From: Somniosus microcephalus
Taxonomy: Eukaryota
DNA length: 64,000 nucleotides
Assembly: GCA_052327205.1 (NCBI GenBank)
Contig: CM126224.1
Span: 23,560,001-23,624,000 of the forward strand
Reading direction: 5' to 3'
Part shown: positions 1 through 64,000 of the stretch, piece after piece
How the letters are laid out: every line of letters begins with the position of its first letter
How positions within the stretch are numbered: position 1 is the first letter of the stretch
Translations under genes and position numbers: made by a program
Notes under the pieces: generated by a model
Told to the model about the DNA's origin: nothing
Seen by the model: only the letters and a program-made list of their open reading frames with translations
The model's database searches: none

Positions 1-396
1 TTATGAAGTTATGGTGGCCGAGGATCGGAGGTTGCAGAGATGCTCAGGAGTCCTGGGACTCGGATTACATGGATACTCGTCCGAAAAGAAGGTTGTTTGA
101 GCAACATCAGACCTGCGGCCTAGCTAGTGTCCGAGGATGTGCATTAACTGACGGAGAGTAACACAGAAGTGCGCACCTCCCATTTGCGGCACCATCATCT
201 TCGTCCCTGCAGGCAACAGTGGAGCACGTGGCAGCTTCATCAGGACCCGTGACATTGCCCCACCACACAACTCGCCCAGGACCAGTATGTGCCTCCTCCA
301 TCACAGTAGCACAGACTGCTGCCCGGGAGGCAGTAGGTGACAGGATAGACAGTACCCTGCAAACTGTCTTTCAGACACTAATGACTAAGAAATAGC

Positions 397-1212
397 TGTT
401 AAGAATCAAAATCCCATTTTTGAATCTAAGGAACAGAGAAATAAACTGAAAAAATGCAGCCGGGAATAAATGGCAGGAATATCAGCAAGGTCAGATAACA
501 AGCACAAGTGACAAATGGCCGCGGCCAGGACACAGAAGTGATGAGGGAGTCATAAAATACAAGACAACATGGAACCAGAAAGTCATAAAATGTTCTTAAA
601 GAAACATAACAAGACCTTTAGAACAGAGATAAGGAGGAAAATGACCTCATGAGACTGGGGGGGGGCTGTCAGAGATACCCTCTCCCTTGTAATTGAACAA
701 TGGGATGGGTAAAAATGATTGACACCAGGCAATCACCAGCCCATCGAAATAAGGTATCAAAACCAAGATGACCGAGAGAGGAAAACAGACAGCTAGGGGC
801 GAAGGCTTCCTCGAGATGGAAATCAATGCTGGCTTATGCCCAACACCTTGATCAAGTTTAGCCTCTGAGGTGGATCCATGTTGGTTCATAACCTAACACC
901 TCCAACAGCTCGAGGGACGAACTGACAGAAGTGACTGCTGCTGCAGGCTGCAGGGATCCGCTGACCCGAGACCTCCATGCTGTCTCATCGGGCATCTAAC
1001 CATCTGTCTGTCTGTCCATCCGTCCGGTCGTGGCATTCCGCTTCGAGGGTCGTAGATCGCTCTCTACTGTCACGGGTTGTATGTCTATTATATTTATCTT
1101 AACCACATGTAATATCGGATTATGCTTTGAACTTTGATGCTTTAATAAAATACCTTAAAACTCCTAAGACCCTTTGGGTAATGTGTGTGTGACCTGTGAT
1201 CCAAATCTTACA
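397..1212 (+). mobile_element. Possible LTR (ERV/Gypsy-like), 5' boundary uncertain
   Basis: Ends ...AATAAA(1144)...ATCTTACA and has a candidate TGTTAAGA start at 397. Composition resembles the solo LTR at 41037-50246. No TSD found. Confidence 0.3.
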
Positions 1213-1759
1213 GGACTGGGATACGGGCAGCTGTGTTTAAGGGGTTTTCAAGATCTGATAGCAGCCATTAAACCAGCCATTCCACCAGTCAGCGAACCAA
1301 CAGATCCAGGGCCAAGTACAATGGCGCCAGCTAGGGTCCTCTGCATGAGGCTTACATCTCTCACGACTGCAGCACATGCTAGGCATCTGGCCTATCTTCT
1401 ACGAGCATCACACAAGTAGGATGAGAAAGCAGGTTGTTGAAGCAGAAGCTCCAGAGGTGTAGTCTGCAGTGGGTCCTCCTCAAGTTCATGGGGGCATAAG
1501 AGAGCTACCTCAGTCCATGAGCTTTTTGTACAAGTGCAGCCACACCACCTCACCTTGGGTTGCACCTAGGAGAAGCATTACATGCAATTTGCATACAGAA
1601 ACATGTGGTGTTTGAAGCACGATGGATGAAATGCATGTTGGGAACAAGACTTTTTTATATTTAGTGAGAGCCAATTTGCACACAGCAAGGTCCTACAAAG
1701 AGCAATGCAATAAATAACCAGTAATTTGGGTTGGCTAGGAGAGCAAGAGAAATGGTACC

Positions 1760-1986
1760 TGTCATAAATCTCATCATCGAGAAACTACCTATGAAATAAC
1801 ACTGGACGGCCAGCTGGTGGCGCTGTCCAAGGAGTATAAATACTCGGGCGTTGGCCCCAGCTTGTCAGGGCTATTTTGTAAAGACAAGGAGCTAGTGGAT
1901 ACAACTAGACCTCCATGTTCTGAAACAAGTTGATTGAAGCCTTGCTTTATGCTCAAACCAAGTGCGTCGTGAGTTTTATTTCATCA
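1760..1986 (+). repeat. 5' LTR of Gypsy element 1
   Basis: Near-identical direct repeat of 6333-6559; TATAAA at 1835-1840. Confidence 0.95.
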
Positions 1987-2088
1987 ATTTAATCAACTTG
2001 ATATTGACTCCACGCTTTGGGTGATTTCGGGAACAGCCAGCTACGACTCGAACCATAGAAGGGAACTCAGACAAGTAATCGATCCATC

Positions 2089-5000
2089 ATGGAGAAACTA
2101 CTCAGGCCCGCCCGTCTTGACCTGGACCCGAATTCATTTACAGCTGCTAAGGTATGGAAACACTGGTATCGTACTTTTAGCAACTTCCTCAGGGTGTGTG
2201 GTGAAAATGTTCCTGATAAATTAGAAATACTTGCTAATTACGTATCCCCTCATGTGTTTGATTATATCGAAGACTGTGTAGACTATGACACCGCTATCCA
2301 AATGACACAGCAGCTATATGTCAAGTTCCCAAATGAAATTTTTTCTCGGCATCTACTAACCACAACTCGACAACAACCCGGGGAATCACTTGACAAATTC
2401 CTTCAGAAACTTAGCAGGCTCAGCAAGGATTGTAATCTTAAAGCTGTTACAGCTGAGCAGTACCAGGAGGAGTTAATTCGTGATTTCTTTATTAATGGGA
2501 TAAAGAGTAGCTTGCCTTTCAAAAGCTAGGCTTTATTAACCTTAAAAAACCAGCAGTACATGTTAAGCACCCAGTCTCAACCAAGCTGTAGAGAACTGAA
2601 TTTAAGATGGCCACCACAGGTCACATGGAATCAACTAACCAATAAGTTTACAGCATATATCTCAAGGCAGGAAAACAGGCAACCAATTACAATGCTTCTT
2701 ATAAAACAAGAATAATCACCACAGTCTCCCTTCATACGTCAGCGTCTGTTGGAGAATAAAACCCTCAAGTTACAGGCTGCCTATGACCAGGCATGTTCTC
2801 TGGACTTAGCAAAGAGGAATGCAGACACCTATCTTTTACCACGTGCATGGGCTGCTGCTATCTCTTTTAGTGACTCTTTCAATAGGCCTCGGGCAGAAGC
2901 CCTCACGGATGACGACGCCAACCCGGCTGATGACAACCCTACCCTAGAAACCTACACTGATGACGACCCCGCCCTAGCGGCATCTTGGCAATCTGGAAGG
3001 AAGTGTTTCTTCTGTGGAGGAGCGTTCCATTATAGGAAATTTTGTCCTGCTCGTAACGTGACCTACAATCATTGCAGCAAGAAAGGGCACTTTTCTAAGG
3101 TATGCCAGTCAAGAGCCACTGTTAGTAAGAAAGGCCACTTTTCTAAGGTATACCAGTCGAGAGCTCCTGTTAGTTTTGCAGCTATTATCTATAAAACTGC
3201 TCCTCCCCCAAAAGCCACTACTAGGGTTACAGCTGCAATCTATAAAACTGCTCCTCCCCCAAGAACCACTACTAAGGTTACAGTTGTCAAGGGTAAAACT
3301 GCCCCTCCTCCCATCACAGCTGTTTTTCCCCAAAGTTTGTCCCATGCAGCCATGAAGGTTTCGATAAATGGACACATTTTGAGTGCACTAATCGACTCAT
3401 GCAGCTCTGACAGCTTCATTAGTGAGCGGGCTGTCAGTAAGTTAAAACTGCGTATTTACCCCTCGGACAGGGAAATTGCAATGGCTCTGACGACTGACCA
3501 CCAATTCTTCTGGCTTTTGTCTTGTCGACCTTATTCTCAATGGCCGCACTTATTTCTCCACCCGGCTCGGGGTGCTCAAGAACCTATGCAGTGATGTGCT
3601 CCTGGGACAGAATTTCCAGAAACAACACAAAAGACTCACTTTCGAGTTTGGAGGGTCAAAGCCAGAGCTTACTATTTGCAAAGTACCATTTTGTGTGCTT
3701 TCGGCGGCTTCGCTCGACGAGTCCTCCTTGTTTGCCAATCTTTCCCCCCGATGTAAGCCCATAGTCACTAAATCACAACGTTTCAGCCGAGATGATCGAG
3801 CCGTTATCGAGGCAGAAATCTCTCGCCTTCTAGCCGACGGTATCATTCAGCCATGTTCATCTTCCTGGCGGGCTCAAGTCGTCATTGTTAAAAATCCTCT
3901 GAAGCAACACAAGAAACGTCTTTGCATTGCTTACTCGCCAACTATTAACCAGTATACCGACCTGGATGCCTACCCACTACCATGCATCGATGACTTGGTC
4001 AATAACCTTGCCAACTACAAGGTATTTTCAACTCTTGATTGAAAGAGCGCATATCATCAAGTACCGTTAAAGGACTCTGACAAAAAGTATACAGCCTTTG
4101 AGGCCAATGGTCCGCTTTACCAGTTTTATCGCCTTCCATTTGGGGTTACCAATGGGGTGGCCGTCTTTCAACGGGCAATGGATAGCCTAGTCAAACAGGA
4201 GAACTTAACAGACACTTTTCCATATCTAGATAATATCACCATTGCTGGTCATAACCAGAAGGAGCATGATGCCAATCTCCAGAAATTTTTTGACGTTCTC
4301 CGTCGTCGCAACTTAACCTTAAATGAGTCCAAATCTGTGAAATCAGTACCATCAGTCAACATCCTTGGCTACTGGGTGGGCAACGGTGTCATCAAACCGG
4401 ATCTGGAGCGACTTTGTCTGCTTCAGGAGCTCCCTCCCCCTACGAATCTCAGCTCTCTTCGGGCACTCGACATGTTCGCCTATTATGCGAAATGGATACC
4501 CCACTTCTCCGACAAGATCCAGCCCCTGCTTCACATAGTCATTTCCATTGGAGGCAATGGCTATTTCAGTTTTCAACCTCCTCAAGCGACAACTGGAAAA
4601 AGCCACGCTTCAGTCCATTGATGAAAATCTTCCTTTCGTGGTTGAGTGCGATGCATCGGATGTGACGATCTCTGCTACCTTGAATCAAGGTGGTCGACCC
4701 GTTGCATTTCTGTCCAGAACTTTGCAGGGTAGCGAGCTCCATTATCCTCCTGTCGAGAAGGAGGCTACGGCCATCATCGAAGTGGTACATAAATGGAGTC
4801 ATTTTCTCGCTCGTCACCATTTCACACTTATAACCTATCAGCGCTCCGTGGCCTTTATGCTGGATAACCGGAAACACACTAAAATCAAGAATAACAAAAT
4901 ACAACTCTGGAGGATGGAATTGGCTGCCTTTGGATACACCATACATTATCAACCTGGCAAAGAGAATGTGGCCCCGGATACCCTCATGCGGGCATTCTGC

Positions 5001-6291
5001 TCTTCTATGTCAACTTCAACTCTGGCGCATCTTCATACTGACTTATGCCATCCTGGCGTTACCCGTATGTTGCACTTTGTGCGATCTAAAAATCTCCCAT
5101 TTTCTACGGAAGATGTGAAAAGAACGTGCTCCTCCTGTAAAATTTGTGCGGAGTTAAAACTGCAATTCTTCTGTCCATCGGATGGCTCACTCATACACGC
5201 TATGCTGCCTATGCAGCGACTCAGCATTGACTTTAAAGGGCCATTGCCTTCCTCAACGCGGAACACCTACTTACTGACTATGGTGGACGAATATTCACGC
5301 TTTCCCTTTGCTTTTCCCTGTCCCAATATGCTTACTTCCACAGTGATCAAATGCCTTGATCAAGTCTTTTCCCTTTGCGGTACGGCCAATTTCATCCACT
5401 CTGATTGGGGTCCCTCCTTCATGTCAAGCGAACTCAAAAGTTCTCTCTCCCAACGAGGAATCGCCACAAGTAAAATGACACCGTACCATCCCATCGGTAA
5501 CGGACAGGTTGAGAGATACAATGCTATCATTTGGAACGCTGTTCATCTTGCGCTGAGGTCACGCAATCTACCAGACCAGCAGTGGGAAACTATGCTCCCT
5601 GACGCGTTGCATTCCATCAGGTCTCTCCTTTCTACTTCTACCAATGTCACACCTCACGAGCGGTTCTTCAGCTTCCAGCGTCGCTCCACCCATGGGATGT
5701 CTCTACCATCATGGTTGGCCGCTCCTGGTCCCGTGCTGCTCTGAAAATTCGTCCGATCGTCAAAAACCGATCCTCTAGTCGACGAGGTAGAACTTAGACG
5801 TCAATCCCACGTACGCCCACGTGCGGTACCCGGATGGCTGGGAGTCCACCGTTTCACTCTGGGACCTGGCTCCCTGTCCGGCCTGTTCCACGGAATCGAC
5901 TGATGGAGGGACCCGCAGGGATGAGGCCGACTCTCTGCGCTCCCCCAAGGATGACGCCCTACCTGGGACATCGAGGGCTCTGCCGGCTGCCCTGCTGGAT
6001 CCGCTCGGGGAGCCGAGCACTCCCCGTGGGATGGCCACCCTGGGCCAGGACGCCGGTCAATCTCCGGCTAACCAACGGGACGAAGCCAGTTCTGCGCCTG
6101 TGGGGACCCGCACCCAGAGTCACGATCTCCCCAGCCTCCCTCGGGTTGATCAGAGCAACACGGGCCCTGTCGATCCACCAGCACGGATCAAGCAGCCCAG
6201 GGACCAAGACACGGTCCGGGGAGACGTGCCTTCTGGCCATAAACAAAAATCTAAAAGACTGCAGCTATTCGTGGTCCGCCTAATCCGTTAA
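2089..6291 (+). pseudogene. Disrupted gag-pol polyprotein of Gypsy element 1
   Basis: Gag (RPARLDLDPNS...KHW), zinc knuckles (CFFCGGAFH..C), protease ALIDSCS, RT (DAYPLP, PFG, FPYLDN), RNase H (VECDASD, EKEATA), integrase (H..H..C..C, IDFKGP, VDEYSRF, NGQVER). Several stops and frameshifts plus an insertion in gag. Confidence 0.93.
2506..2723 (-). mobile_element. ~220-bp insertion in gag, probably a solo LTR
   Basis: Gag frame breaks at FINGIK and resumes at SPFIRQRLLENKTL. The insert reads TGTGG... at its minus-strand start and has a minus-strand AATAAA. No clean TSD. Confidence 0.5.
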
Positions 6292-6332
6292 GAGGAAGTC
6301 GTCAGATTTCCAAATCTTTTAGGCAGGAAGAA

Positions 6333-6559
6333 TGTCATAAATCTCATCATCGAGAAACTACCTATGAAGTAACACTGGACGGCCAGCTGGTGGCGCCATC
6401 CAAGGAATATAAATACTCGGGCGTTGGTCCCAGCTTGCCAGGGACATTTTGTAAAGACAAGGAGCTAGTGGATACAACTAGACCTCCATGTTCTGAAACA
6501 AGTTGATTAAAGCCTTGCGTTATGCTCAAACCAAGCACGTAGTGAGTTTTATTACATCA
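6333..6559 (+). repeat. 3' LTR of Gypsy element 1
   Basis: Direct repeat of 1760-1986, preceded by the PPT and followed by the TSD. Confidence 0.95.
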
Positions 6560-6760
6560 GTACCTTTTACGTCCAACTGAATAGGCAGATGGAGCCATAG
6601 TTTACCATCTCTACCAAAAGGCGACACATCTGGCAATGCAGTACTCCCTCAGTACTATGCTCCAAGTGTCAGCCTAGATTATGTACTCAAGTCCTGGAGT
6701 GGAGCGAGAGCCCACAACTTTCTGACTCCAGCAACAATGGCACCACAAGCCAAGCTGACA
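6560..6760 (-). mobile_element. tRNA-derived SINE (DeuSINE/SacSINE1-like), 5' half; remainder at about 1665-1759
   Basis: Reverse complement resembles the SINE at 12013-12478; split by the Gypsy insertion. Confidence 0.65.
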
Positions 6761-7372
6761 AATTGAGCGAGATACTGGCTTCGAAGCATGTGACTATTAT
6801 ACAATGTAATGCACAATTATTATTCTGCTGCTGTGGTGGACTTGTGAAACCAGAAAGTCAATTAAACAAAGCTTTAGGTCAATCAGAATTTAATTGTTTG
6901 AGGGAACTGTGCAGGGTGAGCACAATTAGAGTTTAGTTTCTCTTCAGACTGCACGTCAGAACTCAGGTCTGTGTTGCTCTGCAGAATTTAAACATGTGAA
7001 TATCATCTTAACCTTTACTACTAAATTTCAAAATGCTGACTACCAAGTAAATCTGATTGGTGGTCCCGATCTCATTTGTAACCTCCAAACTCTTATTTAA
7101 TGCATATTATCTTTCTTCTGCTGGATCAGGAGAGATTTAAAATTTAAACTTATTTTGAATAGATTCATTGCAAAGTTTCAATATTTTAAATTTACAACAA
7201 CCTTTGCTTCCTCCAAAATCTGATAGGTAAACTGAGTCAGGGGTTATGTACACTCTGGCTCTTTATCAGTTAGGGTATTTTCAACTGCTGGGTGACACTG
7301 TATGTTCCAAATGACTGCCCTGAAGACCTTAATATTACTGAATGCAGTTATTTGGACATTTAAATCGAAAGC

Positions 7373-7880
7373 ATCAGCTTGGCTAGTTTGGTTGCACTCT
7401 TACGTGAGTCGTAAAGTTATGGGTTCAAATCCCATTCCAGGACTTGAGTACTTATCCAAGCTTACATCCCTGTACAGTACTGAGGGAGTGCTGTATTGCT
7501 GGGTGGGATGTTAAACCGGAGACCCTATTCACAGAATCACAGAAACCTCACAATGCAGATAGAGGCCATTTCGGCCCATCGAGCCTGCACCGACACATAT
7601 CCCACCCCCGATCCCCGTAACCCCTACACCAACACATATCCCACCCTATCCCTGTAACCCCACGTATTTAATCCCCCTAACACTAAGGGTCAATTTTATC
7701 ATAGCCAATCAACCTAACCTGCACATCTTTGGACTGTGGGAGGAAACCGGAGCACCCGGAGGAAACCCACGCAAACACGGTGGTTCAAGTGGACATTAAA
7801 AGATCCCATGGCACAATTTGATGAAGATTGGAGAATTCTCCTGATGACTTGGCCAACATTCCTCCTTCAGCCAACACAAC
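7373..7880 (+). mobile_element. Degenerate tRNA-derived SINE with a nested minus-strand V-SINE/HE1-like fragment (~7530-7780)
   Basis: B box GGGTTCAAATCCC and body similar to 12013-12478. Nested piece contains GGAAACCGGAGCACCCGGAGGAAACCCACGCA and a CR1-type tail. Confidence 0.7.
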
Positions 7881-8181
7881 CAAAAGCTGAGCTATTTTTA
7901 ACACAGCAGTCACTTTGCCCATGTAACAGACACTGTGAGTAAGTGATTCAACGCTTAGTACTTTAGATATTTCAGAGAGACATGATAAGGCACTGTAATG
8001 TAAATCTCTCTCTTACAATTTATCTACCATGATTTTTATATAAAATAGCTTCTCTTTTTATAACAGCTCTGCATAATGTTTAATTATTTAAATAGAAACC
8101 AGACCTCGTCCCAAAATCCCGTTGATTTCTGCAGTAATACTTCAAAGAACAGATTCCCTGTGTAATATTAACGTTACGCAG

Positions 8182-8483
8182 ACAGAGTGGAAAAGATGCT
8201 GGTAGATGAAGAATATCCATCTTCATGTGGTTTGTGTAACCTACAATTTACATTCAACATTTTTTTCCCTCTTCTGGTCCAACGCCACAAGACTTTGCAG
8301 AAGTCTACCACAACACACAGTTTTAGCAGCTCCCTAGAACACAGTATTGTGACTCACTGCTGGCTTCAGTAGACAAAGACCAAGCCAGCACAGGATCAAT
8401 ACCCGATGTAACCAGCTCTATGGAACTGCATCATTATGATCCACTCATAATCCTCAGAGTTCATCAAATCTTTTTTCCATTAG

Positions 8484-8537
<54 letters not shown>

Positions 8538-9402
8538 ATTGCTTGTGTGAGCTGCTACCAATAAATTGGATGCATTTTGAAAGTGAGGGAGCAGAATTTC
8601 ATTGGAACATAATTGGCCATAAACTATTATACCCAACTGTTGGCATTGCAGGAACCCTGGAAGAACCAGTTGAGAGTACTCCCAAGTATATAATTTACTT
8701 TTATGTGGACTTCTGAAGCAGATAAAGTACAAAAATTACTTCAGAAAAACGCTGTTTCATATTTCTAACCTGCTTACCTAAAAGGCCAATAGATTTGATT
8801 GCAGTAAATCAATGGTGTTAGATTCTTGGTGCACAGTTCAATGAAAAACATTGAAACTGTCAATGAAGGGGAGTTTAATGCAGTTTTTTTTTAGGGACCA
8901 TAAGTAGTTTGCAATCTTGCTTTCTGTTAACCAAACTGTCACATAAGCACTGAAATAATTCTAAATACGCATCATTCAGAAAGTTAAAAAGGGACAGAAC
9001 AAATAGGGTGCCGCAGCTTTTGTGCAACCCCCCACCCCCCCCACCCCCTAATTTGTATTTTTTTTTAATGAAGTGGCAGAGTTTTGTTTGATGCTTTAGT
9101 AAAAATGTCAACTTTATTGCCTCAAGTTTGTTTTCCTCTCTCTCCCTATTAGAAGGGATAATGATATCACTAGCAGAGAAGAGTCCGCCTATGGTCACCA
9201 GAATGGTTCCACAGGTAATAATAGGGCCCGTTACTTTTCAACTGGCTCAAGAGCCAAGTGGGAACCTTCGAAGCACAAGAAAGCTCGTAGCTTGGATTCC
9301 CAGGTTCCAAGTTGGCTCTTGGGTAATGTGAAGTTGGAGCCCTCCTCATTTCCAATAGAGCACTCCAGGATGCTCGTCAGTGAAGACACTGGAACAGTAT
9401 AG
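8182..9402 (+). CDS. Candidate last three coding exons of an unidentified host gene (8182-8229, 8652-8685, 9153-9402)
   Basis: AG/GT-bounded, phase-compatible exons join to ...RVEKMLVDEEYPSSCGTLEEPVESTPKRDNDITSREES...RSLDSQVPSWLLGNVKLEP...DTGTV*. Strong pyrimidine tract before 9153. Followed by ~1.7 kb of unique AT-rich UTR-like sequence with AATAAA sites. The two donors are weak. Confidence 0.45.
8486..8535. repeat. (GT)n microsatellite
   Basis: About 25 GT units. Confidence 0.95.
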
Positions 9403-12012
9403 CAGGAAGGAAGGAAGACTCAACTTAAAGACCTCCGTGCAGGCAATAAAATTGATGATAAAATAATAAAATGTTGTGAAATCTCTTAATTTTCTATATA
9501 TAGAAAAGAATGGGGAGGGGGAACGGGGTGAACTCTTTGAACAAAATATTTCTCCTAGACTTTCCATCCCCCTTTAAGTGTGCTGCTGAATGTTTGAAAT
9601 TTTGTACATCTTATAACAGGCCCCTTTCAGCTAGCAAAAAATGTATGTTTAGCCACACAATGGTCTGGAACAGTTGTAGAATGTGTACCTGCCAACCCTG
9701 TGGTATTTTGCGGAGTCTCCAGTATTTAACTGCTCCTTTAGTTTGCCAGCATCAAGGACAAACTACCAGGTTTTACCTCCACACACCGCCCCCCACCATG
9801 CACCCCCCCCCCACCTCCAAACAACCCCCATGCATTTTTGACAATAGAGCAGATAGACAAATAAAAAGGAATGATGTACATACTGCTGACTAACCTTTTC
9901 AAGAGTCAGGCTTTCTTCTCGTTGTGGTGTCAATTATAGCTCTGTGGTAACGCTCGGCGAATGGTACTGAGCGCAGCAATCGAGACATCCGCAGCCCAGA
10001 CAGGCACGTCCTTCTGGTCAAAAAAGTGTGGTGAGTGGTAGGAAGCAACCAGAAGAGAAGAAGGGAAAAGAAACTTCAGTAAAACTGAAAAATGTCAGAG
10101 AGAATCCACTTCAACATCAGATGGGACTAATCGATTTTCCTCTCCACCCCTCTTTTTGAAAAATATGTTCCAATTGCTTGCGACTCTTGTGCAACTCAAT
10201 GGTGTACATGAGATTATTCAAATACAATGGCCATTTTTCTGCACAGCAAGCCCAATGGTTTTAGTTGCCTTCTATTTGGCGACACCACTGCAATTTTGAA
10301 CATGGAATGCTGCAAGAGGGGCAACTTAAGCATTAACCCCCCCCAACGTCCCCCCCCCACACCCCCATCCACCCCCACAAGATGTGTGCCGCATTTTTAG
10401 CTCTTTAAAATGGAAGGAAAATGAAGATCTATTTATTCCACTCAACTGCATTTATTAATTCAAGAAAAAACAAATTAAAAGTAACATAAATTGCAACTTA
10501 AATATTTACTAGTTTTGAATGTTATGCTGCAACTCTCCATCTTTTGTTAAAAGTTCAAGCCCAAGCATGCCGAAGAGGTCTTAAAACTAGAGGTTTGGAA
10601 ACTAGGATTTAATTGTGACCTAAATAAAATCAAAGAAAAGATGAAAGCTATCGCCGTTCTTTATTTATTCCACACCGCTGTGTTGCAAGCATTACTTCCA
10701 ACAATTAACAATTGTTACATGAAATACATGGGAGTGTGTCTTTGTTGGCCTAGGTGTTGGTCTAGGTTAAGCGGTAGAAAGGCAGTACGTTTAACTATCC
10801 AGACCCTAACATGAGCTAAACTAAATGCTGGTGGGAATACGCAAGAGTTTAAATAATTAAGTGGTCAACAGATTGGTTATTTTGGCTTTTATTGCTATAT
10901 TGATTATAGGGCAGTTAAATCCTTTCAAGCAGTCATGTCAAACAAGGTCAAATGACTCTCTGTAGGGCAATAATGTACTGCAAGCTAGATTATTTGACAT
11001 CAAGTGCTATTCCATAACAAATAAATCTTTCACGTTTGTTAATCCGAGAAGGAAAGTTACCATATGGTGAGGTTCCCCCCGCCACTGCCGCCCAACTCTT
11101 GGGTTTTAGTTACTGACTGAAGTGGACGTCATAGTTGGAGTTCTGTATATTTAGGGCTGGTTTAGGAAAGCGAGTTTGAACCTCTTGTAAGCATATTCCT
11201 GCACCTCAACTCAAACCTATTGACAAGGATAGATTTGAACAAAAGATAGGTCGACACAAAAAGGTTTATGGTTTGAGCTGACGCAAAATTTGCCAGATTA
11301 AACAAAAATTTAAAAAATCCCCGTGATTTATGAATAAAATACACAGGAAATACATATTGCAGCAAGCGACAAACTGGATCATGTAGGAGCCCTAATCTGT
11401 GGGCCCTTTACTCACCTATCTTAAAGCAATAGCATCTTTATGCTTGGGCTGGTATTAACTAAGAACAAGTGATAAATTGTTGACTTTCATCTGTGAAGAC
11501 CCAACCTACATCTGATTTGATTAATAAGCTGCTTGGAGATCAAAAATAAAGTCTGGTTTTTTTTGGTGCACATAGAGACAAATTATGGATTGAATGCAAG
11601 ATTTGATCAAGACCGTATTATTTTAAACAGCAGAATAAACTGAGATTTGTTAATCGAGTGGAAAGCACTGCGTTTGAAAGAGGGCGGTGAACTTAATTAG
11701 AATGAGCAACTAAAGGTGAAAGAATTTTTTTTAGGGTTCTTTGTTTCCAGTCTACCATTATTTTTAGAGAATTCTTTAACGGAACAGCACTTCAATCAAA
11801 GCACACAGAAGCAAGTACTCTATTGAGTAAATCCAGATGGCAACCATGTTAACAGAAAAGACTATTTTGATTGGCTTGTAACCATGCAAAGAAACAATAT
11901 TTCCAGCTGATGAATGTGGCTGGCAGAAGTCGTCCATGGCAACAGTGGAGCGTGTCCATTTTGCTTTAAGTTTCATTGAAATATTATCCCTTATGAAATA
12001 TTATCCCCTATA

Positions 12013-12478
12013 GTGTCAGCCATGGCTCAGTGGGTAGCACACTCGCCTCTGAGTCAGAAGGTTGTGGGTTCAAGTCCCACTCCAGGGACTTGAGCACATA
12101 AAGCTAGGCTGACTCTCCAGTGCAGTGCCGAGGGAGTGCTGCAGTGTCGGAGGTGCCGTCTTTTGGATGAGACATTAAACCGAGGCCCCGTCTGCTCGCT
12201 CAGGTGGACGTAAAAGATCCCATGGATACTATTTCGAAGAAGAGCAGGGGAGTTATCCCCGCCGTCCTGGCCAATATCTATCCCTCAATCAACATCACTA
12301 AAAAACAGATTATCTGGTCATCATCACATTGCTGTTTGTGGGAGCTTGCTGTGCGCAAATTGGCTGCTGCATTTCCTACATTACAACAGTGACTACACGT
12401 CAAAAAGTATTTCGTCGGCTGTAAAGCACTTTGGGATGTCCAGTGGTCGTGAAAGGCGCTATATAAATGCAAGTGTGT
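12013..12478 (+). mobile_element. Near full-length tRNA-derived SINE (DeuSINE/SacSINE1-like)
   Basis: A box TGGCTCAGTGG, B box GGTTCAAGTCC, central domain, 3' tail GAAAGGCGCTATATAAATGCAAG. Homologous copies elsewhere in the window. Confidence 0.85.
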
Positions 12479-12937
12479 CTTTTTCTTTTCTATGAGCACC
12501 TTCTCCATTAAAAAGGCAGAATAGGTGAAGAACTGAGATTGAATTTGTCCTGGAACTTCAATATTAAACTCCAGAGTTGGGTTCTGCCCTGGTACCAAAG
12601 AAGAGCAGTGTTGGACCACAGGAAGAAGCAATCTTGCATCACGTGGGGTTGGCACTGATTGAAGCACATCTCCAGCACAGCCTCAAGAGCTTAGAAAATG
12701 CAGGGGGGGGGGTTGTCTGTTTGAGATTCTGGGCATGTTCTTCCCCAGGAGCTTATTTAAATGTTCCGAGGGCACAGGCATCTTCAATATATTTAAATGT
12801 TAGTTGCTGGGAGTAGAGTCGTCTCCTGGATCAACCGATCCAAGATCAAAAGCTACAGTAAAACTGCACCCAGAGAAGACCTGTTGCTTCTGAGGCAAAC
12901 ATTTTAACACATGAGCAGATTCAAGGTCAGACACTTA

Positions 12938-13760
12938 AGCCCCGATTTTAACTTGGAGTGGGAAACATGTGGGGACGGGTCCAGAGTGAGATAATGCTGG
13001 AGACACTCAGCAGGTCAGATCGACCTGAAACGTTAACTCTGTTTCTCTCTTCACAGATGCTGCCTGACCTGCCGAGTGTCTCCAGCATTTTCTGTTTTTA
13101 TTTCAGATTTCCAGCATTTGCAGTATGTTCTTTTTGTCCAGAGTGAGGCCTGGGCTATTTTAATATTGATCGACAGGCTGACCATCCAATCGCAGCGGGA
13201 AACTGGCAGACTGCCCACTTTCGTGCCGCAAATTCTGGAGGACCTCCCGTGTTCTCCTTAAAGCAGGGTTGCGTCTCCTTAATGCCAGATTTTGCTGCCG
13301 TAATGCTGCAAAGAGGGGATTCTCATCGGAAGGCTGTCTGCAGGTTTCTAGCGGGCTTCCTGGAGGTCCTGCTGGAGGAGGCCAGGGTAAGGAGGGAAGT
13401 AGAACCCACAGGAGCATCCCCAGGGCAACTATCCAGCAGGTCTGACAGGTGCCTGCGAGGGTCCATGCCAACAGCATTGCCTCAAGGACCTGGCTTCAAC
13501 GTTGGAAGGGGTTCAATGATCTCACAAGAGCGAGTACAACTGTTCATCGCTCTCGACAACAGGCTGCCGACATTCCTTTCACTCCCCTCTTCCACCACTC
13601 AACAATTCCCTCCCCGCCATCAGACCCTTCAACATACAAATCACGAGAGCCCTCCGCAACACATCACACGAACAGTGTGCTCTTCACACATTCCAGTACT
13701 TGCACAACCACCAACTCCTCCCTCACTTCACATTCATCACCTCTCCATCCATCTTGTTTC
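12938..13760 (+). mobile_element. Highly degenerate PIF/Harbinger relic (Myb/SANT gene remnant)
   Basis: TIR-like GCCCCGATTTT. Remnant SRTWLQRWKGFNDLTR matches exon 1 of the Myb-like genes at 28864, 49812 and 52021. Confidence 0.55.
12994..13135. mobile_element. Penelope-type palindromic terminal fragment (second worn copy ~13790-13965)
   Basis: Inverted repeat ATGCTGGAGACACTC(A/G)GCAGGTCAG...CTGACCTGCCGAGTGTCTCCAGCAT, with GACCTGAAACGTTAAC inside. Confidence 0.5.
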
Positions 13761-16700
13761 TTCTCCAGTTCTCAGCACATGCACAAGGACATCAGATCAG
13801 TCAGCATCTGTAAGTGGAAAAGATAAGTCAACATTTCAGGGGTGCAGAACCAAAAGTGTTTCAGCTTTCCCCAGAGAGTATGAACTTGTCTTTTACAGCT
13901 ATCGACTGACCTACTGTGCATGTCCAGCATATTCCATTCTTGCAGATCTCCAGTATTTGCAATTTCAAACAGAATTACATAATCACCACCAATTGGTTCA
14001 GACTCCACATGTACGCAGCAGATTACACCTCAATCCTGTTCCCTTCAACCTTTCACTTCAAGTCAGAATCTATGGCCTTAAACGCAAATTTCCAATTCCC
14101 CACATCAGTCATTTCTGTGGCTTCACTGAGGGCGATGGTCACTTTGTGAGAATCAACTGCAGCTTTGGGCTGTGGTTTTGGACCCACTAGTAATTGGGCC
14201 AAGATCCTTACACCTACATGAGTGGTGGGGTCAGTGAGGGAAAGAGAAATGTAGAAAATTATTCTGGAGTGGATTCGAACATTGGATGGTGCCACTTCTG
14301 CAACCAATCACCTCATGTCTCAAAATGTTCAATTTAGAGTGCATACCATTGGGTTTCTTTTATTTAATGTGGATTAAACCAGACAAGGATGTGGCAAGGC
14401 CACAATTTTTTCCCAATTGTGGTATTATTGTACAGTAGGAAGTATTCGAATAGTTAAATGCACATTTAGATCTAGATATTCACACTAGTCGGGCATGTGT
14501 GATCTCGGGGTTCTCTGCATTCTGTGGAAATACCTCACAAAACACTTCCACTCCTTCTGAATGAGTCACCGCTTTTTCTAGTAAACCTAAATAACTATTA
14601 GAAGTGGTTACTCTTGAAAAGAGAAGCTTAGAGAGTCAGAAGACTAGTACAGCATAACAATGCAGCAGATTATGCTAGATACCCTTGGCTGGTTCTTTTG
14701 ATAATCTCTCCATTCTGCCCCTCCCAATCTTCCAAGGCTCCTCGTCATGTGATCTCCTAGGCAACCACTACTATCTTTCCTGTGGTCAAAAAACAGTGGT
14801 CTATTTCCAGTTTCCAAACATTTTCAAATCCTTCTTCCTCCACCAGTAAAAGAATACATAAACATTAAAAAGAAATACCACATGGTGTTTCCCATTTCAG
14901 CACGATCGGTGAAGACCTGCATTTACTTCATTAAAAATCTGTCACGTGTAAAGAATCATCGATGACAAATTGCTGAGGTAAGAATTTACCTCGTGAACAA
15001 CGACAACCAACTAACTCAGAAGTGTCACAAACAAAAAAGTGAACGGTGTCTGCCCCACTCATGGGTGCAATAAAATATTTTGTCCACAAGTCTGGGGAAA
15101 ATGTAATTTAACCATATTAGAATTTTAATTTGGGCTACGTGGAGGGCGATTTGATCCAATCCATTTTTTCTTCAATAATTCATGAGAATGTTTATTATCC
15201 ACCGCCTGAAAATCTTGTTATCAGGAATGAAAGTTAAAAATTGCGGGCTGCGGCAACCTTAACTACAACATCTATCTATATATATAAATCGGTCGATCTG
15301 CCTGTCTGTCTGTCATTCTGTCATTCTGTCTGTCATCGCCTGTGCGTCTGTCGGGCTATGCGCTCGAAAGTTACAGGGCGTACCTACGCGCGCGTTACCT
15401 CCAAAGAAAGCTTACGCTTCCGAGACGGTTTTAAGCGTATTTACGTTTCGGCCGGGCTAAAATCCCGCCCGCGGTATCCCAAAAACCTTCAACGTTCCGC
15501 TCATTAGCATCTCATTATCCGCTCATTAGCGACAGAGTGACCTCGAGCTCGACCAATCGTACGCCGGGTTGCTGGCGTGTGCCGCCGGGCCAATCGGTGC
15601 GTGTGTGGCCGGGCCTTATCGTTCTGAACCGAGGTGAGTCGCCGCCATCTTGATTCCAAACTTTTCCTTTCTTTTTCCCGCTTTCTGCGTCTTAAAAAAA
15701 AACGTTGCTTTTAAAACACATATTGTTTTAAAAAAAAATGATTTAGAAAGTAATTAACTTATCTAATCTCATTAATTTTCCTACCTTTCCCCGTTTTTCC
15801 AGGTAGGCCTAGAAGCCTCAGCGTCTCCTCCGCACCCACGCCCGAGCTAGGCACCTCCCGGCCCCACTCGAAGGCTGGAGGGCCGAGCCTCAGCCCAGCG
15901 CCACTAGGGTGCGCGCGCAGCAGGAGCTGAGATGCGCTGTCTCTCTCTGGATCGGCCGGGGGGCGGGGCTTGCTGAGCGTCAAGCGTTACCCTGGCAACC
16001 CCGGCCGGCCGTCTCGCACAGCCGCAATCGGCAGTCTTCACCTCGGGGGGGGGGTGGGGGCCGCGACCCTCGGGGGGGGGCCGCGCGCGCAGCAGGAGCA
16101 GCTGAGACGCGGCGTCTCTCTCTCTCTCTGGCTCGGCCCGGGGGCGGGGCTTGGTCAGCGTCACGGTTACCCTGGCAACCGGGCCCGCCGGCCGAGCCAG
16201 AGAGAGACGCCGCGTCTCAGCTCCTGCTGCGCACGCAATCGGCGGTCTTCACCTCGGGGGGCGGAGGGCGGCGCGCAACCCTCGGGGGGGGGGCCGCGAC
16301 CCTGGGGGGGGGGGCCGCGACCCTGGGGGGGGTGGCCGCGACCCTCGGGGGGGGCCCCCCGCCCTCCCTTCCCCCCGCCCCCTTTTCCCCCCCGCCTTCC
16401 CTTCCCCCCTTCCCCCCGCCCTCCCTTCCCCCCTTCCCCCCGCCCTCCCTTCCCCCTCCCTTCCCCGCCCTCCCCCCCTTCCCCTCCCCTCCCCCCCTCC
16501 CCTCCCCTCCCCTCCCTCTCTTCCCCCCAGTCGCTCTCTCTCTTCCCCCCAGTCGCTCTCTCTCCTCCCCCCAGTCGCTCTCTCTCTTCCCCCCAGTCGC
16601 TCTCTCTCTCTCTTCCAACAACAACATGCCCTCGAAAAAGCCTCGGCACCACCGGGCACTTCAGCTAGTCTATATATATAAATCGGTACATCTGTCTGTC

Positions 16701-19700
16701 TGTCTGTCATTCTGTCATTCTGTCTGTCATCGCCTGTGCGTCTGTCGGGCTATGCGCTCGAAAGTTACAGGGCGTACCTACGCGCGCATTACCTCCAAAG
16801 AAAGCTTACGCTTCCGAGACGGTTTTAAGCGTATTTACGTTTCGGCTGGGCTAAAATCCCGCCCGCGGTATCCCAAAAACCTTCAACGTTCCGCTCATTA
16901 GCATCTCATTATCCGCTCATTAGCGACAGAGTGACCTCGAGCTCGACCAATCGTACGCCGGGTTGCTGGCATGTGTCGCCGGGCCAATCGGTGCATGTGT
17001 GGCCGGGCCTTATCGTTCTGAACCGAGGTGAGTCGCCGCCATCTTGATTCCAAACTTTTCCTTTCTTTTTCCCGCTTTCTGCGTCTTAAAAAAAAACGTT
17101 GCTTTTAAAACACATATTGTTTTAAAAAAAAATGATTTAGAAAGTAATTAACTTATCTAATCTCATTAATTTTCCTACCTTTCCCCGTTTTTCCAGGTAG
17201 GCCTAGAAGCCTCGGCGTCTCCTCCACACCCACGCCCGAGCTAGGCACCTCCCGGCCCCACTCGAAGGCTGGAGGGCCGAGCCTCAGCCCAGCGCCGCTA
17301 GGGTGCGCGCGCAGCAGGAGCTGAGATGCGCTGTCTCTCTCTGGCTCGGCGGGGGGCGGGGCTTGCTGAGCGGCCGTCTCGCACAGCCGCAATCGGCGGT
17401 CTTCACCTCGGGGGGGGGGGGGCCGCGACCCTCGGGGGGGGGCCGCGACCCTCGGGGGGGGGGGGCCGCGCGCGCAGCAGGAGCAGCTGAGACGCGGCGT
17501 CTCTCTCTCTGGCTCGGCCGGGGGGCGGGGCTTGGTTAGCGTCACGGTTACCTTGGCAACCGGGCCCTCCGGCCGTCTCGCACAGCCGCAATGTTGAAGC
17601 CAGCTCAGGAGGCCGGTGCTCGGAAGATCGCGTCTCCGGAGTTCGGTGCTTGGTTGGTGGGGGGGGGCGAGCCTCGGGGGTGGGTGGGTGGTGGGCGAGC
17701 CTCGGGGGTGGGGGTGGGTGGTGGGTGAGCCTCGGGGGTGGGGGTGGGTGGTGGGCGAGCCTCGGGGGTGGGGGTGGGGGTGCGAGTCTCGGTGGGGGCC
17801 AACCTCTGGAGTTCGGGGGGTGGGGATCAGGGGGCTCAGGAGTTTGGGGGGATGGGGATCAGGGGGCTCGTGCACTATCCCCTTCCCCTCCCCTCCCCCC
17901 TCCTCTCTCCTCCTCCCCCCTCCTCCCCTCCCTCCCCCCGCCCCCTCCCCCGCCCCTTCTTCCCCCTCCTCTCTCCTCCTCCCCCCTCCCCTCCCCCCTC
18001 CCTCCCCCCCCTTCTTCCCCCTCCTCTCTCCTCCTCCCACCCGCCCTCCCTCCCGCCCTCCCCCCCTCCGCCCGCCCTCCCCACCCCCCTCCCTCCCCCC
18101 GCCCTCTCTTCCCCCCTCCCCTCCCCTCCCCCTCCCCTCCCTCTCTTCCCCCCAGTCGCTCTCTCACTTCCCCCCAGTCGCTCTCTCTCTTCCCCCCAGT
18201 CGCTCTCTCTCTTCCCCCCAGTTGCTCTCTCTCTCTCTTCCAACAACAACATGCCCTCGAAAAAGCCTCGGCACCGCCGGGCACTTCAGCTAGTCTATCT
18301 ATATATATAAATCGGTACTTCTGTCTGTCTGTCTGTCATCGCGTGTGCGTCTGTCGGGTATGCGCTCGAAAGTTACAGGGCGTACCTACGCGCGCGTTAC
18401 CTCCAAAGAAAGCTTACGCTTCCGAGACGGTTTTAAGCGTATTTACGTTTCGGCCAGGCTAAAATCGCGCCCGCGGTATCCCAAAAACATTCAACGTTCC
18501 GCTCATTAGCATCTCATTATCCGCTCATTAGCGACAGAGTGACCTCGAGCTCGACCAATCGTACGCCGGGTTGCTGGCGTGTGCCGCCGGGCCAATCGGT
18601 GCGTGTGTGGCTGGGCCTTATCGTTCTGAACCGAGGTGAGTCGCCACCATCTTGATTCCAAACTTTTCCTTTCTTTTTCCCGCTTTCTGCGTCTTTAAAA
18701 AAAACGTTGCTTTTAAAACACATATTGTTTTTTAAAAAAATGATTTAGAAACGAATTAACTTATCTAATCTCATTAATTTTCCTACCTTTCCCCGTTTTT
18801 CCAGGTAGGCCTCGAAGCCTCGGCTTCTCCTTCGCACCCAAGCCCGAGCTAGGCACCTCCCGGCCCCACTCGAAGGCTGGAGGGCCGAGCCTCAGCCCAG
18901 CACCGCTAGGGTGCGCGCGCAGCAGGAGCTGAGGCGCGGCGTCTCTCTCTGGCTCGGCTGGGGGTCAGGGCTTGCTGAGCGTCAAGCGTCACCCTGGCAA
19001 CCGGCCCCCCGGCCGTCTCGCACAGCCGCAATCGGCGGTCTTCACCTTGGGGGGGGGGTGCGTGACCCTCGGGGGAGGTGCGCGACCCCTCGGGGGGGGT
19101 GCCGCGACCCTCGGGGGGGGGGGCCGCGACCCTCGGGGCGGGGGCCGCGACCCACGGGGGGGCCCCCCACCCTCCCCCCCGCGCCCCACCCCCCCCGCCC
19201 CCCCCTCCCCCTCCACCCCCCTCTCCCTCCCCCTCCACCCCCTCCCCCTCCACCCCCTCTCCCTTCCCCTCCCCTTCCTCCCCCTTCCTCCCCCCCTCGC
19301 CCTTCCCCCCCTCGCCCTTCCCCCCCGCCCTCCCTCCCTCCTCCCCTCCCTCCCCCCCCCCTCCCCCCCTCCCAGTCGCTCTCTATCCCCCCCCCCAGTC
19401 GCTCTCTCTCCGCCCCCCCCCAGTCGCTCTCTCTCTCGTCCAACAACAACATGCCCTCGAAAAAGCCTCGGCACCGCCGGGCACTTCAGCTAGTCTATAT
19501 AGATAAAAGGATACTTCTGTCTGTCATTCCGTCTGTCTGTCTGTCTTGAATAAACTCTAAAGTTATAGAGCATACCTACACGTGTGTTACGTCAGAAGAA
19601 AGCTGACGATTCCAGAACCGTCCTAAGCGTATTTACGTTTCGGCCAGACAAAAATTGCGCCCGCGGTGTCCAAAAAACGTTCAACATTCCGCTCATTATC

Positions 19701-20554
19701 CGCTCATTAGCATCGAGTGACGTCGAGGTCGACCAATCGTACGGCGGGTTCCTGGCGCATGCGGGCGGGCCCTCCTACGGTCGAGTGATGGGACGATTGA
19801 CCAATCCTACGCTTCAGTGACCTGACGGTCCACCAATCGGTGCGTGTGTGGGCGGGCCTTATTGTTCTGAACCGAGGTGAGTCGCCGCCATCTTGATTCC
19901 AAACTTTTCATTTCTTTTTCCCGCTTTCTGCGTTTCTTTTCAAATCTACATTTCCAGCAAAAAAAAAGTTGCTTTTAAAAGACAAATTGTTTTTAATTCA
20001 TTTGTAAATCTTTTGTCTAACCTCTATAATTTTCCTACCTTTCACCATTTTTCCAGGCCTCAAAGCCTGGGCATCTGTTGACCAGCCACACCCGAGCTAG
20101 GCGTCTCCCGTCGCGATCGACAAAAGGCCAGCAATCGCCGCCATCTTTGTGAAGGCTGGAGGGGGCGGGCCTGAGCCGAGCATCGCCACCGCCGCCATCT
20201 TAGTGAAGGCGGGCGGGGCGGGAGTCAGCGTCGGCGTCATCTTCTGCCCGGAGCGCGACTTGAGTCCGGCCGGGACTCACGCGGTAGGTTGCGCGGCGGC
20301 GTCTCTCTGGTCTTGAAGCCGGCTCGGGCGGGGGGGCGGGGCTCGGGAAGGCGGAGCTCGGGAGGGCGCGCGCGCGGGGGTCGGGAGAGCGCAGCGGGAG
20401 GGCGGGGCTCCGGAGAGCGGTAGAGCGGGAGGGCGGGGCTCCGGAGGCCGGTGCTCGGGAAGGCGGAGCTTGGGAAGGCACGCGCGCAGGGCTCGGGAGA
20501 GCGCAGCGGGATGGCGGGTCTCTGGAGATCATGGGGGCGAGCCTCGGGAGATCG

Positions 20555-20760
20555 GGGGTGGCGGGGCTCGGGACATCGGGGGGCGGGGCTCGGGACATCG
20601 GGGGGCGGGGATCGGGACATCGGGGGCGGGGATCGGGACATCGGGGGGCGGGGATCGGGACATCGGGGGGCGGGGATCGGGACATCGGGGGCGGGGCTCG
20701 GGACATCGGGGGGCGGGGCTCGGGACATCGGGGGGCGGGGCTCGGGACATGGGTGGCGGG
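20555..20760. repeat. ~21-bp GC-rich minisatellite (GGGGGCGGGGMTCGGGACATC)n inside Helitron unit 4
   Basis: About 9 tandem copies. Confidence 0.9.
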
Positions 20761-20785
20761 GCGCGGGGCTCGGGGACTCCCTCCT

Positions 20786-20988
20786 NNNNNNNNNNNNNNN
20801 NNNNNNNNNNNNNNNNNNNNNNNNNNNNNNNNNNNNNNNNNNNNNNNNNNNNNNNNNNNNNNNNNNNNNNNNNNNNNNNNNNNNNNNNNNNNNNNNNNNN
20901 NNNNNNNNNNNNNNNNNNNNNNNNNNNNNNNNNNNNNNNNNNNNNNNNNNNNNNNNNNNNNNNNNNNNNNNNNNNNNNNNNNNNNNNN
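20786..20988. other. Assembly gap (N run)
   Basis: Run of n; may hide more array units. Confidence 1.
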
Positions 20989-22249
20989 CACCCCTCTTCC
21001 CTCCTCCCCTTCCCCCTCCCCTTCCCCCCTTCCCCCTCTCCCTCCCTCCCCCCCTCTTCCCCCCAGTCGCTCTCTCTCTTCCCCCCAGTCGCTCTCTCTC
21101 TTTCCCCCAGTCGCGCTCTCTCTTCCCCCCAGTCGCTCTCTCTCTCTTCCAATAACAACATGCCCTCGAAAAAGCCTCGGCACCGCCGGGCACTCCAGCT
21201 AGTAATTAATAATTGGTCATCGCGAGTTCAGTGGGGCCAATTACTCTCGTGCTTATGTGCTGTTGCGAAGTGGCTCTGGAAACTCAGTGCTCAGGTGACC
21301 CAGTGGATGTAAATCCAGAATCAGACTGGCCATTTCACTGCATCCATTCAGAAAGTAGCGTCACACACTGCACGCCAGCTGCAGGGCAAGTCTGCTGCAA
21401 AGCCCATTTCAAAAAGTTCCAACATGGTCCATTCGGCTGCCCGAGGATTCTTTAGTAACTCGGTTTCAACCTTGTCACTAATGTTAGAATCATCTTCCTC
21501 GCCAACTCTCTCATTGAAAATGAACCAGCGTTTGGGAGCGGTTCACAGACACAAAAGCAAACACACGCACACCTCGACAGCTCTGTTGTTGCTGGGCAGA
21601 GAGTAATGAGAGCCAACAGCATAACTCACGTCCGCTGGTTGTGTTTCGCACTCTGCAAGTTACAAGCCAGGGACCCGTGGTATAACGGATCCCTCGAGTC
21701 TTTTTGGCACTCTTACAAGAACAGAAATAAACATTCCCAGCCTTCGTTACAAGGCATGCGGCCCTGGTTTAGTGGTTCAGTTAGACGCTAACAGTTAGAC
21801 GCTAATGATCGAATGGAGCCACTTGAAGAGGAGCAGGATGCTCCCCTGACCAATATTCCCCTCTCGCTATAAACAGATCAACTCATTCAGTCAAATTATT
21901 GTAGTATATGGGATCTTGCTGTGTGAAAGCGGCTGCTGTGTTTGCCTACACAATAGTCAGAGTACTGCATCGTGCATGAAACATTTCAAAATGAGGAATG
22001 TGATGAAGTACTCGGTAAACGCAAGGCTCTTATGCGTTTTCACAGTCATCATTCTATAACGGACAATGTCTCCAATACTCCATTCACACACACCACAAGT
22101 CAGAATGAAACCAAACCTTGCAGTAGAACCTCTAGGATCTTTGACCACAACCCTCAAGGATGGTCCTGGAGTCTCCAGGAATTAAAGAGTAATCTCCAGC
22201 AAGCAACCCAGGAGATAAATCGTAGGAGCATTAAAAAAAAAGTTTCTCC

Positions 22250-25200
22250 ATTAGTTCCTGGGATGTGGACGTCGCTGGCAGGGCCAGCATTTATTGCCCA
22301 TCCCTAATTGCTCTCGAGAAGGTGGTGGTGAATCATCTTCTTGAACCGCTGCAGTCTGTGTGATGATGGTACTCCCCACAGTGCTGCTCGGGAGGGATTT
22401 CCAGGATTTTGACCCAGCGACTATGAAGGATTGGCGATATATTTCCAAGTCAGGATGATGTGTGACTTGGAGGTGGTGGTGTTCCCACGCACCTGCTGCC
22501 CTTGTCCTTCTAGATGGTAGAGGTCGTGGGTTTGGGAGGTGCTGCCAAAGAAGCCTTGGCGAGTTGCTGCAGTGCATCTTGTAGATGGTACACACTGCAG
22601 CCACGGTGCGCCGGTGGTGGAGGGAGTGAATGTTTAAGGTGGTGGATGGGGTGCCAATCAAGCGGGCTGCTTTGTCCTGGATGGTGTCGAGCTTCGAGTG
22701 CTGTTAGAGCTACACTCACCCAGGCAAGTGGAGAATATTCCATAACACTCCTGACTTGTGCCTTGTAGATGGTGGAAAGGTTTTGGGGAGTCAGGAGGTG
22801 AGACACTCGCCGCAGAATCCCCAGCCTCTGACCTACTCTTGTAGCCACATTATTTATGTGGCTGGTCCAATTAAGTTTCTGCTCAATGGTGACCCCCCCA
22901 GGATGTTGATGGTGGGGAATTTGGCGATGGTAATGCCATTGAATGTCAAGGGGCGGTGGTTAGATGCTCTCTTGTTGGAGATAGTCATTGCCTGGCACTT
23001 AAGTGGCAAGTAACATTTGCCCCACACATCAGCCCAAACCTGAATGTTGTCCAGGTCTTGCTACATGCGGGCATAGACTGCTTCATTATCTGAGGAGTTG
23101 TGAATGGAACTGAACACTGTGCAATCATCAGAGAACATCAGAGAACATTCCCACTTCTGACTTTATAATGGAGGGAAAGTTATTGATGAATCAGCTGAAG
23201 ATAGTTGGGCCTAGGACGCTGCCCTGAGGAACTCCTGGGGCTGTGATGATTGGCCTCCAACAACCACAACCATCTTCCTTTGTGTTAGGTATGACTCCAG
23301 CCAGTGGAGAGTCTTTCCCCTGAATCCCATTTAATTCAGTTTTACTAGGGCTCCTTGATGCCACACTCGGTCAAATGATGCCTTGATGTCAAGGGCAGTC
23401 ACTCTCACCTCACCTCTGGAATTCAGCTCTTTCATCTATGTTTGGGCCAAGGCTGTAATGAGGTCTGGAGCCAAGAGGTCCTGGCGGAACCCAAACTGAG
23501 CATTGGTGAGCAGATTATTGGTCATTGCCGCTTGATAGCACTGTCGACAACACCTTCCATCACTTTGCTGATGATTGAGAGTAGACCGATGGGGCGGTAA
23601 TTGGCCAGATTGGATTTGTCCTGTTTTTTGTGAACAGGACATACCTGGACAGTTTTCCACATTATCGGGTAGATGCCAGTGTTGTAGCTGTACTGGAACA
23701 GCTTGGCTAGAGGTGTGGCTAGTTCTGGAGCACACGTCTTCAGCACGATAGCCGGGATGTTGAAGGGGCCCATAGCTTTTGCTGTATCCAGTGCGCTCAG
23801 CCGTTTCTTGATATCACGTGGAGTGAATCGAATTGGCAGAAGACTGGCTTCTGTGATGGTGGGGACCTCAGGAGTAGGCCGATATGGATCATTCACTCGG
23901 CACTTCCGGCTGAAGACGGTTGCAAACACTTCAGCCTTGTTTTTTGCACACACAGGCTCCACCATCATGGAGGATGGGGATATTCATGGAGCATCCTCCT
24001 CCCATCAGTTGTTTAATGGTCCACCACCATTCACGACTGCATGTGGCAGGACTGCAGAGCTTTGATCTGATCCGTTGGTTGCGGGATCGCTTAGCCCTGT
24101 CTATAGCATGCTGCTTCCGTTGTTTAGCATGCATGTAGTCCTGTGTTGCAGCTTCCCCAGGTTGGCACCTCATTTTAAGGTACGCCTGGTGCTGGTCCTG
24201 GCATGCTCTTGTTGAACTAGGATTGATCCTCTGGCTTGATGGTAATGGTAGAGTGAGGGAATATGCCGGGCAATGAGGTTACAGATTGCAGTGGAATACA
24301 ATTCTGCTGATTGCCCACAGCGCCTCATGGATGCCCAGTTTTGAGCTGCTAGATCTGTTCTGAATCTATTCCATTTAGCACGGTGGTAGTGCCACACACG
24401 ATGGAGGGTGTCCTCAGTGTGAAGACAGGACTTGGTCTCCACAATGACTGTGCGGTGGTTACTGCTCCCAATACTGTCATAGACAGATGCATCTGCGACA
24501 GGTAGATTGGCGAGGACAAGCTCAAGTAGGTTTTTCCCCTCATGTTGGTTCTCTCACCACCTGCTGCAGGCCTAGTCTGGCAGCTATATCCTTCAGGACG
24601 TGACCAGCTCGGTCAGTAGTGGTGCTACTGAGCCACTCTTGGTGATGGACATTCTGTGCCCTTGCTACCCTCAGTGCTTCTTTCAAGTAGTGTTCAGCAT
24701 GGAGAAGTACTGATTCATCAGCTGAGGGAGGGCGATTGGTACCAATCAGCAGGAGGTTTCCTTGCCTATGTTTGACCTGATGTTATGAGACTTCATGGAG
24801 TGCGGAGACAATGTTGAGGCTGCCCAGGGTCACTCCCTCCCACTTTGCCACCACCTCTGGTGGGTCTGTCCTGCCGGTGGGACAGGACATACCCAGGGAT
24901 GGTGATGGAGGAGTCTGGGACATTGGCAGAAAGGTATGATTCTGTGAGTATGACTCTGTCAGGCGGTTGCTTGAAGTCCCCAGATGTTAGTGACGGTCGA
25001 CTGGGCTGGGTGTGCTGTTGTCATGCCCGTAGCAAGGTCGATGCTGGGTGATCCGTCCGGTTTTACTCTTAGTATTGTTTCTTTTCCGAGTGACTTGCTC
25101 GGCCATTTCAGAGAGCAGTTAAGATCAACCACATTACTGTGGGTCTGGAGTCACATATAGGCCAGACCAGGTAAGGACAGCAGATTTCCTTCCCTAAAGC

Positions 25201-25410
25201 ACATTAGTGAGCCAGATGGGTTTTTACGACAATCTGGTAGTTTCATGGTCACCATTACTGATACTAGCTTTTTATTCCTGATTTATTTAATTAACTGAAT
25301 TTAAATTCCACAGTTGCCGTGGTGGGATTTGAACTCACGTCTCATGGATCATTAGTTTAGGCCTCTGCATTACTAATCCGGTAACATAACCACTATGCTA
25401 CCGTGCCTAC
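22250..25410 (-). mobile_element. Degenerate CR1/L2-group LINE (EN-RT) with a tRNA-derived 5' head
   Basis: RT motifs KAMGP.NIP, NYRPIGLLSIISKVMEG, QFGFRQ, GVPQGSVLGP, IYKAQVRSVMEY. Endonuclease remnants near 24400-24990. 3' tail TGGGCAATAAATGCTGG. Pol III A/B boxes at 25390-25400 and 25326-25336. Confidence 0.85.
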
Positions 25411-26182
25411 ACTTTTGTTTATTAGTTATAAAAGTATCAGGCGTGGGAAGAAAGGCTGTTTGATCGATAGTCAAGAATCCTCTAATTAGGTAATGAAAAG
25501 TCTATTGGCTTTCTAATGGGTGTGGGTAGGTGGAGCACCCCAAGTATGGGCATGTTGAGCGACAAATGGCAGGAATGAGGCAGGCAGGGCAGTTAGAGGC
25601 CGGAGGTAATGTGATGACACCTCCAGGAATATCTCCAACCAGAGCTGGCAAGCCCATCACACAATAGCTTTCAAATGTTGCCTCTTGGGTGTAAACTATA
25701 ATTAATTGCAAAGCAGTGCTGGATGGATCATGGTATGCTTTCAATTCAGACCAGAGAGTGAAATGTGTATGCGCAGAACAGGAAGCAACACTGTCACAGT
25801 TGAAGAGGCCCTGCTGTGAAATTATAGTGTGAACAGGGGAGGAATGCAGTTCATGCAGATTATCTAAAGCATCTTCAGAGTACATAATCAGTATAAACAA
25901 ACTTGCCATAATTATAACCTTTCCCTGCTAGGATAAATAAAAGACCTGTCAGTAATTTGCACAACTCTTACAGATCAGAAGAGCAACTCGATTTATTGGC
26001 ACAAAAGAAAAACAGCTGAAGTTCCTCTGGTGCCCGTTTTAAAAATAATTTAAAAAAATATAATAACTCCATTCCAACAGTTTAGTCAGCTTCAAATAAA
26101 CCAAGGAATGTGAGCCAGGAACTCCTGGTCAGAAATTTCTGTGTTATGAATATTTGTGGGACATCTCCAACTGAAGGTCTCT

Positions 26183-29180
26183 GGGGGGAAAATTCTGTAT
26201 CGTAGCACCTCCAGTTAGCACCAGCAAATGGCACTAATGGGTGTATCACTGGGGCGAGGCGAGGTGATTCCAATGGCGCATGCCAAATCCCGCCCCCCCC
26301 TGCAGGGAGCCTCAACGCCAGATGGATCATGACGCCAGTGAGTGTGCAATGCTCACTGACTGCCCAATCTGCAAAATTGATTGTCGTCACCTACCTTAGT
26401 GTCTGGAGTAAACAGCGACAGGGAGAGCTGGTGTGAAGCACCAGAAAGCCAGCTCCAGGGACGTTATTTAAAGGGATCATCAGTAATGACGCGCAGCTGT
26501 CAGATTAATGGAGTTTCAGGTGATTTCTTGTCAGTTTCACATAGTTCAATAGTTTCATTCAGTACTTTCAGGGTTATTTTGTATCAGGAGTGTTGTGGCA
26601 ACAACTAAAAAGCAGCTACATTTATTCTTTAAAAAATCTGCTACACTTGGTAACGTTAATGGGGGGCTGTACTGTCATGCCACCTTGCCTGCCAGGATCT
26701 ACAGCGGAGGGAGCGTAGGCAGCGAAAATGACGGGAACATGTGCGCAGAGAGATGAGGAGGGACATCAGGGCTCTCAGCAGGAGGCCTTACCCTCGGATG
26801 GTATTCCAAAAGAGCTTCTCCTACCTTCAATTAAGCGAGGAGCAGTGTATTAGATGGCTCTGCTTCATCAAGGAGGTGGTCACAGAACTCTGCCACCTCC
26901 TTCAGCAGACCTCCAGCCTCACACCAGGATGACTTAAAGCCCACATCCCCTTTGCTCACCATATTCCCATAATTCCATCCCTCTCGCAGACCATATCACA
27001 CCACAAAGCGAAAATGACAGACACCACAAAAGAATTGATAAATATATCAAAAATCAGTGAACACATATTTATAACAAAAATATTAACTATTCACCCTTGT
27101 GCAATCCCTTAGTGCCTCTACCTATTCTAGTTCTCCTACGAAGTATTGGCAGCAGGGCTGGTGGAAGGCTGTTGTGTCCCCATGCGGGAGACTTCAGATG
27201 GCCTTGCAGGATGTCCTTGACCAGCTCTGGGCCTGAAAGGCCCGGCTGTAGACTGCACCACCTCAGCATGGGCGGCACAGTCTGAGCTGGCTGGAGGACA
27301 GGCGGCGACAAGGACAATGGTGGAGTGGACAGCAGGTTCCTGCTCCACTGACCCCCTGCCACTCCCCCAGGGCAGCACCTCAGCATCACTAGCAATCTAT
27401 TGGAGCACAGATTGCTGGCCTGCTGCGACACAGTGAAAGTCCCGGTCGACGGTAGACCCAGCCATGATGGCAGCAGTCAGAGCTTGCATGGCATCAAGCG
27501 GAGATTGCATGAGAGCAGTCGGAGATTGGATGCCACCAAGCATAGACTGCATTACAGCACTAAGACGTTGCATTGCTTCCGCCTGTGCTGCAATGGAAGC
27601 TGCCTGATCGCCCATCACATGCAGCATCAGGTCTGGGTCACTGAGTCTACCATCCTTTGCAGACTGGAAATGATGGGCTCCATGGTGTGCGCAGAGCCTT
27701 GTGCAATGTTGGAGGCAGACTCCTCCACACTCCTTACCATTGCTGAGGCACTCTCGGGCACCCTTGCCATTGCACCCTTCATCTCCGTGTGCATTCCCTT
27801 CACCCTTCTTCTAAAGGCCCCCCCATCGAGGTCCTTATCGGAGTCCTGTGCAGCAGAACTCGCATGTGAACTCGCCTTCCGGGGAGCTGGCTCCCGAGCT
27901 ACCCTTTCCCCCTATCCTTGCTGCAGCCAGCTCGTCATCCTGTGCAGATCCTGCTACTTTACTAGCCTCTAAAGAACACGTAGTGCCAGTATCTGAGCTT
28001 GTGCCTGTGGGTGAGACATGCAGTTCTTCATCCTCTTCACTCTCAATGGTGCCCTCAGCGACAGGCTGCTCAGGTACTTGCTCATTATCTGAAAGCATAA
28101 AGACACAAGAGTCGGGTTAAGGTGAGGGGAGGGGGGCAGGAAGGGAAAAATGCATGCACACAGCATGATTAGCTGGAAAGTGCAAAACGATTGTGGGGTG
28201 AGGGGGAAGTGGGATCTGAGTAGAAAGAGTAGGGATGAACATACTGTTGTTGTCCCCAAGAGGGTCAATGTCGCTGGTGGTCACGGTGCCCACCACCTGG
28301 CACCCAATGATCTGCAGTACTCGATTCTCCAGCGTAGACTGTGGTTGGATGTCAGCTTGTCCCCCATCTGTGCGCTCCTGCTCCCTCCTGTTGTGAGCCA
28401 CCTTGGCCTGCAAGAGATAGGGAAGTGTGAGAAGCAATGTGTTTGGGTGATGTGCCTGCCATAGTTGAATAGCTGTCATTGTGTGCAAGGTGTGAGATGT
28501 GGGTGCGAGTGTTGGTAGGTAGAGATTGTTGGTGGGTGAGTGCTGGGAGTGTGGTGCTTTGGGCAGTGTGTGCAGGCTGTGGTTCAGATGGTGGTATGTA
28601 GCATTTGTTGAAGCATTGACTCACCCTGACCACCCGAGTGAGGTTGTTAAATTTCTTCCACTGTGTGTGGGTCCTAAGGACCACAGTGCTGCCTGAGACG
28701 TGCTGGGCTATCTCCCTCCACATGATGCAGAAGACTTGTGGCGAGGGCCTCCTGCCATTTGCTGGGTAGAGCACCGCCCTCCGTCTCTCCACAGTGAAGA
28801 CCAACGCTTCCAATGCTTTACTGCAGAATCTATGGGTTCTCTCCCTGGGGCGTGGATCTACCATCAGTACAGCTGCTTGAGTCGTCCAGCTCCTTCTCTT
28901 TGTCCTGCTGCTGCTTGCTGAGGCAGCTGCGCAGCCAGCAATGCTGAGAATGAGGTTCTGCAGCATCAATGAACCTTCCCTTTAAGTACTGAAAACAGCC
29001 TGTGGCAATCATAACTTGCAATTAGACTGCACCTGATATTGATAACACCAATGAGCTTGGGCTTTAAGACTTGAATTCGGACTCCAATCATTTTCTTGAG
29101 CAGTGACCACGAATTTTGCGTGCAGTCTAAAGCATTAGCACCTGGCGCTAATGCTCCAACTTTTCTAATGATACCCCCCA
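26183..29180. mobile_element. Internally deleted PIF/Harbinger element: transposase N-terminal remnant (+, ~26660-26930) and 3-exon Myb/SANT pseudogene (-, 28864 to ~27087)
   Basis: RRPYPRMVFQKSFSYLQLSEEQCIRWLCFIKEVVTELCHLLQ aligns to the N-terminus of the 46243 transposase. Myb exon 1 ends KKFNNLTRVVR|GTGAGT; exon 2 reads AKVAHNRREQERTDGG. Boundaries approximate. Confidence 0.8.
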
Positions 29181-29221
29181 TTCCTGGGCTATAATAGCCC
29201 TCTGGGTTTAATGAAGAAAAT

Positions 29222-30043
29222 GGGGCCGATTTTTCATTCATTGCGCACATGGAGTGGCTGGTGGTCAGAGTGATTGGACCGCACACCAAACAGCTCGAAC
29301 CATTTTCATGGTCCTGCCTCATTTCATAGAATCTTACAGCACAGAAGGAGGCCATTCAGCCCATCGTTCCTGTGCTGGATTTTTGCAAGATCTATCCAAT
29401 GAATCTCAACCCCCTGCTCTTGCCCAATAGCCCTGCCAATTTTTCCTTTTCAAGTATATATCCAATTCCCTTTTGAAAGGTAGCATTGAATCAATTTCCA
29501 ACACTCCTTCAGGCAGTGGATTCCTGATCATAACAACTCTGCATTTTTTTTTATTTCCCTCATCTCCCCGCTGGTTCTTTTACCAATTCATTTAAATCTG
29601 CGTCCTCTGGTTACTGACCCTCCCGCCAGTGGAAACAGCTTCTCCCCATCTACTCTATCAAAACCCTTTATAATTTTGAACACCTCTACTAAGTCTCCCC
29701 TTAACCTTCTCCGTTCCAAGGAGAACAACCCCATTTGAAATGTGATCGGCGAGCTGCCAACACTCAACGAAGGCCGACAACAAGCAGGGAAACGGGGTGG
29801 AAAATCCAAGGGTTCCTCCAGTATTATTCACTTCAGCTGGGGTGAGGAACGGAGAGAGGACCAGCAGACAGCCAGAATCCCAATTTAAATATTTTAATAA
29901 GGCTCCTGCCTCTTTCGGGCGGGTGTCCTGGACACCTATTTTGAGGCCTGTTTGCAAAAGCGAGTCAAGCACCAGTTTGGCTTTTCATCTTGCTCCCAAG
30001 TTTCAGCGTGAGTGGGGGTGGTGGACAGACGGGAATCGGCTCC
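29222..30043. mobile_element. Harbinger-type MITE with a nested minus-strand CR1 3' fragment (~29326-29733)
   Basis: TIR GGGGCCGATT / AATCGGCTCC and 3-bp TSD AAT. Nested peptide GLFSLERRRLRGDLVEVFKI. Confidence 0.7.
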
Positions 30044-30889
30044 AATATATTTCTTTATCTACCTCATTCATACTCTTCAGACCCTCAATTATTTCAATAG
30101 CCAAAACTAACTGATAATCTAAGAACTTGGACTACTATTGGGATTAATATAGAATAAATATTTAAATGTATACAGTTTTGAAGTTTCATAGAGTTCATTC
30201 ATTTCTTTTCCCATCTCGACATTGCAAAGATTGCAGATATTTCTTTCCAAAGAAAAACTAGTAACTGCACACAAATAATACAAATACATTTAATTGTTTG
30301 GGCTCATCAATCCACCATTAATTGTTTTCCTAAAGATGCCTTCTGTAAAAAAAAATCTTGAAAATCTATGTCTAGAATATACAAGTATTGATTACTTCAG
30401 AGACTCAAGAGTGATTTTTTTAAATGCAGTCATTGATTCAGATTTACAAACTACTGACATCAGGCACTAATTATGGGAAAACATGTAAAAAAAAACTGGA
30501 TCAGACATAAAGCTAATTCCTATGCAACAAGCCAACAAGTAGGAGCAAAGAGAGCTTCATAAACTAACCACACCGCCACTCATCTGGTTAAAATGAGAGT
30601 GTTTTGCAGTGTCCAGAGGTTCTGATTTCACATTACTCACACCAGCCAAGATCAGCCACAGAAAATCACATACGCACACATGATATTCTATCTTCTTCCC
30701 TACATAAATATCTTAAAATTAACTTTTTTCTATTCCCCTATAAAATCATTTAACATGCCATCTATTTATTGCAAATAGCATTGGTAAAGAAAGTACCTTA
30801 AACACAATTAATAATAAGCACATTTTCTTAAAATCTGCTGCACTCTTAGTTTGTAAATATGAATCTAATCCAGTTATGCAAGGTAATGA

Positions 30890-30890
30890 A

Positions 30891-30916
<26 letters not shown>
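30890..30916. repeat. (AG)n microsatellite
   Basis: Direct observation. Confidence 0.9.
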
Positions 30917-30921
<5 letters not shown>

Positions 30922-30928
30922 CAGACTA

Positions 30929-33506
30929 TTCTTCTTCGGCAGTCCCTCGGCAGCAAGTCATCCTCGGTTCCACATTAAAAATGAGTTCGCAGGTGACTGA
31001 TGAGTCCAATGCGGGACCTACAGTCTCTGTCACAGGTGGGGCAGACAGTGGTTGAAGGGGCAGGTGGGTGGGGTTCTTGGGTTGACGTGCGCTCCTCGAG
31101 CTGCTTGCACTTGGCTTCCGCTTGCTCCCAGCGAAGAGACTCGAGGTGTTCGGCGCCTTCCCGGATGCTTCTCCTCCACTTTGTGCGGTCTTGGGCCAGG
31201 GATTCCCAGGTGTCTGTGGGGATGTTACACTTTTTCAAGGAGGCTTTGAGGGTGTCCTTTAAGTGTAGCTAATGTTACCCCACTGTTCAAAAAGGGTGGT
31301 AGAGAGAAAATGGGGAATTACAGACCGGTAAGCCCAACATCGGTAGTGGGGAAAATGCTAGAGTCCATTATAAAGGATGTAATAGCAGAGTACTTGGAAA
31401 AAAGTGACCGGATCGGACAAAGTCAACATGGATTTACAATAGGTAAATCGTGCTTGACTAATCTACTGGAATTTTTTGAGGATGTAACTGGTAAAATAGA
31501 TAAGGGAGAACCAGTGGATGTGGCGTATTTGGACTTTCAAAAGGCTTTCGATAAGGTCCAGTGTAACAGATTAGTTTGTAAAATTAAGGCACATGGGATT
31601 GGGGGCAAGGTATTGACTTGGATAGAGAACTGGTTGGCAGACAGAAAGCAAAGAGTTGGAATAAACGGCTCATTTTCCCAATGGCAGGCAGTGACTAGTG
31701 GGGTACCGCAGGGATCGGTCCTTGGACCCCAGCCAATATATATTAATGATCTGGACGAGGGAACTAGATGTAATATCTCCAAGTTTGCAGATGACACAAA
31801 GCTGGGTGGGCGTGTGTGCTGTGAGGAGGATGCTGAGAAACTCCAGTATGATTTGGACAGGTTGGGTGATTGGGCAGAAGCATGGCAGATGCAATATAAC
31901 GTGGATAAATGCGAGGCTATCCACTTTGGTGTCAAAAACAGGAAGGCAGATTATTATCTGAATGGCAATAGATTGGGAGAAGGGGAAGTGCAACGAGACC
32001 TGGGCGTCCTTGTGCACCAGTCGTTGAAGGTAAGCATGCAGGTGCAGCAAGCAGTTAAGGCGGCAAATGGTATGTTGGCCTTCGTAGCGAGAGGGTTTGA
32101 GTACAGGAACAAGGATGTCTTGCTGCAGTTGTACAGGGCCTTGGTGAGACCACATCTTGAGTATTGTGTGCAGTTTTGGTCGCCTTATCTGAGGAAGGAT
32201 GTTCTTGCCATGGAAGAAGTGCAGCGAAGATTCACCAGGCTGATACCTGGGATGGCAGGAATGATGTATGAGGAGAGATTGGGTCGATTGGGCTTATACT
32301 CGCTGGAGTTTAGAAGAATGAGAGGGGATCTCATTGAAACTCATAACATTCTAATAGGACTAGACAGACTAGATGCAGGAAGGATGTTCCTGATGGCGGG
32401 GGAGTCCAGAACCAAGGGTCACAGTCTAAGGATAAGGGGTAAGCCATTTAGGACAGAGATGAGGAGGAATTTCTTCACCCAGAGAGTAGTGAACCTGTGG
32501 AATTCTCTACCAAAGAAGGCAGTAGAGGCCAATTCATTAAATATATTCAAGAAGGAGTTGGATATATTTCTTAAGGCTAAAGGGATCAAGGGATATGGGG
32601 AGAAGGCAGGAACAGGGTACTGAATTTGGATGATCAGCCATGATCTCAATGAATGGCAGAGCAGGCTCGAGGGGCCGAATGGCCTACTCCTGCTCCTATC
32701 TTCTATGTTTCTATGTTTCTATATTTCCATGTTTCCATGTTTCCTCTGCCCACCTGGGGCTCTTTTGCCGTGCTGGAGCTCCGAGTAGAGCGTTTGCTTC
32801 GGGAGTCTTGTATCGGGCATGCGGACAATGTGACCCGCCCATCGGAGTTGATCGAGCGTGGTCAAAGCTTCGATGGTGGGGGATGTTGGCCTGAGCAAGA
32901 ACACTGACATTGGTGCACCTATCCTGCCAGTGGATTTGCAGGATCTTGCAGAGGCAGCGTTGGTGGTAGCTCTCCAGTGCTTTGAGATGCCTGCTGTACA
33001 TGGTCCATGTCTCTGAGGCATACAGCTGGGCGGGTATCACTGTTGCTCTGTAGACCATGAGCTTAGTGCCAGGTTTGAGGTCCTGGTCTTCAAACACTCT
33101 CTTCCTCAGGCGACCGAAGGCTGCACTGGCACACTGAAGGTGGTGTTGGACTTCGTCATCGACGTCTGCCCTTGTTGACAGTAGGCTCCCGAGGTATGGA
33201 AAGTGGTCCACGTTGTCCAAGGCCTTGTTGTGGATTTTGATAAATCGGGTGGCAGTACTGTGTGGCGGGGGCAGCTTGGTAGAGGACCTTTGTCTTACGG
33301 ATGTTTAGCATAAGGCCCATGCTCTCGTACGCTTTGGTGAAGGTGTGGACGATGGAGTGGAGCTAATTTATAGAACAAACGGAAAACTGTTCAACCTCCG
33401 TCGCCTCTAGTCCAGATCCAAGGTCGTCCCACCCTCTGTCGTTGAATTACAGTATGCAGACGACGCTTGCGTCTGCGTTCACTCGGAGATCGAACTCCAA
33501 ACCATC
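30929..33506 (-). mobile_element. 5'-truncated RTE-clade LINE with an inverted 5' segment (33354-33506)
   Basis: VDHFPYLGS, AFGRLRKRVF, QLRWAGHIVRM, C-terminal CPTCDRDCRSRIGLISHLRTH, (GAA)n tail. TSD-like ACACAGA on both sides. Confidence 0.88.
31265..32740 (+). mobile_element. 5'-truncated CR1 LINE with an open ORF2 segment (31310-32623), nested in the RTE
   Basis: NYRPVS, YLDFQKAFDKV, SGVPQGSVLGP, KFADDTKL, LGLYSLEFRRMRGDL. 3' hairpin and (TTCTATGT)n tail. Confidence 0.95.
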
Positions 33507-33640
33507 CAAACACACAGATTGCCCATGATGTTTCTCACAGTTGAGTTGGAAATACATTGTTTTATAACAATAGGGGTGTTATGCTTTGTAATGAGCAAGG
33601 TACAATCCGGGCCATTAATTAATTAATTATTTAAATTATT

Positions 33641-34115
33641 CATTCATGGGATGTGGGCGTCGCTTGCAAGGCCAGCATTTATTGCCTATCCCTAGTTGCC
33701 CTTGAGAAGGTGGTGATAAGCTGCCTCCTTGAACTGCTGCAGTCTGTGTGGTGAAGGTGCTCACACTGTGCTGTTAGGGAGGAAGTTCCAGGATTTTGAC
33801 CCAGCGACGATGAAGGAATGGCGATATATTTCCAAGTCAGGATGGTGTGTGACTTGGAGGTGGTGGTGTTCCCATGTGCCTGCTGCCCTTGTCCTTCTAG
33901 ATGGTGGAGGTCGTGGGTTTAGGAGGTGCTGCCGAAGAAGCCTTGGCGAGTTGCTGCAGTGCCTCTTGTAGATGGTACACACTGCAGCCACGGTACGCCG
34001 GTGGTGGAGGGAGTGAATGTTTAAGGTGGTGGTTGGGGTGCCAATCAAGCGGGCTGCTTTGCCCTGGATGGTGTTGAGCTTCTTGAGTGTTGTTGGGGCT
34101 GCACTCATCCAGGCA
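33641..34115 (-). mobile_element. 3' fragment of the same LINE family as 22250-25410
   Basis: Near-identical to 22255-22725 (LHHRRTVAAVCTIYK). Confidence 0.9.
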
Positions 34116-35264
34116 GGTGATGAGCAAACTGATCAAATTTCAATTGCATTGAGTGGTATGCTGGGATTTTTAACCATTGTTTTGTGATCAAATTCCACAA
34201 CTGTCTTTTTTTAATGAATATCACAAATGAGTGGACTTTATTATTATGCGCTCCTTTGATTTATCTATAACCTTTTTCCAAAAGTTCAGAATTCAAAAGG
34301 GGCAAGGTAGTAGGCAGCATATAGCAGACTGGAGGTAGGTGTGTAGTATTTAGCAGCAGTGGGGAGGAGCTTGGTGTGGGGTTTAGCAGCAGGTATGGGG
34401 AGAAGTTCATTGTGGGGAGAGAGCTGCACTCTTGTAGTACTGGGGAAACCTGGATTGAGGGAGCTCCCAGTCTATATCCAGAACTTCCAATCTTTATCTG
34501 AAGTGACTTTAATATGAAAAATTATGTAACTGTAAACAAGAGGTTGTTCATTTATGCAACTACAGCAAACTAGATGCATAGATTTATTACTTATGTAACT
34601 GTGGGATGCGGGGGGGGGGAAAATTAAATTTATTTATCTACCTGCGGGGCGAGAGAAAAGCCTATTTATGTACTCTGTTCATTTTATATTTTCTCCTTGA
34701 TCAATGCCATGGCAGGTTTAGGGAGAGTATCTCTCTTTCAGAGGCAATTGACCACATTCCACACACGCACATTTTTAGGTCCAATTTTCTATCGAGCCTG
34801 TAGTCAGCAAAGGTTCCATTTCCCCATCCCACCCATCAGAAGGAGCAATTTTCCTAATCGAAAGAATAAAACCTACTGTGCACGATCACAACTATCCTTC
34901 AGCACCAACAATCGAATAACTTGAAGGTCTGTCCACCCAAAGTTACTTTTGTCTAGTCCAATAATTTACATTTAAAATCATTATCTCAAGGTACTGATCA
35001 CAAACAATTCTAGGCAGAAACACAAGAACAAGTATGTATGCTCTTCCATAAACATAAATATCATAAGCTAATTTAAAATTCAGATAAATGTCAGGAGGAC
35101 TTGGGTTTCTCAGCTTAACACACACACGCACCCTCAAATTCTGACTATATTTTTTTATTTTAAAAATATTGTAGTGTAGAGAAATAGAGTGGATTGTACC
35201 AAACTAACAGTTCTGAACATGCATGAAGAAAAAAACAACCAAAAAACACTTCACAACCAATAAA

Positions 35265-35637
35265 TTGCTTTTGACATGTAGTCACTGTCATTTTATAGGC
35301 TGACACGGCAGCCAGTCTGCCCACATCAAGGCCCCACAGACAAGATAAATGGGAGCTGTTGTTTGAGAGATAAATGTTGGCCAAGACACACAGAGAACTT
35401 CACTGCCCCTCTTTGAATAGTGCCATTGGCTCTTTTACGTTCACTTGAACCAGGAGACGGGGCCTGGCGTGGCTGAACAGCTCACCCAAAAGGCAGCACC
35501 GCTGACAATGTAGCACTCCTTCGGCACTGCACTGAAATGTCAGCCGAGATGATGGTCAGGTCACTGGAGTAGCACTTGAACCTGTAACCAACCTTCGGAC
35601 GAAAAAAAAGAGTGCTACCACAGAGCCAAGCTGACAC
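35265..35637 (-). mobile_element. Degenerate tRNA-derived SINE (DeuSINE-like)
   Basis: Reverse complement resembles 12013-12478. Confidence 0.65.
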
Positions 35638-36635
35638 TAAGTGAATAAACTGAGTTCATTTTCTATCCAGAGCTATAAAAAGCACAAAAAGTTATTCATT
35701 TTGACCAGATAGAAGAATATTCTTGGGGGGGGGGGTGGGTGAGGGGAGAAAAGAGAGAAAAAATAAAATAGCCTTTACACAGCTGCTGCTAACTGAACAC
35801 TAATAGACGATGTAACTAGAGGCTTTTTGTAATTGTAGTTCAACCACTTTTGGTATTATTTTGTAAAGACATTAAGCCAGAGTTGTTGCCATTATCCCCT
35901 CTGGTATTATTTAAACAATAGCTGCTTCTCAAGCACCTGGTCATGATTGCAATTCCACGTTAAGAAAATAGAATCTCCTGAATTATATATTTGCTGTTAT
36001 ACTTCTCCAGTGTGGTCTTTTAAATACAAATATTTTGGTTTTAAACACATTTATTTTAAAGCTAGAAAATGGAGTAGAGAGATCAATCAGTTCTCCCATC
36101 ATACCTTCGGTTTCAGATACAATGCCAACTGGTCTACCAAACCACTTCAAGATATAGATATAAAAACAGATAATGCCCCCAGAGACAGCACTCCCTTTAG
36201 GTACCTACCTATTCCCACTCAAGTTATTAGTTTAACTGCCAGCGGTTTTGGCATTCATGGCTCCTGGCACATCTCAATGCGTAGGAGGCAGCTTTGAAAG
36301 CGATCCCAGCAACAACAGACACAGGTGCAGAGGCAAATGACCAAATATTCATTGCTGGCAAAGCTGAAGAGCGTTTTCACATTTGGTGAACAAACCTCAG
36401 CTTGTTTAATCTAATGGCTGGTATGTGATGAAGACAAAAAAGGGAACTTTGCTTAATCAGTTCACAAATACAGCTACCTGAACGCTCAGGTGAGAAAACC
36501 CATTTGCCAATCAGCTTGAAGATCTGACTTCGTGTCTAAAAAGAAATTAGGCGGCAACAAGAAATGGTGTTATTAGGAGTGGAAATGCCCATCACTTATG
36601 CCAGCTATTAAGTGACTATTGCCAACTGAGTCAAA

Positions 36636-37451
36636 GGGCGCGATCTTGCCAGCCCTGGGGAGGCGGGTATGGAGGCGGGACTGCCGGGAAAATGGCAGAA
36701 TTTGGGGGCAGGTGCCCAACCCGCCTCTGTGCCATCTTGCCAGGAGGCGGGTAGCCGACCCGTGCCGGGTCCCGTCTCCTTGGAGGTGGGAAGGGGATTA
36801 CAGCCACTTAACTGCCTGTTAACATGTAGTTAACACGCAGGTAAGAGGATTGTCCCCATTTTGCCCACACAAGAACGGGCTTCCTGAAGGCTCCGAACCC
36901 TGCCAGGGTCACCGAGGCGAGTAGTGGGTCTGCGGGGTCTAAAAGTGCGCTGTGAAGGTAAGTGATGGGTGCAAGTGTGGAGAGGTAAGTATGTGAGGTG
37001 AGTGGAAAGTGTTAGAAAAAGTTTACTTACCTTTGTTTCTTCCTGCAGGCTTCAAGAGTTGGGTATGCGAAGAGTCTCACATCTCCGCGGCAGAGATGAC
37101 AGATGGCCGCTGCATTCTCCAATGCAACAACCATCTAATTTCTGCAAAAGAGCTTTGATGAGTCTTGAATTCAAGAACTCATCAAACTACATAGAATGTC
37201 AGTGTTTGACATCTTCACAGAGCTGTCAAACGATGACAATTCATCTATCAAAAATTTGACAGATGAAACGTCATACGCTGACGTTCTCTGCAATCGGCTT
37301 TCCCTTAATTGGCCTGCTAAGCCCGTTGGGCGGATTTAACAAGGTCAATCAAGGGAAAATAGCGTGGGTTGGCCAGAAGTTGGAGGCGGGACTGAAACCT
37401 GACAAGTGGGAGTCCCGCCCCCAAAAGATCCCCATTGACAAAATCCAGCCC
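36636..37451. mobile_element. Harbinger-type MITE
   Basis: Imperfect TIRs GGGCGCGATCTTGCCA / TGACAAAATCCAGCCC; 3-bp TSD AAA. Confidence 0.65.
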
Positions 37452-40400
37452 AAACTCTCACCCGAGTCAGGAGGCTGTTGGTTCAAACTTTACTCTAAGA
37501 CTCAAACCACATAACCTAGTTTGGCACTTCCAATGCTGCGCAGAGCAATCGTTACCTAGTTGGAATGACCACCTTTTGGATAAAATGGTAGTGTCGCTTT
37601 TCCGAGTCTTGCATTGAAAAAAATCACAAGCTCACTGCACAAGATATGCAAAGTACCTCACAATAGCTGAGGATTCAGGGAATCTATTCTACTGAACCAG
37701 TGGTTCAGCTGGATGTGAACGATCCCATTAAACTATCTGAACAACATGAATTTCTACAGTACTGGCCAACATTTGCCCTCAACCGACAACAGATTAACTG
37801 ATTATTCACCTCATGGTAATTCTGGGATCCTGTTGGGTGTAAAAATGCCTGCCACAGTTACCACACTTCAAACTCATTTATTTTATGTGAAGTGCTTGGA
37901 GAGATGTGGTAAGATCCTATATAAATACAAGGTTGTCTCTCTTATTTTCCAGTCGTCAGTAGTCTCAGCAACATCAGCTGATTAGGAGAGATCAGTGATT
38001 ATTAACCAGAATGAAGAGAACCAAGTTGTTCCAAGACTTCCATCAGCCTCCTCCCCCAATTGGAGCTAGGGCACTATGCCAGACAAGATTCCTACACAGT
38101 GGCTCCCACTAAGAGGCATATAATTAGAGATACTGGTTGACAGATAGGATCATGTTCAGTTATGATGTTTCTAGTCGGTCCTTCCCATAGTTACAGTCAA
38201 CACTGAAAGGAAAGGGTGCTTGGGTAAGGCTACCAGTGCCTATAAAACTTTATCCCAACATGATCCATAATAGGGAGGATAAGGGGAGAACTTTGGGAAA
38301 GGAAAAACCGGTCATCATATCTCCCTGTAAGGGGAGGGATCAAGAGTCACAGCCAGATGGTCACTACTGCCTCCTAGTGGCCAGCTGCAGTCGGTATTGG
38401 TGGCAGTCCAGGGAAGAGGGCAAGGTGGCCAAAATAAGGGGATTCATTGCAGAGATGAAAAAAGGGAAGCATACCAAATATGAATTTTTAAGAAAGCAGA
38501 AAATCAGAAAGATGGGCCATCAGGTGAGGGAGGTTGGTGATTCGTGATAGAACATACCTCCACTGCTGTACTCAAGTGTCAGCACCAACCCAGTATAATT
38601 ATCAGCATCAAACTTCCCTAGCACAAGGCTGTGTAAGGAGATCATTACTCTTAACAGGCGTCTCAATGCCAAACTTAGAAATGGTCAACTTGCAACAGAA
38701 AAAGAAACTATCTAAAATGTGGGATAGCACAGAAAGTACCTCAAATTAAATGCTCAATGCTCAATGAATAAAACGCATGGCTTTTTTAAAAATTAAGGAC
38801 ATGATGCGTCGACATTGCTCAATGTAACTCCACTTTGAGTCAGCTGGGAATTCTAGAAACAAGGCTAACATTATGGAGTTGAAATAGGAGAACGAGAGCA
38901 GCTCTGTAATTATCGGATCTGTGTCACTGTGTATTTTACAGCTACTCAAAGATGGTCTTAAGAGTCACTAAGGGTTTCTGGATTTACTTGCTTCTGTTCT
39001 GCATAACCCAGTATTCCAGTATCTGTTATCAGATGGCAGATAAACCATTAATCAAAATCTATCACTGTTTCAATAACATTGTTAAATGCAATACCTTTGA
39101 AACCATTGTTCCGAAGATCCCTTCAACAGTACCTGGTTGTCACTTTTTATTTCTGTGTAACCGATAGTTCAAGGCCTCAATATAGTTTTTCGCCAACATT
39201 CAGTCACCTTTGTGTACAGGTTTTTAACAACATAATAATGGAGACAGTCTGTCAGCAGTGAAATGGACAACAGCTAAGAGGAACATTCCAGCAGTATTAG
39301 CATGGTTTGAGAAGCTGAGACTGCCTTACATCATCATTGTGCCTTGAGGTAAAACCTTATCTGTGAACGCATAAGAAGCCTCTGTGCAATTGGAGACATC
39401 TGTTTTGATTTTCATTTCTTCGCGTTATAATTGCCGATTGGTACACGGCTTAGGAATGTACACCAATCCTTTGGAGCTTGGCAATGGCACAATGTGATGA
39501 GCACTCCTCTAAAGTCAATCTCCACTTAGCCAAGGATTTCGTAGCTTCTCCTGCCTTTATTCAATCCCACAGTTAGGAGACATCTGTCAGCAGAGAAGTG
39601 GAGTAATGATATCTTTTAAACTCAAGTTGGTTGTCCTTTGGCCTTTTGAAAGAACTACTTCAAGGCTTCTTGAAAACATAAATATCCTGCAAATCCCTTG
39701 GCATAAAAGGCAGCTACTCACCCGCCATTCTTATTAAAACTGGGGGAAATTGTTGGTGCTTTTGAGGACAGGGAGACTGGATGAGCTCTGTTGCGATCAC
39801 ATCAAGCACAAACGATACTACTGTATTACAGTTTTGGGTACTGTTGCACCATTTTCTCATTCAACGCCATGGCGATAGATACAGTCTGCTTACAGTACCT
39901 CTTGAGATCTGAAATTTACACTTTTCACCTTCTAATCTAGGCTTCCATTTCAGTGCAGTACGTGCAGTCTTTCGGAGGAGACATTTAACCAAGACCATGT
40001 CTGCTTGTTCAAATGGATGTAGAAGGCCCCATAGTACTTTCTTCCCCTCACCCCCACAAACCCCGCAAAAAAAACAGGGGGCACTTTTGATGTCCTGGCC
40101 AGCACTCAACCAACATTATCAAACCCATTCATCTCATTTGTTCTTTGTGCGACCTTGCTGTTTAAGCCGCTGCTGAATAGAATGATGTGGACCCCCGAGA
40201 TTCACAGTGGTCCCAAATGTGGTATCACTAATGAATTAAGCATAATCTTGTGTTATGGTTCCACAGTCAGAACAAAAAATGGCCCAGAATTTTCTGGGAA
40301 AATAGCAGCAAGTGCGCACGCCATGATTAGTGCGAGAAAAAAAAGTTGTGGGCGAGGAAGGGAGATCACACGAGTTGCAAATCGCTGCAATTTGCTGGAT

Positions 40401-40690
40401 GATTTGCACTGCTCCGCCGTTAGCCTTGCAAAATCGGGAGCTCGCCCTCAACCGCCTTGAGAGTTAAGAAATTGCTGCATGTGCACTGTTAAAATGAATT
40501 AAGCTCGCTGCAGAAAGTTAGGGCTGGTATTTAATGACACAAAATGACGATATTTATGTTCCTGCAATGCCATTCAACCTCGAAGGCCCAGAAAGGGAAC
40601 AATTGAAACTGGTGTCTCATTCCAGAAGGTAGTAAATTGTTCAGAGGAGTTTAAAAAAAAATTTTAATGTTTTTTTCTTACTTTTCCTTT

Positions 40691-41026
40691 CATAGAATGA
40701 TACAGCATAGGAGGCCATTCAGCCCATCGTGCCTGTGCCGGCTCTTTGGTAGAGCTATCCAAATTAATCCCACCCCCTGCTCTTTCCCCACAGCCCTGTA
40801 AAAATTTTCCAGTTCTCTTTTGAAGGGAACTATTGAATCTGCTTCCACCACCCTTTCAGGCAGTGCATTCCAGATCACAACAACTTGCTATGTAAAAAGA
40901 AGTTTCCTCCCGTCGCTTCTGGTTCTTTTGCCCTCTGGTTACTGACCCTTCTGCGACTGGAAAGAGTCTCTCTATATTTACTCTGTCAAAACTACGATTT
41001 TGAACATCTAACATCAAATCTCCTCT
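40691..41026 (-). mobile_element. CR1 3'-end fragment
   Basis: IWNALPERVVEADSI..FKREL plus CR1 3' hairpin and tail. Confidence 0.8.
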
Positions 41027-41367
41027 TTTTGTCCCTTGTTGGAAGTCAGTGGTGTCCAAAATGTATATGGTTATGCGGATAAAATTGTGACACGAATAAT
41101 GCTGTGCTTACATGATGGTATTAGAACTAGAGACAAAAAGTCTCTTCATACTGGTGTTAGAATAACTAGATAGAAGCTTAGAATCTGCTTATGTTTTGGC
41201 TCCCTGCGGATGTTATAACGTTTTGCACTGTGACAGTCACATATGACCTTGTTTCCAGGCTAGCTGTCTGCTGTTTGTGTGCTAGGAAGGTTGTTTTATG
41301 TATCTTTAATTTGACCAACCAAGGTCCAAAGCCAATGTTTCTTCCATTACTGCTAATAACCATATTT

Positions 41368-42126
41368 TGGCCCAGAAATTCGGGTCCCCACGGGTGAGTA
41401 CACACGGGGTACTCACCCATAAGCCCAATGGAGGTGCCGGTTTCCTGCATGCACTGCGCATGCGTGGGAAACTGGCACTTCCGTTCCCCTGAAAGAAGGG
41501 GTTCAGGAGGTGGAACGCGTGCGCAGGAGAGGCAGCGCGTGCGCATCGAACTTACATTTTTTTTTGCAGGTTTTCCCGGGAGGGTAAGTCTCCAGGAGTT
41601 ACACTTTTAAAAAGCAGGCGCAAGGCCTGCTTTTCACAAGGTAAGTAGTGAATTAATTAAAATTAAAACATTTTTTCCACAGGTTTATTATTTTTAAATA
41701 CTTTAAAGAAAGGTAAGTTTATTTTTAGCCCCGTTAGAAATAAAATTATTTTTTTCAAAAATTTAAATTATTGCTTAAAATAGTTATTTCATGTAATTTA
41801 TAGTTTATTTAAAAAATGTGATTAAAAAAAAAATTATTTGAAGATTTAGTGATGTTTTGGGGCTTGTTGTATTTATAAGTTTGACAGCCTTTCCTGTCAA
41901 ACTTATGAATGAAGCATTCCCTGCTCAGATTGGCTCTCCATGGCCCACGTGATCCCAGGAGACACATCGAACTAACTGCGCCCCGGGGATACACAAGCAC
42001 TGTGCGCCGGCAGTTGGAGCAGGCCCAGGATCGGAATCCCACGCGGGCCCACAGCTCAATGGCCGGCGCGCAAGGTAAGTGCAGGTCGGGGGCTTACACC
42101 CGCGGGAAGCCTCCAACCCAAATTTC
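41368..42126 (-). mobile_element. Harbinger-type MITE of the same family as 60077-62341, opposite orientation, one end clipped
   Basis: Begins TGGCCCAGAAATTC. Its two subterminal regions are homologous to the two ends of 60077-62341. Confidence 0.7.
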
Positions 42127-42571
42127 ATTATAATGCGAAGTTAGGATTTTGACTTTGTTTAATAAAACTGCTTTAAAAAACTGCTTTAAAATGCGTAAGT
42201 TAACCAATGTTTGAGAATAGATTAGAAGATAGCTTTGGGAATTTAATGATTCATCCCATGGCACAATAGTCTGATAATGAAAGAGTTTGTTTTGCATAGC
42301 TAAAGCTGCATGAACAGAAATAACTGATAAACAAGGTTACGGACATCTGATGGCCGAGAATGGCATGTCTGACTCCAAACTAGGGAGGATAGGGACAAGG
42401 GAGATAAGAGAAATGGGTAGGCCTTCAAAATGTATAAACAATAAAGCATGTGTAATGATTGTGAAGACCCTTCCTGGAGGATGGATCTTCATTTCGAAGT
42501 TGAGACAAAGAACTCAACGTGCCATTGGGCAGCTTGGTCTAGGAAGAGCCCTTACAGGTTAAATGGTCCCG

Positions 42572-45424
42572 TGTAGGTATTGTCGTATACCTATCCAATA
42601 ACGGAGGTCGACTCGGAAGAACAACAAACAGGTTTTTAATGTTGGATTAGATGAACTACAGCAGACAACGTGGATAGATGCAGGAGAGCTGTGGAACAGG
42701 TCTTTCCCCAGCGGGGACACCACGAGGACTTGCGACGTGACGTCATCGCGTTTGCCCGCGCTTGGGGTGGTCACGTGACTCATGTGATGACGTTATCATG
42801 TCTACCCGGCACCCGGCATTGGAGCTGGCCGTTGCGGCCGAAGTCGCGGGAGCGGGAGGCTGAGCTGGGCCGGTGATTGCCGCGGGAGCGGAGGCCGAGC
42901 TGGGCCAGCTCGCGCCTGGGTGTCACGTGATGCGCGACGTGACATCATTGTGTTAGGTCTCACTCTTAAAGGGGCAAAGGCCCGAACAGGTAAACTATAC
43001 ATATACATAGGTAAGTTAAAGGGAATTATGTATCATAAGTAAGGGACACCCGGTGGTACCGCTAGATGCGCCGCCCCAGAATTTGCTTTAATGAACGACA
43101 AAAGGTGAGGTAGTCTGAAGAGCCTGTCCGAACGACTCCTGCAGTCTCGAGACGAAGACTGCTGGGTGGCTGGCGGTCCGGTGGGCGATCGTGCTTGGCC
43201 TGCCGTAATGACGATGGATGTCCGAAGGTTTCGGCAGTCGTGCTGTCTGGACTTGGCGGGCGAGGTCGAAAGGTGCTGGTCGTGAGCGGATCCTTGCATG
43301 CGTCGTGGCGAATAATACGTATCCAGCCGTGCGAAGGACCGTGGCGTCATGGCGAATAAAATGTATTCAGCCATGCGAAGGACCGTGGAGACATGTGACC
43401 TCTGCAGCCCGTGGTTCAAAGCGGGCGCCGGGGTGAAACAGCTGGCCGCGTCATAGTGACTGGCAGGTTGGGCAGACGCGGACCATGGCTCCGTCATTGT
43501 TGGAAGAAGGTCCTCAGTCTGATGAAATCTGCAGGAACGCCGAACGGGCGATCCAGGAGGAAATAACGTGGGTCTTGGCAGGTCGGTGGACTCGCCGACA
43601 GGTGAGCGAACTCTTTGGCAGTCGGAAACGCACGGAACGGTGCGTGCCGTAGTGCTACTATGGCAACACAGAAGCGAGTGAACCGTTGCTGCGTTGATCA
43701 GTGATCGGTGATGACAGCAACTTTCGCGTGGCTGATCGCGGCCGCGGGATACCCGTTGAACCCGCCCTCGATGTTTGCAGCATCAGTAGAGGTTCGTGCT
43801 TGTTGAGGGGAACACTGTAGAGAGGACGGCAACGCTTCGAGTTGTTGTTGATTTAGGGGGAAAACTGCCGGGAGGGCGGCAACGCTTCGCTTTTGCGCCG
43901 AAAAGCGTGGTAGAAAACACAACCAGCAGGCTGACGGGCTGGTGCGTCATCGGCAGGGAATGAGTCTTCGTGTTTCACGAGGGATGGGTCCTCGTGGTTC
44001 GCGAGGAGTGCGTCCTTCTGGTTCGCGAGGGATGGGTCCTCATGGTTCGCGAGGGATGGGTCCTCGTGGGTCGCGAGGGATGGGCCCTCGTGTGTCGCGA
44101 GGAGTGCGTCCTCGTGGTTCGTGAGGAGCGAGTCCTCATGGCATCTCCGCGGGGGTGCGCTCCGATCTTGTGGGCCCGAAAACCTGCGGAACCCACGCTT
44201 GGAGGGATGTATACTTGCTGTTGCGTTGGGAGATGTCGTGGAGGCGGACGATCCATGAGGCGGTAGAGCTGACGAATATGGAGAACTCGTTGGTCTGCGC
44301 CGCATCGAAGTTCTTGGCGAACGGGGTTTCTACCTGAAGAAAGCACGAGGGCGGTTGCTGCTCCCTGAATTGCGGTAGTGACAGTGAAACGGCTGATGCT
44401 TCCATGGCGTGCTTCTTTTGTGAAAATTGTTCACAAAAATCGGGGTCCGGCTGCGTTACGTTTGTGAAAAACGGGATCACCTTCAGGCTGCGCTTCCTTT
44501 GCGAATACGTTCCCAAAGACAGGGCCGCCATACGTCGTTGGCCAGCAATTGTAGGAATTGGTGTTCGTCGGTTGTTGCTTGTCGGTTGTTGTTCACCGTG
44601 CTCTTCCTCTGTGAAATCGTTCACAGAGATGGGGTTCAGGCTGTGCGCTGCTTCCGTGAAAAATGTTCACGGAAAACGGGGTCACCAATTGTAGGTTTTG
44701 ATGAATTCCCGTCCTCACGTCGTTGGGTCACCAATGTAGGAATTGGTGGTCGTCGGTTGTTGTTCGCCGGTTGTTGTTTGTCGGGCTCTTCTTCTGTGAA
44801 AGCGTTCACATAAATTCGGCTGTGCACGTCGGTCGTCTGTGAAGACGAGGTTCAGGCTGTGAGCTTCTTCCGTGAAAAACGTTCACGGAGGCGGGGTCAC
44901 CAATGTAGGTATTGTCGTATACCTATCCAATAACGGAGGTCGACTCGGAAGAACAACAAACAGGTTTTAATGTTGGATTAGCTGAAATACAGCAGACAAT
45001 GTGGATAGATGCAGGAGAGCTGTGGAACAGGTCTTTCCCCAGCGGGGACGCCACGAGGACTTGCGACGTGATGCCATCGTGTTTGCCTGCGCTTGGGGCG
45101 GTCACGTGACTCACGTGATGATGTTATCACGTCTACCTGGCACCCGGCATTGGAGCTGGCCGTTGCGGCCGAAGTTGCGGGAGCGGGAGGCCGAGCTGGG
45201 CCGGCGATTGCCGCGGGAGCGGGAGGCCGAGCCAGGCTGGCGATTGCCGTGGGAGCGGGAGGCCGAGCTGGGCCGGCTCGCGCCTGGGTGAGTCACGTGA
45301 TGTCATTGCGTTAGGTCGCACTCTTTAAGGGGCAACGGCTCGAACAGGTAAACTATACATATACATAGGTAAGTTAAAGGGAATTATGTATCATAAGTAA
45401 GGGACACCCGGAGGTACCGCTACA
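42572..45424 (-). mobile_element. Non-autonomous CsRn1-like Gypsy element (gag and integrase remnants, no RT)
   Basis: LTRs 42572-43066 and 44904-45424; 4-bp TSD CCCG; minus-strand PBS TGGTGACCCC complementary to the tRNA-Trp 3' end. Gag remnant AVSLSLPQF..QQP..F.QVE..F and CVFYH knuckle. Internal region only ~1.8 kb. Confidence 0.85.
43965..44140. repeat. 24-bp tandem repeat (about 7 copies, HEDPSLAN in the minus frame)
   Basis: Repeated GTCCTCGTGGTTCGCGAGGGATGG-type units. Confidence 0.85.
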
Positions 45425-46242
45425 CCCGTCCATATTTTACATCAGGCTCACCCCTAAAAAAGGGAATAAGAGAAAGACCTGAAAAGCCCTTAGCACAGAC
45501 GGTGGAGAGGAGAGCCATACAAGAGTGGAGCTGGTCTAACACTCTTCCGGGAGTGGAATCAACCCATTCTTGGAGGTTCTAGACGAGAGGGATAAAGGCC
45601 ATAAGCCGGAGAACTGTTTGCACATGCCAGCCGTCTGTCTGTCCGATTGGGGCCGGTACCAGCTGCTTGTCACAGTCATATGTTTTTGCTGTATAACTAA
45701 TGTGTTATATTCCATCTTAAGCTCTGATTAAACACAATGGCCTAGAAATTCAGTTGGGCGCGGCAGCCGTTAGCGCCTTAGGAGGAGTAGATTTCGAGCG
45801 CTAGGCGCTTAGTGGCCGGGCGCAGCGCGATCTGCGCCTCGCCCCAACTTCAGTACACATTTAGCGCTGGCGCAAAGTCTTAGCGCGCCCTGCTGCGCGC
45901 GCACATCATGACGTCATTTGCTAGTGCAACGCCTTTTGTGCGCCCCGAACCGGAACTTCACTCGCGCCGGCCCATTGTGCGCCGGGCGGCCCGAGCGACT
46001 GTGAAGTGGAACGGTACACAGCCCAGCCAGGCCGCGGGGAGCGCAAATTAAAGGGCACTTACCCAGCAGTATAAAGGCCAGCCATTTTACAGCATTCACT
46101 CTTGTGCAACGGTTTTTTGGACAGAGACCAAGGAGGAGAGTTTACTGGTTTGGACCAACACTTGGACAGGTATTTTTGGCTCAGGCCAGAGCTTACCAAT
46201 TATCTTTGCCTTCATTCAGAGCTCAGTGTTTGCCAGCATATA

Positions 46243-47388
46243 ATGGGGGCTGCATTGGGTGGCAACGCTGAATTTCAGCCTTATGCCAGAAGGGCTTACA
46301 GACGCCGTGAGAGAGTGGCAGCCCTGGCTAGACGCAGAGGGGGCAACAGGCGTCGCCAACTGAGGCCTTACCCACGCAGGGTATACCGCCAGCAGACCTC
46401 CTATCTGACCATGTCTGCCGCGATGTGTGTTAGGAGGCTGCGATTCCGAAGGGAGGTGGTTACAGACATCTGCCGGCTGCTTCAGAGAGATCTGCAGCCA
46501 CAGCTGATGCGCAGGACGTCTCTGTCGGTGGCAGTGAAGGTGATGGTGGCTCTCAACTTCTATGCCTCCGGCTCCTTCCAATCCGCTACTGGGGACATCG
46601 CTAACATCTCCCAGTTCGCCGTGCATTGCTGCATCCGCCAGGTGACCGAAGCCCTTTTCAGAAGGAGACATCAATTCATCTCCTTCCCCATGACCCTGGA
46701 CAAGCAGCAGCAGCGTGCAGTGGGGTTTGCAAGAATAGCGGGCTTCCCCATGGTGCAGGGCGCCATTGACTGCATGCATGTGGCTTTGCGGGCACCTCTT
46801 GAGCATGCCGAGGATTACCGCAACCGGAAGGGCTACCATTCCCTCAATGTACAGCTGGTGTGTGACCACAGGCAGCGCATCCTAGCTGTCAATGCCCGCT
46901 ATCCAGGCAGCAGCCACGATGCCTTTATCCTGCGACAGACAACTGTGGCTGACATGTTCCAGGCACAGCCTCCCCCAAGAGGATGGCTTATCGGGGACAA
47001 AGGCTATCCTTTGTGTACCTGGCTCATGACCCCGCTCCGCGCGCCCACGACCCCTGCTGAAGAGGCATACAACGAGAGCCATCAAGCGACGAGGAACCTC
47101 ATAGAACAAACAATCGGCGTGCTCAAGCAACGGTTCCGCTGTCTCGATCGCTCCGGGGGAGCCCTCCAGTATTCGCAGGATCGAGTCTCCCAATTCGTCG
47201 TCGTTTGCTGCATGCTGCACAACCTGGCTATCCGCAGGACTCAGGTACTGCCACCTCACGTTGGACCACCACCTCAGGAGGAGGAGCAGGAGGAGCATGA
47301 GGACGACGAGGACGAGGAGTACCAGCCCAGGAGGGACGCACAAGGTCCAAGGGCCGCCCGTCAGCGGCTTATTGAACGTCACTTCTAG
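46243..47388 (+). CDS. Harbinger DDE transposase (HARBI1-like), intact 381-aa ORF
   Basis: GAIDCMHV, NRKGYHSLNVQLVCD, YPGSSHDAFIL, GDKGY, IEQTIGVLKQRFRCL, CCMLHN. TATAAA at ~46070. Confidence 0.93.
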   Translation: MGAALGGNAEFQPYARRAYRRRERVAALARRRGGNRRRQLRPYPRRVYRQQTSYLTMSAAMCVRRLRFRREVVTDICRLLQRDLQPQLMRRTSLSVAVKVMVALNFYASGSFQSATGDIANISQFAVHCCIRQVTEALFRRRHQFISFPMTLDKQQQRAVGFARIAGFPMVQGAIDCMHVALRAPLEHAEDYRNRKGYHSLNVQLVCDHRQRILAVNARYPGSSHDAFILRQTTVADMFQAQPPPRGWLIGDKGYPLCTWLMTPLRAPTTPAEEAYNESHQATRNLIEQTIGVLKQRFRCLDRSGGALQYSQDRVSQFVVVCCMLHNLAIRRTQVLPPHVGPPPQEEEQEEHEDDEDEEYQPRRDAQGPRAARQRLIERHF

Positions 47389-47764
47389 GCCCCCCGTCAG
47401 GGAATGGCTTGTGCCAATGATAGAACATGATTGCAGCCGTTCCGCAAGCCCTCAGCCGGTTAAGGCAACAAACACTTCAAAGATCAAACATGGACAATGT
47501 GAATAAATAAAATGGTTTATTGTACAAACTCTGGGCCCTTCCCACATGAAAACCAAAAACAGACGAAACCCCCAAAAAACACTCAAACACATTACTCGCT
47601 CCCACAACCTGGAGAGGATTAACAAAATAGGGCAACTAAAATGGCCGTCATTCTCGGCCTTCGTCAAAAACAAACATCACATCATCGGCCTTCAAAAAAC
47701 AAACATCCAATTCTCGGCCTCAAGAAACAAACACAAATGGCCACACATTCGACTATTTGGCCCG

Positions 47765-49812
47765 CTAGGGCGATGCCTTGGCCATCTTTGGGTGGCCCCT
47801 GCCCGCCCTGCTGCTCCGCCTCAAAGTAAGGCCATTGGCTGCTGCAAGGCTGGGGGCAGGCTCCTGAGGGGCACATGTCGTGACGGCAGATGCCCTTGGG
47901 GGTCGGCCTAGTCGAGGTCTGGCCGTCGAGCGGGCGGCTGTTGATTGCTGCAGCTGTGGCTGGCCAGCATCAGTCACTGCAGCAGCTCCTGGCAGCTCCA
48001 CTGGGGGACTGGCAGTGGCGGCTGGAGGAATGGCAGAAGCTGGCGGATGGCAGGCGCTCGCTGGTCACCTGAGACACTGGCACTCGCCCGGGCCAGCACT
48101 GCAGCATGCGCACCAATCTGCCGAGGGACAGACCGCTGTGCTGCTGCAGCGCGCCGGGTGGCCTGGCGATGCCTGGCTGACACAGCGAGTGTGGCAGCAG
48201 TGAGTGCCCGTGTTGACCTGTTCACTGACCGCATCAGAGCAGCCAGTGACTGGACGGCACCACTGATCACCTGGCCAGTCGCTGACAGAGCTGCCCCGAA
48301 TTCCGCCCGACTCGCTGCCTGATCTGCCCGGTATTCCGCCCGACTGGTGGCCTCTGAGGGCCCGAACTCGGCCACACTCCGAGAGAGGGAATCGATGGAC
48401 TCAGGCAACCGTGCCACTGCCGCCATGAGCTCCGTGTGCCGGCGCTCCGAGTCCGCGGACAAGTCTTCGAGGCGTTCCATCTCCTCGGCGAAGAGCATCT
48501 CCTGACTGGAGGCCGGACTCTCCCTCTGGGGAGAAGGCCGCCGAGCTGGCCGACCCTTCCTGCGTTGCTGGAGGCCGCTGGGCCCAGCAATTGGACTCCC
48601 CTCCGACACTTCCCCCCTCTGGGGAGAAGGCCACCGAGCTTCCACCCCCCTCCCGCCTTTCTGCAGCCCGCAGGTCCCAGGAGCTCCCCTCCCCTTCGAC
48701 ACTTCCGCCACGCTGCCCTCCAGGGAAGACGTGTCCCCTACATTGGCCTGGGTGGCCGCGGCTGAGGGTTCCCCTGATGGGCCGCCTTCCTCTTGCTCCT
48801 CCTCCTGCTCCTCTTCGGAGGGTCTGTCACTGGCAAGTTCAGGGACCTCCTCTTCACCATCTGAAAGCAGGAAGGCACAAGAGTAGCTTTAGAGTGAGGA
48901 GAGGGCGTCAGTGCGGGATGCATGAGTGGTGGCATTCAGCGCATTGGTCGGACAGTGGCAAAGGATGTAGATCTGATGCGCAAGTGGGACGAGAGAGGTG
49001 CAAAAGGTGATGTCCTTACCATTGCTGCCCAGAACAGGGTCGGCATCTCCACATGCAACGGGCCCAATCACCCGGCCACCCATGAGGCGCTCCACGCGAT
49101 GTTGCAGGTCGGTGAGTGGCTGGATATGGGGTCGGCCTCCCCCGGTCGCAGTCCGGCTCTTGCGATTATTCGCCAGCTTGGCCTGCAAGAGAAAGGACGG
49201 CCTCTAAGTACAGTGTGTCGCCGTGATCTTGTGTGCACTGCCTCCCATGGTGGAATAGCCTGGCCAGTGTGTCGCCATGATCTGGTGTGCACTGCCTCCC
49301 ATGGTGGAATAGCCTGGCCAGTGTGTCGCCATGATCTGGTGTGCACTGCCTCCCATGGTGGAATAGCCTGGCCAGTGTGTCGCCATGATCTGGTGTGCAC
49401 TGCCTCCCATGGTGGAATAGCCTGGCCAGTGTGTTAAGTGCAGAATGTGCAATTGATGCTCATGCCTGTCCCATAGCTGCTGGATGAAGGCTGGCCATTA
49501 GAGCTTTCAGGTCCCTTTGCCCATAATGTGAGGTGCACATGCAAGGATGAGGAGGTCACTGGAAAGGGTACTCACCCTGACAATGCGTGTGAGGTCATTT
49601 AACTTTTTGCGGCATTGGGCACCGCTCCTGGGGACGTCGCTGTTGGCTGACAGCTTGCTGGCGACATGCCTCCAGGCTCTCCTGTAGACGCGGACCGTCG
49701 CCTTCTTGCCATTGTCCGGGTACAAAACATGGCGCCTCTTCTCCACAGCAGCAATCAGCACACTCAGATCACGCTCTGAGAAGCGCTGCGCACGTTCACG
49801 GGCCTTCTCCAT
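47765..49812 (-). CDS. Harbinger Myb/SANT-like DNA-binding protein, 3 exons (49812-49576, 49182-49020, 48860 to 47974 or 47765), probable frameshift near 48060
   Basis: RFSERDL..L..AVEKRRHVLYP...AWRHVA...RSGAQCRKKLNDL; donors GTGAGT and GTAAGG, CAG acceptors, compatible phases. The homologous C-terminus (GRPP...LRRSSR) lies in another frame. Confidence 0.85.
49211..49434. repeat. 54-bp tandem repeat (about 4 copies) in intron 1 of the Myb-like gene
   Basis: CAGTGTGTCGCCATGATCTGGTGTGCACTGCCTCCCATGGTGGAATAGCCTGGC repeated almost identically. Confidence 0.95.
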
Positions 49813-52020
49813 GTCTTCAGGCGCTATTTGGGTCCAGCAGCAGTGTTCAGGCCTAGCTGGAGGGCTCCACTATCCAGGGCGTGGCAGCAGACACAGTCGG
49901 CCCTTCCCCCTTAAGAGCTGGCCGGCGCCAGGGTGTCTGCTGTCAATCACGAGATGGCCGCACCTGCGCTGCGCCCGGCCTCGGCGCTATCGATCACCAC
50001 CTCCGGCTTAGCGCCCAAAGAGAGGCGTCCAGCAGCAGTTTTAGCGCTCGCCCGAACTCCTAGGGCGAAGCTAATGAATATCGGAGAAGTGGCATCGATT
50101 TGGCGGCGGCCGCAAACTTTAGCGGACGCCCCACTTTAGCGCCCCAAAAGTGGCGTCAATGAATTTCTAGGCCCATATTTCCACCATATTGGTTTGCAGT
50201 TGATCCTGATAATTCGAAAGAGATTGGTAATCTCTACAAGCCAACACCCTTTCCCCCTACCCCTCTCCATTTCTCTTTATGTATCCAATTTGACTCGAAT
50301 TCACCCTATTTCCTTCAGTCGTTCCTCAATTACTTTCTCTATCCCTACATTTCATTGGTTAAGGAAGGACACAGTTTGGTCCCGTTGGTGACCTCGGCAT
50401 ACCGTTATCAGCTCACTCTTCCAGCAATTTGCCGTGCATTACTTCACGGTGAAGGGTGAGGTAAAAAAGTCTAACAAACAGGGCACGCCGCCAGATGCCT
50501 CACTCCAACAAAGTCTGGGCCAATGTATGCAGAGTAGATTTTGACAGGGAAAAATACTATTTGAATTAATTTGCAAAATAATGTAGAACCAATTACATTA
50601 ATACTAGAACAGAAGATAACTACAATTTATAGCAAAGTTCATCAGAGCTCACGCCAGCCCTTCTCCAGCAGTTTGAACAATCTGTTGGAATAGAAAGACG
50701 GAGCCCTGTAAATTGGCACACGGCACCAACAATCCTGTCATCCCCTTCCCCTGAACAAAACAACAACCTCCCTTGAACTAAATGCAACTCACCTGCTTTT
50801 AACCCAGTTTTGGCATACAGAATAAAACAGCAATTCGTGACAGATGCGGTGATGACTTTGTGATGTGAATGATCCGACTGCATTGTATGTTTCTCAACAG
50901 CAAAGAGAGAAATGCACTGCAAACTAAATGAGACAAATCCTCCTTTAGGCTTCATAAGAAAAGTCAATGAAGAAACAGGGAGGGAAGGAAGGAAGGGAGG
51001 GAAGGAGGAAAGGGAAAACGTACGAGCTCATTGGCATCCTTGCAACAGCTTCAGAAACCCCAGTCCTTCCCCAAGAATTGATCATCCCGCCTGTACCAGG
51101 GAACGTGGAAGCATACAATAGCTCTGTACTAGTAGAAAATCAGAAAACCTCACTGGGCCTGGTAGGAGATAGGACATATTCATTCCCCCAGATGCACGTC
51201 ACCATTATACCTCTCAACGATCAAACACTGACTGCACAACCTGGGATTGCCGCCAAACCACAAAATATTCTACTGAGTTACTGAGGAACACCCCTCCCCA
51301 GGCCAGTTATCGAAACTACAAAAATTAAACTACAGCTAGTCAACCTTCTGCAGCATTACTCAGACAATAAAATGTCTTGTCTTCATGCGACGTTTATGCT
51401 CATCGCCCATGTTCAGTTTTTATGTCATCTTCCACACGTTCTTTCATGTATGTGTGTGTATCGCCAAGTTTTTGTCACTCTTGGGCCAGTCGGTTTCCTC
51501 TTTTCTGCACGTCACCCATTTTATGGATGCCCGTCTTGCAATTTGGCTTTCTCTACATCCATTTTTTTTTTAAACGTTCTGATCTTTTGCTCCTTTGAGT
51601 CTCAAATAGATGCCAAGCTGTGGTGCTGTTGTTTAATCCATGTAGGATAGCCATTTCTCTGTCTTGCTGGAACACACACACACACTTTTTCTTTTGGGGA
51701 AAAAAAGGATAGTTGAACTTGGAAAGTTTTGAACTTAAGGGGCTCGATTTTGCCATTGGGGGCAGGCTGGGGCATGTCAAGTGGTTTGCATGTCAGGACC
51801 CCGACTCCGATGTGAAGTGGGAAAAAGAGTGTGATTTTGCCCTAATTGAGCACTTGATTTCCAGCGTGTGGGAACCCCTGGCCCAATGAGTCTTTTCATA
51901 CAGAAAGTCGCCTCCAATGACATCATCAATGCTGCTGGATTTAAGGCCTGCAAGCAGCCTTGCTTCTTCTGGAGACTTTAAACTTTATGCCCATTGTTGT
52001 GATCGCTTCATTCAGCACCT

Positions 52021-54730
52021 ATGTCCAGCAGTAGGCCAAAGTGTGCTCCAAGATTTGATGAGGCCTCCCTCCAAGCTCTGGTGGAGGGAGCAAGATCAAA
52101 TAAGGAGGTGCTCTTCCCTTCCTCAAGGAGGAAAAAGCCTCCCCAGCAGACTAAAGCTGTGTGGATGCAAGTGGCCCAAGAGGTCAACTCAATCTCTATG
52201 TGCCACAGAACCTGGCTGCAGTGCGGGAAGAGGTTTCATGACATTCTCCGCACAGGAAAAGTGAGCAGGACTTTCCCATCACCCTCAATCTGATCCCCAT
52301 CGCCTCTCCTCACCAGCACTCTGCTTTGCCAACCTCTTCCTCCACATCCCACTTGACACTTACATCCCTGCATCCTTACCCACTCCCTCTCTCTCTATGG
52401 TCACATTCACTTAACTATTCGACCATGCAGCCCTCACACTCCCTATCACTGTGACGCAATGACAACAGCTTACAACACACAGGGAGGGCCCTTTGTCTCC
52501 TTCCAAGCATCCATGCTATGGATTCTCTACACTCACTCCTTCATTCTCACTCAAACTCCACTTGTGTCCCTCATTGCAGGAAAAGGGAGCCCACAATAAG
52601 AGGGAAAGAGCGAGGACAGGAGGAGGGCCACCCTCAGTAGCCCAGCTCACCACCTCGGAGGAGGCGGCCATGGAAATAGTCGGTGTCGAGGAAGATTCGC
52701 AAGTGGGGGACGGACAAACGGGTGCATCACAGCAAGCTGGTGACAGAATAGTTTGGCATCTCTCTCATTGACATTGCATGAGTCACTGATAATGATTCTG
52801 ATGCTCTAACAGCTTGACTTATGATCATCTGCACAATTCAATGTGCATGCAACCTTTACCTCACATCTCTAACTCTTTCCTTTACTCCCCCACAGGACCA
52901 TCGACAGCCCCCGTCCCCACTGTCCAGGAGGAACAGCCTGAGCTTCAAGGCTCCTCACAGGGAGCTGCAACCTCTGAGGGTGCAGCATCAGCAGAATTCA
53001 GCTCACCCAGCACCAGCACAGACACTCACCTCGGTGGGACCTTCGCGAGATAGAGTAGTGTTGTCACCTGGTGTATCACAGCTCACAAGTGAGCATCAGC
53101 AAATGGTGGAGACAGGGACAGTAGTGGAGAGACCTTGTCGGAGGGTGCAGGACTCTGCCAGCTCGGCTCAACTGCATGTCGACCCTGTGCCTCCGGGTCC
53201 ATCCAGAAGGAGAGTGGTGCTGGAACTCCAGGAGCAGGTGCAGGAGTCTCTGGTAGGTTTTGTCTCCAGGATCGCTGTGAGTGTGGAGTCAATGGAGGAG
53301 TCCATCGCAAACATGAGCAGAGCCTTTGTGGAGGCATTGGCACATGAACGCATCACCATGGAAAGGAGAGGTTGAGTAGATTGGGACTCTACTCATTGGA
53401 GTTCAGAAGAATGAGAGGCGATCTTATTGAAACATATAAGATTGTGAAGGGGCTTGATCGGGTGGATGCGGTGAGGGTGTTCCCAATGATGGGTGAAACT
53501 AGAACTAGGGGGCATAATCTTAAAATAAGAGGCTGCTCATTCAAAACTGAGATGAGGAGAAACTTCTTCACTCAGAGGGTGGTAGGTTTGTGGAATTTGC
53601 TGCCCCAGAAAGCTGTGGAAGCTACATCATTAAATAAATTTAAAACAGAAATAGATAGTTTCCTAGAAGTAAAGGGAATTAAGGGTTACGGGGAGTGGGC
53701 AGGAAATTGGACATGAGTCTAGGTTCGGAATGGTCATGGCCCTGTGGGTAGTGGAGTGGGCCCAGGGGCCGTGTAGCCTTGTTCTGCACCTACTGTGTTC
53801 TAATTCTGTGTTAGATTTCAGGAGATGGTTTTATTCCTGTTCCTGGCTGGGGTGGCGATCGCCTTTACAGAAGGTAAGTACTGTAGAAAATATAGGGACA
53901 GAGTGATCTCCTGGAAGAAATTCGATCGCCTAGATGGGTCGGAGAGGAATTTCCCAGATTTTTTTCTCCCAAATTGGCCATTGGGTCTTTATCTGTTTTT
54001 TCGCCTCTCCCGGGAGATCACATGGGTTCGGGTGGATGCAGAGTGATAGAAGATTTGAGGTTAGGATCAGATCAGCCATGATCTTATTGAATGGTGGAGC
54101 AGGCTCGAGGGGCCGATTGGCCTACTCCTGTTCCTATTTCTTATGTTCTTATGTTCTTATAGCAACCTCCATGGAAAGGATGGCTACAGCCATGGAGGAG
54201 CTAGTCACCAGAGTGTTGAAAACATGGTCATTGTTCAGAATAGACTGGCATCTCTTGAGGAGTGATGGTCAGCTATTGAGCATAGAAACCAGACCTTCAT
54301 GGAAGTCCTCTGGAGTAGGACTTCCAGTGCAGAAACGGGTCCTCATGGCCCCCCTGAAGTGCAGCAAGGTGCTGTCAAGCCACTTGCTAGCTCTGAAGTG
54401 GAGCTGACCCATGAGAGGGATGTTGGTGGCAGACAACAAGGAAGTGGGGGCTCCGCTCCAAGCGCTCACATGATCATACCACTGCAAAGCCCTCGGTCAG
54501 AGCCCTACCAGAGTCCTCACCCAACTGAGATGGGCGTCTCATCCCCTGCACAGCCGGGATTCGCACACAGGTTCGCAACCCCAGAGGACGGCCGCCAAAG
54601 GTGCCGAGACAGGAGCAGCAAGAAAGTGAGCAAAGGGCCTCCACACCTGCTGAAGCCACAGGGGAAGCACCACGTAGGAGCACATGTAAGAGGAAGATTA
54701 TGCACAAGTAGTCACAAGGGGACTCGTAAA
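52021..54730 (+). pseudogene. Harbinger Myb/SANT-like gene (exons 52021-52260, 52580-52739, 52896 onward), disrupted by a frameshift and a CR1 insertion
   Basis: APRFDEASLQALVEG...WMQVAQEVNS...RTWLQCGKRFHD|GT; exon 2 EKGAHNKRERARTGGG; heptads ITMER/IATSMERMATAMEE are split by the CR1. Confidence 0.85.
53366..54160 (+). mobile_element. CR1 3' fragment with an extended 3' UTR
   Basis: RLGLYSLEFRRMRGDLIETYKI...; (TTCTTATG)n tail. Confidence 0.9.
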
Positions 54731-55930
54731 AATCAACATTTCATTGTGCAGTACACACGTCTGCTGCATATATGACAAATAAAAAAAAAATTGAATTGAA
54801 TTGAATTGAAAGGGTAGTCACTTGGGTGTTATGTTGTGTTTATTTTTGAAGTGCCATCAGCTGCTTGTTGTGATAAAAAATTCTGCTGGCAAACTGTTGA
54901 AGTTGTGGCTGGCATCATTTCGCAAATGGGACTTCCACATTGAGGGCTTAGAGTGACTTGCAATTGTCAGTATGGTGGTCAGAGTGATAGAAATTCACAG
55001 GTTCTTGTCCATTGTCGATGCTCTGGTAAGAAGGTGTGAAGCAAAAGAATTTGATTGTGCAGGCTAAGCAAATCTGGCCAACATGAGCACGTCCCTTGCA
55101 TCCCGGGCAGCAATGTTGTCGCGCTGGCGCCTTCTGGCCTGTACAGTTTCAGGTGGGTGAGCAGCAGCTTGGCGCTCCTATTGTTGCTGCTGCTGTTGTT
55201 CATGGTTCTGCTGCTGCCACGGCTGGTCTTCGTCCAAATCTGATGTCCAGGAGGAAAGGAAATAAATGGTTCCCATGCTTCTGGAATATGCCTCAGTTGA
55301 GGAAGTGCTCAGTCAAGGTGGGGAGAGGGGTTTCCCAGGAGGTCACACTGGAGATGGGTATCAGGCTCCAAACTTCCACAACAATGAGTAGGCCTGCTAA
55401 AAGTTCCCCCAGACCTGAGACAACAAAGTTCTGCCACCTGCAAATGATCTTTGGTGAAAACTCCTTTTTAATGGTGGAGCTGCAGCTGTTAGTAAGCAAT
55501 CCACTTGAAGCCACCAGGATTAACTGGCGTGTTCCAGAGGAGATGTGCAGGATGGGGGAAATGTGCTAAAATCAGAAAGGCCTCACAAAATGGCATTATA
55601 GAGGCAATTAACTGGTTGTTAAGGGCCTTAAGGGCCTATCCTGTTATGTATTGTGTGTTCTATTGTGTGTTCTCCTCCCACCTGTGGTGGCGCTGTTACA
55701 GGAGATAAATGGTTGGGTGTTCTCTGTTAAGTTTAGCTCTCTTTGTTCGGAACTCTCCAGAACTTCCTTTCCTTCCAATAAAGCACTTCATGTTTGAATC
55801 TCTGAGTTCTGAGTCCTAAATTGTGTCTAGGTAGAAAGGTACCGACACAACAAGTGGCAACGAGGAGCGGATGAATCTGCGTACGTTACGGGTGCAGTGA
55901 GTAAACAGAAAATTTAATTTGAAACGTGAG

Positions 55931-58900
55931 ATGGCTACTATATTAGGAAACATCGGTGATTTTGATGAAAATGTGGAGCAATGGAGCGCTTATACAGAAC
56001 GTTTTGACTATTTTGTATTGGTGAATGCAGTGGCAAATGAAAAGGTCGTGCCTACCTTTTTGAGTGTAATCGGACCGAAGACATTCAATTTACTTCGCAG
56101 CCTCGTGCAACCAGATAAGCCAGGAACTAAAACATATAAGCAACTAATGGAAATTCTTGGAGCACATTTTTCACCAAAACCTCTGGTCATTGCGGAGAGA
56201 TTTAGATTTCACAAACGGAATCAAGAGGAGGGAGAATCAGTGACGATGTTTATTGCTGCTTTAAAAAGGTTGTCGGAACACTGCCAGTTCAAGGAGGTAC
56301 TGAATGACACCATTAGAGACAGACTTGTGTGTGGTCTGCAAAATGCAGCCACACAGAAGTGCCTTCTTACAAAGGACAACCTTACTCTTGAAAAGGCCGT
56401 TGAAGTTAGTGTCTCCATGGAGATGGCGGAAAAGGAGGCTCACCAGTTGAGTTCAACAGGGAGAGTTCACAAGGTGTCGTCTGAGCCTAAAGGTGCGCAG
56501 AACGGCACATGTTACCGTTGTGGGAAAACGGGCCATCACGCTAATGACTGCTGGTGTACGGAGCTGGAATGCTGAAATTGTGGCAAAAAGGGTCACATTG
56601 AACGCGCCTGTAGAGGTAAAAAAAGAACAGACAGAGCTGGGAAGCATGGAAGCAAAATGTCTGTATTTGGACAAGAGAGGAAAAAGAGTGTTCATTCAGT
56701 GCAGTATGATGGAACAAGCAAAACAGAGGGGAGCGACACCTCTGAGGAGGAAGAGGTGCACATACTGATGGTTGCAGGTGATTCAAATGGCTACTGGGTG
56801 TCACCACTGGTGGAGGGACAATCAGTGTGGATGGAGGTGGACACAGGCGCAGCTGTGTCCCTTGTTTCAGACACTGTTTACAACAAAATGCTAAAGCATC
56901 TTATTCTTCAGCCAACAAACATTGTGCTAAAGACGTATACCGGCGAACCTGTGGCCATGAGAGGAGTCATTGAGGTGACAGTTAAATTGAATGGACAGAC
57001 TGCAAAACTGCCACTATATGTGGTAAAGGGAAATTACCCATCGCTGCTGGGACGTGCGTGGCTAGAGAAAATCACGCTGGACTGGCCTGCAGGCCGCATG
57101 ATGTCAAAAGGGGAGTCAGGTCTGACTGCAGTGTTAAACAAACATGCAGAACTCTTCAATGGGGAACTTGGGAGCATGAAAAAGATCAGCGTGAGACTGG
57201 ACATTAAACCTGACAGCAAGCTGAAGTTTCACAAAGCCCGACCTGTACCCTATGCAATTAGGCCAAAAGTTGAGGTTAACTTGAAGGCCTTAGTTGAGAA
57301 TGGAGTCCTGGAGCCTGTGAGCGTGAGCAAATGGGCCACACCCATTGTTCCTGTCCTGAAAAAGGATGGATCTGTTCGAATCTGTGGGGATTTTAAAGTG
57401 ACTATTAACCCGGTGCTGTCTGTGGAACAGTACCCTCTTCCCCTCATTGAGGATCTTTTTACGGGCCTGGCCGGAGGGCAAAAGTTCAGCAAAATAGACT
57501 TATGCCAGGCTTATCTACAAATGCATGTCGGTGACAAATCAAAGGAGCTGCTGACAATTGTGACACACAAGGGGCTATACAGGTACTGCCGCCTTCCGTT
57601 TGGAATTACGTCGGCCCCTGCTCTATTCCAAAAGGGCAATGGATCAGATTTTGAGTGGACTGCCAGGAGTCCAGTGCTACCTGGACGACATCCTTGTCAC
57701 TGGGACAAATGAGGAGGATCATCTTCTGAACTTGGATGCGACACTACAACGACTGAAAGAGTACGGACTCAGAGTTCGTAAAGACAAATGTGAATTCTTT
57801 CAGTCTTCAGTTGAGTACCTGGGGCATGTGATTGACGCTACTGGCCTGCATAAGGCGCTGTCAAAGGTCAAGGCGATCGTGGAGGCCCCAGCACCCCAGA
57901 ATGTGAGCCAGTTACGTTCATTTCTGGGGCTACTTAACTACTATGGGAAGTTTATTCCAGACTTAGCAACATTGCTGAAGCCATTACATCAGTTGCTATG
58001 TCAAGGCAAAACATGGAAATGGACTGAACTGTGCAACGAAGCTTTCGCCCAAGCAAAGAAAGCATGGCTGAAATCGGAGGTCCTGACACACTTCGACCCA
58101 AAGCTGCCCGTGCAGCTAGCATGTGATGCATCACCATATGGTGTGGGAGCAGTCATATCCCACATCATGCCTTCGGGTGAAGAGAAACCTATCGCCTTCG
58201 CATCACGCACCTTGAACAAGGCCGAGAGTAACTATGTGCAGATCGAGCGCGAGGCCTTGGGAATCGTTTTTGGAATTCAAAAATTTCATCAGTACCTGTT
58301 TGGGAGAAGGTTCACACTCCTGACGGACCACCGTCCATTGACTTCAATCTTCGGGCCCCACATCAGAATTCCGTCTCTCGCTGCAAGCAAGATGCAAAGG
58401 TGGGCTTTACTGTTGTCAGGACACACATACGACATCAAATATCGCAAATCAGACTTGCACGGCAACGCAGACGGTCTCTCGAGGCTACCCTTGCCTGTTA
58501 CTCCCCCAGAGCCTCGTCAGATAGACATCTTCTACTTTAGACAAGTGGAGGGAGCACCTGTCACTGCAGTTCAGGTGCGAAGGTACACCCGCAGCGATCC
58601 AGTCCTGTCTGAGCTAATGGACGATGTCATTCGAGGGAGAGCTATAGGAGATTCTCCTAGTTTGAAACCTTATGTTTCAAAAAGAAATGAGCTCTCCGTC
58701 CAAGCAGGTTGTCTTCTTTGGGGATGCCGTGTCATCATTCCGCCACCTCTGAGGGAACCTATACTGCAACAACTTCATACAGGCCACAATGGGATGGTTC
58801 GGATGAAGGAAATGGCAAGATGCTACTTCTGGTGGCCAGGTCTCGATGGGAATATTGAGGAGAAAGCCAAAACATGTTCCCCATGTCAAAGGGTCCGGAA

Positions 58901-59917
58901 TGTTCCACAGCTGGCAACCCTACACCCCTGGGATTAGCCTGCAGAAGTGTGGCAGCGAGTACATGTGGACTTTGCCGGTCCTTTCGAAGAGAAGATGTTT
59001 ATGGTGGTTGTGGATGCTCGTAGCAAGTGGCCGGAGGTCGCTGTGATGAGGTCTACCACGGCAGAGCAAACAATTGAGAAACTTGGTGAGATGTTCAGCC
59101 GTTATGGCTCACCGGAACAACTCGTAAGTGACAACGGTCCACAATTTGTATCACAGGAGTTTGCAACCTTCCTGCATGTGAATGGTGTCCAACACATCAG
59201 GTCTGCGCCCTATCATCCCTCTACTAACGGCTAGGCAGAAAGGTTTGTGCAAACTTTGAAGCACGCCTTGAAGGCATCGCAAGATCAGGGCTCAATCCAC
59301 CAACGTCTGAACAGCTTCCTGTTGTCCTACAGGAACGAGCCGCATGCCACAACCAAAATTCCCCTGCTTCGTTCATGATGAAGAGGCAGTTGCGGACAAG
59401 TTTTGACTTACTCAAACCTCCAAGGGCAGAACAGGTTGTCCATCGTCAACAACAAGCTCAAGTTGAAAAGAGAGAGAAAAGAGCCAAGGAGAGACGGTTT
59501 CACCCTGGAGAGCACGTCCTAGCTCGAAACTACAACACTGGACCGAAATGGGTTCCTGCTACGGTGATCGCGCAGACGGGCCCTGTGCCTTACACGGTTG
59601 AGACTGCTGAGGACGTCTTCTGGAGAAGACACACAGATCAACTGTTGCTAGGAGCAGAGGCAGCCACAGAGGCTCCAACGGCTGGTTGGCCTGAACTGTT
59701 TCCGGATGATACCGCAAACCAGCATCCTTTGCCACAGTGCTCTTCTCCAACACAGGAAGTCAAAGAGACTGTTCCACCTGTGCAAACTCCTGACTTTCAA
59801 CTGACACAGGCACCTTCTCCATCCAGGCCTGTGTCAATGCCTACTGCTGTGAAAGCCAGCGATGACCACCGGTATCCTGTCAGAGAGCGGCGGCCTCCAA
59901 GACGCTTGGATCTGTAG
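55931..59917 (+). pseudogene. Disrupted gag-pol of Gypsy element 2
   Basis: Two CCHC knuckles, EVDTGAAVS, RICGDFK, YLDDIL, LACDASPYG, LTDHRPL, H..H/C..C, HVDFAGP, VSDNGPQF. About 5 stops or frameshifts. Confidence 0.94.
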
Positions 59918-60076
59918 GCTTAGTGACTTACCCACAAGACTGGGGCAGAATAAACCCCAGGGTAAAGTCAGGGTTTGAGGCAGTCTACCTCTACCCTAGG
60001 TTCGTTGAGTGCATTGAAAGTAACTTACCTGTTGAGGAATAATGTGGACCTTCCATTTAAGAGGGGAGGAAATGTT

Positions 60077-62341
60077 GGGCCAGAAATTCCAGAACGGGGC
60101 TTGCAGCGCGTGCAAGCCCCGTATTTGCACTTACCCCACGCTCCTGCCGATCAGCTTCTGGGACGCCTGAACTTGGAGAAATAGAAAGCACATTCCCGGG
60201 CAGCGTATGACGTCACGCCGCCCAGGAGTGCAGCCAGCGCGGACCCAGGAGCGTGCAGTGTAAGTGAGACACGCCCCTTGAGGTCTCAGTTTCACTGGAC
60301 ACGCCCCCAATGTTTCTGTCAAGCTGCTTTGCTTTTTTACATGCAAAGCAGCAGTTTAAATAGGTTTTTGGAAGTTTTTTGAAGATTTTGGTAACTTTTA
60401 TAAACTTTTTAAAATGTTTACATTATTTTGAGTAATCTGAAGTAGTTTTAAAGAGAATTAAAGCAATTTAAAGACTTTTAAAAGCCCTAAAAGAATTTTT
60501 TTAATTCCATTTATTTATTTAGCAATGTCGTCGTCATACGTGTCTTCACACTGTTCCCTTTGGGGAACTGTATGAAGTGGTGGAAGGATTTATGGCCGTG
60601 ATTAACGCTCATTCCGTGACCGTAACCATCTTTGAACCAGCCATTAGGGCGGTTAGTCCTATGGCGGGAGGGTTTTATGGGCTCCCACAAGCTATACAAG
60701 GAGGGGGGGCCACCCACACCCACGGACGCAAATATCCCACTGGATGTCAACCCAGAATTTAGAGCCAGAGCTCCGACTCCACTTGCCGGGACTGTCTGGA
60801 GCGGGGTTCGAAACCCTACCCTGATCTGGCCCAGCGGCGGGGATCCTACCGCTATGACAAACGCCCAATCCGATTAGCAACGTGAAATGGCAGCATAGGG
60901 CTCCAGTCACGGGGAGGGAAAAGGTGCAGGAAACGTATGGGTGTCACCTTTTGTGCGGAGTGGGCCTTTTGCGTAGCAGTAAGCATCCCCGCCGCTGGGC
61001 CAGAAGGAGTAGGGTTTTGAACCCCACTCCAGACAGTCCCGGCAAGTGGAGTCGGAGCTCCAACTTTAAATTCTGGGTGGACATCCAGCGGGATACTTGC
61101 GTCCGTGGGTGTTGGTGGCCCCCCCCCCCCTCAGATGGGTTGTGGGAGCCCGTAAAACCCTCCCGCCATAGGACTAACCACCCTAATGGCTGGTTCAAAG
61201 ATGGTTACGGTCACGGAATGAGCATTAATCGCGGCCATAAATCCTTCCACCACTTCATACAGTTCCCCAAAGGGAACAGTGTGAGGAAACGTCCGATGAT
61301 GACCTCTTGCGCAATGCACCTCCTTGGACCCTCAGTCGCAGATGCGAGGGGGCAAGTCGTGCAAGTGTTAAATTTTTTATTTTATTGACATGTAAAATGT
61401 TGGCCCAATAATTCCCTTCCAAATGCGCTAGTACGGTCGGGGTACTTACGCATCTGGCCGGATGAAATGCCGGTTTTCAGCATGCACAGTGCATGTGGGG
61501 AAAACCGGCATTTCCTGTCCTCTGAACGAAGGGGTTCAGAGGCAGAACGCGTGCGACTGCACATGCAGCGCGTGCGCAGTATAATTCGCCGCTTTCATTA
61601 ATGCTTTCAGTGAGGTCCAGTCATTACAACTTACACATGAAAAAAGCATGGGTACAGTTGCTACAGGGGCTGCGGAGGAAGATATTTCTTATCGTGGAGC
61701 TTCTGAAAGTATGTATGTCTGTATATATTCCTTTGCGTGTTATGTATATATTCCTTTACTTATGTGTATGAATGTATTATTTAATTATGACTTTCAGAGA
61801 AAGTAACTTATTGGAAAATCATAATTAAAAACATACATTCATAGTAAAGGAATATAAAACATACATACATATACGTAAAGGAATATATGTGGACATACAT
61901 ACATAACTCATTCTCACATTCCATTCACACAGCCACAATTGCTCCTTCTACCTACCGTTCTGAAAACCCTTTAAAAAAAAAAAAAAATTTTAACTTTAAA
62001 ACTTACTTAAAATTTCTTAAAATAACTTCCCTCCCTTTCCCAAACAAAAATATTGCATTTCAAAAGCTCCACGATAAAATATATCTTCCTCCGCAGCCAA
62101 TGAACCACTTTACACTTGCTTTTTTTCAGTGTAACTTCTAAGGACTTAACCTCATGGATTTCATGAATGAAATCCACGAAGTTCACTGCGCAAGCGCTGC
62201 CTGTGCAGTCGCGCGCGCTCGAGGTCTGGAAATGCCGGCGTTCCCCGCATGCGCTGTTCATGCTGAACGCCGGCATTTCCAACGGCCAGAAGCGTGAGTA
62301 AGCCGACCGTACTCACGCTTCTGGCCTGGAATTTCTGGCCC
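60077..62341. mobile_element. 2.26-kb non-autonomous Harbinger-type element inserted in the 3' LTR
   Basis: Perfect 16-bp TIR GGGCCAGAAATTCCAG / CTGGAATTTCTGGCCC; TSD GTT at 60074-60076 and 62342-62344; no transposase. Confidence 0.92.
60527..61303. repeat. Long inverted repeat (arms ~60527-60872 and ~60956-61303, spacer ~85 bp)
   Basis: For example CACACTGTTCCCTTTGGGGAACTGTATGAAGTGGTGGAAGGATTTATGGCCG appears in exact reverse complement at ~61232-61283. Confidence 0.95.
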
Positions 62342-62762
62342 GTTATGTATTGTGTGTTCTATTGTGTGTTCTCCTCCCACATGTGGTGGCGCTGTCACAG
62401 GAGATAAATGGTTGGGTGTTCTCTGTTAAGTTTAGCTCTCTTTGTTCGGAACTCTCCAGAACTTCCTTTCCTTCCAATAAAGCACTTCATGTTTGAATCT
62501 CTGAGTTCTGAGTCCTAAATTGTGTCTAGGTAGAAAGGTACCGACACAACATATCCCACCTCTGGAAACGGGGTCTGGAACCCTGATTCTGGGAAAATTG
62601 CTCAGAGGCGGGCTGGAGGTGGGATCGGAGCCACCCGTCATTTTAACACCTCACACGCCTACAATCCCACCTCCTCGGGCCTGGCAAAATCGAGTCCAAG
62701 GTGTTTGCCAGTTACAATGGAGCAGTACAGCTTGTGACTGTGATTTACTGCTTGTACCTACA

Positions 62763-63195
62763 AGTCAGCTGTGGGTCAGTTGGTAGCATGGTAGAAGGTT
62801 GTGAATTCAAGTCCCAGCCAAGAGACTTGAGCACAAAATTCTAGGCTGACACTCCAGTGCAGTACTGAGGGAGTGCTGCACTGTCGGAGGTGCCGTCTTT
62901 CAGGTGAGACCTTAAACCGAGGCCCCGTCTGCTGTCTCAGGTGGATGTAAAAGATCCTATGGCACTATTTTGAAGAAGAGCAGGTGAGTTATCCCTGGTG
63001 TCCTGGCCAATATTTATCCCTCAAATCAACATTTAAAACAGATTGGTCATCATCACATTGCCGTTTGTGGGAGCTTGCTGTGTGCAAATTGGCTGCCGCG
63101 TTTCCTACATTACATTAGTGAATACACTCCAAAAAGTACTTAATTGTAAAGTGCTTTGGGACATCCGGAGGTTGTGAAAGGCACTATAAATGCAC
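62763..63195 (+). mobile_element. tRNA-derived SINE (DeuSINE/SacSINE1-like)
   Basis: Colinear with 12013-12478. Confidence 0.85.
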
Positions 63196-64000
63196 GTTTT
63201 TTTTAAAGTCACCAGTTTTGACAAGCTCCCTCACTTTGAAATGAGGATGGTAGTGAATGGAACTTTCTGATAGAACAGCAAATGCAAGAGCACAAGTCAC
63301 TCCGAGCCGATATATTTAGTGCACATATTTGTTAATGGTACTATTTGATGTTTTAGCCCGGTGTCTCGCAACAATGGCTCCTCAATGCTGTTGCACCTGC
63401 TCGTCCTCCTCGTCAGGCAGAACTGCTGGAGCATTGTATGTTTGGAGAACAAGAAACGAACACACTTGGAGCTGGCGAATGGTGATGTCCTTCTCATTTG
63501 CCAGCATTTGTTGCATCTGTATTTCACTATTTTGTGATTGACAGAGTGAAATGTGGATGCTGCAGAAAGTTCAGATTTTATCATCCTCCCAGAGGAATAG
63601 TCCGTATAAACAGATGCCTTGCAATTGTTGAAATCTTCGGCAGCTTGCAGAAAGCTGCAGTGCTGTCGCGATTAATATTCTTGTGGACAGCTTTCACAGC
63701 TATGAAGCAAGACATTACCTTTTCTTTGAAATTTAAAACCAATGAAAACAGTGCAAGCGGTCACACCTTAGTGCCACACCAACACACTCTTTCACACACA
63801 CACACACACACACACAGGTTGAAAGCTGACTGCTACAGCGCCACAAAGCTGTTGGAAGCTAAAAATAACATGAGCGGGTTCAAAGCTAAGGGAAAGCAGC
63901 AGCGGTGACCGTGGAAAAGAAAACAGAACAAAGTGAACTAAGAAGTAACCGCCAGTGGAACCGAAAATAAAACAAACACAAAACAAAGAGAATAGGAGGG

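What the first reader, a model, noticed from the sequence alone, without database searches (positions are those of the whole stretch)
15271..21202. Helitron concatemer with exact CTAG|TC junctions and mixed subfamilies
Seen: at least 4 units are fused with no intervening host base (junctions 16668/9, 18293/4, 19493/4), and only the outer ends obey the A|T rule. Units 1-3 are very similar at the 5' end but differ in their GC-rich internal repeats. Unit 4 has a clearly diverged 5' half. Known: G|T junctions are expected from rolling-circle multimers or circle junctions. Inference: a pure concatemer would be homogeneous, so the heterogeneity suggests repeated insertion at existing Helitron ends or co-integration of different circles, i.e. 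a nascent macrosatellite.
Basis: partly seen in the sequence, partly recalled or inferred. Interest (0 to 1): 0.7.

Follow-up and report, generated by a model that had tools for sequence, protein, structure and literature searches.

The report
Helitrons stacking at their own fronts
Four related rolling-circle jumping genes (Helitrons) sit nose-to-tail at one spot, as about a fifth of this family's copies do across the genome, most likely because new copies keep landing exactly at the front end of older ones rather than arriving as one long chain; such stacks are known, and what this adds is genome-wide evidence for the order in which they likely grow.

Summary
Real: four non-autonomous Helitrons (15271-16668, 16669-18293, 18294-19493, 19494-21202) join at exact CTAG|TC junctions inside an A|T site. 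The locus is not special: 2,236 of 11,761 family 3' ends form this junction, and RepHel elements share the ends. It is not a homogeneous concatemer: median neighbour distance is 8%, 3 of 83 pairs are within 1%, and chains are short, so 'nascent macrosatellite' is unsupported. A resident's 5' boundary (host A, element T) is itself an A|T site and fits the family's target motif A|T-N5/6-ATR (84% of non-junction ends). Stacks are polar: young lineage upstream only 15 times, downstream only 2. Split 5' ends leave TCTA scars (11 of 20 vs 22 of 98). The motif alone predicts under 1% of junctions, not 19%, so extra homing to the left end is inferred. Against: same-family neighbours are in excess, old residents are not hit more often, and units 1-2 are close kin. 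Du 2008 proposed this route for one maize pair; the scan noted such stacks before in this and another genome.

The parts
15271..16668 (+). Unit 1: non-autonomous Helitron, young lineage, 5' start with an extra TCTA; lowest CpG decay (0.00)
   Evidence: nearest dispersed copy 0.5% away, unit 2 1.3% away
16669..18293 (+). Unit 2: non-autonomous Helitron, young lineage; carries a 290-nt block (17590-17880) absent from units 1 and 3 and present in 2 of 163 dispersed full units; CpG decay 0.095
18294..19493 (+). Unit 3: non-autonomous Helitron, young lineage, 5' start with an extra TCTA; CpG decay 0.073
19494..21202 (+). Unit 4: non-autonomous Helitron of an older subfamily (14.9% from unit 3, 5.1% from its nearest dispersed copy), with a 22-nt minisatellite and a run of N; CpG decay 0.132; inferred first resident
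15270..15271 (+). Left boundary A|TC; inferred re-usable insertion site of the stack
   Evidence: 73 of 75 outer 5' ends are preceded by A
21202..21216 (+). Right boundary CTAG|T and host flank that fits the target motif T-N5/6-ATR
   Evidence: 99.8th percentile of background AT sites
16640..16668 (+). 3' terminator of unit 1: 18-nt GC hairpin, spacer, CTAG (same in all four units)
15271..15655 (+). 5' module shared with RepHel-coding elements (95.9% over 367 nt to G000:C9 element); holds CCAAT boxes, a splice-donor-like site at 15633/4 and a YY1-like motif at 15642-15651 (motif names recalled, function untested)

Best explanation
The array is four non-autonomous Helitrons joined head to tail, likely built by separate insertions in which each newcomer landed at the A|TC front boundary of the copy already there, so that the stack would have grown towards its 5' side with the diverged unit 4 as the likely first resident. 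Shown: termini, junctions, subfamily mix, genome-wide frequency, target motif, polarity, split starts. Inferred: RepHel in trans cuts between host A and the T of a resident's left end (the same bond it cuts to start transposition), joins the incoming 5' TC to the host A and the incoming CTAG to the resident's T. This gives CTAG|TC without breaking the A|T rule and rebuilds an A|TC site in front. Cuts a few bases inside the TA-rich start give split ends and the extra TCTA seen on units 1 and 3. Because the motif alone explains under 1% of junctions, the left end must attract RepHel further, most likely by RepHel binding to left ends of its own subfamily or by open promoter chromatin there; a minority of neighbours (roughly one in ten) likely arose by local duplication.
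For: Frequency: 2,236 of 11,761 ends (19.0%) are followed by TCTAT; 11,585 (98.5%) by T. Target motif: 71 of 75 de-duplicated host flanks fit T-N5/6-ATR vs 7.4% of 20,438 background AT sites; the stricter ATAW form 58 of 75 vs shuffle mean 9.1, maximum 20; genome-wide 10,047 of 11,585, 83.5% after removing junctions, vs 1,698 for a shifted control. The element's own start fits it (98.4th percentile). Heterogeneity: median pair distance 8.1%, 45 of 83 pairs from different clusters, 8 of 83 closer to each other than to any dispersed copy; in 18 young-young pairs the partner ranks at a median 46th percentile of family members. Polarity: young lineage upstream only 15, downstream only 2, both 29, neither 34 of 80 pairs; upstream closer to the young family in 34 of 41 pairs over 8% apart, and 14 of 16 when both units have the searched 3' end. 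Age is independent of position: CpG decay 9.3% vs 14.3%, p=4e-6. Reciprocal check: of 18 G-preceded young starts among the first 100 listed, 15 have a young unit upstream, none an old one, 2 host CTAG, 1 unresolved (two read from positions only); 9 of the first 100 ends in front of young starts carry the C marker that 54% of all ends carry. Split starts: about 190 sites (294 rows with duplicates); the unit in front carries an extra TCTA in 11 of 20 scored vs 22 of 98 controls, p=0.006. Three of 10 RepHel loci fetched are followed directly by a non-autonomous unit (one was chosen for that). Clean empty sites exist for a repeated LINE-like target.
Against: Old residents are not hit more often than young ones: G precedes 18 of 100 listed starts in both classes and exact junctions are 14.7% of young vs 8.4% of old starts. 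Same-family neighbours are 32 of 80 vs 10.9 expected, and 9 of 32 such partners are in the top 5% of relatives. Over all pairs with both ends found there is no order (30 of 53, p=0.41), nor in paired 3' mismatches (15 vs 16 of 47). The marker test in front of old starts is weak (43 of 100 T vs 18 of 67, p=0.049; vs 9 of 24, p=0.65). In this window units 1-3 are close kin: only 1 of 63 dispersed young copies is closer to unit 2 than unit 1 is, and none is closer to unit 3 than unit 1 is, so duplication of units 1-3 with later interior change is not excluded. Nine of 20 split cases lack the scar, and 16 of 36 could not be scored. Junctions were found through an exact upstream 15-mer, which favours young upstream units. 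No empty or shorter allele of this locus was seen.
Confidence: 0.72

Rival explanations
1. Rolling-circle concatemer or local tandem duplication of one element, followed by divergence (for units 1-3), added to an older unit 4.
For: Units 1-3 are 1.3-2.9% apart vs a 5.0% median for random young pairs; units 1 and 2 share two minority variants; 3 of 83 sampled pairs are within 1% and 9 of 32 same-family partners are near-closest relatives; circles with CTAG|TC junctions are shown for Helraiser (PMC4778049, passages).
Against: Unit 1 has closer dispersed copies (0.5%); each interior matches dispersed copies better than its neighbours; the three 5' tags are each common genome-wide; most pairs genome-wide are unlike; it cannot make split starts or polarity.
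Confidence: 0.15
2. Different circles join into mixed multimers off the chromosome and integrate once.
For: Exact junctions outnumber near misses 20 to 8 among 100 unselected ends; same-family excess fits copies that are mobile at the same time.
Against: Predicts no order, but cross-lineage pairs are ordered 15 to 2; neighbours differ in age; old units were not found in front of young starts.
Confidence: 0.07
3. A few founder dimers were amplified as units by read-through of the 3' terminator, inflating the junction count.
For: Terminator bypass is shown for Helraiser (PMC4778049, passages); one array is present twice on C1.
Against: Among 83 pairs only that one duplicate matches at both units within 2%; counts at 3% and 4% (4, 17) do not exceed shuffles (3.6, 22.3). 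Power is low: 83 of at least 2,236 junctions.
Confidence: 0.05
4. Assembly artefact or collapsed repeat.
For: GC-rich low-complexity tracts and a run of N in unit 4; no laid record spans the array.
Against: 2,236 like junctions on both strands of many contigs; units carry distinct variants; contigs of two samples run from the left flank into unit 1 and one from unit 4 into the right flank, though by under 31 letters.
Confidence: 0.01

Closest known systems
Adjacent head-to-tail maize Helitrons at r1 (Du et al. 2008, PMC2267711; passages seen)
   Same: CTAG|TC junction between unlike elements; the authors name canonical insertion at host A + resident T as one of two routes.
   Different: One pair, order left unclear there; here thousands of junctions with a measurable 5'-ward order, a target motif and split starts.
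Tandem Helibat junctions in Myotis (Pritham and Feschotte 2007; paper not held; known only through PMC2267711 and PMC5876387 passages) and plant centromeric arrays (Xiong et al. 2016; seen only as citations)
   Same: [quoted passage not shown]
   Different: Read there as rolling-circle tandem copies; here most neighbours are unlike and ordered by age.
FoHeli self-insertion in Fusarium oxysporum (PMC5148889; passages)
   Same: Insertion at or near the 5' end of another copy; multiple 5' termini explained by self-insertion.
   Different: Non-canonical Helitrons, few cases, no frequency or order measured in the passages seen.
Helraiser/Helibat, canonical Helitron1 (PMC4778049; passages and section 10)
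   Same: TC...hairpin-CTAG ends, A|T insertion without duplication, AT-rich preference strongest 3' of the site, preference for promoters and open chromatin.
   Different: The text seen reports no spaced motif and no local hopping (701 events); the figure logo could not be seen.
TE dimers by double insertion in Drosophila (McGurk and Barbash, 10.1101/158386; passages)
   Same: Insertion preference makes tandem dimers during bursts, a possible seed for satellites.
   Different: There the target-site duplication rebuilds the target; here the element's own 5' end does, with no duplication.

Membership tests
Canonical Helitron (Helitron1/HLE1; definition in PMC11417382, passages) | 5' TC start | tested here: met
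   all four units
Canonical Helitron (Helitron1/HLE1) | 3' hairpin followed by CTRR | tested here: met
   18-nt hairpin (-5.4 to -6.7 kcal/mol) 11 nt before CTAG end in all four units
Canonical Helitron (Helitron1/HLE1) | Insertion between A and T without target-site duplication | tested here: met
   11,585 of 11,761 ends followed by T; 73 of 75 outer starts preceded by A; filled and empty copies of one repeated site agree
Canonical Helitron (Helitron1/HLE1) | Autonomous partner with Rep and helicase sharing the termini | tested here: met
   150 scored PF14214 matches; 8 of 10 loci fetched end in the family's 3' motif; C9 element 95.9% to unit 1 over 367 nt, C5 element 80.5% to unit 4 over 410 nt; PF14214, PF05970, PF21530 in both
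Canonical Helitron (Helitron1/HLE1) | Transposase falls in the HLE1 clade | not tested
   no tree of RepHel proteins was built
Helitron2/Helentron (HLE2) | Terminal inverted repeats and T|T insertion | tested here: not met
   A|T sites and TC/CTAG ends; no inverted match between the ends in the window self-comparison at E 1e-8 and 60 nt, which would miss very short repeats
Rolling-circle concatemer | Neighbouring units identical or nearest relatives | tested here: not met
   8 of 83 pairs nearest relatives, 3 within 1%; units 1-3 of this window are the borderline case
Satellite/macrosatellite | Long array of homogenised units | tested here: not met
   chains of 2 to 6 mostly unlike units among 56 sampled; regions of 10 kb would cut longer arrays
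Active Helitron | Extrachromosomal circles or insertion polymorphism | not testable with these tools
   genomic junctions mask circle junctions in short reads; no long reads

The most novel reading that the evidence does not exclude
This vertebrate Helitron family homes to its own left end: RepHel reads targets with the same A|T-N5/6-ATR signature it reads at its left terminus and prefers left ends of its own subfamily at least twentyfold, and probably some hundredfold, beyond what that motif predicts, so each insertion rebuilds the target and stacks grow one way, leaving an age-ordered record of subfamilies. Many Helitron tandems read as rolling-circle products would then be serial insertions.
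Probability: 0.45. Interest if true: 0.65.

Novelty: new variant of a known kind. Interest (0 to 1): 0.45.

Why it matters
Head-to-tail Helitron junctions have been cited as evidence for rolling-circle concatemers (PMC5876387, passage), while Du et al. 2008 left the insertion order open for one unlike pair. With over 2,000 junctions in one genome the alternatives become testable, and here they favour serial, polar insertion. If the homing step holds, it says how RepHel picks targets (mimicry of its own left end), offers a safe-haven strategy for the element, gives a direct way to order subfamilies in time, and suggests that a Helitron left end could act as a landing pad for Helitron vectors. 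The locus itself is one of thousands and shows no sign of a host function.

Tried and rejected
Macrosatellite reading: rejected (short, unlike chains). Prediction that old residents collect more junctions: failed. Nearest-neighbour distance as an age proxy: weak (47 vs 34, p=0.18; Wilcoxon p=0.02); family-median age ordered only 15 of 25 pairs. 3' module mismatch against a young reference was biased and was redone against each family's majority. Dimers copied as units: not seen beyond one duplicate. Coding role of the units: only low-complexity frames. Public runs: no RNA holder listed; contigs did not span the array; two RNA runs gave family-level reads on both strands over the 5' module, none on the flank and no listed splice joint, which says nothing about this copy. 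Literature searches that found no report of a spaced target motif or measured polarity: 0 papers; listings; passages read of PMC5876387, PMC12001565, PMC4778049, PMC13286980, PMC2267711, PMC3288121, PMC5148889, 10.1101/158386, PMC11417382; one search listed two shark-related papers, not read. Pritham and Feschotte 2007 and the RepHel structure paper were not held; Xiong 2016 and the 2015 Helitron review were not looked up; figures and supplements were not seen and may hold target logos. Absence from print is therefore not established.

Full report
Observation. The four units and three exact CTAG|TC junctions are at the stated places, between host A (15270) and host T (21203), with no duplicated flank. 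Units 1-3 are 96-98% alike over about 600 nt of the 5' module and about 86% alike to unit 4; all share a 3' module ending in an 18-nt hairpin and CTAG. Interiors are different GC-rich minisatellite mixes. A 203-base run of N lies inside unit 4, so the unit count is a minimum if it is a gap. The array is CpG-rich (observed/expected 0.72-0.97 vs 0.38-0.47 in flanks).

Family. In the own genome (6.45 Gb) the exact 15-nt 3' end occurs 11,761 times (control 2), 11,585 times before T and 2,236 times before TCTAT. A Pfam search found 150 scored RepHel matches. Of 10 such loci fetched, 8 end in the same 3' motif; the element at C9:119848900-119836138 matches unit 1 at 95.9% over 367 nt and the one at C5:124118529-124110646 matches unit 4 at 80.5% over 410 nt; both encode Helitron N, PIF1 and Pif1 2B domains. 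The units are thus non-autonomous canonical Helitrons. That the host is a shark or ray comes from earlier scan notes and was not tested here.

Sample. I fetched regions around 87 of the first 100 listed junctions on C1 (72 of 85 planned regions) and around all non-junction ends among the first 100 listed ends (68 regions). These gave 218 aligned 5' cores and 83 clean neighbour pairs including the three of this window; 80 after dropping three pairs of a duplicated array.

Target site. Among 100 unselected ends, 72 face host DNA, 20 an exact Helitron start and 8 a start shifted by a few bases. Host flanks carry a spaced motif: 71 of 75 de-duplicated flanks fit T-N5/6-ATR against 7.4% of background AT sites. 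I first saw the motif in part of this sample, so the independent test is genome-wide: 10,047 of 11,585 ends fit, 83.5% after removing junctions, against 1,698 for the same motif shifted 7 nt. One LINE-like repeat position was hit 8 times in 90 flanks, and its empty form occurs cleanly in many loci. The element's own start fits the motif (98.4th percentile of background, 43rd of real targets). A resident's front is therefore a canonical A|T target. The motif is not enough, however: it predicts 0.02-0.08% of insertions there, 0.9% under generous assumptions, against 19% seen.

Neighbours are mostly unlike. Median distance 8.1%; 45 of 83 pairs fall in different clusters; 3 are within 1%; 8 are closer to each other than to any dispersed copy. 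In 18 young-young pairs the partner ranks like a random family member (median 46th percentile; 3 in the top 5%); over all 32 same-family pairs 9 are in the top 5%. Same-family pairing is 32 vs 10.9 expected. Three RepHel elements are followed directly by short units. Whole dimers were not copied as units beyond one duplicate.

Order. The two clusters with the TCGGT-type start are younger by CpG decay (9.3% vs 14.3%, p=4e-6) and by 3' module divergence from each family's majority (1.1 vs 2.0 of 43, p=4e-5). They lie upstream only in 15 pairs and downstream only in 2 (p=0.002); in pairs over 8% apart the upstream unit is closer to the young family in 34 of 41, and in 14 of 16 where both units have the searched end. 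Searching from the 5' side, 15 of 18 G-preceded young starts have a young unit in front and none an old one (my count). A 3' marker (C in 4 of 52 young-tag units, 49 of 67 old units, 54% of all ends) stands in front of only 9 of the first 100 young starts (my count). In the window CpG decay runs 0.00, 0.095, 0.073, 0.132 from unit 1 to 4. Results against: no order among close relatives (30 of 53; 15 vs 16 of 47); old starts are not hit more often (18 of 100 in both classes; 14.7% vs 8.4%); the marker excess in front of old starts is marginal (43 of 100). Targeting thus favours residents of the same or a contemporary subfamily.

Split starts. About 190 sites (294 rows with duplicates on one strand) join CTAG to a start that lacks its first bases. 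Of 36 fetched, 22 gave a clear upstream start and 20 could be scored: 11 carry an extra TCT(T)A in front, vs 6 of 36 solos and 16 of 62 units before exact junctions (p=0.006 pooled). This is what insertion inside the resident's start leaves and what a circle junction cannot. The extra TCTA on units 1 and 3 may be such scars or inherited ones; the window cannot tell.

This locus. Unit 4 belongs to an older cluster and is the likely first resident. Units 1-3 are close kin (1.3-2.9% vs 5.0% for random young pairs), so duplication is not excluded for them, but each interior matches dispersed copies better than its neighbours and unit 2 has a block the others lack. Public contigs support both boundaries by under 31 letters and do not span the array.

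Mechanism. Inferred: RepHel cuts a resident at A|TC, the bond it cuts to start transposition (established for Helraiser, PMC4778049 passages), and an incoming copy is joined there. Extra attraction may come from RepHel binding to the left end or from open chromatin: Helraiser is enriched 6.9-fold in CpG islands and 14.2-fold in open chromatin (section 10), and the 5' module looks like the RepHel promoter (motif names recalled; earlier notes say the same). Helraiser showed no local hopping, which speaks against simple re-insertion beside the donor.

Comparison and verdict. Du et al. 2008 named this canonical route for one maize pair and left the order open; self-insertion near 5' ends is described in Fusarium; bat and plant tandems were read as rolling-circle products. 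The scan noted such stacks in this genome and a microsporidian before. The arrangement is known and the locus is one of thousands; the frequency, motif, order and scars were not found in my searches, which missed key papers. New variant of a known kind, interest 0.45.

Noticed in passing
G000:C1, e.g. L061, L142, L143, L146, L180, L196, L138: One position in an abundant LINE-like repeat is a recurrent Helitron target (8 of 90 host flanks); empty copies are common, one also in this window.
   Followed up: partly
G000:C1:16956294-16963064 and 17045241-17053554 (L066-L068): The same array occurs twice 90 kb apart with 3 and 5 units, two of them 99% alike, and starts after a host CTAG rather than A: likely duplication plus unequal exchange, the only satellite-like growth seen.
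   Followed up: partly
G000:C1:109325457-109346614 (L232, L233, L094); C11:63779220-63765438; C10:102411608-102401441: RepHel-coding elements sit directly in front of non-autonomous units.
   Followed up: partly
G000:C5:124114328, C9:119840093, C2:27027509, C1:136620253: RepHel frames open for 1,888-2,221 residues, so the family may be recently or still active; their N-terminal 970-1,110 residues hit no Pfam family in the two scanned.
   Followed up: partly
L061, L089, L097, L135, L173: A second 3' end type (C-run before AGCTAG) also forms junctions with this family's starts, so the junction count is a lower bound.
   Followed up: no
window 15540-15805 and equivalents in each unit: CCAAT boxes, donor-like and acceptor-like splice sites and a YY1-like motif (names recalled) in a CpG-rich module shared with RepHel elements up to 15655; RNA reads of the family cover it on both strands.
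   Followed up: partly
window 42572-49437: GC-rich stretch (55-65%) with a 500-nt internal repeat, 24-, 36- and 54-nt tandem repeats and open frames up to 437 codons; probably another mobile element.
   Followed up: no
window 55640-62551: 213-nt direct repeats 98.6% alike flank open frames of 224-457 codons: looks like a young LTR retroelement.
   Followed up: no
window 1760-6559: 227-nt direct repeats 93.8% alike flank open frames up to 401 codons: looks like an older LTR-type element.
   Followed up: no
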